Source: a candidate division WWE3 bacterium RIFCSPHIGHO2_01_FULL_40_23
GTDB lineage: Bacteria; Patescibacteriota; WWE3; UBA101185; 2-01-FULL-41-18
Direction: 5' to 3'
Length of the DNA: 64,000 nt
NCBI GenBank assembly: GCA_001772615.1
Contig: MEUZ01000003.1
Span: forward strand, 182,422 to 246,421
Made by a program: the position numbers and the translations under genes
Shown here: positions 1 through 64,000 of the stretch, one piece after another
How the letters are laid out: every line of letters starts with the position of its first letter
How positions within the stretch are numbered: the stretch's first letter is position 1
Notes under the pieces: model-generated
Told to the model about the DNA's origin: nothing
What the model saw: the letters and a program-made list of their open reading frames with translations, nothing else
The model's database searches: none

Positions 1-44
1 CAAAACTATATCTGAACTTTGAAGCCAAGGAAGTTTATTTAGTA

Positions 45-251
45 ATGAACCCGAAGGAAAAAACTTCCAAAGTCAAGGTATATGTTGATGATAAACTTCA
101 ATACTTCGGCGAGGACAACAAAGAGGGTGTAGTGACCGTTGAAGGCGATAGGTTGTATAAGCTTATCAAACTGCCTGCTCCCGGCAGGCACATCCTAAAG
201 CTTGAATTTGAGGACAACAACACAGAGGTTTACGCCTTCACCTTCGGTTAA
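45..251 (+). CDS. hypothetical small protein (68 aa)
   Basis: Intact ORF upstream of acpS-like gene; no recognisable motif. Confidence 0.3.
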   Translation: MNPKEKTSKVKVYVDDKLQYFGEDNKEGVVTVEGDRLYKLIKLPAPGRHILKLEFEDNNTEVYAFTFG

Positions 252-317
252 CACAAAAATTATTTGCTATTCAGTGCCTTTCGGGTTTAAAAAGAAAATA
301 ACAGGTATAATCGGCGC

Positions 318-650
318 ATGAAGGTTGGGCTGGATATCCAAAACTTAAAAAAATTTAAAAAAAGCGTTGAAAGAAGCGGACAGGCATTTCTCCACAAGAT
401 TTTCACAAAAAAAGAATTATCTACCAACAATACAGATAATCTCAAGCATCTTTGCGGGATTTTCTGCGCCAAGGAAGCTTTAATAAAAACAGGGATTATT
501 GGCATTGGGGACTGGCTGGAAGTTGAAATTTTAAAAGACGCAAAAGGAAAACCGTTAGTTTATAAAAGCGGCCATAAAGAAGAAAAGATAGTTATATCCA
601 TCTCCCACAGTGAAGATATATGTGCTGCAGTTGTTATAATTAATAAATGA
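318..650 (+). CDS. acpS: holo-[acyl-carrier-protein] synthase / 4'-phosphopantetheinyl transferase (AcpS-type)
   Basis: About 110 aa. The N-terminal MKVGLDIQNL resembles the AcpS IGxDIxEI start. Internal FCAKEALIKTG resembles the AcpS FAAKEAxxKAxG motif. The C-terminal ISISHSEDICAAVV resembles the AcpS SxSHxxxxAxAxV motif. Confidence 0.7.
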   Translation: MKVGLDIQNLKKFKKSVERSGQAFLHKIFTKKELSTNNTDNLKHLCGIFCAKEALIKTGIIGIGDWLEVEILKDAKGKPLVYKSGHKEEKIVISISHSEDICAAVVIINK

Positions 651-656
651 AAGATT

Positions 657-3182
657 ATGACGCACTCAAGCTTTATTGATCTACTTAATTATGTAGGTAA
701 TAAATACTCTAACTCTACAACGCTTGAAATCAGAAGAAAAATCATAAAAGAAAGGATTTTTTACAAAGACCTTAAATCCCTTGTGTTTAAAACAATCGCA
801 TTCTTTAAAAAAGAAGAAACCCATGAAAAAGATAAAATTATCTTCTGGGGACTTAACTGCCCTGAATATGCCTTAGCTTTACTTTCATGCTTTACATCAA
901 ATAGAACGGCTATACCAATTGATTATAGAAACACTGAAGAAACAATCAAAAAAATCATAGGCCAGACTAGCCCAAAGGTAGCGTTTGTATCCAGATACAT
1001 TAAACATGACTTTCTCCATCCTCTTGTAGATAAGATATTTATAATTGAGGATCTAACGGAGTGCATACAACCTCTTAGTCAAGCTAAAGAAAAAGCCTCC
1101 TATCGCAACCCTGAAAACATATCTGAAATAGTTTACACCTCGGGGACAACAGGGGAGCCAAAAGGAGTTACCCTTCTCCAAAAAAACCTTCTTTCTAATA
1201 CAGCTGCCTTAACTAAAGCAATACCTAAACTTCCACATTACAAAACCATCTCAATACTGCCTTTAAGTCACATGTATGAGCAGATCGTAGGATTTTTATC
1301 TATGCTAAACGTTGGGAGCCATATTATCTATCTCCCAAGAATCAACAGCTTTAGAATTCTTAAAGAAGCAACTCTTCAGAATCCAACTCACCTTTTATTC
1401 GTGCCTCAACTTTTTTCTATATTTGAAGAAAAGTTAAAACAAAAAGTGACGGAAAGCGGGGAATTAGAAAAGTTTGAACTTACAATCAGAATTGCAAAGT
1501 TTTTGCCGATGGTTCTGAGAAAGTTAATCTTTAGAAGAATACATCAAATTTTTGGAAAGGACTTCAGATTTTTTGGATCGGGAGGTGCCCCACTATCACT
1601 TAAAACAACGCTCTTTTGGAACAGTATAGGATTTACAATTCTTGAAGGCTACGGTGCTACAGAAGTAGGCGCCGTTGCTACAATAAATACCCCCGAACAG
1701 ATAAAGTACGGCTCTGTCGGTAAAGAAATAGAAGGGGTAAAAGTCTTCTTTGACGAGGATTCACAGATAATCATTGACAGTAATTCAACAGCCTTAGGCT
1801 ATTTCAAAAACTTGGAAAAAACCAAAACGGTATTTAACGGGTCCCAATATAAAACAGGGGATATCGGCTTTAAAGATAAAGACGGATTCTTACACATCAA
1901 AGGCAGAGACGATTTTAAAATAGTCCTCCCTAGCGGAGAAAAAGTGTTCAGCGAGGATTTAGAGGAAAAAATTAAAGCCAATAAAAGTATATCTGATGCC
2001 TGTGTTCTGGAATCAGGTGGCAGTATCTTTGCTTATGTTACTCTGACAAACTCAAAAGGGGGTGACAACCTGGAAGATATTTTTAACGAAATAAATAAAA
2101 ATCTAGAATCAAAACAGCAGGTAAGATTTTTTAAGAAATGGCCGCAGGAAGACTTTCCAAGAACCTTCACACTTAAAATAGACAGAAAAAAAGTTATTGA
2201 GTTTCACAAAAACGCTAACGATAAATCTATACTTAAAACAGACAGCAAAACTTTCAAAACTGCTTTAAGTGTAAAAGATATCATCTCAAATATCTCAAAC
2301 AAACCCGTGAGAAGTCTTAAGGGATCTGATGTTCTATCAGGGAACCTAAAACTGGACTCGCTGGAAAGAGTTGAGATTGTTTCCCAACTTGAAGAATATC
2401 TAGGAGTAGCTATAAACGAGGGCGATATTACTGCCGAAACAACGGTTAAAGACCTTGAAGATCTCGTAGAAAAATCCACTGGAGCAAAAAGCGACACTCT
2501 ACTATCTACCTGGCAATTTTCAAGGTTGGGAGAATTTTTACATTTAATTTCAAACAAACTTGTTATCTTTCCACTTCACAAACTAATTATAAAAATCAAA
2601 TATAGCCCTCAAAAAGAAGCTCAAAAAATAAAAACAGGGTCAGTAATTATTACAAACCACCCGGGCACCGCCGATATACTTTGCACACATAGAATCCTTT
2701 CTGACATGGGCATAAACAAAACAGTAACATTAGCAACAGCTTCAGCGTGGGAAAAAAAATCAAAATTTCGTTATTTTTTTGAACTATCTATTGGCGCATT
2801 GCCTACATATGAAACAGGCCAGAAATTTATAGATGTGTTAAAAGTATGCTCCGATCTTTTAGATAGAGGTTATGTTCTGATTATCGCCCCGCAGGGGAGG
2901 GCCCAAAGAAGGGGTATTGAAGATCCTTTTCTCCCAGGTATAGGCTTTATTTTAAAGGAGTTGAAAAAGCCGTTTTATATCGTAAAGATTAAGGGCTACA
3001 GAGAAATATGGCCGGCCCCTAAAAAAAACTTTCTTGAGGCCAAGATCTCGGATTATATTACTCCAAAAAAGGGGGGGACTGTGGAAGTTATTACCTCAAA
3101 AGAGTTTTTTTATGAAACTTTTGAAGGTTTAAACAATGCGGAAACAGTCAAAAACATTGAAAGAACATATAAAGACCTTTAA
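657..3182 (+). CDS. tridomain fusion: fatty acyl-AMP ligase (AMP-binding), acyl-carrier (phosphopantetheine-binding) domain, and PlsC-type lysophospholipid acyltransferase; Aas-like but with reversed domain order and an embedded carrier domain
   Basis: AMP-binding core motifs YTSGTTGEPKGV, GYGATE, YKTGDIG and GRDDFKIVLPSGEKV. A carrier-domain motif LKLDSLERVEIVSQLEEYLG supplies the DSL serine. An acyltransferase HX4D motif lies in ITNHPGTADIL, with an IAPQGRAQRRG motif resembling the PlsC FPEGTRS motif. Confidence 0.75.
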   Translation: MTHSSFIDLLNYVGNKYSNSTTLEIRRKIIKERIFYKDLKSLVFKTIAFFKKEETHEKDKIIFWGLNCPEYALALLSCFTSNRTAIPIDYRNTEETIKKIIGQTSPKVAFVSRYIKHDFLHPLVDKIFIIEDLTECIQPLSQAKEKASYRNPENISEIVYTSGTTGEPKGVTLLQKNLLSNTAALTKAIPKLPHYKTISILPLSHMYEQIVGFLSMLNVGSHIIYLPRINSFRILKEATLQNPTHLLFVPQLFSIFEEKLKQKVTESGELEKFELTIRIAKFLPMVLRKLIFRRIHQIFGKDFRFFGSGGAPLSLKTTLFWNSIGFTILEGYGATEVGAVATINTPEQIKYGSVGKEIEGVKVFFDEDSQIIIDSNSTALGYFKNLEKTKTVFNGSQYKTGDIGFKDKDGFLHIKGRDDFKIVLPSGEKVFSEDLEEKIKANKSISDACVLESGGSIFAYVTLTNSKGGDNLEDIFNEINKNLESKQQVRFFKKWPQEDFPRTFTLKIDRKKVIEFHKNANDKSILKTDSKTFKTALSVKDIISNISNKPVRSLKGSDVLSGNLKLDSLERVEIVSQLEEYLGVAINEGDITAETTVKDLEDLVEKSTGAKSDTLLSTWQFSRLGEFLHLISNKLVIFPLHKLIIKIKYSPQKEAQKIKTGSVIITNHPGTADILCTHRILSDMGINKTVTLATASAWEKKSKFRYFFELSIGALPTYETGQKFIDVLKVCSDLLDRGYVLIIAPQGRAQRRGIEDPFLPGIGFILKELKKPFYIVKIKGYREIWPAPKKNFLEAKISDYITPKKGGTVEVITSKEFFYETFEGLNNAETVKNIERTYKDL

Positions 3183-4168
3183 TCCCTACCCACCTCCAAT
3201 AACTCATTTGACTCTGTCAGCTCAAAAACTTCCGCTATTTTATCTAAAATACCGGGGCACATTCGTGAAATATCCTCTTTAGTCGGTTTCACCATGGGAT
3301 TATGGTCATGACTGTCAAGTGTCACCTTCAATACGCTACCGCTAGGAAAAATCTTTCCGTATGTATCAAGGAGCATATCCGTATTCATAATGTTATCTTC
3401 CACATCATAAGCAAGTATTGATCTTAAATCCAAAACCGGATCGCTTGAGGAGTCAAAAGTAAAAACCGAAAGAAGTGAATAATAATATGTTTCGGGGTCG
3501 CAAAGCCGTGCATTTCCAAGCCTATATTTAACCGCATCCTCTCCTCTTTGATCTTTAGGAAGCCTAAGCTTTAGGAAACTTTTAATTATCATGTCATTAG
3601 CAAGGATGGAACGGATGAATGAACCCCTTAAAACAGGGGTATTTGTAAACTTAAACAATCCCTTGAGCAAACTTTTGCCTTTGATCCTCAAGCACTTCTG
3701 CGATAATAGAGGCTCAAGAAGTACAAGGCCGTTTAATACACCCGGCCGAAGTGCAGATAATCTAAGAAAGTAGGACCCTCCAAGGCTCACACCAAGGGCG
3801 TAAAATCTCTCATGACCAAGCCCATTCATAAAATCAGCAAACACCATCGCTACGTTATCAACACTAAACTTGTCTCCAAGGCTTTGAGACAATCCATATC
3901 CAGGAGCATCCACATTAAACACATGAAATCTATCTGAAAGAAACTCCGCGATACTCTCCACGTATTCATGGTTTCCATGAAGCCCATGAGAAATAAGAAG
4001 AGGCGGGTTTTTAAAAGAGCCTTTCTCCGTAAAGTGTATCTTTAGACCCCCAGAGTCCGAAAATCCATCATGCATAAAAATAAGTATAATAAAACCGTGA
4101 CAAAAAATGAATTTGAAGATTTTATAAAACAAACAAAAGCGAAAAAAGGTGTGGTGTGTTTTGCTCAT
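3179..4168 (-). CDS. alpha/beta-fold hydrolase (esterase/lipase/lysophospholipase-like); real start probably the internal Met near 4075 (MHDGFSD...)
   Basis: LLISHGLHGNHEY oxyanion-region motif and GVSLGGSY nucleophile elbow (GxSxG). The first 31 residues of the ORF are low-complexity and overlap the next gene. Confidence 0.6.
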   Translation of the reverse strand: MSKTHHTFFRFCLFYKIFKFIFCHGFIILIFMHDGFSDSGGLKIHFTEKGSFKNPPLLISHGLHGNHEYVESIAEFLSDRFHVFNVDAPGYGLSQSLGDKFSVDNVAMVFADFMNGLGHERFYALGVSLGGSYFLRLSALRPGVLNGLVLLEPLLSQKCLRIKGKSLLKGLFKFTNTPVLRGSFIRSILANDMIIKSFLKLRLPKDQRGEDAVKYRLGNARLCDPETYYYSLLSVFTFDSSSDPVLDLRSILAYDVEDNIMNTDMLLDTYGKIFPSGSVLKVTLDSHDHNPMVKPTKEDISRMCPGILDKIAEVFELTESNELLEVGRD

Positions 4169-4924
4169 CGCGGTGTTTCAAGCCTGGCGCCTGGATGCAG
4201 TATTAAAGCTATTTCGTTGGGTTTTGAAACGCCCGAAGTTGATGGAATAGAATTTGACGTCCAAAAGACGTCCGATGGAAAACTTGTTGTTCACCATAAC
4301 TTTGCTCTGCGTTTGGGAGAACAAGAGGCATGGTTAAGGGATCTGTCTTTATCTCAAATTAGAAAGCACTTCCCACCTTCACAACTTCCAGAGCTTGAGG
4401 ATGTTTTAATCCTGTTTAAAAACAAAGACAAAATAGCTGATGTTGAAATAAAAGGGTTTGGCATAGCAAAAGAGATAATGGATCTATCCAAAAACTTAGG
4501 AGTTTATAAAAGTTGTGTTTTTACTTCCATCTATGATTCCATCAATGAGGAAATTAAAGAGTATGATCCTAATGCCGCAAGAATTTTCGGCTATCCTCAT
4601 GACAGAGGTAAAAACCTTGCGATGAAAAAATGGGCACAGCCGCTTGTTAAACTAGCCGTTGTATACTTAAGATATAGCCTTCCTCATAAACTTCCACTGA
4701 TCTTAAAGTCTTCCGGCACGCCCTTTATAAGCTTGTATCATAAGCTAATTACTAAAGACGCCGTAAGTTTAATACATAAAGACGGCGGGTACTGCATTGG
4801 AGCCACAATCAACCTGCAAAATGACACTTTAAATAGAGAGTCCCTAAACTCCATGAAACACATGAAAGATTGCGGTGTTGATGTCATCAAAACAGACTAC
4901 CCGCAGTTAATAAGTGGGATCTAA
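4070..4924 (+). CDS. glycerophosphodiester phosphodiesterase family protein (GDPD); start uncertain, a GTG near 4148 is plausible
   Basis: N-terminal CFAHRGVSSLAPG...IEFDVQKTSDGKLVVHHN matches the GDPD HRG/E-D/HHD catalytic signature. Confidence 0.65.
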   Translation: MHKNKYNKTVTKNEFEDFIKQTKAKKGVVCFAHRGVSSLAPGCSIKAISLGFETPEVDGIEFDVQKTSDGKLVVHHNFALRLGEQEAWLRDLSLSQIRKHFPPSQLPELEDVLILFKNKDKIADVEIKGFGIAKEIMDLSKNLGVYKSCVFTSIYDSINEEIKEYDPNAARIFGYPHDRGKNLAMKKWAQPLVKLAVVYLRYSLPHKLPLILKSSGTPFISLYHKLITKDAVSLIHKDGGYCIGATINLQNDTLNRESLNSMKHMKDCGVDVIKTDYPQLISGI

Positions 4925-4948
4925 GTGCAACCATAAACAGCTAAAAAA

Positions 4949-6535
4949 CTACTTTCTCACTAGGTATATTTTGTACCGATCTCTTCGTACAATAGAGTTT
5001 CCAGGCAGATCCACTGCATCATAAACGCTATACGGACTATTAATCTTTATGTATAGATCCGGTTTATGAGTGTTATATGAAATGTCATTACTTCCATACT
5101 TCAAGTAAAAATCAGAGATGCTTGGCTTCTCATTTGTATCATAAGTTTTGATGTCATTTATCAGCTTTAATTTATCAACTTCCGCCCTGATTTCTTTCCA
5201 GCCTCTTTTATACGTAAGCCCAAATACACCTCTTGTCATTTCTTTTCGTGCAACGCCTTCATACATTTTTCCAAAAACGTATGTTTTTTTCTTCCATGGA
5301 TATTCCCGATCTGTATCTATAAACGCAAAATAGTTAAAAGATGCAGATGAGATAATAAGAACACTCAAAACGGATGCAGCAGGAAGCGGAAACTCTCTAA
5401 AAAACTTATAAAACTCGGTTGAAATAATAATAAACAAAGGAATTAAAAAATTATAGATGTGAGTGAGGGGAAATTTAATAAAAACAAAGTAAGTAAAAAA
5501 TGATGTTAAAAGCCATATTTCCATTAAATTCTCCGATTTTAAGCCTTTTAACTTATACAAATCGTATAAGTAAAGAATAATAAATAAGGCCCAGGTAAAA
5601 ACCGAAAGGTTATAAACATAACTTTTATTAACATATGCTCTTGCCACAGTCAGTGCTAAAGCCAACGCAAAAAGTACAGTTCTCTTAACATCCAGTTTTT
5701 TACTAAATGTATTTATCCAAAGTAAAGAACCCATAACCATTATGACCAGAAATTCTTTTGAGTGATACAAAGAAAAGATAGATAAAGAAATAGATAGGGA
5801 ATTTTTGGTGTCACTGAATACTCTTTCAAACAGTAGAAAATTTAAAGTTTTGGAAAAGGCAGGGTGAAGAAAGAAACGAATGTAAAAGAGCATTGAAGTT
5901 ATAAAAACTGTGGAAATGTAAACAAATAAAGATTTTAACTTTCTTGCAATTAAAAGGCTGACAGTAGTTGGGATAATAAACGCAAGAGCATCGTAATGAA
6001 AAAGAAGTGCTGCCCCTGATACAAGACCGTTTAGTATGGGTATCTTTACGCTACTCTTGTTTTCACTTAACTGATTGCAAGTAAGTAGGATAGAAAGGCA
6101 CCCTAAAGCAAGAACAAAAGGCGGAAACTGCAAATACCTTGACATTGCAATAAGAAGTCCTGAAAGAGATATAAAGATCAGGGAAATAAGTGCCGATTTT
6201 TCTCCATAGACTCTTCTTGCCAGTAAGAATGCCACAATAACAAACACAATACCTATTACCGCATATGGAAACCTGTGTATAAGCTCAATATTGTTTAAGT
6301 TATTTACAAAAAAATTTACAAGATAAGTTACAACAAACTGTCCAGGGCCCTTCTTCTGCTCCACTAAAAAGTCAAAAAAGCTTTTTTTAGTAAACAAAAA
6401 CCCGAGGACATCTACTTCATCGCTCACGAATTCAGAATATCCAAGCTTAACAAATCTAAAAAATATGGCCGTCAAGAAGGCTAATCCAAAAAAAAGACCA
6501 TAGAACACTTTGTTCCATTTAATAACAGTTGCCAT
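4949..6535 (-). CDS. polytopic membrane glycosyltransferase of the GT-C fold (ArnT/PMT, GT39/GT83-like)
   Basis: More than 10 predicted TM helices. An acidic DE-containing first loop (FVSDEVDVLGF) follows TM1. A C-terminal soluble domain of about 150 aa is present. Confidence 0.45.
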   Translation of the reverse strand: MATVIKWNKVFYGLFFGLAFLTAIFFRFVKLGYSEFVSDEVDVLGFLFTKKSFFDFLVEQKKGPGQFVVTYLVNFFVNNLNNIELIHRFPYAVIGIVFVIVAFLLARRVYGEKSALISLIFISLSGLLIAMSRYLQFPPFVLALGCLSILLTCNQLSENKSSVKIPILNGLVSGAALLFHYDALAFIIPTTVSLLIARKLKSLFVYISTVFITSMLFYIRFFLHPAFSKTLNFLLFERVFSDTKNSLSISLSIFSLYHSKEFLVIMVMGSLLWINTFSKKLDVKRTVLFALALALTVARAYVNKSYVYNLSVFTWALFIILYLYDLYKLKGLKSENLMEIWLLTSFFTYFVFIKFPLTHIYNFLIPLFIIISTEFYKFFREFPLPAASVLSVLIISSASFNYFAFIDTDREYPWKKKTYVFGKMYEGVARKEMTRGVFGLTYKRGWKEIRAEVDKLKLINDIKTYDTNEKPSISDFYLKYGSNDISYNTHKPDLYIKINSPYSVYDAVDLPGNSIVRRDRYKIYLVRK

Positions 6536-6607
6536 AAAATTATTTATTTCACACTTTCCTCTTCTTATATTACAACAACTAGAACTAAAAATTGCTTAAA
6601 ATATAAC

Positions 6608-7681
6608 ATGCCTTTTAACAGACAACTCCTGCTACTACTGCTAGTCCTTCTAATTGCTATATCAGCCTTAATTTTATATAACAAGAATTCAAATACGGGT
6701 TCGCCCCTCCAAATTTCTAACACCACTCTTAACGGAGGGGTAGATGAAGAGGAGGAACCTCACCCCCTTACAATTGAGTATCTAAGAAACTTGGAAACTC
6801 CTGGAAGCGACATAGTAATAGAGCAAACGCTAAGTCCCGGATCAAATTATGAAAGGTATATAGTTTCATATAAATCCGAGGGACTAAAGATCTATGCCTT
6901 AATGACGGTTCCAAAAACCGAAAAACCTGAAAAAGGCTTCCCTGTTGTCGTGTTTAACCACGGATATATTCAACCGTCTCAATATAGAACAGCCGAAAGA
7001 TATATAGCCTACACCGACACTTTTTCAAGAAACGGTTATATAGTTCTTAAATCTGATTATAGAGGCCACGGAAGCTCGGAAGGAACTCCAAGAGGGGGGT
7101 ATGGCTACCCGGATTACGTAATTGATATTCTTAACGCGGTGGAGTCAATAAGAAAATACCCTTCAGCCGACCCGGACAAAATAGGCATGTGGGGACATTC
7201 TATGGGGGGCTTTATTACCATAAGGTCAATGGTTGCAAGAGACACTATAAAAGCGGGAGTGATATGGGCGGGTGTGAGTGGATCTTATGAAGAGTTACTT
7301 TATAACTGGAGGAGAAGGGCTACTTCCACATCCGGCTCCCCTACTCCGACTCTTTCAACAAGAGGGGGAAGCTGGAGAAATGAACTGGTGCAAAAATACA
7401 AAACTCCAGAGGAAAACCCTGAATTCTGGAATAGTATCTCCGCTAATTTTTATGTTAATGATATATCAGGACCCTTACAGCTCCACCACGGAACTGCTGA
7501 CACATCCGTCCCTTTAAGGTTTTCACAAAAACTTGAAGAGGACTTAAAGAAAGTTAATAAAGAGGTGGAGCTTCACACTTATACCGGTGATGACCATAAC
7601 CTATCCGCTAATCTTTTCACTGCATTAGACAGATCAGTTAAATTCTTTGACAAGTATCTGAAGGAGAATAAAGTGGAATAA
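6608..7681 (+). CDS. secreted or membrane-anchored alpha/beta hydrolase (S9 peptidase / dienelactone hydrolase-like esterase)
   Basis: N-terminal hydrophobic segment; VVVFNHGY and GMWGHSMGG (GxSxG) motifs; LQLHHGTADTSVP and a downstream His consistent with the catalytic triad. Confidence 0.55.
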   Translation: MPFNRQLLLLLLVLLIAISALILYNKNSNTGSPLQISNTTLNGGVDEEEEPHPLTIEYLRNLETPGSDIVIEQTLSPGSNYERYIVSYKSEGLKIYALMTVPKTEKPEKGFPVVVFNHGYIQPSQYRTAERYIAYTDTFSRNGYIVLKSDYRGHGSSEGTPRGGYGYPDYVIDILNAVESIRKYPSADPDKIGMWGHSMGGFITIRSMVARDTIKAGVIWAGVSGSYEELLYNWRRRATSTSGSPTPTLSTRGGSWRNELVQKYKTPEENPEFWNSISANFYVNDISGPLQLHHGTADTSVPLRFSQKLEEDLKKVNKEVELHTYTGDDHNLSANLFTALDRSVKFFDKYLKENKVE

Positions 7682-7701
7682 AACTATGCTATATTCCACA
7701 T

Positions 7702-8685
7702 ATGAAGATAAAATTATCAAAACTTGAATCCCTCACCAAAAAAGCTTTAAAAAAATATGGCTACACTACAAAAGAAGTTAAAATTATAAAAGATGTTTTG
7801 TTATATGCCCAGCTTAGAGGAAACAATCAGGGGGTAGTCAAACTTATTGGTAAAGGCATACCAAAAAGAGAGGCGGCCCAAGCACCTGTCATCGTTAACC
7901 AAACACGTGTTTCCGCTCTTGTTGACGGAAATAAAACACACGCAATGGTTGTTATGAACTTACTAACCGATTTAGCTTTAAAAAAAGCTAAAAGAGCTGG
8001 TGTTGGCGTAACCGGAAGCTTTAATACCGAGGAGTCAACCGGCGCGCTTGGATACTACGTTAATAAGATAGCTAAAGAAGGCTTAATAGGGATTGCGTTT
8101 TCATCTTCTCCTTTTCAAACAACCGCACCTTATGGTTCAAATGAAGCCCGGTTCTGCACAAATCCTATTGCCTATGGGATTCCTACAAAGGCCGATCCAA
8201 TAATTTTTGATATGACCACTTCGGCAATGGCATACTACGGGCTTATTGAAGCTAAAACTGCGGGTAGAAATGTGCCAGAAGGAATAGGTTATGACTCACA
8301 GGGCTACCCTACAACCAACCCTGCAGAAATAATGAACGGTGCATTAAAAACAATCGCAGGACATAAAGGTTCAGGCCTTGCTTTGGTTGTACAAATTCTG
8401 GCAGGCGCGTTTGTGGGTGCAGATTCATTCGACAATAATAGTGATAATTCGGGAAATTTAGTTATGGGTATTGACCCTAATATTTTTGTCTCAACGGAAG
8501 AGTTTAAAGATAGAGTTTCAAGCATTATTTCCAAAGTAAAATCCGCAAGAAAACTAAATACCGTAAATGAAATCCTTGTTCCGGGAGAAAGAGGAAATAG
8601 ATTAACTAAACAGAGGCTTGAATCAAACGAGATAGAAATAGAGGAAAACCTCTTTCGGGAATTGGAAAAGGTAGCAAAGGGGTAA
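7702..8685 (+). CDS. Ldh_2 family (malate / L-lactate / sulfolactate) dehydrogenase
   Basis: Family-typical N-terminus (KLxxLxxKALKKYGYTxKEV...LRGNNQGV) and the GHKGSGLAL motif. Confidence 0.6.
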   Translation: MKIKLSKLESLTKKALKKYGYTTKEVKIIKDVLLYAQLRGNNQGVVKLIGKGIPKREAAQAPVIVNQTRVSALVDGNKTHAMVVMNLLTDLALKKAKRAGVGVTGSFNTEESTGALGYYVNKIAKEGLIGIAFSSSPFQTTAPYGSNEARFCTNPIAYGIPTKADPIIFDMTTSAMAYYGLIEAKTAGRNVPEGIGYDSQGYPTTNPAEIMNGALKTIAGHKGSGLALVVQILAGAFVGADSFDNNSDNSGNLVMGIDPNIFVSTEEFKDRVSSIISKVKSARKLNTVNEILVPGERGNRLTKQRLESNEIEIEENLFRELEKVAKG

Positions 8686-8715
8686 GACAAGGTTTCTATC
8701 CTACCCCTATAGTAG

Positions 8716-9147
8716 CTATAGATCATAGATGATGGGAATTTCCAGTTTTCTTAAGGTCCCTTTAATTCGGTTAACCTCATAGTCAGGGAGATACCCAAGG
8801 CCAATGATAAGAACTATCATATCTGTTCGGCCCAGGGTCCTGTCAGACAGAGCACCAAAAGTAGAACTTTCAGGAAGGCCCATTTGCGCGCACAAAGCTG
8901 AAACAATCTTCTCAAGGCCCTCTGATGAATCTCTAATCCGATAACCGATCAGCTGGGTTTTAGGGTTGGAACCAAAGTAAACTCTCACCTTTCGCATCCA
9001 TTCAGACTGGCCAGGAAGTGGTTCCAACTCAAGCAAGAGAGCAAAAGCTTCCCCCAAGTACGTACTGACCGACAATCTTTGACTGCCTAGGTCAATGTCC
9101 ATCTTTCTCACCTTTCTTGTAGAGATGCCACAGATTCTAGCATACAT
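8716..9147 (-). CDS. hypothetical protein of atypical, Arg/Gly-rich composition in a locally GC-rich segment; possible mobile-element remnant with a weak IS256/Mutator-like N-terminal motif (YARICGISTRKV)
   Basis: GC content is visibly higher than the flanks. Amino-acid composition is unlike neighbouring Lys/Ile/Glu-rich proteins. The motif resembles the YARGMSTRDI motif of IS256 transposases, but the rest does not align by eye. Confidence 0.25.
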   Translation of the reverse strand: MYARICGISTRKVRKMDIDLGSQRLSVSTYLGEAFALLLELEPLPGQSEWMRKVRVYFGSNPKTQLIGYRIRDSSEGLEKIVSALCAQMGLPESSTFGALSDRTLGRTDMIVLIIGLGYLPDYEVNRIKGTLRKLEIPIIYDL

Positions 9148-9207
9148 ACTGAAAGCTATTAAAACATAGACAGATATAAATGTAAGTGTATAAAATGAAC
9201 CCAGCTT

Positions 9208-10221
9208 ATGGAAAATTCTGAAGAAACTCCTGTAAAAGAAGTAAAAGAGGAAAAAAAGAAAAAGGGAAGCTTCCTTAAAAGTGTTTTTTCTTTCTTCTTA
9301 ACAATTGCGGTAATGGCGGGAAGCTATTACCTTTTTACAACGGTTTTTAAAAAAGAAAGAATAATACTGGTAAAAGAGTACGGAGAAGTTTTTTATAAAG
9401 AAGAAGATACATCCTACACACAGACCCTAACTGATGAAACGGAAATAAAAAATAAAACTTTCGTAAAGACTGAAGAGGGAGAGGCCCAGGTAACTCTTCC
9501 CGACAACTCGTTAATTTCACTTGATAAAAACACAGAAATTCAAATAAATTATGACAAAGACTCAACAACAATAAATCAGGTTATCGGAAATACCTGGAAC
9601 AGAATAGGAAAAACTCTTAAAAAAAGGGATTATTCGGTTTCAGCACCTTCAGCCCTCGCTACTGTGAGAGGCACTAAATACTGGGTGCAGGTTATAGACA
9701 TTAGCTACTCAAATGTGTATGTAATTGAAAACAAAGTGGAAACTAGCCAACTCCAAATTACTGATTCCATAAAAAGGGTCCTCTACACAACAACTGTTAA
9801 AAAAGGAGATTATGCAAAAGTCCCCGATCCTCTCACAGGAAAGCTTGAGGTATTTGAAATTCCGGATGAAATAAAAAATTCAGCCTGGTTCAGAAAAAAT
9901 ATAGGGATAGATAAAGAATTTAACAGGAGACAAAACGAAGATCCACTTAACATCCTTAAAAAGGTTTTTGTGATTAAGTTATCTCTTGCGGAAGGGCATA
10001 CAAACGAAGAGGTATGCGAGCAGGTTAAATACCCTGTGCTCATTGATATGTATTTGGACGTGCTTAAAGGAGTCGGCAAGCTTGATAGCGAAAAATATAC
10101 TTTCCTCAAAAGATATATGTCAGAAGTTAGCAGTAGTTGCAAAGATGGAAAATTAACTCAGGAAGAGATTAAAAGAATTGATAACATAACCTCAGGTTAT
10201 GACTTAGAAGACTTTGAATAA
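9208..10221 (+). CDS. membrane-anchored FecR-domain protein (anti-sigma / signal-transducer-like)
   Basis: N-terminal TM segment. The central segment KTFVKTEEGEAQVTLPDNSLISLDKNTEIQINYD...ATVRGTKYWVQV matches the FecR beta-rich pattern (T.eGea.v.LpDgS...GT.f.V). Confidence 0.45.
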   Translation: MENSEETPVKEVKEEKKKKGSFLKSVFSFFLTIAVMAGSYYLFTTVFKKERIILVKEYGEVFYKEEDTSYTQTLTDETEIKNKTFVKTEEGEAQVTLPDNSLISLDKNTEIQINYDKDSTTINQVIGNTWNRIGKTLKKRDYSVSAPSALATVRGTKYWVQVIDISYSNVYVIENKVETSQLQITDSIKRVLYTTTVKKGDYAKVPDPLTGKLEVFEIPDEIKNSAWFRKNIGIDKEFNRRQNEDPLNILKKVFVIKLSLAEGHTNEEVCEQVKYPVLIDMYLDVLKGVGKLDSEKYTFLKRYMSEVSSSCKDGKLTQEEIKRIDNITSGYDLEDFE

Positions 10222-10222
10222 A

Positions 10223-13200
10223 TCAGGAATTTTTCTTGTAGTAAATTACCCCTCCCACACCAAGTAGAAGCATTAACAAAAGAAGAAGCCACCATCTTAG
10301 TGAGAAGAGTAATCCTGGAGGCTCTGCTACAGGCTCCACTGCCGCCTGCACACCAAGGGTTTCTTCTTTCTGCTCTTCCTCTTTAACTTCCTCCTTTGGT
10401 TCTTCTGGTTTTTCCTCCTCGGGTGTCTCTATTACTTCGGGCGGTGTTACTGTAGTTGTTCCGGCAACTTGAGGGGCTTCCTCTTTGGGCGGGTCATGCT
10501 TGTCATTATTATCATCTTTGCTGTCTCTGTCAGGCGGGTTATCAGGTTCTGGAATAGAAATAGTTAAAGTGTCTGATGCAAAACTTGTTTCCACATTCCC
10601 TGCCTGATCGGTAGCCCTGGTTTCAAATGTGTAAGTGCCGGATGAAAGAGTGGGCGTGAAAGTAAAGTCTTCATTTGATTCATCAAAACTTCCGTCAGAT
10701 GCGATAGCTTGCACCCATGAACCTCCGTTTATTCTATATTCAACCTTAACTACATTCATCGCCGAATCGGAAGCTGAACCAGTATAAGTCGGGTTGGCTT
10801 TTGCTTCAGGATCAGGTGAATAAACATTCAGAAGCGAATTAGGTTCAGTTTGATCAACCCTTAAACTTGCAGAGGATTCAGGACTAAGATTTCCATTCGT
10901 AAAGAGAAGTAAACTGTCAAAACTTGTAAATATGGCAGCTATTTTAATCTCCGTAGCTAAGCTAAACGTAGAAAAACTTGGACTAAACCCCGTACTATCC
11001 TCCGCCCAGACAAAAACATTGTATAAACCCTCATTAAAATTGGTCGTAAATGTTGTTGCATTTCCTAAAGGTGTAGGCTCCACAGTCTCTGTCCCTTCAA
11101 CCCTGTACCAGTAATTGGAAATTCCCGAAAAAAGATCTGTTGAAGGGATAAAGGTCCAAAGCTGTGTTGTTAAATTGGTCGGATTTGTTGTGGTCGGTAC
11201 TCCAGGAGCAGATGGAACCTCACTATCTATAAAAAATGGACCCAAGTGAGCGGTAGAAGTCCAATTACCGGCATTATCCATAGTGGCTATATGGAAGTAG
11301 TTACTATTTCCATTTGGAAGAGAGGGGCTAGTCTCCTCATATAGATCGTCGGTTGTGTACTCTACGGATACAGGTCCTGTCATTGTGTCAGGCGAGGTAT
11401 TCCATTCAGTGTAAAAGCCAAAAACTCCCGAGCCTTCCACATCATCTCCCCCTTCCCATCCCACATCAACAGTGTTGTCAGAACTCCACGTTGACAGCGA
11501 GTGGCTTATTTCAAAAGGAAAGGGATCAATCGGAAGAGTTTTATCAAATAAAACAAAAGACTCATCGGTTGTACCTGTAACCTCGGGACCAGAAGTTTCA
11601 GTAAGATCGGAGTAATTGATAGAGAAAAATACAAGACCTTCCTGATCGGTATCTTTAAGGACATAAGTAGCGCTCCAGATATTTTTACCAAGATCTGAAA
11701 CAGTTACATCACTTTGGCCTTGTATGCTTACGGAAGGAGTTGAAAGGAGTGGTTCCGAAGCCATGAAAAGTAACGTGACAGTATCCGAAACCTTGGCAAC
11801 ATCTAAAAAATTAACATTATCAGAGAATATTGAAACATCCGTCAAAAAAGGCGGGCTGTTGATTGTAAAAACAGAGTCCGATATATCTGACACCGTATTG
11901 GTTCCATCGTTGACACTCACAATAACCTGAACCGTATCGGAATTCATAGCCGGGGCACTAAACGAGTAAAGACCGCTGTTGCCAAGACCTGAAATGATGG
12001 ATGTCGTTGTGCTTCCCCCATCGGTAGTGTAAAAAAGATCAACGGTTAAAATCTCCTGCTTAGCAGTAACGTCAGGATCAGAAGCCTCCCAAGATACATC
12101 AATGGTGTCACCTGCCTGATAAAATTCCCCTCCATTAGGCGAAACCACACTCACAGTTGGAGGCGTGCTGCTATAAGCGACTTGTACAGAAATATAGTCT
12201 ACAAATACGGTCTGTGAGTCCTTGGCAGGAGCTTCCCTTTTAACGGAATAAGCTACCCCGAAATCGGAAGAGTTAAGGATAGAAGGCGTTAAGGCCAAAC
12301 CCCAAAGGTCTGTGGATGAACCGTAAGAAGCAGTTGCATCAATGTTATTTGTGTATTCGGATCCGGCTGCCGTAACGGCTTTGTTGTCTCCTGCCTCTGC
12401 ACCCGATACCACAAGGCTTACGAACTCATCCCTCGTAGTATTATCCCTTGCAACACTGACAGTTCTTTCTATATTAACCTTGACACCCTCGATAACTGCG
12501 GTTGAAGGTATGTTTAAATTAAAGCCTGTGGCTACAAGATTTTCTGAAATATCATTGGTTGTAGGAAGTGCAACTGAAGCTTTGACATCATCGGATACAT
12601 AAACACTGACAACATTTGACCACTGAATTCCCGAACCAGAAACTGCTGAAACAGTAGGGCTGACAACAACAAACAAAGTAAAGTGATCAAGTCCGTTAAT
12701 TTCAACAACTTTTTCTTCTTTGACAGCTTCCACCCCTTCATCTACTCCCGTATAAGTTTCCCCGTCTTCCGAATACAAAACCTCAAGATCAGAAACAGGC
12801 ACCTCCTCCACTTTCCCATCTCCATTCTCATCAGGATAAGGAAGGGTCAGATTATACTCAAAACTCCCATTTTCCATATCCGAAGTTATCTCATATGCAG
12901 TATTGGAAACCGCGTTTAGTTCTGAAACCTCTGCATCAGAAAGATTAACTTCTTTTATTGTCAACTTCCCTGGGTTTGAAAGTTTAGTAAATTTAACCGA
13001 AACCTTTGTGTCTTTATATTTGTACTCCACCCCTTCCTTTACATCATCTTTTGTCTTTTCGGTCTTGGCATCAACACTCTCCCATAACTTCTCTTCTGAA
13101 TTGGGTTCTGTACTTTCATCAGTCAGAGCTTCGGGTTGATTCTGCACACTATTCTCTGTTTGTAGTGCACTATCTAAGGTTGTTTGATCTTCTGAAAGGC

Positions 13201-13624
13201 TTCCTTCAGGTACAACTTCTAAGGACCCTTCATTAGCCGCCGGTTCCGAATTAGCATCAGATTCAATTGACCCCACTGCCTGGGGAATTTCTTCAGGTTC
13301 AACTTCTTCACCAGTAACTTCCGTTTCACTCTGTGCATCACTTTCAGTAACCTCTGCATCAGAAGTTTCCTTCACTTGTTCCACACCTTCTTGAATAGAA
13401 GAATTTTCATCCTCTTTGACCTCTTCTTCACTACCGGAAGAAGTTTCACCGGATTCTTCTAAGTTTTCATCTTCAACTTTTGCTAAAGTTTCTTCGGTTT
13501 GAGAAGATTCTGGCACATCATCTGAAGCCAAAACGTAAGAAAGAGGATACAACGACTGAATTACCAGAAGTAACGAAAATAAAAGCGAAGAAGGTTTTAC
13601 CAGCCGCTTGACGAATTTGTTCAT
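10223..13624 (-). CDS. giant acidic cell-surface protein (1133 aa) with signal peptide, Ser/Thr/Glu-rich low-complexity N-terminal region, Ig/fibronectin-like repeats and a C-terminal Pro/Glu-rich linker, TM and basic tail anchor
   Basis: N-terminal signal-like segment MNKFVKRLVKPSSLLFSLLLVIQSLYPLSYVLA. Long uninterrupted ORF. C-terminus ...EPPGLLFSLRWWLLLLLMLLLGVGGVIYYKKNS. Confidence 0.7.
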   Translation of the reverse strand: MNKFVKRLVKPSSLLFSLLLVIQSLYPLSYVLASDDVPESSQTEETLAKVEDENLEESGETSSGSEEEVKEDENSSIQEGVEQVKETSDAEVTESDAQSETEVTGEEVEPEEIPQAVGSIESDANSEPAANEGSLEVVPEGSLSEDQTTLDSALQTENSVQNQPEALTDESTEPNSEEKLWESVDAKTEKTKDDVKEGVEYKYKDTKVSVKFTKLSNPGKLTIKEVNLSDAEVSELNAVSNTAYEITSDMENGSFEYNLTLPYPDENGDGKVEEVPVSDLEVLYSEDGETYTGVDEGVEAVKEEKVVEINGLDHFTLFVVVSPTVSAVSGSGIQWSNVVSVYVSDDVKASVALPTTNDISENLVATGFNLNIPSTAVIEGVKVNIERTVSVARDNTTRDEFVSLVVSGAEAGDNKAVTAAGSEYTNNIDATASYGSSTDLWGLALTPSILNSSDFGVAYSVKREAPAKDSQTVFVDYISVQVAYSSTPPTVSVVSPNGGEFYQAGDTIDVSWEASDPDVTAKQEILTVDLFYTTDGGSTTTSIISGLGNSGLYSFSAPAMNSDTVQVIVSVNDGTNTVSDISDSVFTINSPPFLTDVSIFSDNVNFLDVAKVSDTVTLLFMASEPLLSTPSVSIQGQSDVTVSDLGKNIWSATYVLKDTDQEGLVFFSINYSDLTETSGPEVTGTTDESFVLFDKTLPIDPFPFEISHSLSTWSSDNTVDVGWEGGDDVEGSGVFGFYTEWNTSPDTMTGPVSVEYTTDDLYEETSPSLPNGNSNYFHIATMDNAGNWTSTAHLGPFFIDSEVPSAPGVPTTTNPTNLTTQLWTFIPSTDLFSGISNYWYRVEGTETVEPTPLGNATTFTTNFNEGLYNVFVWAEDSTGFSPSFSTFSLATEIKIAAIFTSFDSLLLFTNGNLSPESSASLRVDQTEPNSLLNVYSPDPEAKANPTYTGSASDSAMNVVKVEYRINGGSWVQAIASDGSFDESNEDFTFTPTLSSGTYTFETRATDQAGNVETSFASDTLTISIPEPDNPPDRDSKDDNNDKHDPPKEEAPQVAGTTTVTPPEVIETPEEEKPEEPKEEVKEEEQKEETLGVQAAVEPVAEPPGLLFSLRWWLLLLLMLLLGVGGVIYYKKNS

Positions 13625-13723
13625 ATTACAAGGTTTTTAGACTATAAAAACCATAATAACCCACCACGCACCTTTGTCAAGCAAGTAAGTTTGACCGAAA
13701 TTAATCAGGAAAGCGGGTATAAA

Positions 13724-14449
13724 TTAGATATATTTTGTAACTTTGGATTTTAATCTTAAATCGTTTATCAAAGTAGAAATAAGCCCCTGCATCTTTTGTT
13801 CTCTCAACGCATTTTCGGCTTCTTTTCTTTTACCCTCATCATCAGCGGATTGAAGAGATCCTTCATACTGCGTTACAAAGGCATCAATTTCCTCTTTTGA
13901 GATTGTAACTTTTTCCAAAAGAAGCTTTTCCAAACCTATTTGAATAGAAACTCTCTCTTTTAAGGCCTCAAGAGTCATTCCTTGCTCAAGAAGAGCTTGA
14001 TCAAGGCTTGTTCCATTTAAAGTCTTTTCTATCTCCGATAGCTTTAAGTTTATTTCACTCTCTGAAGCCTCCAGACCATTTCGGGAAAGCTCTTCCTTTA
14101 TGAGAAGAACGGTAATCAAATCTTCAAGCGTCTGATTGCCGTATCTTTCAGTTAGACTTTTATTAAGATCTCTTGTATAGATGTACTCCCCATTTACTTT
14201 TGCAGCGACAAAGTTGCTCTTATATCTGTTTAAGATAAATCCCAACCCCACAATTAAAATAGATAAAAAGGTAAATCTTAAAATCCAGGATGAAAAAATT
14301 CCCGTACCTCTCTTAGTGCTGTCCGTTGCAGACGCCTTTTCAGGCTTTGCTATATCCATAGAAGCTTTAGAATTAGGCAAAACTTCCGCTATTTTCCTTC
14401 TTGAGGAACTTCCAGTCTGTTTTTTTTCTTCTTTGCTTTGCGTTCTCAT
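13724..14449 (-). CDS. membrane-anchored SurA-N-terminal-domain chaperone-like protein (PrsA/PpiD-like, no evident PPIase domain)
   Basis: TM segment followed by VNGEYIYTRDLNKSLTERYG...LITVLLIKEELSRNGLEASESEI, typical of the SurA_N / PpiC-associated chaperone domain. Confidence 0.45.
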   Translation of the reverse strand: MRTQSKEEKKQTGSSSRRKIAEVLPNSKASMDIAKPEKASATDSTKRGTGIFSSWILRFTFLSILIVGLGFILNRYKSNFVAAKVNGEYIYTRDLNKSLTERYGNQTLEDLITVLLIKEELSRNGLEASESEINLKLSEIEKTLNGTSLDQALLEQGMTLEALKERVSIQIGLEKLLLEKVTISKEEIDAFVTQYEGSLQSADDEGKRKEAENALREQKMQGLISTLINDLRLKSKVTKYI

Positions 14450-14489
14450 AATATTTATTACCAGGCCATATTAAACATAAATTACCTCC

Positions 14490-15740
14490 TTGGCAAATTG
14501 TCCTATATTAAGTATTTATGATAAATTCAAATACATGGTTTACACACCGGAAAAAGAGATTATAGAAAAATACGCAGATGTTTTTGTTAAATGCGCTTTA
14601 AACTCTGGAAAAGGAATTAAAAAAGGTGATGTTGTTTACCTTCAGGTAAGCGAATGCGCAAGACTCCTTTATGTGGCTTTAAGAAATTCAATCCTTAAGG
14701 CCGGCGGAACCACAATCACAAATTACATACCGGATGACACCGCACGGGAATACTACGAACTGGCATCTGAAGAACAACTTCGCTCATTTCCCAAAAAATA
14801 TATGAGAGGCCTTGTTGATGAAATTGATCATTCAATCTTTATTATCAGTGAAACCAATAAGCACGAGCTTGAGGGCTTAGACCCCAAAAAAATCATGACA
14901 AGAAGTAAAGCCTTAAAGCCTTATAAGGAGTGGAGGGATGAAAAAGAAAATAAAGGTAAATTTTCATGGACTCTTGGTCTTTATGCTACCCCCGCAATGG
15001 CAAAGGAAGCAAAGCTCACACTCAAACAGTACTGGAACGAGATCATTAAAGCGTGCTTTCTTGATGAAAAGGACCCCATCTTAAAATGGAAGGAAGTATT
15101 TTCGGAAGTAGAAAGATTAAGAAAAAAACTTAACAGCTTAAAAATTGAAAGACTTCACGTCAAAGGGGAGGGTGTTGATTTAATTATAGGGCTTGGTGAA
15201 GGAAGAAACTGGCTTGGGGGAACGGGAAGAAATATTCCAAGTTTTGAAGTTTTCATCTCGCCAGACTGGAGGCTAACTTCAGGCACCATAGAATTTAACC
15301 AGCCGCTTTATAGATATGGAAGCTTGATAGAAGGAATAAAACTCAAATTTGAAAAAGGCTTAATTACAAAAGCAATAGCCACCAAAAACGAAAAACTTTT
15401 GGCGGAAATGATAGCCACGGATGATGGTTCAAACAAAATCGGGGAGTATTCTTTAACAGACAGCAGACTTTCAAGAATCACTAAATTTATGGCGGAAACT
15501 CTCTTCGATGAAAACATTGGGGGCAAATACGGCAACACCCATATAGCAATAGGAAATGCATACCAGGATTCATATCCGGGGAACCCTTCAAAAGTGTCAA
15601 AGGAGAAGTGGAAAAAACTTGGGTATAACAAGTCTATTGTCCATACGGACATCATTACCACTACAAAAAGAACTGTAACCGCAACCTTAGCTAATGGTGT
15701 GGAGAAGGTTATCTACAAAGACGGTCAGTTTACAATTTAA
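14490..15740 (+). CDS. M29 family aminopeptidase (AmpS/PepS/aminopeptidase T-like)
   Basis: Family-typical N-terminus (EKYADVFVKCALNSGKGIKKGDVVYLQ), about 415 aa, Glu/His-rich C-terminal metal-binding region. Confidence 0.6.
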   Translation: MANCPILSIYDKFKYMVYTPEKEIIEKYADVFVKCALNSGKGIKKGDVVYLQVSECARLLYVALRNSILKAGGTTITNYIPDDTAREYYELASEEQLRSFPKKYMRGLVDEIDHSIFIISETNKHELEGLDPKKIMTRSKALKPYKEWRDEKENKGKFSWTLGLYATPAMAKEAKLTLKQYWNEIIKACFLDEKDPILKWKEVFSEVERLRKKLNSLKIERLHVKGEGVDLIIGLGEGRNWLGGTGRNIPSFEVFISPDWRLTSGTIEFNQPLYRYGSLIEGIKLKFEKGLITKAIATKNEKLLAEMIATDDGSNKIGEYSLTDSRLSRITKFMAETLFDENIGGKYGNTHIAIGNAYQDSYPGNPSKVSKEKWKKLGYNKSIVHTDIITTTKRTVTATLANGVEKVIYKDGQFTI

Positions 15741-15778
15741 AACTTGGGACTTTGAAGTGGATTCTGTAGAATAATCAT

Positions 15779-17071
15779 ATGAGGAAAATTCCTGCCCTAC
15801 TCCTTGTTGCCATTCTCATCTCCCTTTCATTTTTCATAAAATCTGAATCAAGAATTAAACCAGGCGTTAAAATTGGAAGTTTAAATCTCTCATACCTAAA
15901 AAAGGATGAAGCCCTGGAAAAGCTTTCAGTGCTTGAAACAAAACCTTTATATTTCAATCTGGTTAATAGAAGCATATCCCAGAATTACAATGAAATAGGT
16001 GTTTCGTTTGATAAAGAAACCGTTAATCAATTTATAAGGCAGTGTTATCTAAAATATCTTTGTCTTCCAAAACTCTCAAGAACGCCTCCTGTCAGCTCCC
16101 TAATAAAAATTGATAACAGTAAACTTGAGACTTTCTTAAACGAACTTAATAAAGACTTTCAAAAAAATGAGTTAGCCCCCGCCATCTCATTTGATGACGC
16201 AACATTTTATGCGCAGGCTCCTGATTCCAAATTTCAAATTGATAAAGAAAATATTAAAAAAACTCTCACACCAGAAGCCATCCAAAGCAAAGATCCCATC
16301 AGTATAAAAATAACGGAAATAAATCAGGGAAGTCTAAATCTTCAACATGAAGAAACGGATAAACTTATTGAAAAAATTACTTCCACGCCTCTTTTGATAA
16401 AGTACGGAAGAAATCCTGTTTACATTTATAAGAATGATCTCTCAAAATTTGTTGACACAAGGGTTGAGGATGGAAAAAAGATTGGCTTTTTAAACGAGAG
16501 CGCAATAAATGATTACCTTAATCTTTTAATTCAAAAATACAAAACAGACTTAGAATTAAATGACGACCATGCGGCAAAGTCCATAATGTACGCTTTATTG
16601 TACAGAGCAGGGGAGGAAAAACTTAACGAAGCAGTTATCCTTCCGCTTATAGGAAGGCCCAAAACCGACGGGAAAGTTCATGACAAATACCTTGAATTAA
16701 ATAAAAGCCAACAAAGGATTTTCACATTTGAGAACGGCGAGCTGAAAGAAACTTATGTGGTAGGGACCGGTCTCACAGCCGAAACTCCTTCGGGAAACTT
16801 TAGAATCCTGAAAAAACTAAGGATGTCTTTTTCATACTGGGGGAATTGGTATTTACCTTACATGATGCCGGTGGGGCAGTTTCCAAACGGAAACTATTTC
16901 GGAATCCATGAGATACCTTACCACCAGGACGCCTACGGAAACATCTACTCAAGAGACGAAAACACTATGGGAAGCCCAGCAACTGGAGGGTGCATTCAGA
17001 TGTACCGTGAAGATGTGAAAGAGCTATGGGATTGGGTTGACATTGGAACCCCGGTCATAATTACAGATTAA
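15779..17071 (+). CDS. secreted L,D-transpeptidase (YkuD domain) with N-terminal accessory domain
   Basis: Signal/TM N-terminus. The C-terminal motifs GTGLTAETPSGNFRI, GIHEIPY and TGGCIQM match the YkuD catalytic His and Cys motifs. Confidence 0.6.
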   Translation: MRKIPALLLVAILISLSFFIKSESRIKPGVKIGSLNLSYLKKDEALEKLSVLETKPLYFNLVNRSISQNYNEIGVSFDKETVNQFIRQCYLKYLCLPKLSRTPPVSSLIKIDNSKLETFLNELNKDFQKNELAPAISFDDATFYAQAPDSKFQIDKENIKKTLTPEAIQSKDPISIKITEINQGSLNLQHEETDKLIEKITSTPLLIKYGRNPVYIYKNDLSKFVDTRVEDGKKIGFLNESAINDYLNLLIQKYKTDLELNDDHAAKSIMYALLYRAGEEKLNEAVILPLIGRPKTDGKVHDKYLELNKSQQRIFTFENGELKETYVVGTGLTAETPSGNFRILKKLRMSFSYWGNWYLPYMMPVGQFPNGNYFGIHEIPYHQDAYGNIYSRDENTMGSPATGGCIQMYREDVKELWDWVDIGTPVIITD

Positions 17072-17117
17072 CATTTTGATAAAAAGGGTAACCTAGGGTA
17101 TCATTTGCGAGACTTAT

Positions 17118-18215
17118 ATGCATAAAAACTTAGCCTCCTATTTAACTCAAACCAAAAAAGCACTCATGCGTGAACTAGACTCCTATTTTAAGGAAAAGAT
17201 TAAGGAGTTTAGGCGAGAGCTAAAAGAAAGTTCATTTATAGAGCTTGTTGAGGAGCTAAGAAACATGTCGGTCAATGAAGGCAAAATGATAAGACCAACA
17301 CTTGCTTTGTGCACTTACCAGATGATAACTGGTAAAAAACTTACCAAAGATATAATTAGAGCAGCATTGTCACTTGAGCTTAATCATAAATTCCTTCTTA
17401 TCCATGATGACATAGCAGATAACGATAAAATACGATACGGGAAACGAAATATCATAGGCCTATATGAAGAAAGGTTCGCTAAATCCCACCCATCAAGAAT
17501 AGAACTTGCTGAAAGATACGCTCTCTCGGTTTCAATGGTAGCAGGAGATGTAAATCACACTTTTGTCTATGATATTCTTCTTAAATCAAAAATTAACGAA
17601 AAACTTAAAATTAAGCTAGCGAACACCCTTGGAAAAATAATGAGCGCTACTGCCAGGGGGTGGAAGGAAGAGTATGAATTTACGAACAAGGAAATTCAGA
17701 ACGTGTCAGAAGAAGATGTTATTAATAACCTTAAATACATAACCTCAAATTACACAACAGAAGGGCCTATTCTATACGGATATGAAATGTCCGAAAGCAA
17801 AAATTTAAAACTACTTAAACTTATAAATCAATACTCAATCCCCCTTGGGATAGCCTATCAAATAAAAGATGATCTCTTAAGTCTATTTGGAGAACAGGAA
17901 AAGATGGGCCAGGAAATAAAGTCTGACATTAAAGAAGGCAAAAAAACAATTCATTTGTTATACGCATACTCTAAAGCTTCAAAAGAAGAAAAAGAACTAA
18001 TCTCAAAAAATCTAGGAAATAAAAACGTGACTAAAGACGAAATAGATAAGATTAAAAAAATCGTAATTAAAACCGGTGCTAAAGATTATAGTGAAAAGGT
18101 GGCCAAAGATTTTATAACTAATTCCCTCAAAAGCCTTAAAAAAATCTCTCTTGATAATAAATACAAAAAGGTGCTCCTGGAACTTGCTTACTTTTCAATT
18201 GAGAGAGAAAAATAA
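17118..18215 (+). CDS. polyprenyl diphosphate synthase (trans-isoprenyl diphosphate synthase family)
   Basis: First aspartate-rich motif LIHDDIADND and second DD-containing motif IAYQIKDDLLSLFG. Confidence 0.7.
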   Translation: MHKNLASYLTQTKKALMRELDSYFKEKIKEFRRELKESSFIELVEELRNMSVNEGKMIRPTLALCTYQMITGKKLTKDIIRAALSLELNHKFLLIHDDIADNDKIRYGKRNIIGLYEERFAKSHPSRIELAERYALSVSMVAGDVNHTFVYDILLKSKINEKLKIKLANTLGKIMSATARGWKEEYEFTNKEIQNVSEEDVINNLKYITSNYTTEGPILYGYEMSESKNLKLLKLINQYSIPLGIAYQIKDDLLSLFGEQEKMGQEIKSDIKEGKKTIHLLYAYSKASKEEKELISKNLGNKNVTKDEIDKIKKIVIKTGAKDYSEKVAKDFITNSLKSLKKISLDNKYKKVLLELAYFSIEREK

Positions 18216-18216
18216 C

Positions 18217-18603
18217 TTAATGAGTATCTTTTTTAAAGAATGCGTCAACTTCAGTCACAATCTGATTGGGAAGATATTTAGCTTTAAGAAGGTAGCCATC
18301 GGCGCCGATCTTAAATGCTTCTTTGATAATTGATTCCTGGCCAAGATTTGTAAGAAGATAAATCGGAATATTCTTTAATTTCTCATCTTCATCCTTTCTG
18401 ATTTCCTTTAATACATCAATCCCGGTCATCTTGGGAAGCATAATATCAAGAAGAATAAGGTCAAATTTTTGCTTTTTAACTATGTCAAGACCTTCAATAC
18501 CATCTTGCACCCCAACTACCTCATAGCCCGCACCCTCAAGAACCTTCTGGTACAGCTCTCTGATAAAAATCTCGTCCTCAATAATAAGAATCTTCTTTTT
18601 CAT
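18217..18603 (-). CDS. stand-alone response regulator receiver (CheY-like)
   Basis: ILIIEDE...DLILLDIMLPKMTGIDVL...K receiver-domain signature, 128 aa, no output domain. Confidence 0.75.
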   Translation of the reverse strand: MKKKILIIEDEIFIRELYQKVLEGAGYEVVGVQDGIEGLDIVKKQKFDLILLDIMLPKMTGIDVLKEIRKDEDEKLKNIPIYLLTNLGQESIIKEAFKIGADGYLLKAKYLPNQIVTEVDAFFKKDTH

Positions 18604-18617
18604 AAGTTTATTCTACT

Positions 18618-20147
18618 CTATGCCTTTGGCACAGTAAAACTAAAGGTACTTCCCTTATCAAGCTCGCTTGCAACGGAGATCTCGCCTCCATGTAATTTTA
18701 CTATTTCCTTTGAGATATACAATCCCAAACCGGTTCCTTTTGATCCCTGCTCCAAAACTCCCGAAACCCGGTAAAACTTTGTAAACAAATGGGGGAGTGA
18801 CTCTTTAGGAATCCCCTGACCAGTATCTTTTACATGAGTAATAATAAACCTGTCAGATGGTTCAAGGAATACATGGACCGAACCGCCCGAAGGCGTGTAC
18901 CTTATAGCGTTATCAAGAAGATTTGAAAGAACCTCCCCTATCATTATCGGATCAACATTTACTTTTGTTGAAGTGCTTATCGGAGTATATGTAAGCTTAA
19001 CTCTTCTTTCTTTGGCTAAGGACCCGAAACTTTGAATTATTTGCGATACAAGCGGACTCCACTCCACTATCTCCCTATTCAGCTGTACATTTCCTCTTTC
19101 TATTCGGGATACATTAAGAAGGTTTTCAACAAGACTAAAAAGCTGGTTGGAAGAAAGATAGCATCTCTCAAGGTAAACAAGCTCCTCTTCCGAAAGCATC
19201 TTTTTAGCTTCATTTGCTTCAAGTAGCAATGTTAAGTAACCGCGCAATGAGGTAAGGGGAGTCCTTAGCTCATGAGCCGCAATTGAAACAAAATCAAGCT
19301 TCATAACCTCAAGCTCCTTTTGAGTAGTTACATCATGTATGGTAACAATGCACCCGACGTTTGAAGGCCCACCTTCAGCTATTGCACTGCTAACAAGACT
19401 GACATGATATTCCTTGTTATGTTTTCCTTTCAGAGTAAGGTTTTCCGCTTTGTAAACCGTTTTATCTTCTATAACTTTTAATGAGGGGTAATAAATATCG
19501 GAGGTCAAAGCTTCTTTGTCAGCGTTTAAAAATTTCACATAGTCGTCTACATTATTTCCTAACACCTCGGACTCAAGAAAACCAGTCAAATCCTCCATTG
19601 ACTTGTTAAACGCAATAATCTTACTTTGTCGATCCAAAGCAAAAATGCCATCAAAAACATTGTAAAGTACAAGTTTTAGCTTATTTCTCTCTGTTTCTAG
19701 CTCAATTGATCCCTCGCTTATTCTCTTTGAAAGCTCTTCCTTAGCCTCTTCAAGCTCTTTTGTTCTTTCTTTAATCTTTCTCTCAAGCTCCCCCTTTTGT
19801 AAAAGCGTATATTTCTCCTCTTCTAAAACACCCTCCGGAAGAACTGCCAATAGATCAAGGTAACCTTTGGTCACACCAAAACGCGACATCACTCCCTTCA
19901 CGGACTTTTCAAGATCTCTTCCTGCGACCTTTGGACCAAAAACCTCTTTGCTCTTATTAAAAAGAGCAAGAAGATAAGCGTACTTACCTTCATCCGAAAG
20001 GCTTTTAACATCTTCAACCTTCTGGCTGTTAACGGATATGGTCTCTAAAATCTTACTGCCAAGTTTTAAAGAGCATACTTTAACGTAATCATCCAGAACC
20101 AGGTTAACTAGGGTAGGAATTGTATCAACCACAACTGAAGGCTTCAT
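18618..20147 (-). CDS. PAS-domain sensor histidine kinase
   Basis: HisKA H-box AAHELRTPLTSLRGYL, HATPase N/G boxes (LLDNAIRYT, KDTGQGIP, GTGLGLYI), upstream coiled-coil and PAS-like segment. Confidence 0.75.
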   Translation of the reverse strand: MKPSVVVDTIPTLVNLVLDDYVKVCSLKLGSKILETISVNSQKVEDVKSLSDEGKYAYLLALFNKSKEVFGPKVAGRDLEKSVKGVMSRFGVTKGYLDLLAVLPEGVLEEEKYTLLQKGELERKIKERTKELEEAKEELSKRISEGSIELETERNKLKLVLYNVFDGIFALDRQSKIIAFNKSMEDLTGFLESEVLGNNVDDYVKFLNADKEALTSDIYYPSLKVIEDKTVYKAENLTLKGKHNKEYHVSLVSSAIAEGGPSNVGCIVTIHDVTTQKELEVMKLDFVSIAAHELRTPLTSLRGYLTLLLEANEAKKMLSEEELVYLERCYLSSNQLFSLVENLLNVSRIERGNVQLNREIVEWSPLVSQIIQSFGSLAKERRVKLTYTPISTSTKVNVDPIMIGEVLSNLLDNAIRYTPSGGSVHVFLEPSDRFIITHVKDTGQGIPKESLPHLFTKFYRVSGVLEQGSKGTGLGLYISKEIVKLHGGEISVASELDKGSTFSFTVPKA

Positions 20148-20437
20148 TTTGACAACTCCAAAACATTTTTAGCCCCAAAGGCAAACATTACAAATCCAGC
20201 TATCGCAAAAAAATGAAAGATATCAAAAGATAAAGACTCAAAAAGTTTTAGTTTCAGAGTTAAAAGATTGTACAAAAAAGCCAAAACATATAAAAGGAGG
20301 CCAAATGAAATAAACCTGACGCCAAAAGCAATTTTTCCCCCAAGCCTCACAGATGAGAAAGCTAGCATTAAAAACGAGGTGAGGCCTACTGCAACCGCTA
20401 TGAATTCATATGAAAAAAGGGCAGGAATATAATCCAT
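20144..20437 (-). CDS. small hydrophobic membrane protein, co-directional and overlapping the kinase gene
   Basis: Three predicted TM segments; 4-nt overlap with histidine kinase stop. Confidence 0.3.
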   Translation of the reverse strand: MDYIPALFSYEFIAVAVGLTSFLMLAFSSVRLGGKIAFGVRFISFGLLLYVLAFLYNLLTLKLKLFESLSFDIFHFFAIAGFVMFAFGAKNVLELSK

Positions 20438-20438
20438 A

Positions 20439-21896
20439 TCAGATAAAACTCTTTATCCTTTCTAAAACCGTTCTCTTCCCAAGAGTGTGTAGAACATCAA
20501 ATAACGGAGGCGTAGCCTCTTTACCAAGGCATATAATTCTTAAAGTCATAAACGCTTCTTTAGGCTTTAACCCTAAATCTAAGATTAACTCATGAGAAAG
20601 CTTGTCTAGATTATCCTTACCCCATTTCCCACTGTCAATATCTGTATAAAGCTTATAAAATTCTGAAAGAAGCTTATCTCTAACCGAGGGATCTTTTATA
20701 TATCTTTCAGAAAGTTCCCGGTTGACGATTGGGGGAGCAAAGAAATAAGAAGTTAAATCGGTAAAGTCGTTTAACTTTCTCATTCTGTCTTTAACAAGCT
20801 CAAGACATTTTTTTACATACTCCTTGCTATACCCCTCTACGTCAAGATTAACATTAAACTTTTTGGACCAATCCAAAAGAGCATCATATAAAGCTTCCAA
20901 ACTCATACTTCTGATATAGTATCCATTCATCCATAAAAGCTTTTCTCTATCAAAAGCTACAAGATCTGTTTTATGAATTCTCTCCAAAGAAAACTCTTTA
21001 ATAAACTCTTGAAGGGAAAATACCTCCCTTTCATCACCCGGATTCCACCCAAGAAGCATCACAAAGTTTACTAAAGCAGGTACTAGATACCCCTCCTCTA
21101 GGAAGGAGTGAGCAAAAACGGCGCCAAACCTCTTTGAAAGCTTTTGACTACCACCTACTTCCTTTAAATTGGGAAGATGGGCGTATTTTGGAGGCTCCCA
21201 GTTTAAAGCCTCATATATCAGAAGGTGCTTAGGTGTTGAAGGAAGCCAGTCAACACCCCTTAAAACGTGGGTTATACCCATTAAGTAGTCATCAACCACA
21301 ACCGCAAGGTGGTACACGGGGAAACCATCTGATTTAAGTAAGACTCCATCCTCAATATCCTTAGTTTGAAACTTTACCTCCCCTAAAATCTCATCCTTAA
21401 GCTTAATTTCCCTATCCTCCGGCACTTTCTGCCTTATTACATAGGGTAAGTTATTTTTAAGATTTTCGGCTATTTTTTCATCCGTAAGACTTAAACAATG
21501 CTTGTCATATTTTGTTACGGGGTATCCTTTTCGTTCCTGCTCCGCCTTCAGCTCCGAAAGCCTTTCTTTAGTGCAAAAACAGTAGTATGCATGCCCAAGT
21601 TTAACTAACTTTTCCGCGTACTCTTTATAAATTGGGAGCCTTTCGGATTGAAGATACGGCCCAAACTTTCCACCCACTCTTGGACCCTCATCCCAATCAA
21701 AACCAAAGTCAGAAATAACATCAAGTATTCTATCAATCGCTCCATCTATAAACCTTTCCCTATCGGTGTCCTCTATTCTTATAATAAATTCACCTTTATT
21801 TTTTCGGGCAAAGGCGTAGTTATAAAGAAGGGTTCTTATATGGCCTATATGATAATCACCCGTCGGACTTGGGGCCATCCTGGTTCTAACCTTCAT
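20439..21896 (-). CDS. gltX: glutamyl-tRNA synthetase
   Basis: N-terminal RMAPSPTGDYHIGHIRT (HIGH motif) and KLSKR (KMSKS motif). Confidence 0.85.
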   Translation of the reverse strand: MKVRTRMAPSPTGDYHIGHIRTLLYNYAFARKNKGEFIIRIEDTDRERFIDGAIDRILDVISDFGFDWDEGPRVGGKFGPYLQSERLPIYKEYAEKLVKLGHAYYCFCTKERLSELKAEQERKGYPVTKYDKHCLSLTDEKIAENLKNNLPYVIRQKVPEDREIKLKDEILGEVKFQTKDIEDGVLLKSDGFPVYHLAVVVDDYLMGITHVLRGVDWLPSTPKHLLIYEALNWEPPKYAHLPNLKEVGGSQKLSKRFGAVFAHSFLEEGYLVPALVNFVMLLGWNPGDEREVFSLQEFIKEFSLERIHKTDLVAFDREKLLWMNGYYIRSMSLEALYDALLDWSKKFNVNLDVEGYSKEYVKKCLELVKDRMRKLNDFTDLTSYFFAPPIVNRELSERYIKDPSVRDKLLSEFYKLYTDIDSGKWGKDNLDKLSHELILDLGLKPKEAFMTLRIICLGKEATPPLFDVLHTLGKRTVLERIKSFI

Positions 21897-21994
21897 AAAA
21901 AGATTTTAGCATGAAAGGCCTTCGTAGACACAAAAAAAGCGTGATGTTAATATAACTAGAGGCATCAATAAGGTGTTGATACCGTGTAATTTTA

Positions 21995-23128
21995 ATGAAC
22001 TTAACGCAAGTCTCCTCTATAGCAAGAAAAACGATAGCAACAGTTACCATCACTGTAATTTTATATTCTATCGGCTACTTTTCAGCGCCTTACGTAACGG
22101 AATTTTACTACTCAATAAGACCAAGGAAGGAAAAACCGGTAATCATATATGGCAAGCTGCCCCCCATTAAATTCAACTCACTTCCGACAAACTCAAGTGA
22201 GCCTGAATACATACTTAATACAAAGGATCTTAAACTTCCAAGAATTACACCCGAACTTGTTAGCGTGTACAAAGTAAAAAAACCCGTTCCTTCATTTTCT
22301 TCGGGCAAAAACGCTCAAATTAAGGCAACTGCGCTTTCACTTCCCGAGGATCAAAGAGTGAGCGAGCTTAAAGGAAATCTTTACAAATGGTTAGACCCCC
22401 CTTATTCACGTGAATTAAATATAAATATCTCAACTAACACGCTTGATTACCTCTTAAAAGTGGCAAATAACAGAAGCCTATACTTTCCAAGCCCTTCTCT
22501 TAGCACTACGGCTGAAGCCGATGCAAAAGGGATCTTAAGCACTCTTGGGTTTTTAAGAGATCAGCTTTATCAAAATAACCTTAAAAGTAAGATCACATAT
22601 GGAAAGGTGGTTAACGGGAGGATCCTTGAAACTCAAACCCCTATTGACTACATGGCGGCTAAAGTTGATTTCTCAAGAACGATTTACAAAGTCCCCATTT
22701 ATGGTCCAAGTTATGATGATGGTCTCCTTCAAGTAGTTGTCGGAAGCCTGCCCGCAACCGAAGATAAAAATAAAGCCTATCTGAAATACATCAAAATCAA
22801 GGCGCATGAGTGGTCAATAGAAACTGATACCTTCGGGAGATACCCCCCTATTAGTCTAAATGAAGCCTGGAAAAGGGTATCTTCAAACCAAGGTGCCTTT
22901 GCAAAAGTCAAACTGAAAAATTCAAGCTCTTTTGAGACTTACAGAACCGTCACTTTATCTAAAGTTTTTATACAGGACATAACAATCGGGTATTATGACT
23001 CAGAAGAAGTTCAGGATTATATGCAGCCCGTATATATATTTCAAGGAAACTTTTTAACCTCGGGGAATGAGTCAGGAGATGTTGTTATTTATTATCCTGC
23101 TGTAAGCGAGAGCTACATAGCAAGGTAG
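21995..23128 (+). CDS. hypothetical membrane-anchored extracytoplasmic protein
   Basis: N-terminal TM (IATVTITVILYSIGYF); no recognisable catalytic motif. Confidence 0.35.
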   Translation: MNLTQVSSIARKTIATVTITVILYSIGYFSAPYVTEFYYSIRPRKEKPVIIYGKLPPIKFNSLPTNSSEPEYILNTKDLKLPRITPELVSVYKVKKPVPSFSSGKNAQIKATALSLPEDQRVSELKGNLYKWLDPPYSRELNINISTNTLDYLLKVANNRSLYFPSPSLSTTAEADAKGILSTLGFLRDQLYQNNLKSKITYGKVVNGRILETQTPIDYMAAKVDFSRTIYKVPIYGPSYDDGLLQVVVGSLPATEDKNKAYLKYIKIKAHEWSIETDTFGRYPPISLNEAWKRVSSNQGAFAKVKLKNSSSFETYRTVTLSKVFIQDITIGYYDSEEVQDYMQPVYIFQGNFLTSGNESGDVVIYYPAVSESYIAR

Positions 23129-24127
23129 CTAAAAGTTAGCATAGTTGTCAGAAACGTATTTCAGAAGCCTTTTCGTATCCTCAAACCTATCATCACTTCC
23201 CATAACAACTATAATTATCTCGTCATCATGTTTTTGGTAAGCGTAAACCAAAACTTCTTTTGCTCTATCAGTTTTTCCCGTTTTTACACCTAAAGATCCG
23301 GGAATTTCAAAAAGAAGGCTGTTAGTTGATACGACATCATGAGAAATAGCACCATCTGATGACGTTAATGTAATATATTTAGTCCCAACAATTTTTCTAA
23401 ATACCCCGTTTTTAATGGCTTCCTCGGTCATCAGATAAAGGTCTCTTGCAGTTGATACATGGGAACTTTCATCAACGTCTAACCCTATGGGATTTGTAAA
23501 GTTTGTGTTAGTGAGTCCAATCTTTTGAGCCAAAATGTTCATTTTCCCGATAAATCCGCTTGAAGAAAATTTATGGGTTGAAAGTGTGCACGCAGCATCA
23601 CCAGCCGATGCCACAAGCATCCCATAAAGAAGAGATTCCACATTAATTTTTTCATCAGGTATTAGACCCATTTTTGCTCCCACAACTTCAGTACATACCT
23701 TGGGAACCAGAACTTCTTCCGAAAGATCATACTCATTAATAGTAAGAAGAGCGGTTAAAATCTTAGTCGTGGAGGCAGGGGGAAGCTTTAAATCAGGATT
23801 TTTCTCATATAAAAACTTTTTCATTTTTGTACTTGCTACAATTGCGGACTTGGAAGTAATATCCGGTTTGTCCAAGATCGGTTCCTTGACCTCCAATTTA
23901 TATGGATACGTACTTACTGATGCGGCACCAAGCACCGACTTCTTATCTGCATCCGATTTTTCCCTTTGAATCAAAAAGAATAGAAGAAAAATCACAAAAA
24001 CAGAGAAAGCAAATCTTGTGAAGTCAAAAATGGTTTTCCTGCTTATAAGAAATGTCTTAACTTTAAGATATTTCCCTTTTGTCCCTTTTAATTTAGAATC
24101 TTTTCTTTTATTTTTGTTTTTTTTCAT
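23129..24127 (-). CDS. D-alanyl-D-alanine carboxypeptidase (S11 peptidase, PBP5/DacA-like)
   Basis: N-terminal TM, active-site SxxK as ASTTK, conserved LYGMLVASAGDAA region. Confidence 0.65.
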   Translation of the reverse strand: MKKNKNKRKDSKLKGTKGKYLKVKTFLISRKTIFDFTRFAFSVFVIFLLFFLIQREKSDADKKSVLGAASVSTYPYKLEVKEPILDKPDITSKSAIVASTKMKKFLYEKNPDLKLPPASTTKILTALLTINEYDLSEEVLVPKVCTEVVGAKMGLIPDEKINVESLLYGMLVASAGDAACTLSTHKFSSSGFIGKMNILAQKIGLTNTNFTNPIGLDVDESSHVSTARDLYLMTEEAIKNGVFRKIVGTKYITLTSSDGAISHDVVSTNSLLFEIPGSLGVKTGKTDRAKEVLVYAYQKHDDEIIIVVMGSDDRFEDTKRLLKYVSDNYANF

Positions 24128-24130
24128 ATC

Positions 24131-24595
24131 TTATACTGCGTAGTTTCCAAAGACAGGTTTTTCAATATCCAAAAGATCGGCCGCCTTCATCTTTATTGAT
24201 TTAGTATGAGATCCCGCGTTAAAGGCGATCATATCTTTTTCCTTAAAGATTTCGTCAAAATAAGATGCTAAGTTAAGAGCCGACCCCAATGGTGGAATCG
24301 CACCAACTTCAAGAGATGTGATTTCCTTTACCTCTTCCTTTGACGCCATTCTAAAATCCTTTATTCCAAAAGATTTCTTAAATATACTTGTATCAACTTT
24401 TTTATCTCCGGGCAACACCACAAGAATAGGTTTTTTATCGGCCATAAAAACCAAAGCTTTAGCACCCATTGATAAATTAGTGTCCCTTATTGATGATGCA
24501 TCAAGACTTGTGTAAACAGGTTTGTGCTCCAAAAGCTCATAAGAAACTCCCGACGATTTAAGAAGTGAAATTATCTTATCAAAAACCCCCATCAT
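24131..24595 (-). CDS. YbaK/ProX-type aminoacyl-tRNA trans-editing deacylase
   Basis: About 150 aa; KALVFMADKKPILVVLPGDKKVD pattern typical of YbaK/ProX deacylases. Confidence 0.6.
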   Translation of the reverse strand: MMGVFDKIISLLKSSGVSYELLEHKPVYTSLDASSIRDTNLSMGAKALVFMADKKPILVVLPGDKKVDTSIFKKSFGIKDFRMASKEEVKEITSLEVGAIPPLGSALNLASYFDEIFKEKDMIAFNAGSHTKSIKMKAADLLDIEKPVFGNYAV

Positions 24596-24690
24596 TTCCT
24601 GAACGAAACTGTTTCCAGATTGTCATTCCCGCGAAAGCGGGAATCTATTAATAGATCCTGAATTTAATTCAGGATGACTACGAATGGACT

Positions 24691-26088
24691 CTATGAACTA
24701 ATACTAAGCCCAAGCTCCGAAAGAAGCTTTGGATCTACATCAGAAGGCGCATCCATTACAGATGTTTTCCCGTTTCCCGTCATCGGAAAAGCAATTGTCT
24801 CTTTTAAAGATTCCTCATTTGAGGCAAGCATTACAAGCCTGTCAAGACCCAGAGCAATGCCTCCATGAGGTGGGGTACCAAGTTTAAACGCCTCAAACAT
24901 ATGCCCCACACTCCCTAAAATTTCCCCTTCCGAGTAACCCATTATTTTATACGTTGATCTTAAAACATCTTCCGTATAAGCCCTTAAGCTTCCTCCCCCA
25001 ACCTCATAACCGTTGCAAACAAGGTCATATTGCGTGGTAAGAATCTCCTCAATATGCTCACCTTTAAGATGCCATGGCAAATGCTCATCTATGGGTCTAC
25101 TGAAAGGGTTATGAGTAAAGGTATATCCGCTTTTGCTATCCTCCACTTCGGCTGCATCCTTGACATCAACTTTTTTAAAAAACGGGAACCTGTTCACCCA
25201 AACAAACGCAAGCACTCCGTCTTCTTTTTCCTTGTCAGTCCTTAGGTCAAATTTTTCACTTCCATATTTCTCAAGCGCCTCTTTATATGAGAAAACCTGA
25301 AACTTTTTGCTTTTTATTTTAGCTGAAAGAGACTCCACCGCACTTACAACCGCTTCTTCCACTACATGCATAACATCTTCCTCACTTACAAAGCTCATCT
25401 CAAGATCAAGCTGTGTAAATTCATATCCTCTATCGGATCTTGTGTCCTCGTCCCTTACGCATTTTGCTATCTGAAAGTATCTCTCAAAACCGGCTGTCAT
25501 TAACAGTTGTTTATACTGCTGCGGGCTTTGTGGAAGGGCATAAAATTTCCCTGGAAAATGCCTTGAAGGCACTATAAAATCCCTTGCCCCTTCCCTTGTT
25601 GATTTAGTGAGTATTGGAGTCTCCACCTCAACAAAATCCTTTTTAAACAAAGACTTTCGTATCCCTTCAATAAACTTGGACCTTAACCTTATAATTTTTT
25701 GCATTCTTTCTCTTCTTAAATCAAGATATCTGTATTTGAACCTTAACTCTTCTTTAATCTCATAACCTGTACTGTCAACCGGTATTGGAAGTTCCCCACA
25801 TTTATTTAAAAGCTTATAGCTACCAACCTCAACTTCAATCGTTCCAGTATCAATATTTGGATTTATAAGGTTTTGAGGTCTTTTCCTTACAATACCCATG
25901 ACTTCAACAACGGACTCGGTTGTAAGCTCTGACATCTTATCCTGCCCCACACACTGGATCTTGCCCGTAAAATCTCTTAAATCTACAAACGTTATCTTCC
26001 CATGATCTCTTTTCGTATCAACCCATCCATAAAGCTTAACCTCTTCACCAATTTTTAATAAAGTTTCATTTACCAAAGTTCTTTTCAT
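24691..26088 (-). CDS. aspS: aspartyl-tRNA synthetase, short archaeal/eukaryotic-type (likely non-discriminating)
   Basis: Class II motifs. Motif 2 reads FERYFQIAKCVRDEDTRSDRGYEFTQLDLEMSF, matching the AspRS FRDExxRxDRxPEFTQxDxEMSF pattern. N-terminal OB anticodon-binding fold. Only 465 aa, with no bacterial GAD insertion. Confidence 0.8.
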   Translation of the reverse strand: MKRTLVNETLLKIGEEVKLYGWVDTKRDHGKITFVDLRDFTGKIQCVGQDKMSELTTESVVEVMGIVRKRPQNLINPNIDTGTIEVEVGSYKLLNKCGELPIPVDSTGYEIKEELRFKYRYLDLRRERMQKIIRLRSKFIEGIRKSLFKKDFVEVETPILTKSTREGARDFIVPSRHFPGKFYALPQSPQQYKQLLMTAGFERYFQIAKCVRDEDTRSDRGYEFTQLDLEMSFVSEEDVMHVVEEAVVSAVESLSAKIKSKKFQVFSYKEALEKYGSEKFDLRTDKEKEDGVLAFVWVNRFPFFKKVDVKDAAEVEDSKSGYTFTHNPFSRPIDEHLPWHLKGEHIEEILTTQYDLVCNGYEVGGGSLRAYTEDVLRSTYKIMGYSEGEILGSVGHMFEAFKLGTPPHGGIALGLDRLVMLASNEESLKETIAFPMTGNGKTSVMDAPSDVDPKLLSELGLSISS

Positions 26089-26089
26089 A

Positions 26090-26335
26090 TCATTTATAAT
26101 AACCTTTTACCTCATAAAAACAAAAAATCCCGGATTTCTCCGAGAGGTTTTTCCGCGCTTTGGCGGATGAAAGGTGCCAACCAACCTTATACTTAATTTA
26201 CAGCTGTAACGGGCATTCCCGGCCTGTTCTAATTTCCGAATATCGGATTTCTTCAGACAGCTAAGAGGTGTCACATCCTCCTTAACGCTTTTTTAAATTA
26301 ACCAACTTATATACCCTTTTAAAAAATGTGTCAAG
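26090..26335 (-). promoter_or_regulatory. aspS promoter plus roughly 200-nt structured leader ending in an intrinsic terminator (attenuator); candidate T-box-like riboswitch
   Basis: On the minus strand: TTGACA, a 15-17 nt spacer, then TATATA near 26300-26333. Nested palindromes follow. A CCGTTA F-box-like motif is present. A ...AGGUUGGUUGGCACC... element resembles the T-box UGGNACC bulge, with N=C matching a G73 discriminator. The hairpin TCTCGG-AGAAAT-CCGGGA is followed by TTTTTTGTTTTT just upstream of the aspS start. Confidence 0.35.
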
Positions 26336-26388
26336 AACAACAAAATCCTCTAATTGACATTAATACATTCTGGTGCTAAAAATACTTT

Positions 26389-26634
26389 ATGCTTTCTAAA
26401 GAAGACATTAATCAAATAAAACTGATGATTGAAGAAATAGTTCCGCCTATGCTTAGGTTATCAGAGCAACGAACTATAAATCAGCTAAGAGCCGAGATAC
26501 GTTTACTAAACTCCGAGCTTTATAAAAAACTTCACAGCGAGTTTTCCATTGAAATAGGTAGAATCTGGGAAGAATTAAAAGATCTACGGATGCTACTGGA
26601 AACCCACATAGAACTTCACAACGGCACTAGTTGA
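26389..26634 (+). CDS. hypothetical small coiled-coil protein (81 aa)
   Basis: Intact ORF; no motif. Confidence 0.3.
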   Translation: MLSKEDINQIKLMIEEIVPPMLRLSEQRTINQLRAEIRLLNSELYKKLHSEFSIEIGRIWEELKDLRMLLETHIELHNGTS

Positions 26635-26644
26635 ACACGTAGAT

Positions 26645-27964
26645 TTATTTCCCGAAGAAGAACCTGCTGAACTTTAAACCTTTTTGAAGTAAACCTAAAT
26701 CAAAGTTTTCATTTACACCGTGCATATTACAATCATCATTGCCTAGAGAAATAAGTAAAGTGTCAACGCCTAAAACTTCCTTAAAGTCCGAAACTACAGG
26801 AATGGCTCCTCCAACCGGCTTTATCAACACCTCATCATTAAAGGCTTTCTTAAGAAGCTTTCTCGCCTCCGCAAATTTCTTGGAAGAAATATCAATCTTA
26901 ACCGGTTTGTGCATTCCCGCAAAATATAGCTCGTACTTAACAAACTTAGGAGTCTCCTTCTTCACAAACCTTTCAAAAGCTTTATAGATATCTAAGGGTT
27001 TTTGAGATGTAACAACCCTGAAGTTGATTTTTGCTTCGGCGATGGCTGGAACAATATTAGAATACCCATCCCCTATGTATCCGCTTTTTAATCCAGTGAC
27101 CTGAACTGTCGGCCTTAGACCCGTTTGAGTATAAAAATCAATACCCTTTTCGGTAAGAAGAGTTTTAACTCCGGCTAAGCTCTTTATTTCATCATCACCA
27201 TTTAAGAGCTTCTTATTTCCCTTTAACTGTTCCAAAGTCACCTTATCGGCTTTTTTATAAAAGCCAGGTATCATAACCTTATTCTTTCCGTTATAAAGCT
27301 TTGACAAGAATTTAGTTAATTCATATGGGGCACTTGGGACAGCCCCACCAAAGATCCCTGAATGAAGATTATTTTTCGCAGTAGTGTATTTTAATGTCGT
27401 GTTAAAACCCCCTCTTAAAGAGTATTCAATTGAGGGCTTATATGGTATCTCTCCATCTGAAATCAAAACGTAGTCGGCTTTTAACTTGGATTTATTTTTC
27501 TTTATAATATCGGCAAGTTCATCGTTGGACGTTTCCTCATTTCCTTCAATAAGAAATTTAACATCATATTTAATCTCTTGAGTCTTAATCAATTCAAAAA
27601 CCGTAAAAATATGGATTAAAACCTGACCTTTATTATCAACGACACCCCTTGCGTAAAGCTTCCCTTTTTTCTCATTCAGCCAAAAAGGTTCTTTTTCCCA
27701 CCCATCCGATTTATTTGCAGGCTGCACATCGTAGTGGCCATATACAAGGACTGTTTCCTTCGCACTTTCAGTTTCATATGAGGCAAAAACAACAGGATTA
27801 CATCTTGTTCCCTTTATAACCTCAACACTAAAACCTCTTTCCGAAAAAAGTTTTTCCAGCCATTTTACTGTTTTTTGGATCTCGGAAATGTAAGCCTTAT
27901 CTGTGGATACGCTTTTAAAACTTACGAATTCAGATAATAGACTCTTATAACCTTTTATATCCAT
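26645..27964 (-). CDS. M20 family metallopeptidase (dipeptidase / ArgE/DapE/CPG2-like)
   Basis: LVYGHYDVQP...GVVDNKGQV (metal-binding His/Asp and the DNKG motif), about 440 aa. Confidence 0.7.
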   Translation of the reverse strand: MDIKGYKSLLSEFVSFKSVSTDKAYISEIQKTVKWLEKLFSERGFSVEVIKGTRCNPVVFASYETESAKETVLVYGHYDVQPANKSDGWEKEPFWLNEKKGKLYARGVVDNKGQVLIHIFTVFELIKTQEIKYDVKFLIEGNEETSNDELADIIKKNKSKLKADYVLISDGEIPYKPSIEYSLRGGFNTTLKYTTAKNNLHSGIFGGAVPSAPYELTKFLSKLYNGKNKVMIPGFYKKADKVTLEQLKGNKKLLNGDDEIKSLAGVKTLLTEKGIDFYTQTGLRPTVQVTGLKSGYIGDGYSNIVPAIAEAKINFRVVTSQKPLDIYKAFERFVKKETPKFVKYELYFAGMHKPVKIDISSKKFAEARKLLKKAFNDEVLIKPVGGAIPVVSDFKEVLGVDTLLISLGNDDCNMHGVNENFDLGLLQKGLKFSRFFFGK

Positions 27965-28271
27965 ATCATTATTAACTATTTTATATCAACGGGCAGAATA
28001 TTAATTATTCATAATACGAGGCGGAAAGGAACTCTTCCGATTTCATACTTCCTTTCTCTTGTTAGCTATGAACACCTCCCGATTGAGATATCCGGATTGA
28101 AGGGCTACCAATCACCATCAGGCAAATGGATCCCTTCAATCCCCGCTATGTCTATTTCCCCACCTGCAATAAACAGTATGGAGAAATATTAATTTCAGGC
28201 TTCCCGGAATAGCAAAAACTATTTACCTTAAGCCATGGTGCCTCGGCCATTTGGACCGAAAACTTTGCAGC

Positions 28272-28300
28272 CAACAAAAAAACCGCCTTGAAAGCGGTTT
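28272..28300 (-). terminator. rho-independent terminator on minus strand
   Basis: Perfect 7-bp stem AAACCGC/GCGGTTT with a 7-nt loop, followed on the minus strand by a U-run (reverse complement of ccaacaaaaaaa). Confidence 0.5.
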
Positions 28301-28565
28301 GCGTTGGTTGCAAACTAAAAAGCTAAAAACGGGTTTAGCCCTTTAGCCTGCACCCAACGTTAATGATAAAGAGTCTGTAACAAGCGAAAGCTCCAGACAT
28401 TAACGTCCGGCTGGGGACTGTATGTTTTTGATTAGTCCACATTGTTACTAAACTCATTATAGATTTTATACCAAACTCTCTAGCTTTAGTCAACCACTCC
28501 TGCTGTCATTCTGACTTCGTCAGAATCTATAACTAAACCCTGAATCAAGTTTGGGATAACAATAT

Positions 28566-30170
28566 CTAAGTATGCTTTATATCTTTCACGTTTAGTGATA
28601 CCCTTGATATCCCATTAAACACATTTTCCCTTAAAGAAAAAGCTACATCACAAAAAGAATCGGATGAGAAAGAAGAAGCATAATTTCCCCCGCCAAAAAA
28701 TATCGCATCATAAACACCACCCGAATTACCTCCTAACCTAAGCTTAAGATGATCTGAATTTCTCCCAACTACACCCGTATTTAAAATTTTAAGATTGGAA
28801 GACATAAAGAGAGGTTCGTGATTTCCAAAGCCAAAGGGTTCAAGTTGTCTTATTTTCAAGGCCGTTTCAAGACTTAATAAATGGGATGGGATCTCAAGAT
28901 CTATATTTAGCACAGGGCTTAAGTAAACCTCATCTATAAACTCCTCTGCAAGATCTTCAAGGGAAAAAATAAGCTTTTCCAAATCGGCGGTTTTTATACT
29001 AAAACCGGCTGCCTGTGGATGCCCGCCGACACTCTCATAAAAGTCAAGTCTTCTTAAAAGCTCAATTATATTAACTCCCTCAACAGACCTGGCAGATCCC
29101 TTGCTTACCTCATCCCCCACACTTATTAAAACACTCGGCTTATAAAACTCTTGTGAAAGCTTTCCAGCAACAAGTCCAATTACTCCTTCATGGTAATCCC
29201 TGCTGGAGGAGATGATAATTTTTTTATTTTCAAGGTAAGAGCTTTTAGCAAGTTCAAACATTAAAGCCGTTTTTTGCTGTCTTTCATAATTCACTCTTCC
29301 AAGTTTTTCAGAAAGAGCCATTGCGTCAGATTCATTTTTTGTGCATAAAAGTTTAAGAGAATCCATTGCGGACTCAAGCCTTCCAGAAGCATTAAGCCTT
29401 GGTGATAATATCCACCCAAGCTCATATGTTGATAAAACTTTATCTTTAATACCGGAAGCCTCCATCAATACCTTAATACCTAAAGGAGCTCTAGCATTTA
29501 AAATTTCAAGTCCGTATTTAACAACGCTTCTGTTAAATCCGACCAAGGGTTGTATATCGGAAACAGTTGCAAGAGCGGCAAGTGAAAGATATTCATCTTT
29601 AACCTCACCAATCAGAAGAGAGCTTAAAGCTAGTGCTATGGAACTTCCCACAAGCTTATCAGTCCAAACCAGCTTACTGCATTCTAAAACCTCGCCATTT
29701 TTTTGATGATGATCTGTAACAGTCACATCAAAACCTAAAGTTTTTGCATATTTACACTCTTTTTGAGCAGTTACACCGCAGTCAACAGTAACAATTAAAC
29801 CTTTATCCGCCTTGGACTTAATTTTATCTATGCTTTCTTTTGAAAGCCCGTACCCATCCTCAAACCTATCTGGAATAAAAGGAAGGCAGTTTTTATATTG
29901 AAGGTCAAAATAAATAGTTTTCCAAAGTATTGCCGTTGCACAGATCCCATCAACATCATAATCACCATGTACAAAAATAAAGGAACCTTGTGAAATATGC
30001 AGTTTTATCAAAGAAACGGCCTCTAAAAGTTCGGGTTTAATATGTTCAAACGCCAGCGCAGGATTCGGCGGATTTAAAAAATAATCTTTATTTTCCGCAT
30101 CTCTTATTTTAAGCAACGAATCAATAATATCTTTTTCAAATTTTCCTTTAATCTTCCAAACTTTTTGCAC
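28566..30170 (-). CDS. recJ: single-stranded-DNA-specific exonuclease RecJ
   Basis: DHH motif region VHGDYDVDGICATAIL, DHH/DHHA1 architecture, 534 aa. Confidence 0.8.
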   Translation of the reverse strand: MQKVWKIKGKFEKDIIDSLLKIRDAENKDYFLNPPNPALAFEHIKPELLEAVSLIKLHISQGSFIFVHGDYDVDGICATAILWKTIYFDLQYKNCLPFIPDRFEDGYGLSKESIDKIKSKADKGLIVTVDCGVTAQKECKYAKTLGFDVTVTDHHQKNGEVLECSKLVWTDKLVGSSIALALSSLLIGEVKDEYLSLAALATVSDIQPLVGFNRSVVKYGLEILNARAPLGIKVLMEASGIKDKVLSTYELGWILSPRLNASGRLESAMDSLKLLCTKNESDAMALSEKLGRVNYERQQKTALMFELAKSSYLENKKIIISSSRDYHEGVIGLVAGKLSQEFYKPSVLISVGDEVSKGSARSVEGVNIIELLRRLDFYESVGGHPQAAGFSIKTADLEKLIFSLEDLAEEFIDEVYLSPVLNIDLEIPSHLLSLETALKIRQLEPFGFGNHEPLFMSSNLKILNTGVVGRNSDHLKLRLGGNSGGVYDAIFFGGGNYASSFSSDSFCDVAFSLRENVFNGISRVSLNVKDIKHT

Positions 30171-30211
30171 AAGTTACAGTATATTGAAATACTTAAAAAT
30201 GAAAAGGGTGC

Positions 30212-31102
30212 TTATCTTCTTTTAGATGCGTAATTTTCCCACACAACCAGGATGGGGGAGGCATTAAAGATAGATGAGTAAGTTCCTGAAATAATTCCTA
30301 TTAAAAGCGCAAGAACAAAATACCTTATTGTCTCGCCGCCAAGAACAAGAAGGGACATAAGGGTGAATATCACGGTGAGTGATGTCCTTAAGGACCTGTT
30401 AAGGGTTTCAATCAGTGAATAATTAACAACATCATTAAAAGATTGGCCTTTAAGCTTATCCAGATTTTCCCTAATCCTGTCAAAAACAACAATTGTATCA
30501 TGAACTGAAAACCCTATAACGGTAAGAAGAGCTGTAATAAAAAGTGCGTTTATCTCAACCCCTGCAAAATGCCCAAGTATTGAAAAAATCCCGATAACAA
30601 CAAATGCATCATGTAAAAGGGCAGCTATGGCCGATATCCCAAATCTTAAACTTGAGTAAGGCTTTGGTACATGTCTGAACGAATAAGCAATATATAAAAG
30701 AATGCCAACTGATGCCGCAATTACGGAAAAAAATGCATTTTTTGCGGCTTCTTTTCCTATTGAAGGACCAACCGTTTCAAACGAAATTTCAGAGGAACCC
30801 TCAAACTTTTCAGAAATTTTTTTCTTTATCTCATCATTCTTCAAATTATCAACAGGCTTTGTTTTTACAATAAACCTTTTTTCGGAAATCTCCGAAATCC
30901 CCTCAACAAAAAAACCCTCGTTTACAAAAACTTCCTTAACTTCCTCTTTTTTTACTGCGCCTTCAAACGAGAATTCAAAGACTGATCCACCCGTGAAATC
31001 TATTGAGGGCTTAAGCCCAAACATCACAAGAGAAATAACACCGGGTATTAAAACGACGAGGGATATTCCAAAAAACCAGTTTTTATATTTCATCAAATTC
31101 AT
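30212..31102 (-). CDS. secF: protein translocase subunit SecF
   Basis: N-terminal TM followed by IDFTGGSVFEF and six TM helices; co-directional and overlapping with secD. Confidence 0.8.
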   Translation of the reverse strand: MNLMKYKNWFFGISLVVLIPGVISLVMFGLKPSIDFTGGSVFEFSFEGAVKKEEVKEVFVNEGFFVEGISEISEKRFIVKTKPVDNLKNDEIKKKISEKFEGSSEISFETVGPSIGKEAAKNAFFSVIAASVGILLYIAYSFRHVPKPYSSLRFGISAIAALLHDAFVVIGIFSILGHFAGVEINALFITALLTVIGFSVHDTIVVFDRIRENLDKLKGQSFNDVVNYSLIETLNRSLRTSLTVIFTLMSLLVLGGETIRYFVLALLIGIISGTYSSIFNASPILVVWENYASKRR

Positions 31103-32472
31103 ATGTGCCTTGCCTTTTCCTCATAAAACACGTTAATAAGTGTCCTTGTTATAAAAACGGCCGTGAACATTGATACAGCCACACCTATTGCCAAAGTTAA
31201 GGCAAATCCTCTAACCATCCCCGTACCAAAGTGAAATAAAACAGCACTGGTGAGAAAAGAAGCAAAGTTTGAATCTTTGATTGAAGGCCAAGCCCTCTCA
31301 AACCCAAGTTTAAGGGCCAAATTAAAAGGCTTGCCCCATTCAATCTCTTCTCTTATACGCTCAAAAATTAAAATGTTTGCGTCAACAGCCATTCCAATTG
31401 AAAGAATAAAACCTGCAATCCCGGGAAGAGTCATAACAACCGGTACAATCTTAAAAACTGAAATGACAAGTAAGGTATAAATAACAAGTGCAAGATCTGC
31501 AATAAACCCAAGCTTCCCGTAGCTTACGACCATAAACAAGGCAACTATTAAAATACCAACTACTCCCGCAATGATGCTCCTTCTCACGGATTCCTGCCCA
31601 AGTGTCGCACCCACCGTTCTTTGCTCAATCACTTCAACAGGAACCGGAAGAGCTCCAGCCCTTAAAGATATGCTTAATCTATTGGCTTCCTCAACAGTAA
31701 AATTACCAGTTATAACAGGGTCCGAAGTAAGCCCGCCTGCAAGATCGGAATTAACAAGAGGCATTGAAATCGGCGTGCTCCCTTCATCCAAAAATATGGC
31801 AATGGGTTTATTAATGTTTGCCTTGGCTACCTCTGAAAATTTATCCCTTCCTTCATTTGTAAATTTAAGCCTGATTTGAGGCCCCGCACCTGTTCCCGAA
31901 TTCTGATCAAACACCACATCAGCTCCTTTAAGGTCGCCTCCGGTTACCGATGTGTCCTCCCATACATCTTTACTTACAAAATACTCATTAAATTTATTTG
32001 GATCATAACCTACGTCCTCCTTTAATTTCTTAAAAGTTAACTGTGCCGTCTGACCTATCTGGGATAAAGCCTCTGAAACGTCACTGACCCCTGAAAGCTC
32101 AACTATTATTCTATAGTCGGATCCAACCTTTGAGGTTTGAATTACCGGCTCCGAAACACCAAGTAGATCAACTCTTCTTGAAATTACAGCTTTAGCGGAT
32201 TCAAGAGCGGAGTCTCTATCTTTTTCCTCAATCTTTGACATATCGGCTTTTAATACAACCTTAACCCCACCTTTTATATCAAGGCCTTTCTTAATTTCCG
32301 AGAGATCAAGCCTCACTCTTCCGTCAAAAAGGTTAAAAAAATACCCGCCTACTCTTGTGTCCACATTTATAAATTTATTTTTTATAGTAATTGGAACTTT
32401 TGGGAGATCAATAAGAAGCGAAACTATCGCCAAACCAAATATCAAACCTAGGGTAAACTTGGGGTTTCTCAT
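31099..32472 (-). CDS. secD: protein translocase subunit SecD
   Basis: LDIKGGVKVVL and GLDLxGG-type periplasmic-domain motifs; C-terminal 6-TM bundle; precedes secF. Confidence 0.8.
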   Translation of the reverse strand: MRNPKFTLGLIFGLAIVSLLIDLPKVPITIKNKFINVDTRVGGYFFNLFDGRVRLDLSEIKKGLDIKGGVKVVLKADMSKIEEKDRDSALESAKAVISRRVDLLGVSEPVIQTSKVGSDYRIIVELSGVSDVSEALSQIGQTAQLTFKKLKEDVGYDPNKFNEYFVSKDVWEDTSVTGGDLKGADVVFDQNSGTGAGPQIRLKFTNEGRDKFSEVAKANINKPIAIFLDEGSTPISMPLVNSDLAGGLTSDPVITGNFTVEEANRLSISLRAGALPVPVEVIEQRTVGATLGQESVRRSIIAGVVGILIVALFMVVSYGKLGFIADLALVIYTLLVISVFKIVPVVMTLPGIAGFILSIGMAVDANILIFERIREEIEWGKPFNLALKLGFERAWPSIKDSNFASFLTSAVLFHFGTGMVRGFALTLAIGVAVSMFTAVFITRTLINVFYEEKARHI

Positions 32473-32483
32473 AAGAACTCATT

Positions 32484-33071
32484 TTACAACAGTGAGCAAA
32501 ATTCTTCTTCATCTCCAATAAGCATAATCCTGCTCTGGGTCAAAAGTTGAACAATAAATGATTCCCTTCTTCTTTTTCTAAAAAGAAATTCATCATCTCC
32601 CATAACGGTATAGTTAATTTCATGCTTATGTTCCGCTTCGGCTTTTTGAATAATATCTCTTAACTTAATTGCGTCAACTGATCCGACTATAAGGAGATCA
32701 ACATCTAATGTCTGCGCTATTCTTCCTCGGGAAAAAGCTTTGGACATTGAAGCAAAGGTTATTTTCCCAAGTTCTTTGGAGGCCCTAATAATATCGGACC
32801 CAAGACTTGCCTCTTTTGAAATCATTGATAAAAGTTCAGGGTAATGAACAAAGCTGGGATTTACATCATAATAAACCCTATTCCCTTTAGGTCTTCTTTT
32901 TAAAAGTCCAATTTTTGTAAGTCTTTGAAGCTCCCGTCTAACAGCGTTAATCTCGGTACCAACTTTTCTTACAATCTCCCTGACGTGCATGGGTTCATTC
33001 GGGGATTGAAGAAGTAGAGAAAGCATTTTTACCCTGACTTCAGAAATAAAGATATCTTTAAGCATATCCAA
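32484..33071 (-). CDS. winged-helix transcriptional regulator-like protein
   Basis: N-terminal HTH-like segment (VREIVRKVGTEINAVRRELQRLTKIGLLKRR); C-terminal domain unassigned. Confidence 0.4.
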   Translation of the reverse strand: MDMLKDIFISEVRVKMLSLLLQSPNEPMHVREIVRKVGTEINAVRRELQRLTKIGLLKRRPKGNRVYYDVNPSFVHYPELLSMISKEASLGSDIIRASKELGKITFASMSKAFSRGRIAQTLDVDLLIVGSVDAIKLRDIIQKAEAEHKHEINYTVMGDDEFLFRKRRRESFIVQLLTQSRIMLIGDEEEFCSLL

Positions 33072-33092
33072 AGGGCAGTAAAAGCTTTTAAT

Positions 33093-34169
33093 TTACTTGT
33101 ACGTTACCTGATCCTCGTTCCTATCCGGCACAACACTTATCCAAATCACACCCCGATTAAATCTAATTTCATTACCGGAAAGATCATAAAACATCGTTCT
33201 TTCTCTCAAGTCTCTTTTTACCCAAGTGGAATCAACTTTTCTTCCATCAAGAAAGATAATTGATTTACCGCTTCCTACGTTTTGATAAAGTAAATGATGT
33301 TTTTCATCATTAACCGCGGTTTCCTTAGCAAACTGCACTATAACATTCTTTGCTGACAATTGCACATTTCCTTCCGGATCAAAGTGTTCAACCCCACCTG
33401 TTGACTTAAAGTAAAGATTTTTGTCTGCGTTATAAGCCCAAGCGCTATCATAATCACCGTAGGCCCAAAAAACAATGTTTAACTCTGAAGCCAAAGGCTC
33501 CGACTCATACACTTTCTCACTATCCTCTTTAAATCTCCATCTTTCAAACTCTCTTGTTCCATCCCAACCGAGCTTGCTCCCATGCTCACGCGCAACTTTA
33601 GCGGAAATATATTCATTGTCAGGTGCCAGCCTCCCAGGGTCTCTATACCCATAGAGACCTCCTCTAAATAAGCTCCTCACTGAATACTTATCAATAAGAT
33701 CAATGGCGCTTGCTTCAAGTATTACAGAGGAAGACCAGCCGTCATGCATAACCATCGCATCCCCAAGCTCTAGTATCCAGTATAAAAAGTAACTTCTGAT
33801 GCTTCTGACCGGCCCGATTTTTTCAGGCTCATTATATAAAAAGACGGGCATAAATCTTGTAATCCCACCCTCGGCAACAACTTCATAAACCATGTCGGCC
33901 ATAGAAACATTTGACTGTGGCCTTGCATCAGTATTATTTCCCATCATAACAACAAGGGGCCTTCTCTCAAGAACCTTTGGCGCATTTTCTATGGGAACCT
34001 TAACTCCGTTCAAGGGATTTTCGGCAAACTCCTCTTTTTTTACACCTTCGCCTTCATCCAACACGGGCTTAACAAGATCCTTCTTTCTGCCAAACCCGAA
34101 AACAAACGCTGCAATAACTCCCGCGACAAGAAGGATTGTAAAAACAACGATTATGATCCTGCTATTCAT
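33093..34169 (-). CDS. membrane-anchored DUF3048-like protein (YerB-like)
   Basis: N-terminal TM; the GGITRFMPVF and HDGWS segments are reminiscent of the DUF3048 family. Confidence 0.4.
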   Translation of the reverse strand: MNSRIIIVVFTILLVAGVIAAFVFGFGRKKDLVKPVLDEGEGVKKEEFAENPLNGVKVPIENAPKVLERRPLVVMMGNNTDARPQSNVSMADMVYEVVAEGGITRFMPVFLYNEPEKIGPVRSIRSYFLYWILELGDAMVMHDGWSSSVILEASAIDLIDKYSVRSLFRGGLYGYRDPGRLAPDNEYISAKVAREHGSKLGWDGTREFERWRFKEDSEKVYESEPLASELNIVFWAYGDYDSAWAYNADKNLYFKSTGGVEHFDPEGNVQLSAKNVIVQFAKETAVNDEKHHLLYQNVGSGKSIIFLDGRKVDSTWVKRDLRERTMFYDLSGNEIRFNRGVIWISVVPDRNEDQVTYK

Positions 34170-34635
34170 ATATACTTTTCTTCGCTTCTTCTATAGCCTT
34201 CTTTTCCTCCTCTGACAATTCATAATTTCCTTTATCTCCTCTTACAACTGGCTTAGAATAAACCCTGGTACCCGATCTTGCATGGAGGCTTGTTATCACA
34301 ACACCGTTATTTTTCCTGTCAAGAAAAGCTACCGAAAACGACTGGTCCCCGCCCGCATCCGGAAATGGATTAAACCTCACTAAACCTACTCCGCAAACAT
34401 CCTCCATATTGCTAGTCTCAATTTTCCTGACAGCTTCTGTAACTTCCTTAAGTTTTAATTCATTTTTCATAGCCTTTTTCACTAATGAGTCAAGGATTTC
34501 ATGAAGAGAATACCCGGTACCTTGATCTCTTAGCCTTTTATAAAATCTTACGGATGAAAAGTAAAGATAGGAGAGGATTAGGTTCCAGATAAGAAGAAGG
34601 GCAAAACCTATCAGGATCCAAAAAGGCAAACTCAT
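34162..34635 (-). CDS. hypothetical membrane protein (N-terminal TM, soluble C-terminal domain)
   Basis: Overlaps the start of the DUF3048-like gene by 8 nt (operonic). Confidence 0.35.
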   Translation of the reverse strand: MSLPFWILIGFALLLIWNLILSYLYFSSVRFYKRLRDQGTGYSLHEILDSLVKKAMKNELKLKEVTEAVRKIETSNMEDVCGVGLVRFNPFPDAGGDQSFSVAFLDRKNNGVVITSLHARSGTRVYSKPVVRGDKGNYELSEEEKKAIEEAKKSIYE

Positions 34636-34654
34636 TAGAAAAATTATAACATTT

Positions 34655-34945
34655 ATGATAATCTCCCCATATATGCCAAAGAAAAATGAAGCTAAATTAA
34701 GAAGACAAATTGAAATTTTAAAAGCTCAAGTCAAAAGTCCACAACCAACCAAAATTGAGGTAGTTAAACAAGCCGAATTTAAAACTTTAAAGCAAGAAAC
34801 AAAAAAGATAAGCTACGAACTTAACATTCCCAAAATAAAAAACGACTTAAATAAAACTTTAATTTTTTCAATAGGTGCGCTTATTATTCTTCTCGCTTTA
34901 TACTTCACCGAGCCTAAGTGGATTAATCTGATAAAGTTTATATAA
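34655..34945 (+). CDS. hypothetical small protein with C-terminal TM segment
   Basis: Intact ORF; no motif. Confidence 0.3.
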   Translation: MIISPYMPKKNEAKLRRQIEILKAQVKSPQPTKIEVVKQAEFKTLKQETKKISYELNIPKIKNDLNKTLIFSIGALIILLALYFTEPKWINLIKFI

Positions 34946-36209
34946 CAAATTTTTTGCCTTTTTCCTTATTCCCTTGCGTAAGAAGGCTGTGGATAAGCTT
35001 TTTATTTTCTTCAACAGCGGGTTGATCAAAAGGATTAACCTCAAAAAGCATACCTAAATAACTTACCGCAATCTCAAAAAAGTAAAATAATTGACCCACA
35101 AAATACTCGTTTAAACTTGGGATATTAATTGTCATATTCGGTCTGCCCTTTTTGGCAAGCGTAGCGGAAGTAGCCTCATACTCCGCGTTTAAGATAGACC
35201 CGAAAGTAAGGTCTTTAAAACCTTTAAAGTCGGGTATCTTAAAATCTGCCCCCCGATCTTCCACCTTAAAAAAAGTTGTAACCTTATCGGCTGGTCCATC
35301 AAGGATGAGCTGAAGGAAAGAATGCTGATCGGTAGGCCCCATAAGATCCAGGGGGGTAATGCCAAGCCCGCTTTTCCCAAGGCTTTCCGCAAATATCTGC
35401 CTGACCCACCTTCCGAAGGCAGAAAGCCTCTTGGAATAGGGCATAAAGAGACCTATGCATTGCTTATGCTTTGCATAGGCAAGGTACAAGAGGCCTGCAT
35501 AGATAAGCATAGGGTCCTCCCTTACCGACGTCTCATCAATGAGATTAGAAAGGTAAATAGCACCATCAAGAATCTTTTCAATATCTGCACCCGCAAAAAG
35601 CATGGGAAGAAGCCCGACAACACTTAAAACCGAAAAGCGATCGGGCACACCCTTTGGCTCTTCAAATAAAAAATAACCTTCTTTTTGCGCCTCATCCCTT
35701 AAATATCCCGCCTCTCCGGTTGTTACTACTACCTGCTCTTTATTAAGCTTCCCCTTTAGAAAGCCAAAAGGCGCGAGAATCTCAATAGTTTCGCCCGAAC
35801 GGGAAACAAAGTTAAAGCAAGTCTCTTTTATCCTTATTTCTTTCATAAATCTTTCAATATCATAAGGATCGGTAGTGTCACCAAAAAACTTCAACTTAAA
35901 GGAACCGTTCAAATCAAGAAACTCATATAAGGCTCTTGTTCCAAGATCAGATCCCCCTATTCCAAAAACAGCCATTGTTTTATATCTCTCCTTCAAACTT
36001 GAAACCTTATCTTTTATAATTTGTAAATTTTTAAGGGTATAAGGAAGGCAGGAAAACTCAAAAAGACACGACTTCTTATTTAAAGTTAACTCTTTTTTTG
36101 CCCGTTTAAGCTTTTCAAAAACTTCTTCAATCTCAAGATCTTTAATTCCATTTTTTCCTATCCCCTCCTCTCTCATAAAAGTGTAATCAAGGCTTATTCT
36201 TTCTTTCAT
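34938..36209 (-). CDS. pgi: glucose-6-phosphate isomerase (short bifunctional PGI/PMI-type)
   Basis: MAVFGIGGSDLG (SIS/PGI GIGGS motif), about 420 aa. Confidence 0.7.
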   Translation of the reverse strand: MKERISLDYTFMREEGIGKNGIKDLEIEEVFEKLKRAKKELTLNKKSCLFEFSCLPYTLKNLQIIKDKVSSLKERYKTMAVFGIGGSDLGTRALYEFLDLNGSFKLKFFGDTTDPYDIERFMKEIRIKETCFNFVSRSGETIEILAPFGFLKGKLNKEQVVVTTGEAGYLRDEAQKEGYFLFEEPKGVPDRFSVLSVVGLLPMLFAGADIEKILDGAIYLSNLIDETSVREDPMLIYAGLLYLAYAKHKQCIGLFMPYSKRLSAFGRWVRQIFAESLGKSGLGITPLDLMGPTDQHSFLQLILDGPADKVTTFFKVEDRGADFKIPDFKGFKDLTFGSILNAEYEATSATLAKKGRPNMTINIPSLNEYFVGQLFYFFEIAVSYLGMLFEVNPFDQPAVEENKKLIHSLLTQGNKEKGKKFVI

Positions 36210-36211
36210 AT

Positions 36212-37153
36212 TTATCTTTTTAAAACTTTATATCTGTCAATGGCTATAAGCACCGCTCCCATAGCCGGCTCATTTACGGGATATATTATATTTGCCCTTT
36301 TAAGGTTTTCCTTTATTTCCTTTTCAAAAAATTTTCGGATCGGACCGTGTTCTCTTTTAAAGCTCCCCCCGACACAGACAAGATCAAATTCATCTAAAAT
36401 CATATCCAACTTTTTCGCACCCGTTTTAACCATTAAAACAAGCTCTTTTGCAGCACTTTGAAGAATTTCATGGGCTTTCGCGTCTCCTTTCTCATTTGCC
36501 TCTTCACATAATATTGAAAGCCTTGCTATCTCCATCTTTCCAAAACCATCCCTGTAAACTTTTGAAAGAAGGTCTCTCATACTTAATACACCAAACTCCT
36601 CATAAACCATTTCTTCAAGTATCGTTTTTTCTATTCTGCCATCAAAGCTTTTAGACGCAGCGTGGAGCACATTCAAACCAACAAAATACCCCCCGCCTTC
36701 ATCGCTTAAAGTATGTCCTAAGCCGCCGACAAAAGTCTCCGCCCCGAACTTGCTTCGCGCGTAACAATTTGACCCCGTACCGGCAACTATTGAAATCCCA
36801 TACCCTTTATTGGTCCCTCTTCTTAAAGCACACACGGCATCATTTAAAATAAGCGGATGAGGATCAAGCCTTACGGATGTGATTGATTTTACAATCTTAA
36901 GTACCTCGGCAAAATCCGAAGGACTATCAAGACCGGCAATCCCGAAGCAAGATCTTGCAATTTTTACATCTTTTAAGTGTGAATTTTGAATTGCAAAAAA
37001 AATCCCCTCTTCAAGTGTTTTCTTCAGTGTATCTCCAAACACTGACCTTATGTATGTAGGACCAGTAAAGGAAACACCGATGACATTTTCATTTTCATCC
37101 GCCAAAATTATCTGTGTTTTAGTCCCTCCTCCGTCAACACCGAGAAAATACAT
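36212..37153 (-). CDS. BadF/BadG/BcrA/BcrD-type ATPase (N-acetylglucosamine kinase-like sugar kinase)
   Basis: N-terminal LGVDGGGTKT phosphate-1 motif and GTGSNCY phosphate-2/adenosine-type motif. Confidence 0.6.
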   Translation of the reverse strand: MYFLGVDGGGTKTQIILADENENVIGVSFTGPTYIRSVFGDTLKKTLEEGIFFAIQNSHLKDVKIARSCFGIAGLDSPSDFAEVLKIVKSITSVRLDPHPLILNDAVCALRRGTNKGYGISIVAGTGSNCYARSKFGAETFVGGLGHTLSDEGGGYFVGLNVLHAASKSFDGRIEKTILEEMVYEEFGVLSMRDLLSKVYRDGFGKMEIARLSILCEEANEKGDAKAHEILQSAAKELVLMVKTGAKKLDMILDEFDLVCVGGSFKREHGPIRKFFEKEIKENLKRANIIYPVNEPAMGAVLIAIDRYKVLKR

Positions 37154-37243
37154 ACCTCAATTATCAATCCTAAACAAAAGAAACTCAAACTTTTGCAAAA
37201 AGTTTTAATCTATTTTAAAGTCTTGTAAGCAAAGGAGAGGAAA

Positions 37244-37444
37244 ATGGACCTTAAAATCTTTAACGGGTATTACCTTTTTGCGCATTGGGTGCTTTTAGGT
37301 ATTCTCCTTATTGGAGTAATAACCTACATTATTGAAACACGCAAAGCAAAGGTAAGGCTTCAGGTCTGGCCGTTAATTCTGTTCTTGGTTTTGCTTCTGT
37401 CATTTACCGGCCATGCGATAAAAATCTTACTTGGATACCAGTAA
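37244..37444 (+). CDS. small two-TM membrane protein (66 aa)
   Basis: Intact ORF in an otherwise empty interval; hydrophobic. Confidence 0.25.
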   Translation: MDLKIFNGYYLFAHWVLLGILLIGVITYIIETRKAKVRLQVWPLILFLVLLLSFTGHAIKILLGYQ

Positions 37445-37476
37445 GTAAACCCGCGTATAACCATATATGCGGGTTT

Positions 37477-39009
37477 TTATATTTTAATTCTGTATTGTAA
37501 GGCCTCTGCAATATGCTCTGTCTTTATCTTTTCCGAGTCTGACAAATCCGCAATTGTTCTTGATACTTTTATAACTCTGTGAAAAGTTCTAAGCGAAAAC
37601 TTAAATGAATTCATAGCGTTTTTTAAAAAATTCATCTCGGAAGTTTCAAGTGGGCACTGCTTTTTAATTTGGGAGGGGGAAATTTCAGCGTTGCAACTGA
37701 TTTTAAGATTAGATGCCAAGAAACGCCTGCTTTGTGTATCTCTTGCCCTCTGAACTCTCTCCCTTACCTTTTTAGACTTCTCTCCCTTATTTTCACTTGT
37801 TATATCAGAGGCATCAGAGGCCTTGACATCAACAAACATATCAATTCTGTCAAGAATCGGCCCGCTTAACTTTTTTTGATAAGAAAGGATTTCATAAGGC
37901 GTGCATCTGCATTTATTCTTCTCATCCCCCAAATATCCGCACGGGCAGGGATTAAATGACGCAATAAGAACAAATCTTGATGGAAATACAACTCTTCCTA
38001 AAGATCTGCTAATTGAAATATAACCATCTTCAAGAGGTTGTCTTAAAGCCTCTATCAGATACCTTGGCATCTCGGAAAATTCATCAATAAAAAGGACGCC
38101 CCTATGCGCAAGCGTGACCTCACCCGGTGCGGGAGGCGAACCGCCGCCTATAAGGCCTGGCAGGGAAGTTGTATGGTGAGGAGATCTAAAGGGCCTCTTG
38201 GTTAAGATAGGCTTTTCTTTATTAAGAAGGTGTCCGGCTATTGAATAAATCTTTGTAACCTCAAGGCACTCATCAACGGTAAATGCAGGAAGAATAGAGG
38301 GGAGGGATCTTGAGAGCATGGTTTTACCGCTTCCCGGGGGACCAAACATTGAAAGGTTGTGCCCTCCCGCAGCGCAAATCTCCAGAGCTCTTTTGGCCTT
38401 TTCCTGTCCATAAACTTCTGAAATATCTTCCCCGAAGAAAGCCTCTTCTTTAAGCAAATCCTCAAGCTTTTCTCCTGATAATTTAGGAATTGGTTTTATA
38501 TCTAGCAAGTGATCGCACACAGCTTTCAAAGAATCTGAAGCAAAAATGTTGATTTCCGAAATAATAGAAGCTTCTTTAGAACAGGAACCTGGAATAAAAA
38601 TACTTTTAAAACCCTTTGTTTTTGCAAAAATTACTATTGGGAGAACACCAGAAACCGCCTTTATCCTGCCATCAAGTGAGAGCTCTCCTACAAACATGCT
38701 GCCGTCAAGTTCTGCTTTAATTTGACTTGAGCTTAAGAGAACTCCGATAGCTATAGGGAGATCAAAAATTGAGCCCCGTTTATGAAGCTCTGCCGGTGCC
38801 AGATTTACAGTTATGCGTCTGTCTGGAAAATCGTAACCCAGGCATTTAACCGCGGCCCTGACTCTTTCTTTTGATTCATCAACACTCTTATCGGCAAGTC
38901 CCACTATATTAAAGGCCGGAAATCCCTGATTATCTATAATTACTTCAACTTCAACCAAAACCGGATCAATCCCGATAACGGTTGCCGAAAAAACTCTGAC
39001 ATGCACCAT
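37477..39009 (-). CDS. YifB/ComM family Mg-chelatase-like AAA+ ATPase
   Basis: Lon-like N-terminal domain; Walker A GPPGSGKTM; Walker B LFIDEF; C-terminal Mg-chelatase ChlI-like region with Cys cluster. Confidence 0.8.
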   Translation of the reverse strand: MVHVRVFSATVIGIDPVLVEVEVIIDNQGFPAFNIVGLADKSVDESKERVRAAVKCLGYDFPDRRITVNLAPAELHKRGSIFDLPIAIGVLLSSSQIKAELDGSMFVGELSLDGRIKAVSGVLPIVIFAKTKGFKSIFIPGSCSKEASIISEINIFASDSLKAVCDHLLDIKPIPKLSGEKLEDLLKEEAFFGEDISEVYGQEKAKRALEICAAGGHNLSMFGPPGSGKTMLSRSLPSILPAFTVDECLEVTKIYSIAGHLLNKEKPILTKRPFRSPHHTTSLPGLIGGGSPPAPGEVTLAHRGVLFIDEFSEMPRYLIEALRQPLEDGYISISRSLGRVVFPSRFVLIASFNPCPCGYLGDEKNKCRCTPYEILSYQKKLSGPILDRIDMFVDVKASDASDITSENKGEKSKKVRERVQRARDTQSRRFLASNLKISCNAEISPSQIKKQCPLETSEMNFLKNAMNSFKFSLRTFHRVIKVSRTIADLSDSEKIKTEHIAEALQYRIKI

Positions 39010-39104
39010 ATATTACAATCTACATTATAACATCTATTTATTCTTATTAAAAGGTATTAAACGCGGTAGACGCAGAGTATTTTGCCCACAACTGGTAGAA
39101 TAAT

Positions 39105-39432
39105 ACGGCAGGGCACACAAGCGGTTACCCGCCTACCGGCGGGAGGAAAGTCCAGACAGCATAGAGCAAGGGGTTGGAACGTAAGTTCCGACTGGCAACA
39201 GCTGGTACCGAGCTTTTGAAAAGAAGTCCGGACGGAAGGCGAATCGACGTCCTCCGAGATCCACAGAGACGAGCTTCCCCTAAGTCTTCGGATAAGGGGT
39301 AAGAGTGAAACGCGGAAATCCCACCCGCTGCAATCCACGATGTTACCGTTTAAGCCTGCTCGGCAAGGTACAAAGATGGAGCATAGAGAGATGCCGCATA
39401 AACAGAATCTGGCTTATGGATGCCCTGCACTT
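39105..39432 (+). ncRNA. rnpB: RNase P RNA (bacterial type, compact)
   Basis: P1 pairing GCAGGGCA (39108-39115) with TGCCCTGC (39421-39428). P3 hairpin CCCGCC-tacc-GGCGGG. P4 5' strand GGGAGGAAAGTCCAGAC. P4 3' strand ACAGAATCTGGCTTATGG. Confidence 0.8.
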
Positions 39433-40412
39433 TATTCCTCAAGATCAAGATTTATAAGTCTTTTGAAAATAACTACTGAAAGAAGAGAAATAGGGATTGA
39501 TATTAAAGCCCCCGCAACCCCATACAATTTAGCTCCTATTAAAAGAGCGATCATTGTGACAAGAGGATTAAATCCCGCAACTTTTTGCATAACTCTTGGG
39601 ACAAGGATACTGTTCTCAACCTGCTGTATACCTATAAAAAGAGCTACGGAAAGAAGACCCGTTACAGGGCTAACAGCTAAACCTACAATCCCCGCTATTA
39701 TTGTGGAAATAATAGGCCCGATAACTGGAACAACTTCTAAAACTCCCGATACCACACCAAGAGATGCAGCATATGGCACCTGAAGAATTAAAAGACTGAA
39801 ATAGCCCATTAAACCAACAACAAACATTAAAAAAAGCTGCCCTTTTATCCACCTGCTTAAGTTATCCTCAACCTCAACCCAGGTATCATCAACGTAGTCT
39901 TTAACATCATCGGCAAAAAGGGCTAAAAATCTTCTTTTTACGTTAGGCAAATCAAGTGAAAGATACAAAGTAAAAACAAAAACCGTAATAAAGCTGAAGG
40001 TATTTGCAAATACACTTAAGGTAACGGCGAAAACATCATCCAGCGCGACACCAAATTCAGAAACGGATTTTAATAAAGAAGCCCTGATTTGCTCGCTTGC
40101 TACGGCGGCGCTTATGATATTTGGAAGATTAAGCACAAGATTTCTTAACTGTGTCGCAACAAGAGGAAGCGCTAAGGCAAAAAATAAAATAATTACAAAA
40201 AAAGAGATTGTAAAAACGATGCCCACTGCAATACCTCTTGGCATCTTTTTCCTTGCCATATATTTAACAGCGGGTTCAATAGAAAGGGCAAGAATAGAGG
40301 CTATCACAAGCTGCAAAATTACATCCCTAATTTGATAAAGCAGCACAAGCACAATAATAAGAAGGAAAGTTATAAATATAGATCTTGCGGATATGACAAT
40401 GTTTTTTTGCAT
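39432..40412 (-). CDS. AI-2E family transporter (PerM/UPF0118)
   Basis: Eight TM helices with the family-typical N-terminal topology, 326 aa. Confidence 0.65.
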   Translation of the reverse strand: MQKNIVISARSIFITFLLIIVLVLLYQIRDVILQLVIASILALSIEPAVKYMARKKMPRGIAVGIVFTISFFVIILFFALALPLVATQLRNLVLNLPNIISAAVASEQIRASLLKSVSEFGVALDDVFAVTLSVFANTFSFITVFVFTLYLSLDLPNVKRRFLALFADDVKDYVDDTWVEVEDNLSRWIKGQLFLMFVVGLMGYFSLLILQVPYAASLGVVSGVLEVVPVIGPIISTIIAGIVGLAVSPVTGLLSVALFIGIQQVENSILVPRVMQKVAGFNPLVTMIALLIGAKLYGVAGALISIPISLLSVVIFKRLINLDLEE

Positions 40413-41336
40413 CTACCCCGATTCTACAAGGCTTAACATCAGACTGTCAAAGCCCGCTTTTAGAGGGTCAAAAAAGGAAACTTTAGGCATCTTTTTAAAG
40501 TAAGTTTCCTGTCTTCTTATATACTTGTGATTGTCATACTTCATCCTTTCAAGGGCTTCTTGTTTATTTAACTTTTGAGAAAGAAAAAGCACTGCAGTTT
40601 TGTAATTTAAACCCTTCATCGGGGCGGTTTCAGAAAACCCCATCTCAATAAGAGCTTTAGTTTCCTCTATCAAAGCTTCAAATGAGGTTTCCACCCACCT
40701 ATCAACCCTCTTGTAAATTTCTGGCCTTGGGATCTTAAGACCGATAACTACGGAAGGCCTTATAAATGGTAAAGCTTTCTCAACGAAATTCTGGCTTCCT
40801 GTTTCTATCTCAATTGCTCTTATTAACCTTACTTTATTATTTTTGTCTATTAAACCGGCTTTTTCTTTATTTAGTACTGAAAGCTTTAAAAAAAGCTGCT
40901 CCGCTGTAAGCTTGTTTAACTTTTTTCTTAAATTCTCATCTGGAGAAACATTAGCCACTTTTTTATTTCCCAAAATTACATCAAAATAAAAGCCCGTTCC
41001 GCCAGTAAAAAACACATAAGGCTTTTCAAACTTTAATTTTGAAATAAAATTGTAAAAATCAAACGCCGAAAAAGATTTATCCGGTGATATAAGATTATAT
41101 CCAAAGACTTTAACCCCATTTACCACCCAAAGCCCATCATTCTTTTCAACCTCAAAAGGCTCCCCCACCGGAAGTTTACCGGTTCCTATATCCATGTACT
41201 TATAGATTTGCCTTGAATCAACAGAAACTATTTCTCCGCCAAGCTTCTTACAAAGCTTTAAAGCAAGTGAAGTTTTCCCTGATGATGTCGGCCCAAGTAT
41301 TACAACTTGTTTGGGTTTTAAAGCTTTTGGCATCAA
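40413..41336 (-). CDS. miaA: tRNA dimethylallyltransferase
   Basis: P-loop VVILGPTSSGKTSLAL and SVDSRQIYKYMDIGTGK. Confidence 0.8.
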   Translation of the reverse strand: MMPKALKPKQVVILGPTSSGKTSLALKLCKKLGGEIVSVDSRQIYKYMDIGTGKLPVGEPFEVEKNDGLWVVNGVKVFGYNLISPDKSFSAFDFYNFISKLKFEKPYVFFTGGTGFYFDVILGNKKVANVSPDENLRKKLNKLTAEQLFLKLSVLNKEKAGLIDKNNKVRLIRAIEIETGSQNFVEKALPFIRPSVVIGLKIPRPEIYKRVDRWVETSFEALIEETKALIEMGFSETAPMKGLNYKTAVLFLSQKLNKQEALERMKYDNHKYIRRQETYFKKMPKVSFFDPLKAGFDSLMLSLVESG

Positions 41337-41569
41337 GCAAGCTTAAAAAGAAATCCGGAGATAATAACAAGAATAAGGCCTACAACAATTGAAGAAACCG
41401 GATTATTTAAAAAGGGATTAATATCCGAAAAAGTCCAGATACCCCTCCAAACAAGAATTACTCCAACACTTCCTATGAGAGTAAATATTACTTTGTGCTT
41501 TAACTGAAGTTTTTTTAGACCCTTTTGAGGGGAGCTTTTAATAGATTTTATTATTTTCCTTCTTCTCAT
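41333..41569 (-). CDS. small membrane protein (78 aa)
   Basis: Two TM helices; overlaps the miaA start (operonic). Confidence 0.3.
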   Translation of the reverse strand: MRRRKIIKSIKSSPQKGLKKLQLKHKVIFTLIGSVGVILVWRGIWTFSDINPFLNNPVSSIVVGLILVIISGFLFKLA

Positions 41570-41577
41570 TCGTAGTC

Positions 41578-42786
41578 TTAATTATGAATCAGAACTTTGC
41601 TTTCTTCAATAATCTGCGAAAGATACGCATGCCTCCTCTTTTTTTCAGAAAGAAGTATGTCATCTTTATAAAACCTCTCCGCAGGAGTTCCCTTCCTCGG
41701 AGAATAAATTGAAATGTAAGCAACACTAAACCCAATTTTTTTACAAAGCTCAACCGTATCTAAAAATTGCTCCAGAGTCTCACCTGGAAACCCAACAATA
41801 ATATCCGTTCCAATTTCAATATCGGGTACTTTATCCCTTATCTTCTCAACAAGATTAGTAAAATCTTGAGCCGTGTGTCTTCTATTCATTCTTCTTAAAA
41901 CTTCGTCATTGCCTGATTGAAGCGCCATGTGAAGATACTTTGAAACTTTTGGTAGTTTTAACGCATCAATCAAATCAGTTGTGAAATCAAAAGGATTTGA
42001 TGAGATAAAGCTGATTTTATTAATGCCGGGGATTTCATGTATCTCTCTTAAAAGTGACGCAAATGGGAGTTTCTCGTCCGATCCTGATCTGATTTCAAAC
42101 TTTTTTTCGGTAGAAAGTCCCCACGAATTTACGTTTTGTCCGCATAAAGTAACTTCGCTAAAACCAGCTTTAACTAAATAAGCCACTTCTTTTAATATTG
42201 TTTCTTTTGACCGTGAAACTTCTTTTCCCCTTGCGTAGGGAACAACACAGAAAGTGCAAAAGTTATCGCAGCCTACTGAAATGTTCACAAATGCGTGCTT
42301 TGAATTAGGAATTGCATTTTCTCCCGGGGCAAAAGTCTTCATTCTTTTTGCTGGAACACTTTCCATATTCAACGCCTTCATAACCCAATCATCAATAAGA
42401 TTAAGCCTTAAAAGTACTTTAGGAAGCTCCTTTATTTGAGTAGGATTTATATATTCGTTGGCCCATGGAGTTCTCTTTCTTAATTCACTAAATGCAAATC
42501 TCTGGCGCTCTCCGGTAACTGATCCGACCATACATCCAGCCATAATTACCTTCACATCGGGATTATTAACTCTTAACTCGGAAATCTTTTTTCCAAGCCC
42601 GTACACTTTATCCTCTGATTTCTGCCTCACAGAACAAGTATTTATAATTAAAAGATCGGCCTCCCCTGCATCTTTAGTTTCGTAAAAATCCAAACTTTCC
42701 AGGATACCTGCAATAACTTCACTATCGTGAGTGTTTGCCTGGCACCCAAAGGTAATAATGTGATATTTCTTGGATGAAAAACTCAT
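41578..42786 (-). CDS. miaB: radical-SAM methylthiotransferase (MiaB/RimO family; likely MiaB given miaA synteny)
   Basis: N-terminal MTTase Cys motif (TFGCQAN), radical SAM CxxxCxxC (SVGCDNFCTFCVVP), C-terminal TRAM-like region. Confidence 0.7.
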   Translation of the reverse strand: MSFSSKKYHIITFGCQANTHDSEVIAGILESLDFYETKDAGEADLLIINTCSVRQKSEDKVYGLGKKISELRVNNPDVKVIMAGCMVGSVTGERQRFAFSELRKRTPWANEYINPTQIKELPKVLLRLNLIDDWVMKALNMESVPAKRMKTFAPGENAIPNSKHAFVNISVGCDNFCTFCVVPYARGKEVSRSKETILKEVAYLVKAGFSEVTLCGQNVNSWGLSTEKKFEIRSGSDEKLPFASLLREIHEIPGINKISFISSNPFDFTTDLIDALKLPKVSKYLHMALQSGNDEVLRRMNRRHTAQDFTNLVEKIRDKVPDIEIGTDIIVGFPGETLEQFLDTVELCKKIGFSVAYISIYSPRKGTPAERFYKDDILLSEKKRRHAYLSQIIEESKVLIHN

Positions 42787-42794
42787 AGGTTAGC

Positions 42795-43190
42795 TTAATG
42801 ATAGACTACTTCCAGTTTAATTCTATCAGGATCTTCAAAAAAGACGGCGTAATATTTTTTAGTATATTCAGGAAATTTTTTAGGGCTTTGATATAAAGTT
42901 TGAATTTTTTTAACCTTTAAGAACTTATTATAAAAATCATCCACAGCCTTTTTACTGCTTACAAGAAAAGCAATATGGTTAAGACCAACATCCTTTCTGT
43001 GAAAACTCTTTTTCATATATTTTTTGTCTACTAACATAACCCAAAAACTGGATTTCCCGCTATAGTAACCAACACCCCAATCTCCTCCCGCCGCCTTCTT
43101 AAACCCTAAAAATGGGAGAAGATCTTTATAAAATTCAAGAGACTTCTTGGAAGATACGTTTATCTGCAAATGACCTAAAGCTGCCTTCAT
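42795..43190 (-). CDS. VOC/glyoxalase-bleomycin-resistance fold protein
   Basis: LGHLQINVSS...YKDLLPFLGF and a C-terminal VVYH typical of VOC metal ligand positions. Confidence 0.4.
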   Translation of the reverse strand: MKAALGHLQINVSSKKSLEFYKDLLPFLGFKKAAGGDWGVGYYSGKSSFWVMLVDKKYMKKSFHRKDVGLNHIAFLVSSKKAVDDFYNKFLKVKKIQTLYQSPKKFPEYTKKYYAVFFEDPDRIKLEVVYH

Positions 43191-43512
43191 AATTACCCCA
43201 CAAATTTAATAAACTTTACCCATATTAAACCCGAAGAATCAAATTTGCAACATTTAATCTTGATTCAGAAATATCCTGGAGTCGTCTTAAACTCTTCTTG
43301 AAAACTTTCCATAATACGATTACCTAAGGTTACACTCTTCTTTTCCTGAGCGCAAAATGAGTAAAAAGGATAAAATTAGAAATAATGAAAGTAAAGATTG
43401 ATAAAAAGTTGCTTCTTGAAAATTACCAGCATCTGCAGTATTCAATAATATAGACAAACTCATTGATTTAGATTTTGCCTCAATAGCCATATGCTCAAAA
43501 TACAAACCGCCA

Positions 43513-44172
43513 ATGCTTAATCATGCTTTGATACGTAGAAATCTTGAAAACACAGAACTAGATGCAATAGAAAAATTTTTTAAATCCGAAAAAAAGAAAC
43601 CTATACTTTACTTTGAGAACAAACTTGAATTAAAGAAGTTAAAGAAGCTACTAATTGGAAGGGGCTACAAAGAACACTGGGAGGAGTCGTGGATGTTCCA
43701 CACAGGTGAAGGCATGGAAGAGCTTAAAGCTCCCAATATAAGAAAAGTGCGTACAGACAATGAACTCAACACTTTCTTAACTACCTTCAACAATTGTTAC
43801 AGAAAAGGTGACCCCCAAAACCCTTACGGCGAACTCGGGGATCACTTGAACATAGCCCGTGAATCGTGGGAAAGACACCATGAGAATGGGAAAGTGGAAT
43901 ATTTCATAGCCTTTCAGGGAAGTAAACCCGTAGCTGTTACAGCTCTAACCAACTTTTCCGGGATGGGTTACATATCACATGGAGGATCATTACTTGAGGT
44001 AAGGGGAAAAGGGTTTGGAAAGCTGCTCAACTTTTATTGTTTGCACAAATCCCTAAGAAACGGGAATAAATTACATTTTTTGGTAACGTTAAAAGGCCAA
44101 TATGTACAAAAGTTTTGTAATCGCCTCGGTTACACAACAAAACTCACCGCAGTAGGTTTTGTTAAAGAATAG
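43513..44172 (+). CDS. putative GNAT-fold N-acetyltransferase
   Basis: AFQGSKPVAVTAL...RGKGFGKLL resembles GNAT motif A (R/QxxGxG/A). Confidence 0.4.
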   Translation: MLNHALIRRNLENTELDAIEKFFKSEKKKPILYFENKLELKKLKKLLIGRGYKEHWEESWMFHTGEGMEELKAPNIRKVRTDNELNTFLTTFNNCYRKGDPQNPYGELGDHLNIARESWERHHENGKVEYFIAFQGSKPVAVTALTNFSGMGYISHGGSLLEVRGKGFGKLLNFYCLHKSLRNGNKLHFLVTLKGQYVQKFCNRLGYTTKLTAVGFVKE

Positions 44173-44176
44173 CCTA

Positions 44177-44635
44177 TCAAATAATGTTTAGCTTTTCCTT
44201 TATTTTGACGAGGCCCTCGGTTATTAACTTTTCAAGATTATCCATTTTGGCCTCAAGCCTATCCATCCTTTCCTCAAGTCCATCCAGTCTATCCTCAATC
44301 CTACCTACCCTTCCTTCAATCCTGTCAAGCCTCTCTTCAACTTTATCAAATCTCCTATCAATCTCATCAAACTTATCTTCCACATAATCCCTAAACTCAA
44401 TGCTCACATCTATTGAGTCATTTATATTTCTGTTAATCTCAACAACTTCAGCTTCCACTCTTAGAACCCTGTCATTCAGCACGCTAAGTTGATTGTTAAT
44501 TTGTTTAAGTTGTTGAGGGAATAGCTCAACGTTCATTGGTATAATTATATTATTTCGGACTGGGATGTCAATATACTCTAGACGTTTAATTGAAAGCAAA
44601 AATGGCTGTCTAACTGGAATAAGACAGCCATTCAA
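44177..44635 (-). CDS. small coiled-coil protein built from heptad repeats R-[LVM]-[DG]-R-[IL]-E-x
   Basis: Six or more consecutive 7-residue repeats (RLDRIEG RVGRIED RLDGLEE RMDRLEA KMDNLEK ...), matched by a 21-nt DNA periodicity. Confidence 0.45.
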   Translation of the reverse strand: MNGCLIPVRQPFLLSIKRLEYIDIPVRNNIIIPMNVELFPQQLKQINNQLSVLNDRVLRVEAEVVEINRNINDSIDVSIEFRDYVEDKFDEIDRRFDKVEERLDRIEGRVGRIEDRLDGLEERMDRLEAKMDNLEKLITEGLVKIKEKLNII

Positions 44636-44637
44636 AA

Positions 44638-45435
44638 CTACCTTCGCAAAGAAAGAACAACTAACCTCTTACTTTCTATAGCCATCGGTTCTCCGGCAAG
44701 GCTCCCCAGAAAGCTAAGAACTTCAAACCCTGCCTTTTCCAGAAGCTCCTTTAGCTCATGTGGTTGATAAAGTCGAAGTGAGGATGTGACCACCATTTCC
44801 TTCCGGCCTCCCACATACAATGTTTCTGTTGAGATAAGCCTCCCCGTCCAAAAATCGTACACCCTTGGAAACGAAACTTTTCTCACAGATCCATCATTAG
44901 AAACGGTATAACCCGAAGGATTGTAGTTTCTCGCAATGTAATGCGGGCTCATCGTGTCTAAAACGAAGGTCGCTCCCGGCTTAAGAGCTCTTCTTAAACT
45001 TTTTAGAGCAAGGAGGTCATCTCTTTCTGAAAGATAACCAATCCCTGCAGTAAACATGTTTATAGCTCCATCAGCCTTTATTCGAGGCGGAGTCTTTCTA
45101 AAATCCTTGGTAACTATCCGGATTTTGACACCGGCCTCTCTTGCTTCTCTTCCTGCAAGCCGCGTGTGGATAGGGCTAAGATCAAGAAGAGTTACACGGT
45201 AACCCCTCTTTGCTATCGGAATAGCATGGCGACCGTAACCCCCGCACCAATCCAGTATGTGAGAACCTTTAGGAAGTCCCAAAAGTTTCAAGACCCCATC
45301 AACGTCCCTTGCAACACTTAATTCATCATCAACCTTGTCACGATAGGTCTGGACGTAGAAGTCTGTCAGAAACATCTCATTCACCCAGCTTCCACTTCTG
45401 GTCTTCATCTTCATTTCTCCTTCTTCTTGTTTCAT
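44638..45435 (-). CDS. class I SAM-dependent methyltransferase
   Basis: ILDWCGGYGRHAI motif I (xLDxGxGxG) and VTLLDLS motif II. Confidence 0.65.
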   Translation of the reverse strand: MKQEEGEMKMKTRSGSWVNEMFLTDFYVQTYRDKVDDELSVARDVDGVLKLLGLPKGSHILDWCGGYGRHAIPIAKRGYRVTLLDLSPIHTRLAGREAREAGVKIRIVTKDFRKTPPRIKADGAINMFTAGIGYLSERDDLLALKSLRRALKPGATFVLDTMSPHYIARNYNPSGYTVSNDGSVRKVSFPRVYDFWTGRLISTETLYVGGRKEMVVTSSLRLYQPHELKELLEKAGFEVLSFLGSLAGEPMAIESKRLVVLSLRR

Positions 45436-45523
45436 TCCCGGCGCCTAAAAACACATTTGCGTCTTTTGCTCCCGTTTTTGCCGGGTTGGGAAAGCTTCCG
45501 AAAGAAAGCAAATTATTTGGGGG

Positions 45524-45549
45524 AAATAAAAAAGCCTCCCTTCGGAGGC
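45524..45549 (-). terminator. rho-independent terminator on minus strand
   Basis: GCCTCC-gaag-GGAGGC hairpin followed on the minus strand by TTTTTTATTT. Confidence 0.45.
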
Positions 45550-45677
45550 TAATCCAACATTACAAAAATCTTAAGCCTCCGGTAACGCTGATTTCACAGC
45601 GCAATTAACCGCACCCATGTACTTTAGGGTGGGAACCAACTTATTTAACTGAATTAATATACAAGCCCTATCCATAT
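45550..45677 (-). ncRNA. candidate small RNA (or 34-codon micro-ORF) delimited by a consensus-like promoter and a terminator
   Basis: On the minus strand: TTGACT (45709-45714), an 18-nt spacer, then TAATAT (45685-45690). Transcribed region contains hairpins CACCC...GGGTG and CGCTG-tgaaat-CAGCG and ends at the 45524-45549 terminator. Confidence 0.3.
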
Positions 45678-45770
45678 AATTTATATATTAACAAATTCAC
45701 CTTGCTATAGTCAAGAATTGATGTAGACTAAGATTTAGCCTTGGAAGAAAATAAGTTGGAATTGAAGTGC

Positions 45771-45807
45771 AAAAAACCCCGCCTGTTATGCGGGGTCTTT
45801 GCTTGTT
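45771..45807. terminator. bidirectional rho-independent terminator (serves hup on the minus strand)
   Basis: CCCCGC-ctgttat-GCGGGG hairpin flanked by an A-run upstream and a T-rich tract downstream, 45 nt past the hup stop. Confidence 0.55.
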
Positions 45808-45850
45808 CCAACTTTCAAGTTTGTCCCAAAAGAGATTTGCCAGGAGTGAA

Positions 45851-46123
45851 TTACTTAACCGCGTCTTTTAACCCTTTTCCTGCTTTGAAAGCCGGTGTTT
45901 TGCTCGCGGATATTCTTAGAGGAGCTCCGGTTTGAGGATTTCTTCCCATTCTTGCAGCTCTTTGCCTAACCTCAAATGTTCCAAACCCTGTCCATGTAAC
46001 TTTTTCACCCTTTGAAAGGCTCTTTGCAATTCCATCCGAAAGCGAATCCAACGCTCTTTGAGAGTCGGCCTTCGTTAAACCTGCCTTATCGGCTACCATA
46101 TCTATTAAATCAGCTTTTGTCAT
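45851..46123 (-). CDS. hup: DNA-binding protein HU
   Basis: 90 aa. [20 protein letters not shown]...[21 protein letters not shown] matches the HU/IHF arm signature RNPxTG. Confidence 0.85.
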
Positions 46124-46155
46124 TACAATTCACCCCCTTTCAATACCTGGCAGTT

Positions 46156-46929
46156 TTAAAATAAATTTTGATCTACTCTTAAAATCTCTTTTTTATCTGT
46201 ATCTAAAAGAACGCTTCTAAAAGCACATCTGCCTTCCTCTTCCCACTCAAACTTCTGGTTAATGGCTGTTCTCATCTGTTTAATTATTATGTCTTTCTTT
46301 ACACCTAAAACCGAATCAATCACTCCCGTCATTCCTATGTCTGTTACATACATTGTGCCTTTTGGAAGCACAAAGTTATCGCAGGTCGGCACATGCGTGT
46401 GGGTCCCAACAACAGCCGTCACTCTTCCATCAAGATAAAATCCCATTGCCATCTTTTCACTCGTTGCCTCCGCATGAAAATCAACAATAATTATGGAAGG
46501 CTTCTTGTCCTCATGCTCCTTTAGTATCAGATCAACGGCCTCAAACGGATCATCCGCGCTTAAGTTAAAAAAGGCTCTTCCAAGCAAATTTATTAAAAGA
46601 ACACTCCCCTTTCCGGGAAGGTCTATAAGCGCATAGCCTTTGCCGATAGTTTCCTTCGGATAGTTTGCCGGCCTGATTATAGGAAGCTTATCAATAACGT
46701 CCTCCGTCCCTTTTTGCCAGAACAAGTGGTCGCCTCCCGTAAAATAGTCAACACCGACCGATAACATTTCCGAAATGACACTCTCGGTTATTCCGCGTCC
46801 GTGAGCCAAATTCTCGGCATTCGCCAAGACAAGGCCGATATTATCACTACTTTTTAGGGTTGGCAATACCTTCTCAACTGTTTTGCGCCCCGGTTTAGCA
46901 ACAATGTCACCGATAAAAAGTATTTTCAT
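46156..46929 (-). CDS. ymdB: YmdB-like metallophosphoesterase (2',3'-cyclic-nucleotide phosphodiesterase family TIGR00282)
   Basis: MKILFIGDIVAKPGRK...NAENLAHGRGIT metallophosphatase motifs; sits downstream of rny as in Bacillus. Confidence 0.75.
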   Translation of the reverse strand: MKILFIGDIVAKPGRKTVEKVLPTLKSSDNIGLVLANAENLAHGRGITESVISEMLSVGVDYFTGGDHLFWQKGTEDVIDKLPIIRPANYPKETIGKGYALIDLPGKGSVLLINLLGRAFFNLSADDPFEAVDLILKEHEDKKPSIIIVDFHAEATSEKMAMGFYLDGRVTAVVGTHTHVPTCDNFVLPKGTMYVTDIGMTGVIDSVLGVKKDIIIKQMRTAINQKFEWEEEGRCAFRSVLLDTDKKEILRVDQNLF

Positions 46930-47141
46930 ATGCCAAATAATGACCTCGCTGTATTAAGAAAGCTGTCCCCGCCAAGAAACACAACCCAGAGAGTTATAAA
47001 AATAAGAATTGAAGCAAGTATTGTATAAACTACAACTTTAACAATTGAGCTGACAATTGACTTGAGAATATAAAAAATTACAAGAGCCGATAGAATAACA
47101 ACAACCGATATTACGTTAATGCCTTGCGGTAGCTGAATCAT
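46926..47141 (-). CDS. small two-TM membrane protein (71 aa)
   Basis: Lies between rny and ymdB and overlaps the ymdB start. Confidence 0.3.
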   Translation of the reverse strand: MIQLPQGINVISVVVILSALVIFYILKSIVSSIVKVVVYTILASILIFITLWVVFLGGDSFLNTARSLFGI

Positions 47142-47147
47142 AGATTT

Positions 47148-48710
47148 TTATTTTGCCGTATCTGAAACCCTCGTTTCCCTTATCACGGTAACTTTAACGG
47201 TTCCGGGATATGTCTGCTCCAATTCTATCTTTTTGGCTATTTCCCTGGCAAGAAGAGCGCAACTTGCGTCATCCACCCTTTCAGGCTTCACAAAAACTCT
47301 AACCTCCCTCCCCGCAGAAATTGCGTAAACTTTTTCCACCCCGTCAAATGAAGATGATGCCTCTTCAAGATCCTTCATCCTTTTAACATACGCTTCATAA
47401 TCCTCACTCCTTGCACCCGGTCTTGCGCCGCTTATTGAGTCAGCTATATGAACAACTACGGATTCAATGGAAGAAAATGGTTTATCTTCATGATGCTCTG
47501 CAACACAGTTTACAACCGCATCAGGGATCTTATATTTTCTTAAAAGATCAACACCAAGCTGAACATGGGTGCCTTCTTCATCAGTAACAATTTTTCCTAT
47601 GTCATGAAACAAACATCCAAGCTTAACGACATTAACATCAGCCCCCACCTCATGCGCAATCTGGACCCCAAGCTTAGTTTCTTCAAGTGTGTGGGAGATC
47701 ATATTCTGCCCGTAAGAAAACCTATACTTAAACTTCCCAAGCATATAAATTAAATCCCTCGGAAGATTATAAACACCGACCCTGTGGCACAAATCCTCAC
47801 CCTCTTTAAAAATGATATGGTCTATATCTTTCTTAGTTTTCTCTACAATTTCTTCTATCTTAGCGGGCTGTATCCTGCCATCGGCTATTAGCCTTTCCAA
47901 AGACACCCTTGCTATTTCTCTTCTTATCGGATCAAAAGAAGATATCCTTACCTCACTTACTGATTCATCCATATCAAGGTTGACACCTGTAAGCTCTTCA
48001 AAAACTTTAATATTTCTTCCCTCTTTGCCTATGATCCTTCCTTTCATGTCCTCATCGGGAAGCTTCACCTTGGAAACCGTGTATTCAACAACATAATCGG
48101 TTGACGCGTGCCTCATGGAATCAATCAGGATCTCTTTCGCTTTAACATCAGCTTCCTGCTTAATTTTCTCTTCCGCTTCCCTGATCCTCTTCCCTACTTC
48201 CTGCGTAAGTTCCCGCTCAAGCGAGGACAAAAGTTCTTTTTTGGCCTCCTCCCTTGTAAGACCGGCAATTGACTGAAGCTTATTAATCTGATCTTTATAA
48301 ACCTCATCAAGATCTGAAAGTTTTGCGGTTACTTTTGCATCTTTAGTGTTAAGTTCCTGCTCCCTTTTATCCACTTCGGAAATTTTTCTTTCAACTACAT
48401 CCTGCCTCTGGTCAAGCTTTTTCTCAAGTTCAAGAGTTTCTTCCCTAACTTTTCTTACTTCGTCCTCCGCCTGTCTTTTTATTTTTAAAGCTTCATCCCT
48501 AGCCTCAAGCTTAATTTCTTTAGCTGCCGTTTGGGCTTCAAGAACCAACTGGTTATCTGATAAATCTGCCCTTTCCTTAATCTCACCCGCGTCTAAGCCA
48601 GCTTTTCCTTCAGGGCGCTTGTAAGATACCTTCCCCTTTTGGGCCAAATAAAACATACCTCCCACACTGCCAAGAGTTATTAATACCAATACAAATTCTA
48701 TAGGTGTCAT
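47148..48710 (-). CDS. rny: ribonuclease Y
   Basis: N-terminal TM, long coiled-coil, KH domain (GRIIGKEGRNIKVFE), HD domain (HDIGK...H...D). Confidence 0.85.
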   Translation of the reverse strand: MTPIEFVLVLITLGSVGGMFYLAQKGKVSYKRPEGKAGLDAGEIKERADLSDNQLVLEAQTAAKEIKLEARDEALKIKRQAEDEVRKVREETLELEKKLDQRQDVVERKISEVDKREQELNTKDAKVTAKLSDLDEVYKDQINKLQSIAGLTREEAKKELLSSLERELTQEVGKRIREAEEKIKQEADVKAKEILIDSMRHASTDYVVEYTVSKVKLPDEDMKGRIIGKEGRNIKVFEELTGVNLDMDESVSEVRISSFDPIRREIARVSLERLIADGRIQPAKIEEIVEKTKKDIDHIIFKEGEDLCHRVGVYNLPRDLIYMLGKFKYRFSYGQNMISHTLEETKLGVQIAHEVGADVNVVKLGCLFHDIGKIVTDEEGTHVQLGVDLLRKYKIPDAVVNCVAEHHEDKPFSSIESVVVHIADSISGARPGARSEDYEAYVKRMKDLEEASSSFDGVEKVYAISAGREVRVFVKPERVDDASCALLAREIAKKIELEQTYPGTVKVTVIRETRVSDTAK

Positions 48711-48845
48711 AAAAACCTCCTATGTTAATACTTTTTAACTAGACAACAAGAAAACAAACCTTAAAGGATTAAAGGGCTGTGTAATATGTATTATTCTTCG
48801 GTAAAGAGCCTTTTGAGGTCATATTTAAAAATAAAACCCTGTTTT

Positions 48846-49523
48846 CTAATTGTCGTCTAACCGACCCTCATTGTATTGCCTTTTAATTAATGTGTCAACC
48901 ACGCTTAAAACCAAGCTCAAGGGAAAACCCTGCCTTAAAAGATGGGACCCCATCTTGCTTTTAAATTCTCTGGGAGGAAGTTTTGAGTAAATTTTCAGCT
49001 TTTTGGAAGCGGCACTAATCGCCCGCTCCCTTTCATTTGAAGAAGCCCCTTTCAAAAGCTTTTCAATAAGCTCCTTTTTTATCCCTTTTTTATAAAGCTC
49101 TTGCCTAAGGCGAATTATTCCAAAGGGTTTTCTTCCTCTTATCCTTTGATCCAAAAGCCAGGATGCGAAACTATTATCATCTAAAAGTTTAAGATTTTTT
49201 AACTTGAAAATAATATCTTCAGATAGCTTTTCTTTTGTATCCGCGTCGGTCTCCTTATCTTTATACAAAACCTCCTTAAGTTTATCCCTCACTTCCTTTT
49301 CACTTCTTGGCCTAAAAGAAAGAAAGTTAAGCATTCTGTTAAGAAGATAAGTAAACTTTCCCGCGCGTTTAAGAGTTAGAAATTTCTCCTCTGAAATAAT
49401 AAGCGCGATCTTAAGCTTTTCCTTAACAAAGTCATCCTCCGAGAGCCTAAAGGAAAATTTGTTATCAATAAAAATATCAACGGCTTTATCTTTCTCTCTT
49501 GGGATAATTTTGGTAATGAGCAT
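48846..49523 (-). CDS. recX: RecX family regulatory protein
   Basis: Immediately downstream of recA. Tandem helical RecX-like repeats (LNFLSFRPRSEKEVRDKL...). 225 aa. Confidence 0.65.
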   Translation of the reverse strand: MLITKIIPREKDKAVDIFIDNKFSFRLSEDDFVKEKLKIALIISEEKFLTLKRAGKFTYLLNRMLNFLSFRPRSEKEVRDKLKEVLYKDKETDADTKEKLSEDIIFKLKNLKLLDDNSFASWLLDQRIRGRKPFGIIRLRQELYKKGIKKELIEKLLKGASSNERERAISAASKKLKIYSKLPPREFKSKMGSHLLRQGFPLSLVLSVVDTLIKRQYNEGRLDDN

Positions 49524-49532
49524 TATGTGAAA

Positions 49533-50576
49533 CTATTCACTTTCCTCTTCCCCTTCATTTCCAACTTCCAAAGGGGCTCCGCCTTTTTTAACAATATCCC
49601 TGATTTTTTTCTCCACTTCCGAAGAAAGTTTATGATTTGCCTTTAAGGCCTCTTTTGCGGCTTCCCTCCCCTGCGCAAGTTTCTGGCCGTCATATTCATA
49701 CCATGCCCCACTCTTTTTTATAACCCCCATCTCAACCCCTACATCTACAAGATTTCCGGCTTTACTTATCCCTTCGGAAAACATGATGTCAAACTCCGCA
49801 ACCCTAAAGGGAGGGGCTACTTTATTTTTAACTACCTTCACCTTCACTCTGTTTCCAAGCACTTTGTCCCCGTCTTTAATACTCTCTATCCTTCTAATCT
49901 CAAGCCTTAATGAAGCGTAAAATTTCAAGGCTCTTCCGCCGGGAGTAGTTTCAGGATTTCCAAACATTACTCCAATTTTTTCCCTGATCTGATTTGTAAA
50001 TATAACAGTGCAGTTTGATTTGCTTGTAGCGCCTGTAATTTTTCTTAAAGCCTGGCTCATAAGCCTTGCCTGAAGACCTATAAACTGATCCCCCATTTCC
50101 CCCTCAATTTCAGATCTTGGGACAAGCGCAGCAACCGAATCAATAGCAACAACGTCAACGGCATTTGACCTTATTAAAGTCTCGGCTATCTCAAGCGCCT
50201 GTTCGCCAGTGTCAGGCTGTGAAATCAACAAATCCTCAACATTTACTCCTGTTTTATGCGCGTACACCGGGTCAAAAGCGTGCTCCGCATCAATTAAGGC
50301 GGCAGTTCCACCCGTCTTTTGCGCTTCAGCTATGATGTGCTGGACAAGCGTGGTTTTACCCCCTGATTCGGGACCGAAGATTTCAATTATCCTTCCTCTT
50401 GGAACGCCTCCGACACCCAAAGCAAGATCCAACGCAATCGATCCCGTAGGTATAACCTGTATATCTTTAGTAGCGGCTCCTTCTCCAAGCTTCATGATTG
50501 CACCTTTCCCAAAATTTTTTTCTATCTGGGACATTGCCGACTGAAGAGCTATAAGCTTGTCTTTATCAACGGGCAT
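49533..50576 (-). CDS. recA: recombinase RecA
   Basis: [30 protein letters not shown] Walker A; L1/L2 loop region and C-terminal acidic tail. Confidence 0.9.
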
Positions 50577-50722
50577 AAAAACTTTCCGGGCAGAATTAAA
50601 TATTAATACGGATTATAATATTTTAGGAAGGCGGTGTCTATACTTTTATCCAAATATTATACAAACAAGGCTAGATAAGCAACTTTTAATCCCCCCACCA
50701 TTTTTCTACCACGGCACAAACA

Positions 50723-51115
50723 CTATATCTTTACCGAATTGATCTTCAGCCAATTTGACGTCTCCTTAATCGCACTTCTCTTCTTTATAATATCCGTTAC
50801 CAGGTCATAGAATTTATTATCCCTTGCCCTAATCTCCCATCCATTAAGGTGGAGGAAAATAAAAACGGAGTAAACTGCCGTTCTTTTATTACCATCTACG
50901 AATGGGTGGTTTAATATTAGTGAGTGGATTAATGATGAAGCTTTATCAAAAATTGATTGATAAAGAAATTTACCTCCAAAAGAAGATTTAGGCCTCTGAA
51001 CCGAAGATTCCAGCAACGCAAGGGCCCTTATACCATCTGCTCCTCCATACAGTTCCAAAGATAACTCGTGCAAAAACAGAATTTCTTCCAAAGTAAGAAA
51101 CCTTATTCTAGACAT
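50723..51115 (-). CDS. doc: Doc (death-on-curing) Fic-family toxin
   Basis: Degenerate Fic motif HPFVDGNKR characteristic of Doc; 130 aa. Confidence 0.8.
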   Translation of the reverse strand: MSRIRFLTLEEILFLHELSLELYGGADGIRALALLESSVQRPKSSFGGKFLYQSIFDKASSLIHSLILNHPFVDGNKRTAVYSVFIFLHLNGWEIRARDNKFYDLVTDIIKKRSAIKETSNWLKINSVKI

Positions 51116-51370
51116 TTACTCCTCCGCGAGTCTTTTTAACAAGCTATCGTATTTTTTTGTGAATTCCTGGGCTATCTTAATGAATTTGGGGTTAATGGCC
51201 GTGTCACCTTTTTTAGACAATTTAACAGGAGCAATTGTCAGGACGTCGGATTCTAAGTCCTTCTCAAGCATAACTTCTGAACCCGCACTTAAGTTCATTT
51301 CTCTAAGAATTTCCTTAGGAATTGTTACAGCAACCGAGTTTCCGTTTTTGTACAATTTTTGTGTTATCAT
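51116..51370 (-). CDS. AbrB/MazE (SpoVT-AbrB swapped-hairpin) antitoxin partner of Doc
   Basis: LYKNGNSVAVTIPKEILREMNLSAGSEV matches the SpoVT/AbrB domain; its stop abuts the doc start. Confidence 0.7.
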   Translation of the reverse strand: MITQKLYKNGNSVAVTIPKEILREMNLSAGSEVMLEKDLESDVLTIAPVKLSKKGDTAINPKFIKIAQEFTKKYDSLLKRLAEE

Positions 51371-51373
51371 AAT

Positions 51374-51391
51374 TACATTGTACTGACAATG
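51374..51391. promoter_or_regulatory. inverted-repeat operator candidate upstream of the antitoxin gene
   Basis: ACATTGT-actg-ACAATGT perfect 7-bp palindrome 4 nt upstream of the antitoxin start, with TGTACTGA direct repeats. Confidence 0.4.
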
Positions 51392-51500
51392 TACTGATCG
51401 GTCAAGGTTCTGTTTTAATACCAGCTTCGGTATAATAGGAACATTAAATAATGGCGGGGACTGGGTTTGGAAGAGGGTACTTAAAAAATAGAATTTAATT

Positions 51501-51578
51501 TCGGGGTGTGGCGCAGTTGGCTAGCGCACCAGTATGGGGTACTGGGGGTCGCAGGTTCGAGTCCTGTCACCCCGACCA
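51501..51578 (+). tRNA. tRNA-Pro (anticodon GGG)
   Basis: Cloverleaf: acceptor CGGGGTG/CACCCCG with the C1:G72 pair typical of bacterial tRNA-Pro. D stem GCGC/GCGC. Anticodon stem CCAGT/ACTGG with loop AUGGGGU. T arm GCAGG-TTCGAGT-CCTGT. Discriminator A. Encoded CCA. Length is off by one nt in my hand parse. Confidence 0.8.
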
Positions 51579-51628
51579 TTGAGAAAAACAAGTATGGAAC
51601 TTACTGATCTAGTAAAGAAAAATAGAAT

Positions 51629-51958
51629 ATGGAAACTGCCTTAAAAAGAATAAAGCAGTACTATAATCCGGGTTCATGCTGGATTGCAGAAGTAAACTCA
51701 AAACTAGTTGGCATCCTTACCAGTAAACCGGATAACGTTTATGATAATCAAGAGTTATGCATAGATGTAATTTCGGTTGATCCTGAACATCATAAATCCG
51801 GAATAGGAAGTAAGCTCTTACAAACCGCAGAAAATTATGCAAAAACGCAAGGCTATGAGGCCACGTGGCTATCAGCCAGTGTAGACTTACCTTCCTTCAA
51901 CTGGTACATGAAAACCGGATTTAAAGAAACCAGCTGGAAAATTCTTGTAAAACCGTAA
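51629..51958 (+). CDS. short GNAT-fold acetyltransferase (109 aa, possibly N-terminally truncated)
   Basis: Motif A HHKSGIGSKLL with downstream WYMKTGF; starts only 50 nt after the tRNA. Confidence 0.5.
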   Translation: METALKRIKQYYNPGSCWIAEVNSKLVGILTSKPDNVYDNQELCIDVISVDPEHHKSGIGSKLLQTAENYAKTQGYEATWLSASVDLPSFNWYMKTGFKETSWKILVKP

Positions 51959-52080
51959 GATAATAAACCGTTGCCGACAATAAACCATGTTAAAATCAAC
52001 TTATGATTCTAATACTTGATCGAAATGGAAGATAGCATTCGTAAAAAACTAAAAGAATTAACCGAAAAATTTCTAACAAT

Positions 52081-52356
52081 ATGAGAGGTAAAAAATTTAT
52101 AATTAACTCAACAAAGATGGACTTACATAGGGTAGTAACCGCAACTGGAAATATAAATAAAGAGCTGCCCCAACAATCAGTGATAGAGTTTATGGAACAT
52201 GCTGATAAAGATTTCGGAAAAATAGAATTGACGAAATGGGAACAGACGCTTAGGCAACATCTGCAAAATTTACAAAAGCAATTACCTTATATAAAGGATC
52301 CACATTCCAGGTTAAGATGGGCAGAAGATGTAATGACCATAAGATGTAGGCTTTAA
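52081..52356 (+). CDS. hypothetical small protein (91 aa)
   Basis: Intact ORF; no motif. Confidence 0.3.
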   Translation: MRGKKFIINSTKMDLHRVVTATGNINKELPQQSVIEFMEHADKDFGKIELTKWEQTLRQHLQNLQKQLPYIKDPHSRLRWAEDVMTIRCRL

Positions 52357-52420
52357 AATAGCTCAAAACAACCTGCCCTCTTCTAATCGATGGCTAGCGA
52401 TAGCCGACCAAAGAATTAAA

Positions 52421-53038
52421 ATGAAGCTAACTGAACAAGAAAAAATAACAATCAAAACGTACGATAAAATCGCAGCTGAATGGAGCAAAAAACATCATAT
52501 ACATGATTACTGGAAAGAGGAATTAAAGCTATTTAAGAAATTTCTACCTATAGGAAAAATAATTGATATTGGTTGCGGAGGTGGCAGAGATGCAAAACCT
52601 TTGTCAAATCTAGGCTATAAGTACCTAGGAACAGATATATCAACAGGTTTACTAAAAGAGGCTAAGAAAAATAATCCAGGTATTAAGTTCATATATAAGA
52701 ATTTATATAAACCGAGCTTTAAAAGTAATACATTTGATGGTTTTTGGGCATCTGCAATATTTTTACATATCCCAAAAGACAGAATTAACCTGATATTACA
52801 AAATATAAGAAATTGGATTAAACAAGGTGGGGTAGGTTTTATATCCGTTAAGGAAGGCGGTGGGGAGGTATTAGATAATAGTGACATAGAAGGACCAGTA
52901 AGATTTTGGTCGTACTATAAACTAAGTGAATTCCGAAAATTACTTATGAGTAATAAATTTAAGATTTTAAAAAATTACCGTAAAAAAGTCATTGAGAGTA
53001 CTATTTGGTTAATTTATTTCGTTGAAGTTACAAAATAG
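52421..53038 (+). CDS. class I SAM-dependent methyltransferase
   Basis: IIDIGCGGGRDAKPL motif I; LGTDIS motif II. Confidence 0.6.
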   Translation: MKLTEQEKITIKTYDKIAAEWSKKHHIHDYWKEELKLFKKFLPIGKIIDIGCGGGRDAKPLSNLGYKYLGTDISTGLLKEAKKNNPGIKFIYKNLYKPSFKSNTFDGFWASAIFLHIPKDRINLILQNIRNWIKQGGVGFISVKEGGGEVLDNSDIEGPVRFWSYYKLSEFRKLLMSNKFKILKNYRKKVIESTIWLIYFVEVTK

Positions 53039-54674
53039 CTCAAAACAACCTGTCCCCCGCCGGATGACGATCAAGCAGTTACTACATCAAACTTTTTTTA
53101 TCTTATGCTTACTTACAGCCCTAGCCGGCTTTTTAAGGCTTCGCAACATTTCGGCTTTCAAACTTTATCCTGACTCTTATCAAAGCCTCATTGTTGCAAG
53201 AAACATCAGAGACTTTGGAAACGTTTCAGCAACTTTGGGAGAAGGCGGGATAGTTGAACCGCAGTTCATCGCATGGAGCAGGCCCGGTTACCCTCTTCTA
53301 ATCAATCTTCTAATGCCCCTGGTTCACAACGATGCTTTGTCCGCACAGATAGTCACATTTTTAGCAGGGCTCCTGATGATTCCAGCCGCATATCTTTTTA
53401 TATCAACCCTATACAATTCAAAAAAATCAGGCCTCACTGCCGCACTCCTAACCGCCCTTTTGTTTAACCTAACGGTCTGGGGCGGCTTTATACTTACAGA
53501 AACTACAGGAATCCTTTTTTTAATCCTCTTTTTGTACAGCCTTTTTAAATCCTTTAAATCCGAAACATCACTCGCTAACCCGAAAGATTATTTGACAGGA
53601 TTCCTTTTTGCCGCCGCAGTGATGACACGTTACGAATACATAATTCTTATTATCCCAATCATTTTTATTACCTTTAGCAAAAGCCAAAAGCCCGTTACCA
53701 GGCTCTTCAATATTCTCGTCTTTTCCTTTTTCACAGTATCGGTTGTTGCCGGCCTTCTTTTCCCGCTAGATAACATCTTACCCCCAATCAAAGAACAGAT
53801 GTCATACCCCTTGTACATAGCTTTAGGCATTCTTGGGTTTACATTAATCATTGGTATTCTAAATAAATCAATTCCACAGGAAATAAAGCAAAAAGTTTTT
53901 AGAGTACTTCGAGAATCCGCACAAAAAGCACCGATCCTTATAGCAATAACTCTGGCAATCCTTTACCTAGCAAATAGATCGGGGCTCCTGGTACTTTCAG
54001 GAATTTGGGAATTTGCCAAAACCGACTTGCTTTTAACGCTTGCATTCCTTATAGGTTCACGCCAAATGACAAAAGAGAAAAATCCGGATATTCCACTGAT
54101 AATCTTTACACTAGCCTCAATAACTTTTCTTGGGTTTATTTACTACAATGTTAACCCCTTGGCCCAAAGATATTTCACCCACCTTTTGCCATTTCTATTA
54201 ATACCTGCCTCCAAAGCTACGGAAAACTTAAAAAGCAAGGCTCTACTTACAATCCTAATCCTGGCCGCAATCCTTCAAACAGGCATCACATTTAACGGGG
54301 CGAAAAACTGGCAAAATGGAGATTGGCTTATGGAAAGTTACGAAGAAAAATCGGCCAAAATACTTAGCCAGAAAGTTAAAGACAAAAACACAATAATCGT
54401 AACCTCTTTTCCAGCCGCTTATTTTTACTTTACCAACCTAACTACCCAGGGCGTCACCGATTCTCCTCCCTACATTTACTTTCAAACAAACAACAGACCG
54501 ATTTTGATAGTAGAAGACATGGCGATGCGAGACGTTTATCCAAACTTCACAAATTTTTTACACAAGGACCTGAAAGACAAAAAAGTGGCTGAATACTTAG
54601 TTGGTAAAACCTACCATTACAGATTCAACGACCTAAATGAAGATAGACCTGTAGTTCTATACAAATATAACTAA
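53022..54674 (+). CDS. polytopic membrane protein, probable GT-C fold glycosyltransferase (ArnT/PMT-like)
   Basis: About 13 TM helices with a periplasmic first loop (PDSYQSLIVARNIRDFG) and a C-terminal soluble domain; overlaps the upstream MTase by 17 nt. Confidence 0.4.
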   Translation: MKLQNSSKQPVPRRMTIKQLLHQTFFILCLLTALAGFLRLRNISAFKLYPDSYQSLIVARNIRDFGNVSATLGEGGIVEPQFIAWSRPGYPLLINLLMPLVHNDALSAQIVTFLAGLLMIPAAYLFISTLYNSKKSGLTAALLTALLFNLTVWGGFILTETTGILFLILFLYSLFKSFKSETSLANPKDYLTGFLFAAAVMTRYEYIILIIPIIFITFSKSQKPVTRLFNILVFSFFTVSVVAGLLFPLDNILPPIKEQMSYPLYIALGILGFTLIIGILNKSIPQEIKQKVFRVLRESAQKAPILIAITLAILYLANRSGLLVLSGIWEFAKTDLLLTLAFLIGSRQMTKEKNPDIPLIIFTLASITFLGFIYYNVNPLAQRYFTHLLPFLLIPASKATENLKSKALLTILILAAILQTGITFNGAKNWQNGDWLMESYEEKSAKILSQKVKDKNTIIVTSFPAAYFYFTNLTTQGVTDSPPYIYFQTNNRPILIVEDMAMRDVYPNFTNFLHKDLKDKKVAEYLVGKTYHYRFNDLNEDRPVVLYKYN

Positions 54675-54747
54675 CAAAAAGTTGTTTTTGCCAACTTGAC
54701 AGTGTTAGAATATAGGCTTATCTGGGTATTTTAAACGGACAGGCACA

Positions 54748-55692
54748 ATGAAATTAATAGTACAAATACCCTGCTACAACGAGGAAAAAACACTCCCTCT
54801 TGTTCTTTCCACGATCCCTAAAAGCATACAGGGTATATCTGAAATTGAAACTTTAGTAATAGATGACGGATCTTCAGACAAAACATCAGAAATCGCAAGA
54901 AATCTGGGAGTAAATCATATCGTAAGACACAAACAAAATAAAGGCTTGGCGGCAGCCTTCGCGGCCGGCATCAACACCGCTTTAAAACTTGGCGCGGATA
55001 TCATAGTAAATACAGACGGAGACAACCAATACCCCCAACAAGAGATTCCAAGACTAATAAAACCAATTTTGGACGGCACTCACGATATGGTAATAGCGGA
55101 TAGACAAGTCACAAAGGTAAAGGAATTTAGCCCGATTAAAAAACTTTTGCAGATATGGGGAAGCAGCCTGGTTAGAGCCCTTTCGGGAACCAAAGTACCC
55201 GATGCCCCGAGCGGCTTTCGGGCTTTCTCAAAAGAAGCGGCGATGCAGTTAAACATAGTTACCGATTTTAGTTATGTAATTGAAACTGTGGTTCAGGCAG
55301 GCAGGAAAAGGATTGCAACAACACATGTACAAGTTGTAACAAATCCAAAAACCCGTGAATCAAGATTATTTAAAAGTATTTTTGAGCACATTAAAAGATC
55401 GGCTGCCGCTGTCCTAAGAAGTTACGCGATGTATACACCGTTTAGAATCTTTCTTGTGATGGGAGTTGTTGTACTTGCAATCGGTGCAATCCCTTATTTA
55501 TGGTTTGGAGTTCAATCAGCTCTTATGGGAGAGCCGCTTGGCGGGCATGTCCAATCACTTATCTTCGGAGCCGTATTTATAATAATGGGTTTTATGTTCA
55601 TTGTGATTGGAATCATCGCAGACCTTCTGGCTATTAATAGAAGGTTGCTGGAAGACGCTCTCTACCGCCTTAAGCAGATGGAGTTGAAATGA
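54748..55692 (+). CDS. GT2 polyprenyl-phosphate sugar synthase (Dpm1/ArnC/GtrB-like) with C-terminal TM anchor
   Basis: IPCYNEE, DDGSSDKT and DGDNQ (DXD) motifs; two C-terminal TM helices as in GtrB/ArnC. Confidence 0.7.
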   Translation: MKLIVQIPCYNEEKTLPLVLSTIPKSIQGISEIETLVIDDGSSDKTSEIARNLGVNHIVRHKQNKGLAAAFAAGINTALKLGADIIVNTDGDNQYPQQEIPRLIKPILDGTHDMVIADRQVTKVKEFSPIKKLLQIWGSSLVRALSGTKVPDAPSGFRAFSKEAAMQLNIVTDFSYVIETVVQAGRKRIATTHVQVVTNPKTRESRLFKSIFEHIKRSAAAVLRSYAMYTPFRIFLVMGVVVLAIGAIPYLWFGVQSALMGEPLGGHVQSLIFGAVFIIMGFMFIVIGIIADLLAINRRLLEDALYRLKQMELK

Positions 55693-56759
55693 GTGAGAAA
55701 TCAAAAATAAAGCTGTTATTCATTACCAGAAAATATCCCCCTTCAGTTGGAGGGATGGAAAAAGTAAGCTATTGCCTTGGCGAAGAGTTAAAAAAGAAGG
55801 TTGATACAAAGATAATAGCGTGGGGGAAGTCTCAAAAATGGCTACCTTACTTTCTGCCGAAAGCCTTCTTTGAGGCATTGATAATAATTTATAGAGATGG
55901 GATCACAAACATTCACTTGGGTGATGGTTTATTAGCACCACTTGGGCTCCTTCTTAAAGCGATTACTGGAAAGAAAGTTACAGTAACCATCCACGGTTTA
56001 GACATTACTTATAAAAACTCTCTTTACCAGCTTGTAGTTCCCTGGTGTGTAAGTAAGCTGGATAAAGTAATTTGTGTCAGTGAAGCGACTTTAAAAGAAT
56101 GTGTTAAGCGTGGAATTCCAAAAGAAATGAGCACAGTTATCCACTGGGGAATTTATCCCGAAGAATACAAAATCAGTGCAACCCGAGCGGATCTGGAAAA
56201 TATTGCAGGCAGGGATTTAGATGGCAAGAAAGTAATAATAACGGTAGGAAGACTAGTCAAAAGAAAGGGGGTCTATTGGTTCATTGATAATGTATTACCA
56301 AAACTGGATCATAATTTTGTGTACCTGATCATAGGAGATGGACCTGAAAGAGCGAGGATAGAAGATTTGATAAAAACCTTAAACCTTAAAGATAGGGCGT
56401 TACTCCTGGGCAGAGTTTCCGACCATGATTTGAAAATAATTTACAACACCGCTGACATCTTCGTCATGCCAAATATTGAAGTAGAAGGAGATATTGAGGG
56501 GTTTGGGATAGTGGCAATGGAAGCAGCATCTACCGGTATGTTGATTGTGGCCTCTTATGTAGATGGTATGAAAGATTTACTGAACGAAAAAGTGGGTATA
56601 CCAGTTAAGGAAAGGGTAGATTTCGCTCCAAGAATAAAAAAAGCTCTCAAGGACAGAGAGCAAAATTCTAACATAAGCAAAAACGTAGCTAGTTACATAC
56701 AAGACAACTTTAGTTGGACAAGTATTAGAGAAGAATACATCAAAGCGGCAGTTCGATAG
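55689..56759 (+). CDS. GT4 family glycosyltransferase (Glycos_transf_1)
   Basis: EGFGIVAMEAASTGMLIV (E-X7-E region) and GT-B architecture. Confidence 0.7.
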   Translation: MSEKSKIKLLFITRKYPPSVGGMEKVSYCLGEELKKKVDTKIIAWGKSQKWLPYFLPKAFFEALIIIYRDGITNIHLGDGLLAPLGLLLKAITGKKVTVTIHGLDITYKNSLYQLVVPWCVSKLDKVICVSEATLKECVKRGIPKEMSTVIHWGIYPEEYKISATRADLENIAGRDLDGKKVIITVGRLVKRKGVYWFIDNVLPKLDHNFVYLIIGDGPERARIEDLIKTLNLKDRALLLGRVSDHDLKIIYNTADIFVMPNIEVEGDIEGFGIVAMEAASTGMLIVASYVDGMKDLLNEKVGIPVKERVDFAPRIKKALKDREQNSNISKNVASYIQDNFSWTSIREEYIKAAVR

Positions 56760-56761
56760 AT

Positions 56762-57610
56762 ATGGAAGAGAAAACAAAAACTACAATAGAACAAGTAGAG
56801 CGCTACTGGTCAAAACAAAGCGAAATGTATCTTAATACAGACGAGAGGGGGTTTGGAGCAGTTATATATTCTGGGATGCCTATTTGGTTCAACAGCTTCT
56901 TTAACCATTACCAGCAAAAAGCTTTTATGACTCTAACTGAAGGAATTAACTTCAGCGGTCTTTCAGCATTAGACGTTGGGTCAGGCGTTGGAAGGTGGTC
57001 CCACATTCTGTATAAAAAGGGTTGCAAGGTTATTGGTATTGATTTCGAGAAAAGTAGGTTACAAAAAGCCAAAAAGAACCCCAATTTGAAGAACATCACC
57101 TTTAAAAACATGTCAGTGGTTAATTTAGAATTCGAAGATAATATTTTTGATTTTACTAATTCAATCACCGTACTACAACACATACCACATGAGAACAAGA
57201 GCACAGCTATAAAAGAAGTATGTAGAGCTACTAAAAAAGGTGGTTATATATTAATAATTGAGTTAATTGATCTTTTCGACGATGCGCCACATGTTTTTCC
57301 CCTATCAGACAAAGGATGGATAGACATATTCGCAAACAACGGCTGTGAACTAATAAAAAAAGTTGGGTGTGAATTTTCTCCACTTTTGAGGATACTAAGA
57401 TACATTAGATACGTTCTAACAAAGAAAAAGAATATAGATAAGAGTACAGGAAGAATAACTTTGAGCAAATTTGAGTTACTTATTATGAGAGTAGTTATCC
57501 TGTTATCTTATCCCATAGAAGAAGTTTGCGTCAGTATTACACCGGCTAAGTACGCCAGACATGGAGGCTATCTTTTTAAAAAGTTGAGCAAACGGAAGAA
57601 GGAATTCTAA
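56762..57610 (+). CDS. class I SAM-dependent methyltransferase
   Basis: ALDVGSGVGRWS motif I; VIGIDFE motif II. Confidence 0.65.
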   Translation: MEEKTKTTIEQVERYWSKQSEMYLNTDERGFGAVIYSGMPIWFNSFFNHYQQKAFMTLTEGINFSGLSALDVGSGVGRWSHILYKKGCKVIGIDFEKSRLQKAKKNPNLKNITFKNMSVVNLEFEDNIFDFTNSITVLQHIPHENKSTAIKEVCRATKKGGYILIIELIDLFDDAPHVFPLSDKGWIDIFANNGCELIKKVGCEFSPLLRILRYIRYVLTKKKNIDKSTGRITLSKFELLIMRVVILLSYPIEEVCVSITPAKYARHGGYLFKKLSKRKKEF

Positions 57611-57663
57611 CAAAAGGTAGATGAAGCGAGATTAGATTTTACAGATAGATACTTGCAAATATT

Positions 57664-58503
57664 ATGTCCAAGGTCCAAATCACAACAGTTATTACAAGGT
57701 ACTCCGAGCCCGATCATATAGTGAGAGACTGTCTAAACTCATTAAAATTGCAGCGTAATGTCAAAGGAGACGTACTCTTCTTAGACCAAAAGGAATCCAG
57801 AGAAATTAAGGATTGGCTAAAAACACAAAATACAGAAAATGTAAGGTTTCAGTATATAAGTATTGAACCGAGGTCACTGTCGTACGCAAGAAATCAGGGC
57901 ACCAAACTAGCAAGTGGTAACTTAGTCGCATTCAGTGATCCAGATTGTGTCCTTAAGCCTAACTGGATGGAAGAACTCATAACAACTTTTAGAAAATTTA
58001 ATGCTTCAATAGTAGGAACGAAAATCACTCCTGTTTGGGGTGCGGAAACTAGCTGGTATCACAAATCAAAAGTGATCCAGGAATTCTACGCTTTGCTCGA
58101 TTTATCCCAGAATTACAAATTGGTAAGTAAGGTTATAGGAGCAAGTTTCGCCCTGGATAAGAATAAAATTAAATCCTCTCCATATTTTGATGAAGGGCTT
58201 GGAAGGAAAGAGGGGATGTTTCTAGGTGGTGAAGAAACAGACTTATGTAAAAGGGTTGTGACTAGTGGGGGGATCGTAGCTTATACTGCAAATACCCAAG
58301 CTCTACATAAAATTCCCAAAGAAAGAATGAACCTCAAGTGGTTGTTTAAGATGGCTTATTTTGGCGGTATAACTAGGGCGATGAGGGGTGGTAAAGTCGA
58401 AACCTTTACCACAAGTTATAACCTTAGAGATAAGGCTGCCATAAGCCTCGTATTACCCTTCTTTGCTTATGGTTATTTTAAAACTAAAATCAAAATCAGC
58501 TGA
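57664..58503 (+). CDS. GT2 family glycosyltransferase
   Basis: VITRYSEP, LVAFSDPDCV (DXD) and rhamnosyl/galactosyl-transferase-like layout. Confidence 0.6.
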   Translation: MSKVQITTVITRYSEPDHIVRDCLNSLKLQRNVKGDVLFLDQKESREIKDWLKTQNTENVRFQYISIEPRSLSYARNQGTKLASGNLVAFSDPDCVLKPNWMEELITTFRKFNASIVGTKITPVWGAETSWYHKSKVIQEFYALLDLSQNYKLVSKVIGASFALDKNKIKSSPYFDEGLGRKEGMFLGGEETDLCKRVVTSGGIVAYTANTQALHKIPKERMNLKWLFKMAYFGGITRAMRGGKVETFTTSYNLRDKAAISLVLPFFAYGYFKTKIKIS

Positions 58504-58545
58504 TTTTTAGAAATCAATTTGATGACCAAACCATAGTATAAGCAA

Positions 58546-60186
58546 GTGCAACTTAGTAATATGAGTTCTCTAGTAAGCCTGATGTCAAAAAGAATTTTCA
58601 TTTTGTTACCATTCTTTGTATTCGGAGGATTTTTGATAGCTTATACCACCATTTCAGCCCAAATCCCTGTTGATGGAGACGGTGGATTTCATGCGGGTGT
58701 TGTTGAATATATAGCCAAAAACGGAACACTAACCGACGTACATCCATATGTTCTGGTAGACCGATACGAACACCTCCCACTCTTTTACCCAAAACTTTTT
58801 TACGTAGAAATGGCTTCTCTATTCACGTTGTTAGGAGATACAACTTTAAAAGCTGTTGTTCCAACAATCGGTATATTTATTGCTATCTTCATCTTTCTTG
58901 TGTCCAGAAGAATTTCAACTAGCAAAGCCGTGCCAATAATTACCAGCTTGGTTGCTCTATCAAGCTTTGGTCTAATAACAAACTCGGTTGATATGTTCCG
59001 TATGGAAACAATGGTCATACTGTTGGGCTTAGCTTCCATCTATTGTTTTTACATGTTTACTCAAGTAAGATCACTCAATTGGTTTGTATGTTCAGTTATT
59101 TTTTTGGCAGCTTGTATTTCTACAAAACAACAAGCGTACATTATTCTCCCGATTTTTCCAATAATAGCAATTAATAAATTACATACTGCTTTTAAAACTA
59201 AGTTGTTTTACACCATAATATTATTTTTCTTTAGCTTTCTTTTAGCTGCACCAATCCTGACTAATCAGTTCCTAGGCACTGGTACACTTTTTTATCCAGG
59301 CGTTCCGTTTATTAACTCCATTGAGCGTCTCACCACTAGTGCTTTAGATATTATAGGACATGAGACGGGTGAAGGTTGGAAAAGGTATGCATTTGAATCG
59401 GACAGAGGTCAGAATTTAAAAATAAAATTTAGTAACCCCGCAAATCACCTCTCATTTCTAAATCCCTTTAGTACTCTCACTACAAAACCATTCTCGGCGG
59501 GTATAAACATACTTCTCATACTTGGATGCTTTATTCTAATTATGAAAGGAAATTTATTTATAGTTATATTTCTCGTTATACAACAACTTCTACTCCACAA
59601 ATTCCCTATTGAGAGATATTACATCCTCAGTCAGATTCTAGCGTCAATGATAATAGGCGTCAGCTTTGAATTCTTTTTTCGATTTCAAAAATTAAAATTC
59701 ATTAATGCTCTTATACTAAGCTTTATTCTAATTGGGGTCATCTCATCAACAGTGTACACACTCTCATCATCTTCTTCCATTCCAGATTATTCGTACGGAA
59801 GGCATTACCCGAACAGGCTAAAAGCAACAATTGAATCCGGTAGGTGGTTGGAGAAAAACTCACCTAAAAACGCAACAGTTATTACACCTCGTGCTTACTT
59901 AGACTCCTATTATGCAAAGCGAGATAGCCTTTGGTTAAACCAGTTGGGGGGTGAAGAAATTTATGAAGCCTTCTTAAACAACGATGTCAACAAAATCTAC
60001 ACAATTTCCAAGAGCTATCCAAGTAGTTACATTCTATTGCCTGAGTTCTGGATTGTTAACGGTTCTGCTGACGGTATGTGGATTCCTTTTATCGAAAGGG
60101 AAACAGTCAACAAGATTAAGGAAAGAAATGATTACTTTGAGCCAGTTTACGATGATGGCCTAGTAAGCATTTTCAAAGTTAAATGA
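58546..60186 (+). CDS. polytopic membrane protein with C-terminal extracytoplasmic domain, probable GT-C fold glycosyltransferase or oligosaccharyl-transferase/polymerase-like
   Basis: At least 11 TM helices, an acidic first loop (PVDGDGGFHAG), and a soluble C-terminal domain of about 170 aa. Confidence 0.4.
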   Translation: MQLSNMSSLVSLMSKRIFILLPFFVFGGFLIAYTTISAQIPVDGDGGFHAGVVEYIAKNGTLTDVHPYVLVDRYEHLPLFYPKLFYVEMASLFTLLGDTTLKAVVPTIGIFIAIFIFLVSRRISTSKAVPIITSLVALSSFGLITNSVDMFRMETMVILLGLASIYCFYMFTQVRSLNWFVCSVIFLAACISTKQQAYIILPIFPIIAINKLHTAFKTKLFYTIILFFFSFLLAAPILTNQFLGTGTLFYPGVPFINSIERLTTSALDIIGHETGEGWKRYAFESDRGQNLKIKFSNPANHLSFLNPFSTLTTKPFSAGINILLILGCFILIMKGNLFIVIFLVIQQLLLHKFPIERYYILSQILASMIIGVSFEFFFRFQKLKFINALILSFILIGVISSTVYTLSSSSSIPDYSYGRHYPNRLKATIESGRWLEKNSPKNATVITPRAYLDSYYAKRDSLWLNQLGGEEIYEAFLNNDVNKIYTISKSYPSSYILLPEFWIVNGSADGMWIPFIERETVNKIKERNDYFEPVYDDGLVSIFKVK

Positions 60187-60237
60187 TAAAAATTTAACAG
60201 TATAACCGACAGGGAATTTTAGATATATAAATTTGTT

Positions 60238-61665
60238 ATGATAACAGAAACATATAAAGGTACATCTTACTTATTACTCTCTTCTTTATTTTTTATTGCT
60301 TCTGGTTACTTGATAAACATATTTCTTGGAAGAAGGCTAGGACCAGAGTTGTACGGTGTCTATGGTGTTGTAATCGCCTTTTGGAGCGGGGTGAACCTTA
60401 TTCTTACAGCAGGGCTTCCGCAAGCTGTTTCCAAATTCGTCTCGGAAGATGAAAAAAACGCAGAAAGCATCCTTAAAAGCGCCATTAATCTTCAGGCTAT
60501 CGGAGTTCTTATAATCGGAGTGATTTATTATCTACTTGCAGAAACCGTCGCATCGGCCTTCAAAGACCCGACGCTAATACCTTATTTAAAACTCTCATCA
60601 TTTATCTTTCCTTTTTACAGCTTCTATTCCATTTACACCAGCTATTACAACGGCCTTCACGCATTTAAAAAGCAATCTTTCATGACCATCATTTATTCAC
60701 TAGCTAAACTGGTTTCAATAATCGGCCTGTCAATTAACTTTAAACTTTATGGAGCAATCTTTGGCTTTATCATTGCTCCGACTGTCGCATTACTCACCGG
60801 CTTTCACTTCCCAAAAACCGTAACACACCAAATCTTTCCATATAAAAAGTTACTTCTTTTTTCTCTACCTCTTATCGGCTTCACTGTTTTTGCAACACTT
60901 CAGCAATCTATTGATCTCTTTTTAGTTAAAGCTCTAATCCATTCAGGTGAATCGGCCGGTTTCTACACAGCAGTTCAAAATATCTCTAAAATCCCCTTAT
61001 TTGCCTTAAGCGCTTTCTCGCTTGTGTTATTTCCAACCATTTCAAGAAGCGTTGCCCAAAATCAGCATGAGAAAGCCACAGCTTTAATTCAACACTCCCT
61101 AAGGCTCGTTTTGCTGGTGCTCACCCCTGGCATACTTTTAATATCGGCAACAAGCAAAGAACTTGTAACCTTACTTTTTTCCAAAACTTATCTTCCCGCC
61201 GCCTATCCTCTCTCAATCTTAATAATCGGTTTTGGCTTCTTAACCCTTTCACACATCCTCTCAAATATCTTAAGCGGCAGCGGCTCTCCTAAAACTCCCC
61301 TTTATATTTCACTCATTGGAGCCTTTCTTAGCGGGTTTTTTTGCTATCTACTCATTCCAGAATTCGGTTTGGTAGGGGCTGCTCTTGCAAGCACCCTGGC
61401 AAGCGGTATCGGATTCCTCCTCTTAGCGCTACTCGTTTACAAAAAATTTAAAGTCTTCACTTCTTTTACAAGCTTTGGAAAAGTGCTTCTTGCTTCATCT
61501 ATAGTCTTTTTCATCACCAAGGCTATAAACCCCTCGCCGCTAAAACTTATTCTTCTTTATCCGCTTATGTTTACAATTTATACAATAATACTTATCCTGG
61601 TGAAGGAAATCTCAAGACAAGACCTAAACTATTTAAAAGACGCGGTGTTTAAAAGAAAGCTATGA
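60238..61665 (+). CDS. Wzx-like polysaccharide/oligosaccharide flippase (MOP superfamily, polysaccharide biosynthesis protein)
   Basis: About 14 TM helices and the Polysacc_synt-like N-terminal pattern (LLSSLFFIASGYLINIFLGRRLGPELYGVYG). Confidence 0.6.
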   Translation: MITETYKGTSYLLLSSLFFIASGYLINIFLGRRLGPELYGVYGVVIAFWSGVNLILTAGLPQAVSKFVSEDEKNAESILKSAINLQAIGVLIIGVIYYLLAETVASAFKDPTLIPYLKLSSFIFPFYSFYSIYTSYYNGLHAFKKQSFMTIIYSLAKLVSIIGLSINFKLYGAIFGFIIAPTVALLTGFHFPKTVTHQIFPYKKLLLFSLPLIGFTVFATLQQSIDLFLVKALIHSGESAGFYTAVQNISKIPLFALSAFSLVLFPTISRSVAQNQHEKATALIQHSLRLVLLVLTPGILLISATSKELVTLLFSKTYLPAAYPLSILIIGFGFLTLSHILSNILSGSGSPKTPLYISLIGAFLSGFFCYLLIPEFGLVGAALASTLASGIGFLLLALLVYKKFKVFTSFTSFGKVLLASSIVFFITKAINPSPLKLILLYPLMFTIYTIILILVKEISRQDLNYLKDAVFKRKL

Positions 61666-63095
61666 CTGTCCATAAAAAGGCCATAAAACTTGCTGTCTTT
61701 GTGCTAACCGGGCTGTTGGGGCTTTATGTTGTAATTCAAAACATAAACCCATTCGGTAAGGTGGCCGCATACAGCCTCGCTACCAAGGGTTTGTCCCAGC
61801 TTTCCCCTAAAGATAGAGTTACACAACAAGACGGGGTCCAAAAGCAAACCGGAGATTTAATATACTTCACTACCGATTTTCCTACCGAGTTTGATGAAGC
61901 TAAAGTCACAATCACCTTTAAAAATTCAACCCCTAACCAGCAGATTCATTTAGGTTTTAAGGATGAAGAAAAATACCACTACCAGACAAAGCCCATTGAT
62001 AATTCAAGTATTTCGGTTTTGGGGTGGAGCACAATCGGCGCAAACCCTGTGCTTTATCAAAAAAACAAAGTTTATGCAGATACTAACGAATTTCTTACTA
62101 CTCCCCCAACAGACGCCATAATCGGACTTCTTAATTTTGACAGGAACAACTTCACAACTGAAAGCATTAGACTGAACGACTACAAACCAAGTGATACTTT
62201 AACCGTCATTTCTTCACCCTTAAGAGGAAATACCACAATGTATGTTTACCTAAAAGATGAACCCTTTAGAATGTGGATCAAAAAGCAGGATTTGAATTGG
62301 TACAAAGGGCCTGATCCCTTGACAATCAAAGTTTATGATTCAGCCGGAGATCTTGTTTACACCCAAACACAAGATGATGATGGCATTGCCGACGCTTCAA
62401 AAGAAGTATTGCCTGAAAAAGAGATCTACGTGGAAAACCCCGGCCCGGGCCAGCCCGAAGAGGGCGTCTATAAAATAATATTTGAAAGCCAGGACTTATT
62501 AATAAAAGAGATAAAAACAAATCTTCATAAAATAGTATTTGAAGGCCCGCTGTTTGCCGCCGGAAACAGCAAGGTTTACAAAGGGGCAGTAGAAAATATG
62601 GAGCCTCTAACTTTGTTTTCCAATGCTTTGCTTCTTAAGGCTCTTACTCTGCATAATGAGACCACCCAAAGTATTCGGCTCAATGACAGGGACTTCCCTC
62701 TTGTCAAAGCGCATACAACCGAGGTTATAACTCCAAAAATAGGTGAATTTACTTTGACAGCGCCAAAAAGTGACGTGATACTAAAGGGGATTGGGTATTT
62801 TGCCTTTACTAAAGAGCAATTTTTCCTCCCAACCTCATACCATTTTTTAAACATAGAGGAACCGTCGGATGTACAGTGGGCTGATTACATAATCTCAAAT
62901 TACAAAGCTCCAAGAATAGAGGGAGACTGGAAAGTAGCTGAACAGACATTTGATCTTGCAAAAGCCGTGCCGGATAAGAATAAGCTTAGCTGGCTGATCA
63001 AATCCCCCAATCTAAAAGAGTCTTCAGGAAGCGTAGAAATCAAGGACATTGAAGTGACCTATACCAAAAAGCCGATGATTAAAAAGCTGTTCTAA
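61662..63095 (+). CDS. hypothetical membrane-anchored extracytoplasmic protein
   Basis: N-terminal TM, beta-rich body, no motif; translationally coupled to the flippase. Confidence 0.35.
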   Translation: MTVHKKAIKLAVFVLTGLLGLYVVIQNINPFGKVAAYSLATKGLSQLSPKDRVTQQDGVQKQTGDLIYFTTDFPTEFDEAKVTITFKNSTPNQQIHLGFKDEEKYHYQTKPIDNSSISVLGWSTIGANPVLYQKNKVYADTNEFLTTPPTDAIIGLLNFDRNNFTTESIRLNDYKPSDTLTVISSPLRGNTTMYVYLKDEPFRMWIKKQDLNWYKGPDPLTIKVYDSAGDLVYTQTQDDDGIADASKEVLPEKEIYVENPGPGQPEEGVYKIIFESQDLLIKEIKTNLHKIVFEGPLFAAGNSKVYKGAVENMEPLTLFSNALLLKALTLHNETTQSIRLNDRDFPLVKAHTTEVITPKIGEFTLTAPKSDVILKGIGYFAFTKEQFFLPTSYHFLNIEEPSDVQWADYIISNYKAPRIEGDWKVAEQTFDLAKAVPDKNKLSWLIKSPNLKESSGSVEIKDIEVTYTKKPMIKKLF

Positions 63096-63121
63096 GCGGC
63101 GCCGTCATTGACAGGAATGAC

Positions 63122-63415
63122 ATGGAAATAATTAATTTCTTGTATATCTTAACATCTTCAGTTTATATCCTATATCTTCCGGGATTAATGGTATCTTATG
63201 TGTTTTTTGAAAAAGGAAAAATAGATTTGATAGAAAGGATAGCTCTTTCATTTGCCCTTTCAATCTCCACTGTACCGCTTTTGGTCTTTTACTTAAACCT
63301 CCTCGGGGTTAAAATCACACGGGTTTCCGTTATACTGGATGTTCTTTTTATTATATTGGTTTCGGCAGTAGTCAGGTTTATAAAAAATGGGAAAAACACT
63401 AAAACTAATCTTTAA
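63122..63415 (+). CDS. small membrane protein (97 aa)
   Basis: Three TM helices; last genes of the co-directional cluster; GtrA-like flippase is one possibility. Confidence 0.3.
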   Translation: MEIINFLYILTSSVYILYLPGLMVSYVFFEKGKIDLIERIALSFALSISTVPLLVFYLNLLGVKITRVSVILDVLFIILVSAVVRFIKNGKNTKTNL

Positions 63416-63761
63416 AGAATTATTTAACGCTTCTTTGTGCATCTATTTACTGGCGCTTTTGGCAGAGGTAGTGCGGGAAGGCATTATTACAAATGTTTTT
63501 AACCTCAATATTCTTTTGATGGTGGTGGTTGTGTTTGGAATTCTGACTACGCTATTTAAAGTTGAGGATGAAGACTTGGAGCAAATGGACAAGAAGTTTA
63601 CCGAAAAAGATTTATACCTAACAATAATCCTAAGCCTGGGAGCAGGATTTTTAATTTACTATAAAACGGCATCGCTTGGCGTGATTTCGTACTTTATCTC
63701 TGCAGGTACAGCCGTTTTAATAATCCTCTTAACTACACTTATCTTCACCTCGGAAAATTAA
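63387..63761 (+). CDS. small membrane protein (124 aa)
   Basis: Four TM helices; overlaps the previous ORF. Confidence 0.3.
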   Translation: MGKTLKLIFKELFNASLCIYLLALLAEVVREGIITNVFNLNILLMVVVVFGILTTLFKVEDEDLEQMDKKFTEKDLYLTIILSLGAGFLIYYKTASLGVISYFISAGTAVLIILLTTLIFTSEN

Positions 63762-64000
63762 CCACTAAAATAACGCAAAAGTAAGTGGAAGATATACCCG
63801 AAGTAAAAGAGCCTGTCCTTAAGAGTTTATATTATGGGTGGGGTTGCACTGACCCTGGAGGCCCAGAGTGACAGTGGTTTTTGTCGCCGAAGCCCCAGCC
63901 GGGTTTACAGCCGTTGGCATCGACCTTCCCACCTCTCGCAGCGAAGACTCCCTGGGTCAGGAGCAGGAACGCTGCTGAAATTAGTACTATGACAGATACT

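Follow-up and report, generated by a model that had tools for sequence, protein, structure and literature searches.

The giant acidic protein A2716_04065 of a WWE3 bacterium is best read as a surface protein that would be exported by the Sec route, held in the membrane at its C-terminus (type I topology) and headed by a ZU5/GAIN-B-like domain that would cleave itself, with the remainder most likely serving as an adhesin-like stalk. We give this reading a probability of roughly 0.55. WWE3 is a candidate division within the CPR/Patescibacteria, which are ultra-small bacteria. The gene, from the ORF list, is complete and occupies the minus strand of a 64,000-nucleotide stretch of DNA (the window; Table 1), comprising 1133 codons and a stop. 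Its product is 100% identical to a deposited WWE3 protein (NCBI, 'hypothetical protein', RIFCSPHIGHO2_01_FULL_40_23); the ORF called in an earlier, sequence-only reading of the window is real. The same protein sequence was found on 9 contigs.

By composition analysis, the 122 kDa protein has a pI of 4.05 and a net charge of −142 (196 D+E versus 54 K+R), and Ser and Thr make up 22% of it. We found no tandem repeats in the DNA of the gene. Charge, composition and both termini agree with the earlier proposal of an acidic giant surface protein with Sec export and a C-terminal hydrophobic anchor. The predicted signal peptide, judged by eye, has a basic n-region (MNKFVKRLVKP), a hydrophobic core and then VLA/SD, as had been claimed for the N-terminus. 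The acidic low-complexity region that follows is also present, but at 161 aa rather than the 300 aa first suggested, since a conserved folded domain begins at aa 195. This spacer contains 39 E, 13 D, 23 S and 14 T, with a net charge of −45. Homologues carry low-complexity spacers at the same place, but these are non-homologous.

Table 1. Features of the A2716_04065 gene and of its surroundings in the window (positions counted from the first letter of the window).
Feature	Position	Strand	Basis
Complete gene, giant acidic surface protein A2716_04065	10223..13624	-	ORF list; NCBI identity
Sec signal peptide (predicted), aa 1-33	13526..13624	-	sequence inspection; hydropathy peak aa 13-33
Acidic low-complexity spacer, aa 34-194	13043..13525	-	composition analysis
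N-terminal domain, ZU5/GAIN-B-like beta-sandwich defining the family, aa 195-324	12653..13042	-	AF2 model, pLDDT 88.8
H314-F315-T316 (codons CAC TTT ACT), predicted autoproteolytic site	12677..12685	-	family conservation; model position
Second beta-sandwich, aa 325-487	12164..12652	-	BLASTP coverage; AF2 model A3, pLDDT ~75-85
Ig-like domain ("SPNGGE...W...SD"), aa 488-592	11849..12163	-	BLASTP; AF2 pLDDT ~95
Further Ig/FN3-like beta-sandwich stalk domains, aa 593-1016	10577..11848	-	Pfam; segmental homology
Pro/Glu-rich acidic spacer, aa 1017-1109	10298..10576	-	composition analysis
QVAGTTT, V[LA]GxxT tail motif, aa 1052-1058	10451..10471	-	family motif statistics; first VLG position of tail profile
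ETLGVQA, degenerate second VLG-type motif, aa 1088-1094	10343..10363	-	second VLG position of tail profile
C-terminal TM helix RWWLLLLLMLLLGVGGVIYY, aa 1110-1129	10238..10297	-	hydropathy >2
KKNS basic tail (predicted cytoplasmic), aa 1130-1133, and stop codon	10223..10237	-	read from sequence
FecR-domain gene	9208..10221	+	PF04773, 46.5 bits
tRNA-Pro	51502		
PMT_2, GT2, GT4 and flippase genes	53 to 63 kb		
PMT_2-type glycosyltransferase genes	4949-6535 and 53022-54674		

Between the two spacers the protein is a chain of predicted beta-sandwiches, ~700 aa of it Ig/FN3-like. An AF2 model of aa 190-600 gave three of them (pLDDT 80.9) and Pfam placed a Big_13 domain at aa 942-1016 (32.1 bits, cut-off 27), in agreement with the beta-rich body proposed before. 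By BLASTP, the second sandwich is common to A2716_04065 and its closest homologues (P0002 and P0003); the Ig-like domain after it is of a type that recurs many times in unrelated surface proteins, and matched repeats of P0004, P0006 and P0009; and the remaining stalk showed segmental homology to P0005, P0007, P0008 and P0003. Foldseek against the PDB returned only generic Ig/FN3 adhesin arrays for aa 593-1016. The Pro/Glu-rich linker of the sequence-only reading corresponds to the 93 aa of the second spacer (15 P and 19 E; net charge −19), and its Leu-rich TM segment and KKNS tail lie where they were placed.

Archaeal S-layer glycoproteins are likewise acidic and Ser/Thr-rich, with a beta-sandwich body and a C-terminal membrane anchor. 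Given these shared general features and the Pro/Glu spacer near the membrane, A2716_04065 could instead be a subunit of an S-layer-like coat, a reading we think quite improbable. In its favour, glycosyltransferases abound in WWE3 genomes, for which a glycosylated S-layer has been suggested (PMC3812714), and the window itself carries PMT_2-type glycosyltransferase genes in two places. The glycosylation machinery noted earlier downstream of the tRNA does exist as a cluster, but it lies ~40 kb from the giant-protein gene; the earlier idea that the Ser/Thr-rich protein is its substrate is a conjecture. However, we found no SLH or other S-layer domain in the protein, nor the PGF-CTERM/archaeosortase system, and the family ranges from ~1000 to 2900 aa with varied domains, which is typical of adhesins and not of lattice subunits.

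The feature that we consider most informative, and that the sequence-only reading missed, is the N-terminal domain with its invariant HFT. A profile of this domain retrieved 808 representative clusters, always in one copy close to the N-terminus; it started between residues 12 and 251 in all 150 relatives listed. Related proteins were recovered at 71 genomic loci, nearly all with Patescibacteria titles. Across 236 unique domains, His was present in 236/236, Phe in 231/236 (three Met, two Leu) and Thr in 235/236 (one Cys), and the motif is followed by [IV]-F-[VI]-[VI]. In the AF2 model, a twisted beta-sandwich of the ZU5/GAIN-B type, HFT occupies model residues 120-122, in the turn that joins the final two strands (112-118 and 123-127). 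A His, a hydrophobic residue and a Ser/Thr/Cys-type nucleophile precede a hydrophobic final strand, in a protein that also has a signal peptide (judged by eye) and a predicted TM anchor at its C-terminus. The near-invariance of HFT, together with its Cys, Met and Leu substitutions, is what an HX(S/T/C) autoprocessing site would be expected to show. The position also matches: GAIN domains have their scissile bond in the turn just ahead of the final strand (PMC3321182), the HF/S site of PIDD and Nup98 occupies the same place (PMC3210808), and so does that of the YfkN MAIN domain (bioRxiv 10.64898/2026.05.12.724683).

From its predicted structure and this three-residue motif, the domain looks like a self-cleaving GAIN/ZU5 module. 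It could also serve only to bind a ligand, as a beta-sandwich at an adhesin's tip, with HFT kept for folding or binding and the protein staying whole. The domain sits at the membrane-distal end, where adhesins put their binding domains, and sequence-level homology to characterised autoproteolytic families is lacking: the Pfam ZU5, GPS, GAIN, FIIND and Nucleoporin2 models gave no match at E≤10 to any of 17 family members, the NCBIfam YfkN model did not match the domain, PDB sequences gave no sequence match, and the Foldseek E-values were weak (best 0.013). Nevertheless, we regard this ligand-binding role as somewhat unlikely: the conservation of His and Thr is near-absolute in the 236 sequences, Cys is the sole nucleophile swap and Met and Leu the sole swaps at −1, and HFT occupies the turn leading into a hydrophobic last strand, a placement shared with the GAIN and MAIN sites (PMC3321182; 10.64898/2026.05.12.724683).

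Under autoproteolysis, the N-terminal domain would cut itself at F315/T316 by the chemistry of the GAIN, ZU5/PIDD, Nup98 and bacterial MAIN domains; i.e. His314 would activate Thr316, and an N-to-O acyl shift would be followed by ester hydrolysis. The resulting N-terminal cap, made of the acidic spacer and the sandwich, would then stay on the tip of the stalk non-covalently through the last strand (TLFVVV), from which force or a ligand could strip it. Such a cut would release only ~280 aa, a point against self-cleavage.

The closest described parallel is with the MAIN (Microbial Autoproteolysis INducing) proteins, e.g. Bacillus subtilis YfkN (Brogan & Rudner, bioRxiv 10.64898/2026.05.12.724683). 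They too are large proteins, anchored at the surface after Sec export and built with Ig, FN3 or cadherin-like modules, and their GAIN-B-like sandwich carries HX(S/T) (HFS in YfkN) in a beta-turn, the fragments remaining associated after cleavage. A2716_04065 differs in that its candidate nucleophile is Thr, its anchor is a TM helix and its cleavage is a prediction; we found no sequence-level link to YfkN, and the Patescibacteria are not mentioned in that study. The layout is different too, which also counts against self-cleavage: the module (aa 195-324 of 1133) lies far from the membrane, near the N-terminus, with just the acidic spacer ahead of it, whereas 'virtually all' MAIN proteins have the reverse domain order with the module next to the anchor.

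The ZU5 autopeptidases (the ZU5 of PIDD and of FIIND, the GPS/GAIN of adhesion GPCRs, and Nup98) share H-[FL]-[ST] followed by a hydrophobic strand (PMC3482391, PMC3210808, PMC3321182), and the family consensus HFT[IV]F[VI][VI] resembles both the HF/S of PIDD and Nup98 and the HL/T of GAIN. An N-terminal place for ZU5-superfamily autopeptidases in large bacterial surface proteins also has precedent, having been noted in 2012 for such proteins and for toxins, including polymorphic toxins (PMC3482391). In contrast to these systems, the domain is not recognised by the corresponding Pfam models; it is without subdomain A and the GPS disulfides of GAIN, the whole protein containing no Cys; and it would be displayed outside the cell on a C-terminally anchored stalk, with neither a 7TM receptor nor an RHS toxin attached.

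At the other end of the protein, the tail is most likely a plain membrane anchor, a C-terminal helix with no known sorting signal; this is the likeliest reading because the GAIPVxG pentapeptide of the sortase-coupled relatives (below) is absent. The sequence-only reading had likened the tail to tripartite sorting signals, but we found no match to a known class. NCBIfam C-terminal sorting models, PEP-CTERM among them, gave no match at E≤10 to the last 35, 51 or 87 aa. The absence of LPXTG was noted correctly: the last 150 aa contain neither L[PA]xTG nor any [IL]PxxG. TIGR01167 (LPXTG_anchor) scored 11.6 bits, below its cut-off of 15.9, with only profile positions 12-32, the TM helix and tail, aligned; a hydrophobic segment and a positive extreme C-terminus of the LPXTG type are indeed present (aa 1110-1129, then KKNS). 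Our search covered 84 kb (the window plus 10 kb of either flank) from a contig at least 416 kb long. It found no Sortase, Exosortase, archaeosortase or Rhomboid Pfam family, and tblastn found no sortase in the window; another WWE3 genome, which is complete, is reported to encode a sortase along with proteins predicted to be sorted (PMC3812714). PPGLLFSL, which the earlier reading had suggested looking for in other proteins (as PPGLLFSL-TM-KK), occurs in no other ORF of the 84 kb and is kept in no homologue.

Assignment of the C-terminus to a known non-LPXTG class (PEP-CTERM/exosortase, GlyGly-CTERM/rhombosortase or PGF-CTERM/archaeosortase) is therefore effectively refuted, by the unmatched models and by the lack of a cognate enzyme in the 84 kb. 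All that speaks for such a class, whose probability we put close to nil, is the generic three-part look of a Pro-containing stretch, a TM helix and a basic tail; the stretch ahead of the helix varies among homologues.

The tail does fit, in its sequence, a recurrent Patescibacteria tail with V[LA]GxxT motifs, a Trp-rich TM helix and a K/R tail. About 115/167 long family members end in a single TM helix with a K/R tail; only ~7/167 are true LPXTG proteins. VLG was seen 113 times in the family against 4.0 expected (maximum of 12 in 1000 shuffles), peaking 10-60 aa ahead of the TM helix. A2716_04065 carries two motifs of the V[LAQKE]Gxx[TS] type in this region ahead of the helix and K/R tail, QVAGTTT at aa 1052 and the degenerate ETLGVQA at aa 1088, the latter 16 aa before the helix, which has the Trp-rich start typical of the family ([KRQN]-W-x-W also in relatives). 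Against the tail profile it scored 28.7 bits, a value reached by 0/500 linker-shuffled controls (13.6 ± 3.9).

This tail is linked to sortases elsewhere. At 58/60 dereplicated sortase loci, the gene upstream on the same strand touches or overlaps that of an unclassified sortase; its product finishes with VLG-type motifs, a TM helix and a K/R tail and lacks a canonical LPXTG. At least 13 sortase loci have the N-terminal domain in their giant upstream gene. A further, LPXTG-like element, GA[IL]P[V]xG, was present in 51/67 sortase-adjacent tails (2.7 expected) but in only 5/103 non-adjacent family tails (13 when relaxed). In the sortase-coupled tail, GA[IL][PA][V]xG lies 46-72 aa before the TM helix. 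We defined this extended sortase-coupled tail here; it is in no library that we searched. A2716_04065 shares its distal half (V[LA]GxxT, Trp-rich TM helix and K/R tail) but lacks both GA[IL]P[V]xG and the overlapping downstream sortase gene: GA[IL][PA][V]xG was not found in its tail, with profile positions 1-23 unmatched, and its 3' end has no sortase gene.

The tail could nonetheless be a genuine but unrecognised sorting signal, cut near V[LA]GxxT by a sortase or other enzyme encoded elsewhere, the TM helix then being only a transient anchor before linkage to the cell wall. An unclassified Patescibacteria sortase clade has this family as its preferred upstream neighbour, the tail scores significantly against a profile of sortase-adjacent tails, and a sortase with predicted substrates is reported from a complete WWE3 genome (PMC3812714). 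We judge this unlikely. GA[IL]P[V]xG, which tracks sortase adjacency, is missing, and the 84 kb yielded no sortase. In addition, the VLG motifs precede LPATG in L060, L062 and P0019 but follow GAIPVxG in other relatives, and a motif whose order varies in this way is unlikely to be the cleavage site.

With a plain anchor, the C-terminal helix and basic tail would stop translocation and keep the protein membrane-bound. The anchor would then escape every known sorting enzyme, as the LPXTG-like pentapeptide of sortase-coupled relatives is absent. The overall plan resembles that of Gram-positive LPXTG/sortase adhesins of the MSCRAMM type (signal peptide, tip domain, stalk, Pro-rich spacer, hydrophobic segment and basic tail), and true LPXTG proteins do occur in the family; e.g. 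the tail of L060 scores above the cut-offs of TIGR01167 and PF00746 (21.3 and 26.6 bits). However, A2716_04065, with no such pentapeptide, a TIGR01167 score below cut-off and no sortase nearby, probably has a permanent anchor, unlike the LPXTG adhesins.

More generally, and tentatively, we suggest that ~800 Patescibacteria clusters may carry an undescribed, divergent GAIN/ZU5/MAIN-type fold at the membrane-distal tip, self-cleaving at HF/T, together with a Patescibacteria-specific extended sorting signal (GAIPVxG ... VLGExT ... TM ... K/R) for which a sortase clade falling outside classes A-F may be responsible, its genes overlapping those of the substrates. If so, the distal placement would reverse every described MAIN or adhesion GPCR arrangement, and the HF/T cut would produce a detachable acidic cap; contact with a host cell would then expose a hydrophobic strand that stays tethered.

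The gene downstream of A2716_04065 does encode a FecR domain, as noted before, but is convergent with it rather than divergent, the two stop codons being 1 nt apart. A pairing of the two proteins was not borne out, the FecR-domain protein of the window having no homologue in the 71 related loci. Instead, the genes conserved beside the family encode CAP-domain proteins (19 loci) and sortases.

The giant gene proposed by the sequence-only reading is present with an ATG start, and its product has the same sequence (100% identity) as the candidate division WWE3 bacterium RIFCSPHIGHO2_01_FULL_40_23 'hypothetical protein A2716_04065'. Given this identity and the occurrence of the protein on nine contigs (the largest reaching 435 kb), the gene is real and comes from a CPR/Patescibacteria organism. 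The protein (122 kDa; Ser+Thr 22%; Cys 0) is strongly acidic, with 196 acidic versus 54 basic residues, a net charge of -142 and a pI of 4.05. Its N-terminus reads as a signal peptide: a basic n-region precedes the hydrophobic core, and the site is VLA|SD. The acidic low-complexity stretch that had been described as 300 aa long does exist, but spans aa 34-194 only. At the other end, we found the Pro/Glu-rich spacer (aa 1017-1109), then RWWLLLLLMLLLGVGGVIYY as the TM segment, then KKNS; LPXTG is absent, as had been claimed. The body is indeed beta-rich: the AF2 model of aa 190-600 is a chain of beta-sandwiches (pLDDT 80.9), Pfam Big_13 matches aa 942-1016, and the remaining stalk domains are backed by segmental homology to other family members. 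The PDB matches of this three-domain model were all generic Ig/FN3 arrays (e.g. Epf adhesin, GbpA, Hoc, contactins; E ~1e-4). No DNA tandem repeats were found within the gene.

The most interesting property of the protein, missing from the sequence-only reading, is a conserved and unannotated ZU5/GAIN-like N-terminal domain with an invariant HFT. An initial search gave 28 relatives, mostly 1400-2000-aa proteins of CPR metagenomes, and what these have in common with the query is a stretch of ~125 aa towards the N-terminal end (aa 195-324 in the query). We ran a profile of this segment exhaustively over 1.84 billion representative proteins, which produced 808 clusters, 773 of them at E<=1e-10. 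Among the matches listed, there is one copy per protein, starting within the first ~250 residues. No Pfam or NCBIfam model covering the domain was found. A locus scan using one genome per species recovered 71 related loci (L-numbers below denote these and further related loci; P-numbers denote homologous proteins), with titles nearly all from Microgenomates, Parcubacteria, Saccharibacteria, Dojkabacteria and similar groups. Family genes are also carried by ~18 TPA bins named 'uncultured Gammaproteobacteria' or 'Pseudomonadales' (e.g. L003, L004, L009, L022, L052); because their sequences are nearly identical to CPR ones (L022 versus L023; L052 versus P0010), we treated these titles as unreliable. 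A candidate signal-peptide motif, YP[FL]SYV[YL]A, was dropped, being present in only 4 of 167 members.

The folds tabulated against the N-terminal domain were ankyrin ZU5 (scores of 11.0, 10.9 and 10.3), UNC5B ZU5 (9.6), CD97 GAIN (8.8), CARD8 FIIND (8.6), BAI3 GAIN (7.4), NLRP1 FIIND (7.1 and 6.6), the GAIN domains of CELSR1, GPR126, GPR56, GPR97 and GPR110 (6.8 down to 4.7), and Nup98/Nup116 (4.5 and 4.3). All belong to the classic folds of cis-autoproteolysis, brought together in the ZU5 superfamily by Aravind's group (PMC3482391). Sequence profiles gave no link to a characterised member in PDB, Pfam or NCBIfam. The domain alignment has six invariant residues, three of which are consecutive, H-F-T (H314-F315-T316 in the query). 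Across 236 unique domains, the His is present in 236/236, the Phe in 231 (Met in 3, Leu in 2) and the Thr in 235 (Cys in 1), with L-[DN] before the tripeptide and [IV]-F-[VI]-[VI] after it. In the predicted model, HFT occupies the turn that joins the two final strands, a geometry it shares with the HF|S sites in PIDD and Nup98 (PMC3210808) and in Bacillus subtilis YfkN (10.64898/2026.05.12.724683). The YfkN site was mapped by Edman degradation in that May 2026 preprint; its MAIN (Microbial Autoproteolysis INducing) domain self-cleaves and the fragments remain associated on the cell surface (10.64898/2026.05.12.724683). Since an invariant HFT lies in a turn shared with known autoproteolytic sites, cleavage is predicted at F315|T316. 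On the strength of the modelled fold and the conservation, we consider it fairly likely that the N-terminal domain is autoproteolytic.

If so, the stalk would carry a self-cleaved cap at its tip. In virtually all MAIN proteins the module adjoins the anchor (10.64898/2026.05.12.724683), whereas in the query it is at the far end; the fragment detachable after cleavage would be the acidic spacer and the sandwich only, ~280 aa. The membrane-distal position has a precedent: a 2012 study already noted ZU5 domains at the N-terminus of large bacterial surface proteins and toxins (PMC3482391). Neither that study nor 10.64898/2026.05.12.724683 mentions CPR, and in the searchable literature we found no account of a stalk that is anchored C-terminally and bears a self-cleaved cap.

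The C-terminus had been likened to a sorting signal. This likeness was not borne out, as the tail matches no known sorting class among the curated NCBIfam/Pfam models: with the last 35 aa, only TIGR01167 appears (11.6 bits versus a cut-off of 15.9), and its alignment is restricted to the TM-plus-tail half. The proposed motif PPGLLFSL is conserved in no relative and in no other ORF of the 84 kb comprising the window and 10 kb either side, where partial likenesses are confined to trivial 'LLFSL' strings in hydrophobic segments, the protein's own signal peptide included. The pentapeptide LLFSL occurs twice in the giant protein, in SSLLFSLLLV and in PPGLLFSLRWW before the TM helix; this is probably chance because hydrophobic segments are rich in Leu, Ser and Phe. 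A cognate enzyme was equally elusive: tblastn with six CPR sortases gave no sortase homologue in the window, Pfam found no Sortase, Exosortase or Rhomboid family there or within 10 kb on each side, and among the best 120 of 1208 matches to a sortase profile in 5.8 billion proteins, none could be assigned to the query genome.

To place the tail, we counted tail types among 167 long family members. A single TM helix with a K/R tail ends ~115 of them and a multi-pass membrane domain 36; a true LPXTG signal is found in ~7, including that at L060, which passes TIGR01167 and PF00746. The multi-pass domain, a third anchoring mode within the same family, has the conserved pattern '...LP.ILL..Q....E....K...C[YF]....WF.....[IV]EE' (e.g. 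L027, L031, L036, L040, L046, L049, P0022), and its members retain VLG-type motifs upstream. An unbiased tripeptide count in the 80 aa before the TM helix of 103 dereplicated members gave 113 occurrences of VLG, versus 4.0 expected from linker composition and a shuffle maximum of 12 (n=1000), an 18-fold enrichment over the protein bodies. VLG is present in 74/103 tails, and the relaxed V[LQAKEF]G in 92/103, peaking 10-60 aa before the TM helix with the consensus P-A-x-G-F-x-x-[EGQ]-V-L-G-[AE]-x-T; the helix itself usually starts [KRQN]-W-x-W. The tail is lineage-wide rather than restricted to the family, as proteins in CPR loci that have no N-terminal domain carry it too. VLG may, for example, be glycosylated at its conserved Thr, contact the wall or dock an enzyme.

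Two kinds of gene recur beside family genes, one for a CAP-domain (PF00188) membrane protein (19 loci, including that of P0002, the closest homologue) and one for a sortase; neither gene was found in the window. The CAP/SCP-domain neighbour is ~300 aa long and on the same strand. Sortase-domain genes (PF04203, ~85 bits) lie directly downstream of family genes at L019, L055, L060, L062, L065, L066 and L069, often overlapping them, and most of these family proteins have no LPXTG. The sortases pass only the generic TIGR01076 cut-off; class A-F models gave 40-74 bits versus cut-offs of 140-166 bits. We also ran the test in reverse, starting from sortase genes and reading the upstream gene. In all six cases first examined, a giant gene lies upstream, runs over the start of the sortase gene and has at its C-terminal end [EVS]V[LA]G[EA]xT, then a TM helix and basic tail; LPXTG is absent from each. 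A metagenome scan with closer sortase sequences added 80 loci, 60 of which, after dereplication, had an upstream ORF. In 58/60, a same-strand gene with a TM helix and K/R tail ends -5 to +116 nt from the sortase start; 39 of these 58 have the strict VLG-type motif and the remainder [VIAT]LG[EAST], and LPXTG occurs in the last 60 aa of 0/58. The N-terminal domain is usual on the upstream gene where its N-terminus is visible (at least 13 loci).

The sortase-adjacent tails have a second, upstream element, G-A-[IL]-[PA]-[V]-x-G (GAIPVTG, GALPVSG, GAIAVTG), in 51 of 67 cases (2.7 expected; shuffle maximum 10), at a fixed spacing of 46-72 aa (median 57) from the TM helix. GAIPVxG resembles an LPXTG-type pentapeptide, set at an unusually large distance from the membrane. 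It is rare in members without an adjacent sortase (5/103 strict, 13/103 relaxed). VLG was rejected as the cleavage site because its position varies: it precedes LPATG in L060, L062 and P0019 and follows GAIPVxG elsewhere. The sortases of a 'TLTLMTCWPxGT' clade are almost always encoded directly after the upstream gene, often overlapping it (L084-L163, L072-L083 and the seven family loci). The tail order in the genes before them is GA[IL]P[V]xG, ~20 aa, VLGExT, ~25 aa, TM helix and K/R tail, with no canonical LPXTG near the helix; these parts probably make up an extended and so far undescribed sortase signal. Relatives with the extra element have the same tail architecture coupled to a dedicated, unclassified sortase. 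In many loci (L116, L125, L128, L130, L132, L134, L139, L140, L143, L151, L154, L158-L160, L163) a ~320-355-aa protein with the same extended tail is encoded directly upstream of the sortase, and at L060 and L062 its gene separates that of the giant protein from the sortase gene; the protein may serve as a dedicated base or anchor subunit. Published work describes sortases as common in CPR (PMC6851277, PMC7143001) and reports a sortase together with LPXTG-predicted proteins in a complete WWE3 genome (PMC3812714); our literature search found no description of the CPR VLG/GAIPVxG tail. Predicting sorted proteins in CPR genomes from LPXTG would overlook substrates directly before the lineage's own sortase genes.

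Aligned to the sortase-adjacent tail profile, the query scores 28.7 bits (linker-shuffled controls, 13.6 +/- 3.9; 0/500 reach 28.7): the profile's two VLG positions coincide with QVAGTTT and ETLGVQA, and the alignment takes in the TM helix and tail. The tail is not arbitrary, but part of a Patescibacteria-wide architecture. Profile positions 1-23, the GAIPVxG part, are unmatched, and the element is absent from the query tail. Sorting of the giant protein is accordingly unlikely; its tail is most likely the lineage-typical juxtamembrane module without the sortase-correlated element, staying in the membrane. The best reading of the C-terminus is a plain membrane anchor that carries a juxtamembrane motif typical of the lineage, and the giant protein is probably TM-anchored at the surface permanently. 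We put the probability that permanent anchoring and an autoproteolytic N-terminal domain both hold at 0.55.

CPR/Patescibacteria are mostly obligate episymbionts and, to our knowledge, little is understood of their attachment to host cells and detachment from them; their giant 'hypothetical' surface proteins are obvious candidates for both. If the N-terminal domain self-cleaves, a mechanism known in animal adhesion GPCRs, and in Bacillota shown only this year, would reach the tip of hundreds of CPR surface proteins, and the inverted arrangement would suggest a force-sensitive cap, not ectodomain release.

Among the neighbours, the FecR-domain gene (PF04773) had been described as divergent. It is convergent, with stop codons 1 nt apart, and was discarded as a partner since it recurs at 0/71 related loci; a SurA_N-like neighbour, recurring at 1/71, was dropped as well. 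Glycosyltransferase-cluster genes do lie beyond the tRNA, the sole one of the window, but ~40 kb from the giant gene to which they had been related. One PMT_2-family gene is much nearer, ~3.7 kb from the giant gene's 3' end. Either PMT_2 product could carry out a putative O-glycosylation of Ser/Thr-rich surface proteins. Both PMT_2 genes count among the cell-envelope genes nearby, as do those for the L,D-transpeptidase, the D-Ala-D-Ala carboxypeptidase and SecDF.

Positions of features in the window and at related loci
Feature	Location	Strand	Remarks
Giant gene	10223-13624	-	1133 aa
LLFSL before TM helix	10321	-	
Predicted cleavage site, F315|T316	12677-12685		HFT codons
LLFSL in signal peptide	13585	-	
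PMT_2-family gene	4949-6535	-	GT-C, dolichyl-phosphate-mannose-protein mannosyltransferase-like
L,D-transpeptidase	15779-17071		
D-Ala-D-Ala carboxypeptidase	23129-24127		
SecDF	in window		Pfam annotation
RNase P RNA, divergent bacterial class A	39108-39432	+	full model covered; 71.4 bits, under the Rfam gathering score of 100; E = 1e-21
Spurious 93-aa ORF	39057-39338	-	
MazE-like antitoxin and Fic-domain gene pair	50723-51115 and adjoining small ORF	-	Pfam
tRNA-Pro	51502		
Polysaccharide/glycoconjugate cluster	53022-63095	+	PMT_2, GT2, GT4, methyltransferase, GT2, 546-aa membrane protein, Wzx/MurJ-like flippase, 477-aa protein without Pfam match
PMT_2-family gene	53022-54674	+	GT-C, dolichyl-phosphate-mannose-protein mannosyltransferase-like
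CAP/SCP-domain neighbour	e.g. L069 8476-9408; L066 8296-9198; L166 14174-15064		
~320-355-aa tail protein	L060 15903-16931; L062 14339-15283		

The RNase P RNA sits in a GC-richer gap, where the spurious ORF had been listed. The MazE-like and Fic-domain pair is beside recA, just before the tRNA-Pro.

What the first reader, a model, noticed from the sequence alone, without database searches (positions are those of the whole stretch)
26090..26335. aspS leader with consensus promoter, nested palindromes and an intrinsic terminator: candidate T-box-type attenuator
Upstream of the minus-strand AspRS gene, TTGACA and TATATA hexamers sit about 230 nt before the start codon. The leader contains a two-tier hairpin (CTGT...TCCGA-tat-TCGGA...ACAG), a CCGTTA (F-box-like) element and an AGGUUGGUUGGCACC element. 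The last resembles the T-box UGGNACC bulge, with N=C complementary to a G73 discriminator as in tRNA-Asp and tRNA-Asn. A TCTCGG/CCGGGA hairpin followed by TTTTTTGTTTTT lies immediately before the RBS. Such a terminator inside a 5' UTR implies conditional read-through. If it is a T-box controlling a non-discriminating AspRS, the specifier (GAC versus AAC) would be informative.
Basis: partly seen in the sequence, partly recalled or inferred. Interest (0 to 1): 0.55.

Follow-up and report, generated by a model that had tools for sequence, protein, structure and literature searches.

The report
Short-stem T-box leader before aspS
The untranslated leader of this candidate-phyla bacterium's aspartyl-tRNA synthetase gene is a stripped-down T-box riboswitch, an RNA that reads uncharged tRNA-Asp. 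It pairs a very short tRNA-reading hairpin with a transcription terminator, a combination the field's reviews do not describe, though in this copy it is unclear how sensor and terminator are coupled.

Summary
Its T-box reading is right. Rfam's T-box model matches 26294-26158 end to end, but only at 20.3 bits (gathering score 93), because Stem I is reduced to a 6-bp hairpin.

That hairpin presents GAC-A (Asp codon plus purine) in its apical loop. It is followed by:
- a Stem II with S-turn-like motifs;
- the IIA/B pseudoknot with its F-box (CCGUUA);
- no Stem III;
- UGGCACC;
- a strong terminator.

Nineteen of 160 other Patescibacteria aspS loci carry homologous leaders. All score below Rfam's threshold (28-51 bits). 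Their Stem I helices covary around a YUGACA loop, 18 of the 19 have UGGC, and each has a hairpin plus U-run.

A profile built without the window finds this leader alone in the 64 kb (E 1.8e-9).

The architecture combines the sensor of the actinobacterial translational T-boxes with the terminator output of the classical ones.

One caveat applies to this copy. The predicted antiterminator abuts the terminator and shares only one nucleotide with it, and the two are predicted to coexist. Its eight closest AspRS relatives have no leader at all. Whether this copy still switches is therefore open.

The parts
26306..26334 (-). Sigma-70-type promoter: -35 TTGACA (26334-26329), 17-nt spacer, -10 TATAAG (26311-26306). 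The inferred transcript start is near 26299, only about 10 nt before the T-box.
   Evidence: Sequence. It is one of 6 such sites in the window against 1.4 in shuffles. The transcription start is inferred.
26260..26288 (-). Ultrashort Stem I. The base helix is GC (26288-87) with GC (26261-60). An asymmetric internal loop, GUUA/A, sits where the K-turn lies in classical T-boxes and has no tandem G.A pairs. The apical helix is 6 bp, AGGAGG (26282-77) with CCUCUU (26268-63). The apical loop is 8 nt, AUGUGACA (26276-69).
   Evidence: The cmscan alignment replaces 74 model positions by 6 nt. Homologous hairpins have covarying stems.
26269..26272 (-). Specifier GAC (Asp codon, 26272-26270) plus the conserved 3' purine A (26269). 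Inferred to pair with the GUC anticodon of tRNA-Asp.
   Evidence: The motif is UGACA in 17 of the 20 leaders including the window, UGACG in L014, and AAC-A in L035 and L040. The pairing with tRNA is inferred from the T-box mechanism (PMC7583486).
26224..26260 (-). Stem II: CUGU/ACAG base, internal loop CUGAAGAAA / AAUUAGA (S-turn-like), and distal hairpin UCCGA-UAU-UCGGA.
Evidence: L035, L040, L063 and L086 share the GAAGAA and AGUAGAAC motifs.
26203..26223 (-). Stem IIA/B pseudoknot element of 21 nt, GCCGGGAAUGCCCGUUACAGC, containing the F-box CCGUUA (26212-26207). Proposed pairs: IIA C21-G10, G20-C11, G19-C12; IIB G14-C03, C13-G04.
   Evidence: Nearly invariant in 13 leaders. IIA shows a C-G to U-A double change in L005 and L011. 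The F-box role is taken from PMC7583486. The IIB pairs are inferred.
26173..26187 (-). T-box sequence: A1 5' strand AGGUU (26187-83), three extra nt GGU from a GGUU duplication, and the bulge UGGCACC (26179-73). UGGC is inferred to pair with the 3' GCCA of uncharged tRNA-Asp.
   Evidence: 19 of 20 leaders have UGGC. L088 shares the GGUUGGCACC form.
26145..26167 (-). Remainder of the predicted antiterminator: an A2-like hairpin UCCGC-CAAAGC-GCGGA (26167-52) and the A1 3' strand AACCU (26149-45).
   Evidence: Constrained folds with the bulge held unpaired. Energy -9.4 kcal/mol. Only U26145 is shared with the terminator.
26116..26145 (-). Intrinsic terminator: UCUCGGA-GAAA-UCCGGGA (26145-26128) followed by UUUUUUGUUUUU (26127-26116), ending 27 nt before the start codon.
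   Evidence: Terminator scan. Hairpin alone -10.0 kcal/mol; -10.6 when the flanking A and U runs also pair.
24691..26088 (-). Regulated gene aspS: bacterial-type AspRS of 465 aa, lacking the GAD insertion. It is followed by a free-standing YbaK/tRNA_edit-domain gene (24595-24131) and a Peptidase_S11 gene (24127-23129).
   Evidence: Pfam and NCBIfam. The same gene order occurs in relatives.

Best explanation
The aspS leader is a divergent T-box riboswitch.

Shown here:
- It has T-box sequence motifs in the T-box order.
- It belongs to a family of leaders conserved upstream of aspS in Patescibacteria.
- Stem I of that family is a short hairpin with covarying stems that displays an Asp codon in its apical loop.
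- The leader ends in an intrinsic terminator.

Inferred mechanism: the anticodon GUC of tRNA-Asp pairs with GAC-A in the Stem I loop. Stem II (S-turn) and the IIA/B pseudoknot clamp that duplex, as in the actinobacterial ileS T-boxes, and there is no contact to the tRNA elbow. If the tRNA is uncharged, its 3' GCCA pairs with UGGC of the bulge and stabilises the antiterminator helix (AGGUU/AACCU). RNA polymerase then reads through the terminator into aspS and the YbaK-like gene. If the tRNA is charged, the helix is not stabilised and transcription stops at 26127-26116.

The last coupling step is clear in homologs but only weakly supported in this copy.
For: - RF00230 aligns over all 219 model positions at 26294-26158, with Stem I cut from 74 model positions to 6 nt.
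- 19 of 160 other Patescibacteria aspS loci have homologous leaders. Of the 13 of these scanned against Rfam, 7 matched RF00230, at 28-51 bits with E values of 3e-8 to 0.02.
- An HMM built without the window hits only 26275-26172 in 64 kb (E 1.8e-9).
- Stem I covaries. All 5 of its pairs show double changes. The covariation score is 0.311, against 0.091 in shuffles (0 of 500 reach it) and at most 0.115 in slid controls. Stems of >=4 bp occur in 18 of 20 real leaders against 24% of chimeric controls.
- The loop motif is YUGACA and the bulge is UGGC in 19 of 20 leaders.
- The IIA/B element with its F-box is nearly invariant.
- In 11 homologs the A1 3' strand lies almost entirely inside the terminator 5' strand: all of it in 7 homologs, all but one nucleotide in the other 4.
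- A strong promoter sits directly upstream, leaving no room for a long Stem I.
- The genome rarely uses Shine-Dalgarno sequences, so control at the level of transcription is the plausible output.
Against: - The Rfam score is far below gathering.
- In this copy the predicted A1 shares only U26145 with the terminator. A1 plus a 6-bp terminator is predicted to be the most stable state (-18.2 kcal/mol, against -17.5 for the hairpin at 26167-26152 plus the full terminator). Nothing in the secondary structure therefore makes them exclusive.
- The fully exclusive alternative pairing is weak, about -3 to -4 kcal/mol.
- This copy deviates from the family at several points: no G.A pairs at the K-turn position, U for the bulged G of the S-turn, a GGUU duplication before UGGC, and no A2 helix adjacent to ACC.
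- The eight closest AspRS relatives (68-71% identity) have no leader.
- No tRNA-Asp gene is available to confirm GUC and G73.
Confidence: 0.62

Rival explanations
1. A decoupled or decaying T-box. The sensor domain is inherited from a functional T-box, but in this lineage it no longer controls the terminator. The terminator then acts as a constitutive, leaky attenuator, a step on the way to the leaderless state seen in the closest relatives.
For: - The antiterminator and terminator are predicted to coexist, and they overlap by 1 nt, against whole-strand overlap in 11 homologs.
- There are several departures from family consensus: K-turn position, S-turn G to U, GGUU duplication.
- This is the lowest Rfam score among the leaders that matched (20.3 against 28-51).
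- All eight closest AspRS relatives lack a leader. Five of them have a gap of only 22-28 nt to the upstream gene; the other three have longer upstream regions with no T-box motif.
Against: - A 7-bp GNRA-capped hairpin with a 12-nt U-tract in front of an essential, presumably single-copy gene should be selected against if it could not be bypassed.
- The specifier, F-box, UGGCACC and the promoter are all intact.
- L084 shares the non-K-turn loop and L088 shares GGUUGGCACC, and both have canonical switches. Those deviations are therefore lineage variants, not necessarily decay.
Confidence: 0.27
2. The output is translational. AACCUC (26149-26144) mimics the anti-Shine-Dalgarno sequence and would sequester GAGGU (26113-26109) or AAGGUU (26106-26101) unless it is captured by the T-box A1 strand, as in the actinobacterial ileS T-boxes.
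For: ACCUC/GAGGU and AACCU/AGGUU are complementary, and the A1 5' strand AAGGUU is repeated before the start codon.
Against: - GAGGU lies 20 nt and AAGG about 13 nt from the AUG.
- Most genes in the window have no Shine-Dalgarno sequence at all.
- A strong terminator lies between the partners.
- All homologs have a hairpin plus U-run upstream of their ribosome-binding site.
Confidence: 0.05
3. Chance resemblance: an ordinary 5' UTR with unrelated hairpins and a terminator, not a tRNA-binding RNA.
For: Rfam finds no match at the gathering threshold. The whole-leader fold is not unusually stable (z = -1.06).
Against: - The model aligns end to end with motifs in the right order.
- A profile built without the window hits it at E 1.8e-9.
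- Stem I covaries.
- UGGC is kept in 19 of 20 leaders.
Confidence: 0.03

Closest known systems
Classical (class I, transcriptional) T-box leaders, Rfam RF00230, e.g. Bacillus subtilis tyrS and glyQS
   Same: - Upstream of an aminoacyl-tRNA synthetase gene.
- The specifier codon matches the enzyme's amino acid and is followed by a purine.
- Stem II plus the IIA/B element with the F-box.
- UGGN-ACC bulge.
- The output is an intrinsic terminator.
- In the homologs, A1 and A2 3' strands double as the terminator 5' strand.
   Different: - There is no long Stem I: no specifier internal loop, no distal AG bulge or distal loop forming the interdigitated T-loop platform that stacks on the tRNA elbow. 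The review PMC7583486 describes that platform as essential in transcriptional T-boxes.
- No K-turn G.A pairs.
- No Stem III.
- Scores are 20-51 bits against a gathering score of 93.
- The host phylum is Patescibacteria.
Translational (class II) ileS T-boxes of Actinobacteria with 'ultrashort' Stem I (Mycobacterium tuberculosis, Nocardia farcinica; Sherwood et al. 2015, as cited in PMC7583486)
   Same: - The specifier sits in the apical loop of a short Stem I hairpin.
- It relies on the Stem II S-turn and the IIA/B pseudoknot, not on the elbow contact.
- The T-box bulge is the same.
   Different: - The output here is a terminator with a U-tract, not a Shine-Dalgarno sequestrator.
- The host hardly uses Shine-Dalgarno sequences.
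- The regulated gene is aspS with a GAC specifier, not ileS.
- Stem III is absent here, whereas those T-boxes often carry insertions in Stem III and A2.
- TBDB searched its class II model only in Actinobacteria (PMC7778990).
Asp/Asn-specific T-boxes of Firmicutes (e.g. the hisS-aspS operon of B. subtilis; from my own knowledge, not checked here)
   Same: The regulated function is the same (AspRS) and the specifier logic is the same (GAC or AAC, with UGGC for a G73 tRNA).
   Different: Those have full-length Stem I and Stem III and reach Rfam's threshold.

Membership tests
T-box riboswitch (any class) | A specifier codon for the amino acid of the regulated gene, followed by a conserved purine and displayed in Stem I | tested here: met
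   GAC-A lies at 26272-26269 in the Stem I loop upstream of AspRS. The motif is conserved as UGACA in 17 of 20 leaders, and the flanking stems covary.
T-box riboswitch (any class) | A T-box sequence with the 7-nt bulge UGGNACC between helices A1 and A2 | tested here: inconclusive
   UGGCACC is present at 26179-26173. However, the best predicted A1 leaves 3 extra nt before the bulge and 5 after it. The helix that is adjacent to the bulge (UUGGU/GCCAA, the cmscan alignment) has no A2. Homologs have the canonical form.
T-box riboswitch (any class) | N of UGGN is complementary to the discriminator base of the cognate tRNA | not testable with these tools
   N is C in 19 of 20 leaders, which fits G73 of bacterial tRNA-Asp and tRNA-Asn (established knowledge). 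No tRNA-Asp or tRNA-Asn gene is present in the window or in the roughly 170 loci held.
T-box riboswitch (any class) | Stem II with an S-turn, and the Stem IIA/B pseudoknot carrying the F-box | tested here: met
   GAAGAA / AUUAGAAC lie in the Stem II internal loop. The 21-nt element GCCGGGAAUGCCCGUUACAGC contains CCGUUA. It is nearly invariant in 13 leaders, with one compensatory C-G to U-A change. The S-turn has U where the consensus has the bulged G.
Class I transcriptional T-box (RF00230) | A score at or above the Rfam gathering threshold | tested here: not met
   20.3 bits against 93. Homologs score 28-51 bits.
Class I transcriptional T-box (RF00230) | A long Stem I with K-turn, specifier internal loop and distal platform for the tRNA elbow | tested here: not met
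   Only 29 nt lie between the base-helix strands (26288-26260). 74 model positions are replaced by 6 nt. The promoter -10 box ends at 26306, so no further upstream RNA is available.
Class I transcriptional T-box (RF00230) | An intrinsic terminator mutually exclusive with the antiterminator | tested here: inconclusive
   The terminator is present. The antiterminator shares 1 nt with it and the two are predicted to coexist. The feature is met in 11 homologs.
Class I transcriptional T-box (RF00230) | Stem III preceded by a purine string | tested here: not met
   Only 15 nt (UGUAAAUUAAGUAUA, 26202-26188) separate the pseudoknot from A1. cmscan deletes Stem III. A conserved AAGU remains.
Class II translational T-box (actinobacterial ileS type) | An ultrashort Stem I with the specifier in the apical loop | tested here: met
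   The feature is described in PMC7583486.
Class II translational T-box (actinobacterial ileS type) | A Shine-Dalgarno sequestrator / anti-sequestrator as the expression platform | tested here: not met
   The platform is a hairpin plus a 12-nt U-tract. There is no well-placed Shine-Dalgarno sequence, and the genome rarely uses one.

The most novel reading that the evidence does not exclude
Patescibacteria (the candidate phyla radiation) carry an undescribed class of T-box riboswitches that terminate transcription although Stem I is only an anticodon-arm-like hairpin, with a 5-9-nt loop (commonly CUGACAA or CUGACAC). These leaders sense tRNA-Asp without any elbow contact. In some lineages they appear to sense tRNA-Asn, consistent with a non-discriminating AspRS. 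Some members (L037, L080, L107) also lack Stem II and IIA/B. This would contradict the current view that co-transcriptional T-boxes need the long Stem I platform for fast tRNA capture.
Probability: 0.5. Interest if true: 0.7.

Novelty: new variant of a known kind. Interest (0 to 1): 0.58.

Why it matters
- The 2020 review PMC7583486 states that transcriptional T-boxes require the long Stem I elbow-binding platform, and that short Stem I goes with translational control, where there is no time limit for tRNA binding. A terminator-coupled family with an apical-loop specifier would test that kinetic argument directly.
- The family would extend T-boxes to the candidate phyla radiation. I found no paper linking the two in the held library.
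- Standard annotation misses these leaders, because all score below Rfam's threshold.
- The leaders are small, about 150-180 nt and as few as about 50 nt from Stem I to the T-box. That makes them attractive minimal tRNA sensors.
- The GAC/AAC alternation upstream of orthologous AspRS genes offers a read-out of which tRNA limits growth where Asn-tRNA is made through AspRS.

Tried and rejected
- Rfam at gathering threshold on the whole window found no T-box. The permissive scan of the whole window lost the hit to E-value scaling.
- A search for other T-box-like sites in the window ([AG]G[GT]TGGNACC followed by a T-run) found none besides aspS. The CM found only a spurious 11-bit hit.
- An exclusive antiterminator was sought by duplex search. 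UUUCAUCCG (26172-64) pairs with CGGAGAAA (26142-35), and GGUU pairs with GGCC of the terminator 3' strand. This gives a canonical topology that consumes the whole terminator, but it is worth only -3 to -4 kcal/mol and competes with a local -7.5 kcal/mol hairpin. It was rejected as unlikely.
- Other repeats were noted but give no better alternative: CCGGGA of IIA and of the terminator, ACCUCU of Stem I and of the terminator flank, and AGAAAUCCG occurring twice.
- Shine-Dalgarno sequestration was rejected.
- A chimeric-control test for A1 covariation was uninformative, because A1 is purine-rich and pairs with any U-run.
- MAFFT on the isolated hairpins did not give a structural register. A CM alignment was used instead.
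- No tRNA-Asp or tRNA-Asn gene was found in any held locus.
- Closer relatives carrying the leader were sought through eight of the most similar AspRS proteins. None has one.
- The 81-aa ORF next to the leader has no homologs beyond a 99% copy, and that 669-nt contig stops before the T-box.
- Sherwood et al. 2015 could not be read.

Full report
**Observation**

- -35 box TTGACA at 26334-26329.
- TATATA at 26313-26308. The overlapping TATAAG at 26311-26306 gives the canonical 17-nt spacer.
- The nested hairpin CUGU..UCCGA-UAU-UCGGA..ACAG at 26260-26224.
- CCGUUA at 26212-26207.
- AGGUUGGUUGGCACC at 26187-26173.
- The hairpin UCUCGGA-GAAA-UCCGGGA at 26145-26128, followed by UUUUUUGUUUUU at 26127-26116.

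The terminator scan calls the hairpin. A perfect TTGACA with a >=5/6 -10 box occurs six times in the window against 1.4 in shuffles, and this site is one of the six.

The gene is a bacterial-type AspRS (NCBIfam aspS, 553 bits) that lacks the GAD insertion and is 465 aa long. Its homologs are from Patescibacteria, with names such as WWE3, Levyibacteria and Saccharimonadales.

**Is it a T-box?**

At Rfam's gathering thresholds the window has no T-box. In the permissive mode RF00230 matches 26294-26158 over all 219 model positions, at 20.3 bits (gathering 93; E 0.032 for the 801-nt search). The alignment explains the low score. Stem I is cut from 74 model positions to 6 nt and Stem III is deleted. 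The Stem I base, the IIA hairpin with CCGUUA, and the GGUGGNACC box all align.

**Comparative evidence**

I fetched 160 aspS loci of Patescibacteria. Nineteen carry UGGNACC 70-290 nt upstream of aspS, followed by a hairpin and a U-run: L005, L007, L011, L012, L014, L017, L019, L025, L035, L037, L040, L063, L080, L084, L085, L086, L088, L100 and L107.

Of the 13 of these leaders scanned against Rfam, 7 matched the T-box model, at 28-51 bits with E values of 3e-8 to 0.02. All are below the gathering score, so routine annotation would miss every one.

A profile HMM built from 12 of these leaders, without the window, finds exactly one place in the 64-kb window: 26275-26172, E 1.8e-9. Neither the HMM, nor a covariance model built from these leaders (R1, made for the Stem I analysis below), nor a motif scan finds a second such leader in the window or in the flanks of the loci.

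**Anatomy**

All coordinates were verified.

- A 2-bp base helix: GC 26288-87 with GC 26261-60.
- An asymmetric internal loop GUUA/A, sitting where classical T-boxes have the K-turn but without the tandem G.A pairs.
- A 6-bp helix: AGGAGG 26282-77 with CCUCUU 26268-63.
- An 8-nt apical loop, AUGUGACA. GAC (26272-70) is the Asp codon and A26269 is the conserved purine.

In the homologs the same hairpin has unrelated stem sequences around a YUGACA loop. Examples are GACUGU-UGACA-ACAGUC, AGCGG-CUGACA-CCGCU and GUCCA-UUGACAC-UGGAC.
- On a covariance-model alignment all five Stem I pairs show changes on both sides. The covariation score is 0.311, against 0.091 in shuffles (0 of 500 reach it) and at most 0.115 when partners are slid.
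- In my own control, stems of >=4 bp occur in 18 of 20 leaders against 24% of 380 chimeras.

The -10 box ends at 26306, so the transcript cannot hold a longer Stem I.

Many homologs have a 7-nt loop, CUGACAA or CUGACAC. This looks like an anticodon loop, so the contact with the tRNA would be a loop-loop kiss (inference).

*Stem II (26260-26224).* It carries GAAGAA on the 5' side and AUUAGAAC on the 3' side of its internal loop. L035, L040, L063 and L086 have GAAGAA and AGUAGAAC, the S-turn signature of T-boxes. The window has U where the bulged G is expected.

*IIA/B element.* The 21-nt element GCCGGGAAUGCCCGUUACAGC (26223-26203) is the IIA/B pseudoknot with its F-box. It is nearly invariant in 13 leaders, with one C-G to U-A compensatory change.

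*Stem III.* It is absent. Fifteen nucleotides with a conserved AAGU lead to the T-box.

*T-box bulge.* N of UGGN is C in 19 of 20 leaders. This fits the G73 discriminator of bacterial tRNA-Asp and tRNA-Asn (established knowledge). I could not check it, because no tRNA-Asp gene is in the window or in any held locus.

**The expression platform**

In 11 homologs the antiterminator is canonical: A1, a 7-nt bulge, then A2. In 7 of them the A1 3' strand lies entirely inside the 5' strand of a long terminator, and in the other 4 all but one nucleotide of it does. The two structures therefore exclude each other.

The window differs.
- A GGUU duplication precedes UGGC. L088 has the single-copy form GGUUGGCACC with a canonical switch.
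- With the bulge held unpaired, the best fold is A1 = AGGUU (26187-83) with AACCU (26149-45), plus an A2-like hairpin UCCGC/GCGGA (26167-52), at -9.4 kcal/mol.
- That A1 shares only U26145 with the terminator. A1 plus a 6-bp terminator (-18.2 kcal/mol) is predicted to be as good as or better than the hairpin at 26167-26152 plus the full terminator (-17.5 kcal/mol).
- The helix that cmscan places next to the bulge (UUGGU/GCCAA) competes with the hairpin at 26167-26152, not with the terminator.
- A fully exclusive alternative exists: UUUCAUCCG with CGGAGAAA, plus GGUU with GGCC. It is worth only -3 to -4 kcal/mol.

The sensor is therefore well supported, but how it is coupled to the terminator is not evident in this copy. 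Losing the closing U-A pair and the flanking A/U extension, or steric hindrance by a tRNA-bound helix that abuts the hairpin, could lower termination. This is speculation.

**Translational control is unlikely**

Most genes in the window have no Shine-Dalgarno sequence. The GAGGU and AAGG boxes before aspS lie 20 and about 13 nt from the AUG.

**Distribution**

The eight closest AspRS relatives I could place on contigs (68-71% identity, same gene order) have no leader. Five of them have only 22-28 nt between aspS and the upstream gene; the other three have longer upstream regions with no T-box motif. The window's gap also holds an orphan 81-aa ORF on the other strand. The leader is therefore patchy: about 12% of loci, spread over groups named Dojkabacteria, Nomurabacteria, WWE3-like and others. 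Either it has been lost repeatedly or it moves between lineages.

**Comparison with known systems**

- It says that most translational T-boxes have intermediate or 'ultrashort' Stem I lacking the elbow-binding platform.
- TBDB applied its short-Stem-I model only to Actinobacteria and to Rfam hits (PMC7778990).

The leaders described here combine the class II sensor (apical specifier, S-turn Stem II, IIA/B) with the class I output (terminator). They sit in a phylum for which I found no T-box paper in the held library. That library is incomplete, and Sherwood et al. 2015 could not be read.

I therefore file this as a new variant of a known kind. It works like a T-box and is homologous to T-boxes. 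It fails the membership criteria of RF00230 (score, long Stem I, Stem III) and that of the translational class (Shine-Dalgarno sequestrator).

**Verdict**

| Claim | Estimated probability |
|---|---|
| The leader is a T-box relative | about 0.93 |
| This copy still works as a tRNA-Asp-dependent transcription attenuator | about 0.6 |
| Main rival: a decoupled relic with a leaky terminator | about 0.27 |

Its question on the specifier is answered: GAC here, and AAC in L035 and L040, whose genes are also bacterial-type AspRS.

Noticed in passing
L035:2287-2300 and L040:2216-2231 (Stem I hairpins of aspS leaders): Two orthologous aspS leaders carry AAC (Asn) instead of GAC at the specifier position: GCCG-AUAACA-CGGC and UGGUG-AAAACA-CACCA. 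Both genes score as bacterial-type AspRS. L040 also has UGGUACC, which would imply an A73 tRNA. This suggests that tRNA-Asn is sensed where a non-discriminating AspRS makes Asp-tRNA(Asn).
   Followed up: partly
L037:2303-2385, L080:2354-2409, L107:1322-1394: These aspS leaders have the GAC hairpin and a canonical T-box/terminator but no Stem II or IIA/B. Only 49-76 nt separate Stem I from UGGCACC. If functional they would be exceptionally small T-boxes.
   Followed up: no
L025:2418-2471: The terminator appears to be formed by a second copy of GGUGGCACC pairing with the T-box sequence itself (one G.G mismatch), followed by a U-run. This would occlude the tRNA-binding bulge directly, unlike the usual strand-sharing design.
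   Followed up: no
window 24131-26088 (-): The AspRS is bacterial-type but lacks the GAD insertion domain (465 aa; NCBIfam aligns it in two stretches). The next gene is a free-standing YbaK/tRNA_edit-domain protein of 154 aa. In some homologs the two are fused into one protein of 616-625 aa (P0092, P0103, P0105). This hints at a dedicated trans-editing partner of AspRS in these bacteria.
   Followed up: partly
window 26354-26634 (+): An orphan 81-aa coiled-coil-like ORF (26389-26634) sits between the M20 peptidase gene and the aspS promoter, with its own TTGACA-18-AAAAAT promoter divergent from the aspS promoter. It has no Pfam hit and no homolog beyond a 99% identical copy. It is absent from the closest relatives, where the two flanking genes abut.
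   Followed up: partly
window 39108-39432 (+): Bacterial RNase P class A RNA matches end to end at 71.4 bits (E 1e-19), below Rfam's gathering score of 100. This is probably a reduced RNase P RNA.
   Followed up: no
window, whole: Most ORFs of >=150 aa have no Shine-Dalgarno sequence within 22 nt of the start. Several have a TATAAT-like box immediately upstream, suggesting frequent leaderless or Shine-Dalgarno-independent initiation. Related lineages (L084-L086) have strong AGGAGG boxes.
   Followed up: partly
window 26251-26243 and 26139-26131; 26222-26217 and 26133-26128 (-): There are internal repeats within the leader. AGAAAUCCG occurs in Stem II and again in the terminator. CCGGGA occurs in IIA and as the terminator 3' strand. 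These may be chance or a trace of how the terminator arose. No better alternative pairing came from them.
   Followed up: partly

What the first reader, a model, noticed from the sequence alone, without database searches (positions are those of the whole stretch)
45524..45720. Promoter-to-terminator-delimited 150-nt transcript between hup and a methyltransferase gene: sRNA or 34-codon micro-ORF
On the minus strand, near-consensus TTGACT and TAATAT hexamers are separated by an 18-nt spacer. They are followed by about 150 nt containing two clean hairpins (CACCC...GGGTG and CGCTG-tgaaat-CAGCG) and then a GC-clamp terminator with a U-run. The transcript would start with AUGGAUAGG... and could encode a 34-aa peptide (MDRACILIQLNKLVPTLKYMGAVNCAVKSALPEA) without an obvious RBS (leaderless?). 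It also contains two CCUCC or GGAGG-complementary stretches. This is a small independently transcribed unit sandwiched between two terminators.
Basis: seen in the sequence. Interest (0 to 1): 0.5.

Follow-up and report, generated by a model that had tools for sequence, protein, structure and literature searches.

The report
Leaderless leader-peptide attenuator of a methyltransferase gene
The 150-nt unit is not a free-standing small RNA gene but the regulatory leader of the methyltransferase gene behind it: a tiny ORF translated from the very 5' end of the transcript, plus a terminator/antiterminator switch, and this design recurs upstream of the same methyltransferase family in several lineages of the little-studied ultrasmall CPR/Patescibacteria.

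Summary
The described features are all present on the minus strand: TTGACT-18-TAATAT promoter with a TG extension, a 34-codon ORF with no SD starting 9 nt after the -10, two hairpins, and a terminator. Rfam has no match. The window is from a candidate division WWE3 (CPR) genome.

The unit travels with the downstream NmbA-like methyltransferase, not with hup. The closest WWE3 relatives keep recA-recX-rny-ymdB-hup but lack both the unit and the MTase. About 24 distinct CPR homologues of the MTase (39-55% identity) share one architecture despite almost no sequence similarity:
- a strong promoter;
- ATG 6-11 nt after the -10;
- an ORF of 27-49 codons ending 18-39 nt before a terminator;
- an ORF-internal strand that copies the terminator's 3' arm (antiterminator) and covaries with it;
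- usually an upstream anti-antiterminator and a central hairpin.

Peptide sequences are not conserved.

Best reading, about 0.6: a trp-type, ribosome-mediated transcription attenuator with a leaderless leader ORF. The signal sensed is unknown. This is a new variant of a known kind.

The parts
45709..45714 (-). -35 hexamer TTGACT
   Evidence: A TTGAC(A/T/G) -35 is present in 19 of 21 related leaders with a recognisable promoter.
45685..45693 (-). Extended -10, TGT-TAATAT, with an 18-nt spacer
45571..45675 (-). Leaderless or near-leaderless leader ORF: 34 codons plus UAA. ATG starts 9 nt after the -10, so the 5' UTR is expected to be 0-3 nt. No SD.
   Evidence: Related leaders have ATG 6-11 nt after the -10, ORFs of 27-49 codons, and a stop 18-39 nt before the terminator stem. 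No Pfam match.
45612..45631 (-). Hairpin H1 (CACCC-10 nt-GGGTG) inside the ORF
   Evidence: A central hairpin with differing stem sequences occupies the same position in related leaders.
45580..45611 (-). Hairpin H2 (CGGT..GCGCTG-tgaaat-CAGCGT.ACCG) abutting the antiterminator strand. It looks window-specific; relatives were not searched for an equivalent.
45574..45581 (-). Antiterminator strand CGGAGGCU. It is an exact copy of the terminator 3' arm and forms the last codons of the ORF, followed directly by the UAA stop.
   Evidence: Pairs with AGCCUCCG at -12.4 kcal/mol. This pairing is the MFE before the 3' arm is transcribed. Homologous strands covary with their terminators (0/20000 permutations).
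45533..45550 (-). Intrinsic terminator stem-loop AGCCTCC-GAAG-GGAGGCT (the attenuator)
   Evidence: Nearly identical in L043.
45524..45532 (-). U-tract TTTTTATTT
45437..45509 (-). Remainder of the 5' UTR: small hairpin GCTTTC-TTTC-GGAAGC (45509-45494) and long-range stem CCCGGC (45485-45480) / GCCGGG (45442-45437). This is a divergent version of a second structured domain that is conserved in one subfamily.
45417..45422 (-). SD AAGGAG of the methyltransferase gene
   Evidence: sequence
44638..45414 (-). Regulated gene: class I SAM-dependent methyltransferase, NmbA-like. The probable start is ATG 45414, behind the SD. The longest ORF starts at 45435.
   Evidence: Pfam Methyltransf_25/23. Best solved relative is 9RI2 = NmbA: E 1.8e-35 with the family profile and 3.7e-20 for the single sequence over the full length (PMC12719100).

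Best explanation
Region 45524-45714(-) is the promoter and 5' leader of the downstream methyltransferase mRNA. It works as a ribosome-mediated, leader-peptide type transcription attenuator.

Proposed sequence of events:
1. Transcription starts 0-3 nt upstream of an AUG, so a 70S ribosome can initiate without an SD on a 34-codon leader ORF.
2. The last codons of that ORF (CGGAGGCU, then UAA) are an exact copy of the 3' arm of the intrinsic terminator 20 nt further on. They can pair with its 5' arm (AGCCUCCG) and so prevent termination.
3. If a ribosome translates the ORF to its stop codon in step with RNA polymerase, it covers the antiterminator strand. The terminator then forms and a ~150-nt RNA is released (gene OFF).
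4. If translation of the leader stalls or lags early in the ORF, the antiterminator strand is free when the terminator's 5' arm emerges. Polymerase then reads through into the methyltransferase gene (gene ON).
5. In the window, which lacks a strong anti-antiterminator, failure to initiate translation would have the same ON effect as stalling.
6. In most relatives an additional upstream segment (anti-antiterminator) pairs with the antiterminator strand around a central hairpin. Untranslated RNA therefore also terminates, and only a ribosome stalled over that segment gives read-through. This is the classical trp-operon logic.

What is shown: the parts, their conservation, the covariation of antiterminator and terminator, and selection on the ORF but not on the peptide.

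What is inferred: that the ORF is translated, that ribosome position decides termination, and that the central hairpin plus U-run acts as a polymerase pause site.

What is unknown: the physiological signal. No regulatory codon run is present. General translation stress or a translation inhibitor is my best guess.
For: (1) Linkage to the gene.
- The closest WWE3 relatives (YmdB 74-78% identical) keep recA-recX-rny-ymdB-hup and the hup terminator. They have neither the unit nor the MTase.
- The nearest MTase homologue (55% identity, L043) has the same promoter, a 33-codon leaderless ORF, GGGGGUU-UAA in the same frame position, and a near-identical terminator.

(2) Recurrence.
- Of 21 related leaders with a recognisable promoter, all have ATG 6-11 nt after the -10.
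- In the 24 curated leaders the ORFs are 27-49 codons and end 18-39 nt before the terminator stem (23 of 24 within 18-32 nt).
- Per-leader shuffle probability is 0.015-0.10. The other two frames mostly close within 0-17 codons.
- The composite pattern occurs once in the window. It occurs 28 of 29 times directly upstream of the MTase in 321 kb of loci.

(3) The switch.
- In each leader the best partner of the terminator's 5' arm lies near the ORF's end, and it changes when the terminator changes (GGAGGCU, GGAAGCUGGUU, GCUAUGAGUUUU, UCGCCUAGGCA, and others).
- Own-versus-other permutation test: 0 of 20000.
- Anti-antiterminator pairing is likewise own-specific: 1 of 20000.
- The enclosed domain is more stable than shuffles (mean z = -2.2).
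- In the window the antiterminator is the MFE before the 3' arm exists. The two full-length states differ by only 1.3 kcal/mol. A ribosome at the stop masks the antiterminator.

(4) Translation matters, the peptide does not.
- L046 vs L047 have 7 non-synonymous and 0 synonymous codon changes with the frame kept.
- L045 vs L077 diverge by indels yet stop 27 and 26 nt before the terminator.
- GGUUAUUUCGC is read as GVISP in L050 and as RLFRL in L072/L073.

(5) Argument against a riboswitch: no Rfam family matches in the window or in 20 related leaders, and no loop or bulge nucleotides are conserved across subfamilies.

(6) Precedent: leaderless leader peptides followed by Rho-independent terminators in Streptomyces lividans (PMC8079986), and leaderless sORF attenuators in mycobacteria (10.1101/834739).
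Against: - There is no expression data of any kind. The promoter, transcription start, translation and termination are all predictions.
- No run or enrichment of a particular codon marks a sensed amino acid, so the defining regulatory logic of classical attenuators is missing.
- The window's own copy is the least canonical. Its anti-antiterminator is weak (-6.8 kcal/mol, rank 14 of 19). Its P1/H1 domain is not significantly structured (z = -0.8). It carries an extra hairpin H2.
- With 6-11 nt between the -10 and the ATG, some transcripts may carry 1-4 nt of 5' UTR. The efficiency of leaderless initiation in CPR bacteria is unknown.
- The 15-35 nt window used in the shuffle test was chosen after seeing the data, and one leader (L018, 39 nt) falls outside it.
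- Many leaders are related to each other. Independence was approximated by subfamilies that I delineated by eye.
Confidence: 0.62

Rival explanations
1. A translation-independent attenuator. A small-molecule riboswitch or an RNA-binding protein stabilises the long-range helix (segment 1 : antiterminator) around the central hairpin, and so decides between terminator and antiterminator. The ORF would be incidental or only auxiliary.
For: The helix P1 enclosing a hairpin, with its 3' strand shared with the antiterminator, is exactly the layout of OFF riboswitches. The only cross-subfamily sequence conservation is at RNA level (..GGYUAUUUU after the hairpin, AAUGA before it), and it is read in different frames. 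A methyltransferase gene is a plausible target for a metabolite-sensing RNA.
Against: - There is no match to any of 4227 Rfam families in the window or in 20 relatives.
- Hairpin loops and internal loops differ in length and sequence between subfamilies, so no conserved binding core is visible.
- This model does not explain the ATG at the transcript's 5' end in every leader, or the open frame ending at a fixed distance from the terminator. Other frames mostly close early.
- The window's own copy lacks a convincing P1.
Confidence: 0.17
2. One reading: an independently functioning gene. This would be either a trans-acting ~150-nt sRNA or a 34-aa micro-protein (for example a toxin, a signalling peptide, or a RiPP-like substrate of the adjacent methyltransferase) that merely sits next to the methyltransferase.
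For: - It has its own promoter and terminator.
- The ORF is conserved as an ORF.
- The MTase has weak similarity to RiPP methyltransferases: daptide_MTase at 1.6e-10, far below its cutoff, and cypemycin N-methyltransferase at 5e-6.
- Terminated leaders can moonlight as sRNAs in other bacteria (general knowledge).
Against: - The peptide sequence is not conserved even between close relatives, and conserved nucleotides are read in different frames.
- There is no Pfam family, and no gene caller annotated it on 10 contigs.
- The unit is never found away from the MTase.
- The covarying antiterminator has no role in a free-standing gene.
- No other RiPP maturation genes accompany the MTase, and neighbours differ from locus to locus.
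- The MTase's best relative is the small-molecule enzyme NmbA.
Confidence: 0.08
3. A chance juxtaposition of promoter-like hexamers, an ORF and a terminator in an AT-rich intergenic spacer, with no function.
For: The promoter match is only 9/12, and promoter-like sites are common in this region (12 found against 5.8 expected). Folding z is only -1.9.
Against: The composite pattern is unique in 128 kb of window sequence. It recurs upstream of about 24 diverged homologous genes, with covariation.
Confidence: 0.01

Closest known systems
Classical leader-peptide transcription attenuators (trp, his, leu, thr, ilv, phe operon leaders; Rfam Trp_leader, Thr_leader, Phe_leader and related families)
   Same: A short ORF in the 5' leader. 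An intrinsic terminator before the regulated gene. A mutually exclusive antiterminator sharing the terminator's 5' arm. In most relatives, an anti-antiterminator overlapped by the ORF (segments 1:2, 2:3, 3:4). A central hairpin plus U-run that could serve as the pause element.
   Different: - There is no run of codons for a cognate amino acid.
- The regulated gene is not an amino-acid biosynthesis operon but a single orphan methyltransferase.
- The ORF is leaderless and longer (27-49 codons).
- There is no sequence or structure match to the Rfam families. The sub-threshold hits (E 0.6-7.6) fall mostly on the hup terminator.
- The host is a CPR bacterium.
Leaderless leader peptides of Actinobacteria (Streptomyces lividans trpL, leuL, ilvL and others, PMC8079986; mycobacterial polycysteine leaderless sORF attenuators, bioRxiv 10.1101/834739)
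   Same: The leader ORF begins at the 5' end of the transcript without an SD. The S. lividans examples are followed by hairpins and a U-stretch. The position of a stalled ribosome remodels the downstream RNA structure.
   Different: The actinobacterial peptides are shorter (12-29 aa) and contain the regulatory amino acid. The mycobacterial system acts on RBS sequestration (translation), not on a terminator. The phylum is different, and the regulated genes belong to amino-acid metabolism.
Translation-inhibitor-responsive leader-peptide attenuators of resistance genes (ermK, tet(M) of Tn916, vmlR, lmo0919, bmrCD).
   Same: A uORF plus terminator/antiterminator in which any ribosome stalling in the uORF gives read-through. 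The peptides are poorly conserved and lack amino-acid codon runs. The regulated gene is a single, often mobile, gene, and in the erm case it is a methyltransferase.
   Different: The gene here is not Erm-like (no RrnaAD domain). It resembles the small-molecule N-methyltransferase NmbA. No resistance function or antibiotic induction is shown. The uORFs of the known systems have SD sequences.
Transcription-terminating OFF riboswitches
   Same: A P1 helix whose 3' strand doubles as the antiterminator, followed by an intrinsic terminator and then the gene.
   Different: There is no conserved ligand-binding core and no Rfam match. A conserved translated ORF spans the whole 'aptamer'.

Membership tests
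Ribosome-mediated (leader-peptide) transcription attenuator | A short ORF in the 5' leader of the regulated gene, on the same transcript | tested here: met
   A 34-codon ORF at 45571-45675(-) lies between the promoter and the MTase. An equivalent ORF is present in 24 related leaders, and its end position beats shuffles.
Ribosome-mediated (leader-peptide) transcription attenuator | An intrinsic terminator between the leader ORF and the structural gene | tested here: met
   A 7-bp GC-rich stem, a GAAG loop and a U-run at 45524-45550. Terminators are present in all related leaders.
Ribosome-mediated (leader-peptide) transcription attenuator | An antiterminator mutually exclusive with the terminator and located where a translating ribosome can mask it | tested here: met
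   CGGAGGCU (45581-45574) forms the last ORF codons and pairs with AGCCUCCG. It covaries with the terminator across subfamilies (0/20000).
Ribosome-mediated (leader-peptide) transcription attenuator | An anti-antiterminator (segment 1) inside the ORF that pairs with the antiterminator when the RNA is not translated | tested here: inconclusive
   It is clear in most relatives (e.g. L018 ACCUCCG/CGGAGGU, L051 12 bp; the permutation test gives 1/20000). It is weak in the window itself (-6.8 kcal/mol, rank 14 of 19).
Ribosome-mediated (leader-peptide) transcription attenuator | Regulatory codons for the sensed amino acid enriched in the leader peptide | tested here: not met
   No amino acid is enriched or arranged in runs. 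Peptides are unrelated between subfamilies.
Ribosome-mediated (leader-peptide) transcription attenuator | Termination versus read-through depends on translation of the leader ORF | not testable with these tools
   This needs reporter or in vitro coupled assays, or Term-seq and Ribo-seq.
Rfam leader families (Trp_leader, Thr_leader, Phe_leader, etc.) | A score at or above the family's gathering threshold | tested here: not met
   The best scores are 13.8-17.8 bits against cutoffs of 41-55, and most hits lie on the hup terminator. Nothing reaches the gathering threshold in the window or in 20 relatives.
Riboswitch | A conserved aptamer core (invariant unpaired nucleotides) recognisable across distant members, or a match to a known class | tested here: not met
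   There is no Rfam match. Loops and bulges of the P1/H1 domain differ in sequence and length between subfamilies.
Riboswitch | Ligand binding that changes the fold | not testable with these tools
   This needs in-line probing or ITC.
Trans-acting sRNA gene | Conservation independent of the flanking gene, with its own evolutionary trajectory | tested here: not met
   It is absent at the syntenic site in the closest relatives. It is found only directly upstream of the MTase family.
Antibiotic-responsive leader-peptide attenuator of a resistance gene | The downstream gene is a resistance determinant (rRNA methyltransferase, ABC-F protein or efflux pump) | tested here: inconclusive
   The gene is a class I MTase, but it is closest to the bacillithiol N-methyltransferase NmbA and has no Erm/RrnaAD domain. 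Its substrate is unknown.
RiPP precursor plus tailoring methyltransferase | A conserved precursor peptide (leader and core) co-transcribed with maturation enzymes | tested here: not met
   The peptides are unconserved. A terminator separates the ORF from the MTase. No other maturation genes are present, and neighbours vary.

The most novel reading that the evidence does not exclude
The leader is a peptide-sequence-independent sensor of ribosome stalling or of transcription-translation uncoupling, and it is shared across CPR/Patescibacteria lineages. It switches on an orphan NmbA-like methyltransferase as a response to translation stress. The stress could be, for example, ribosome-targeting compounds made by host or neighbouring bacteria, with the enzyme modifying the compound, a ribosomal component or a protective small molecule. 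This would be the first inducible stress or resistance module, and the first evidence of attenuation based on coupled transcription-translation, in these ultrasmall epibionts.
Probability: 0.2. Interest if true: 0.72.

Novelty: new variant of a known kind. Interest (0 to 1): 0.55.

Why it matters
Almost nothing is known about gene regulation in CPR/Patescibacteria.

If this reading is right:
- It gives comparative evidence that these organisms use leaderless translation and transcription-translation coupling for attenuation.
- It flags an orphan, widely distributed, apparently mobile methyltransferase as a tightly and conditionally expressed gene. That is a strong hint for designing experiments on its function.
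- It supplies a compact native regulatory cassette of about 190 nt. A 2024 review names inducible expression as a missing tool for Patescibacteria genetics (PMC11665869), and this cassette could be developed into such a switch.
- It is a family absent from Rfam 15 and could be added there.

The general mechanism, however, is textbook.

Tried and rejected
- Rfam at gathering and at E<=10 over the region, and at gathering over 20 related loci, returned only tRNAs and sub-threshold noise.
- All contigs carrying the identical HU or MTase protein had a 100% identical intergenic region, so they gave no information.
- nhmmer and blastn of the 200-nt unit against MTase-homologue loci and WWE3 syntenic loci found no sequence-level hits. 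Homology had to be read from architecture.
- The window contains no second copy of the unit.
- The synteny route (YmdB homologues) showed that the site downstream of hup is variable and lacks the unit. One locus returned no DNA.
- The search for a sensed amino acid found no enrichment. Val is present in every 'stall zone', but this is explained by the GUU of the hairpin strand. An internal Met codon is frequent but out of frame or absent in L014, L019, L064 and L073.
- The RiPP-precursor idea was prompted by weak daptide and cypemycin MTase hits. I rejected it because the peptides are unconserved, a terminator intervenes, and there are no partner genes.
- A type I toxin-antitoxin idea came from the OrzO-P hit at E 0.19. 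I rejected it because that hit is the hup terminator.
- Non-CPR homologues of the MTase (<=35% identity; Syntrophomonas, Goldiibacteriota and others) have no such leader.
- The first version of the P1 permutation test failed numerically because of an empty string for L022. I repeated it with the L022 antiterminator set by hand.
- I ran no further search on the 34-aa peptide, since peptide sequences are unconserved even among relatives.
Full report
**Observation**

- Promoter: TTGACT (45714-45709), an 18-nt spacer, and TAATAT (45690-45685), preceded by TGT (an extended -10).
- ORF: 9 nt after the -10, an ATG (45675) opens a 34-codon ORF ending in UAA at 45573-45571.
- Hairpins: CACCC/GGGTG (45631-45612) and CGGT..GCGCTG-tgaaat-CAGCGT.ACCG (45611-45580).
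- Terminator: AGCCTCC-GAAG-GGAGGCT (45550-45533), followed by TTTTTATTT.
- Upstream flank: the hup terminator lies at 45796-45771.

GGAGGCU occurs twice. One copy is the terminator's 3' arm. The other copy (45580-45574) forms the last codons of the ORF, directly before the stop.

Rfam 15 has no family here, either at gathering threshold over the whole window or at E<=10 over 45350-45900. The weak leader-family and sRNA hits fall mostly on the hup terminator.

**Source and context**

The identical HU and YmdB proteins are annotated in candidate division WWE3 genomes from the Rifle aquifer (GCA_001772695.1). The organism is therefore a CPR/Patescibacteria bacterium. All contigs carrying the identical proteins have a 100% identical intergenic region, so they carry no comparative information.

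**The unit travels with the methyltransferase, not with hup**

YmdB homologues at 74-78% identity identify the closest available WWE3 relatives.
- Their contigs keep recA-recX-rny-(small ORF)-ymdB-hup and a conserved hup terminator.
- Downstream of hup they carry other genes and show no similarity to the unit.
- In L039, hup is followed by a peptidase, a Cu-oxidase_4 protein and the MiaB-like radical-SAM gene.
- In the window, that radical-SAM gene lies beyond an inserted block: the unit, the MTase, a coiled-coil protein, a GNAT protein and a glyoxalase.

The MTase's nearest homologue tells the opposite story (P0002, 55% identity, a 1.8-kb contig, L043). It has upstream:
- TTGACT-17-TACAAT;
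- an ATG 9 nt later, opening a 33-codon ORF;
- GGGGGUU-UAA in the same frame position as the window's GGAGGCU-UAA;
- a nearly identical terminator (AGCCTCCGAAAGGGGGCTTTTTTATTTC);
- the same TTCTTTCGGAA block behind it.

**A family of leaders**

Using an alignment of MTase homologues, I fetched 24 loci from GTDB species genomes and 53 from JGI metagenomes and read the upstream regions.

About 24 distinct leaders share one architecture with almost no primary-sequence similarity. I sorted them by eye into at least nine subfamilies. They come from MAGs labelled Microgenomates, Vogelbacteria, Berkelbacteria and Saccharibacteria.

Features scored:
- all 21 leaders with a recognisable promoter have ATG 6-11 nt after the -10;
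- there is no room for an SD;
- ORFs are 27-49 codons;
- a terminator and U-run follow;
- then 24-141 nt of 5' UTR with a normal SD, and the MTase.

Across the 24 curated leaders the stop ends 18-39 nt before the terminator stem; 23 of 24 fall within 18-32 nt.

MTase homologues inside operons (L015, L017, L024), those with a plain promoter (L021, L059), and the non-CPR homologues at <=35% identity all lack the leader. Genes flanking the MTase differ from locus to locus and are often on the opposite strand. So the leader plus MTase is a self-contained module.

**Statistics**

- Dinucleotide shuffles of each leader body place the first in-frame stop 15-35 nt before the terminator with probability 0.015-0.10.
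- 23 of 24 real leaders do so.
- The product over nine conservative superfamilies is about 2e-11, with the caveat that the window was chosen post hoc.
- From the same 5' end, the other two frames mostly close within 0-17 codons.
- The composite pattern (promoter, ATG, ORF of 20-60 codons, terminator) occurs once in both strands of the 64-kb window, at the finding.
- It occurs 29 times in 321 kb of fetched loci, and 28 of these are directly upstream of the MTase.

**The switch**

In every leader the best partner for the terminator's 5' arm lies near the 3' end of the ORF and mimics the terminator's 3' arm. It changes when the terminator changes:
- GGAGGCU with AGCCUCC;
- GGAAGCUGGUU with AACCAGCCUC;
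- GCUAUGAGUUUU with AAAACCCGUAG;
- UCGCCUAGGCA with ..UCGCCUUGGCG;
- UUCGCCUGGGUGAUU with AUUGCCCCGGCGA.

An own-versus-other permutation test gives 0 of 20000.

In most leaders a further upstream segment inside the ORF pairs with the antiterminator strand around a central hairpin. Examples are L018 ACCUCCG/CGGAGGU, L020 ACCUUCAUG/CAUGGGGGU, a 12-bp pairing in L051, and L022 AAACCGGC/GCCGGUUU. This pairing is also own-specific (1 of 20000). The enclosed domain is more stable than shuffles (mean z = -2.2; 15 of 24 below -2). This is the 1:2 / 2:3 / 3:4 layout of classical attenuators.

The central hairpin has different stems in different subfamilies: CCGUU/AACGG, GGUUCAC/GUGAACC, GCCC/GGGC, CGUUC/GAACG. 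It is followed by a U-rich ..GGYUAUUUU. I infer a polymerase pause element, but this is not shown.

**The window's own copy**

It is the least canonical member.
- The anti-antiterminator is weak (-6.8 kcal/mol, rank 14 of 19).
- The extra hairpin H2 abuts the antiterminator.
- Folding the transcript up to the terminator loop gives CGGAGGCU:AGCCUCCG as part of the MFE.
- At full length the terminator state (-42.6 kcal/mol) and the enforced antiterminator state (-41.3) are nearly isoenergetic.
- Masking the footprint of a ribosome at the stop codon removes the antiterminator and leaves the terminator.

So here naked or poorly translated RNA should read through, and a ribosome reaching the stop should cause termination.

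**ORF versus peptide**

The frame is conserved but the peptide is not.
- L046 and L047 differ at 7 codons, all non-synonymous, and keep the frame and the stop.
- L045 and L077 diverge by indels after the antiterminator, yet stop 27 and 26 nt before the terminator.
- The conserved GGUUAUUUCGC is read as GVISP in L050 and as RLFRL in L072/L073.
- No amino acid is enriched or arranged in runs.
- The peptide has no Pfam family, and gene callers did not call it.

This argues for the act of translation being what is selected. It argues against a functional micro-protein, a RiPP precursor, or a nascent-peptide sensor with a fixed motif. It also leaves the sensed signal open.

**The regulated gene**

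- It is a class I SAM-dependent MTase (Methyltransf_25/23).
- Its best solved relative over the full length is 9RI2 (profile E 1.8e-35; single sequence E 3.7e-20).
- 9RI2 is NmbA, the bacillithiol N-methyltransferase (PMC12719100).
- Below that come generic small-molecule MTases.
- There is no Erm-type domain.
- The probable start is ATG 45414, behind AAGGAG (45422-45417), rather than the longest ORF's ATG 45435.

**Comparison with what is known**

Mechanistically this is a leader-peptide transcription attenuator. Leaderless leader peptides followed by hairpins and U-stretches are documented in Streptomyces lividans (PMC8079986). Leaderless sORF attenuators that act through stalled ribosomes are documented in mycobacteria (10.1101/834739).

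The differences here are:
- the CPR host;
- an orphan MTase as the sole regulated gene;
- longer ORFs;
- no regulatory codon run.

The last feature is reminiscent of translation-inhibitor-responsive attenuators of resistance genes (my own knowledge, not tested here).

Literature searches for CPR/Patescibacteria with leader peptide, attenuation or riboswitch found no description of this element. I therefore rate it a new variant of a known kind.

**Verdict**

The 'independent sRNA' is not supported. The 150-nt species would be the attenuated product of the MTase leader.

Confidence by reading:
- ribosome-mediated attenuation: about 0.62;
- a translation-independent riboswitch or protein switch: about 0.17;
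- an independent sRNA or peptide gene: about 0.08.

Interest is 0.55. The mechanism is ordinary, but the setting is unexplored, the conservation is clear, and the predictions are directly testable.

Noticed in passing
window 45437-45509 (-); L018, L020, L044, L046, L047, L049 between the terminator and the MTase SD: There is a second structured domain in the 5' UTR, after the attenuator terminator. In six relatives it has the conserved sequence UUUCGGAGGUUUUC, a long-range stem CYGGCUYR/YRRGYCRG, and an inner hairpin with variable stem and invariant loop CUGGGAWU. All 70 cells are paired, and 5 pairs change on both sides, against 24-46% paired when the partner is slid. The window keeps only a divergent version (CCCGGC/GCCGGG and ..GGGAAUGAAAC). 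There is no Rfam match. It could be a second regulatory element, for example a ligand- or protein-binding site.
   Followed up: partly
window ~43190-45720 versus L039 4611-6226: Relative to a related WWE3 contig, the stretch between hup and the MiaB-like radical-SAM gene is replaced. The window has leader + MTase + a 152-aa coiled-coil protein + a GNAT protein (opposite strand) + a glyoxalase. L039 has a Peptidase_S51 protein and a Cu-oxidase_4 protein. This is a variable island, and leader + MTase behaves as a mobile module with different neighbours in every locus.
   Followed up: partly
window 45403-45435 (-): The start of the MTase gene is annotated inconsistently: 265, 256, 245 and 267 aa in different sources. 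The SD AAGGAG at 45422-45417 points to ATG 45414, which gives 258 aa.
   Followed up: partly
window 45771-45796; L038, L039, L041, L042 just downstream of hup: The hup terminator (CCCCGC-loop-GCGGGG + U-run) is conserved in sequence among WWE3 relatives although the flanks are not. It is a palindrome that the scan also calls on the + strand.
   Followed up: no
window 44177-44635 (-): A 152-aa coiled-coil protein starts at 44635, overlapping the MTase stop codon (the MTase ends at 44638), so it is probably co-transcribed and under the same attenuator. It has only sub-threshold coiled-coil family hits (DUF7310, XhlA). It is not found next to the MTase in other loci.
   Followed up: no
L045 and L077, ~40 nt upstream of the MTase start: A possible second mini-ORF lies behind its own AAGGAGG (ATGTGGCCTAATACAG...). 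It runs into the MTase start codon out of frame, which suggests translational coupling in that subfamily. I read this by eye and did not verify it.
   Followed up: no
L023 81-152 and L069 (same sequence): A tRNA gene ends about 10 nt before the -35 of the leader promoter. The contig is labelled 'archaeon', although it carries a bacterial-type promoter and the CPR-type leader, so it is probably mis-binned. Likewise L018 is labelled Deltaproteobacteria but closely resembles the Microgenomates locus L020.
   Followed up: no
window 51502-51575 (+): This is the only Rfam hit in the whole window: a tRNA at 60 bits.
   Followed up: no
L052 ~1494-1640: In one homologue the leader-like unit (promoter, 30-codon ORF, GCAAGCCTCC...GGAGG terminator) lies 376 nt upstream of the predicted MTase start instead of 25-141 nt. 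The intervening sequence was not analysed.
   Followed up: no
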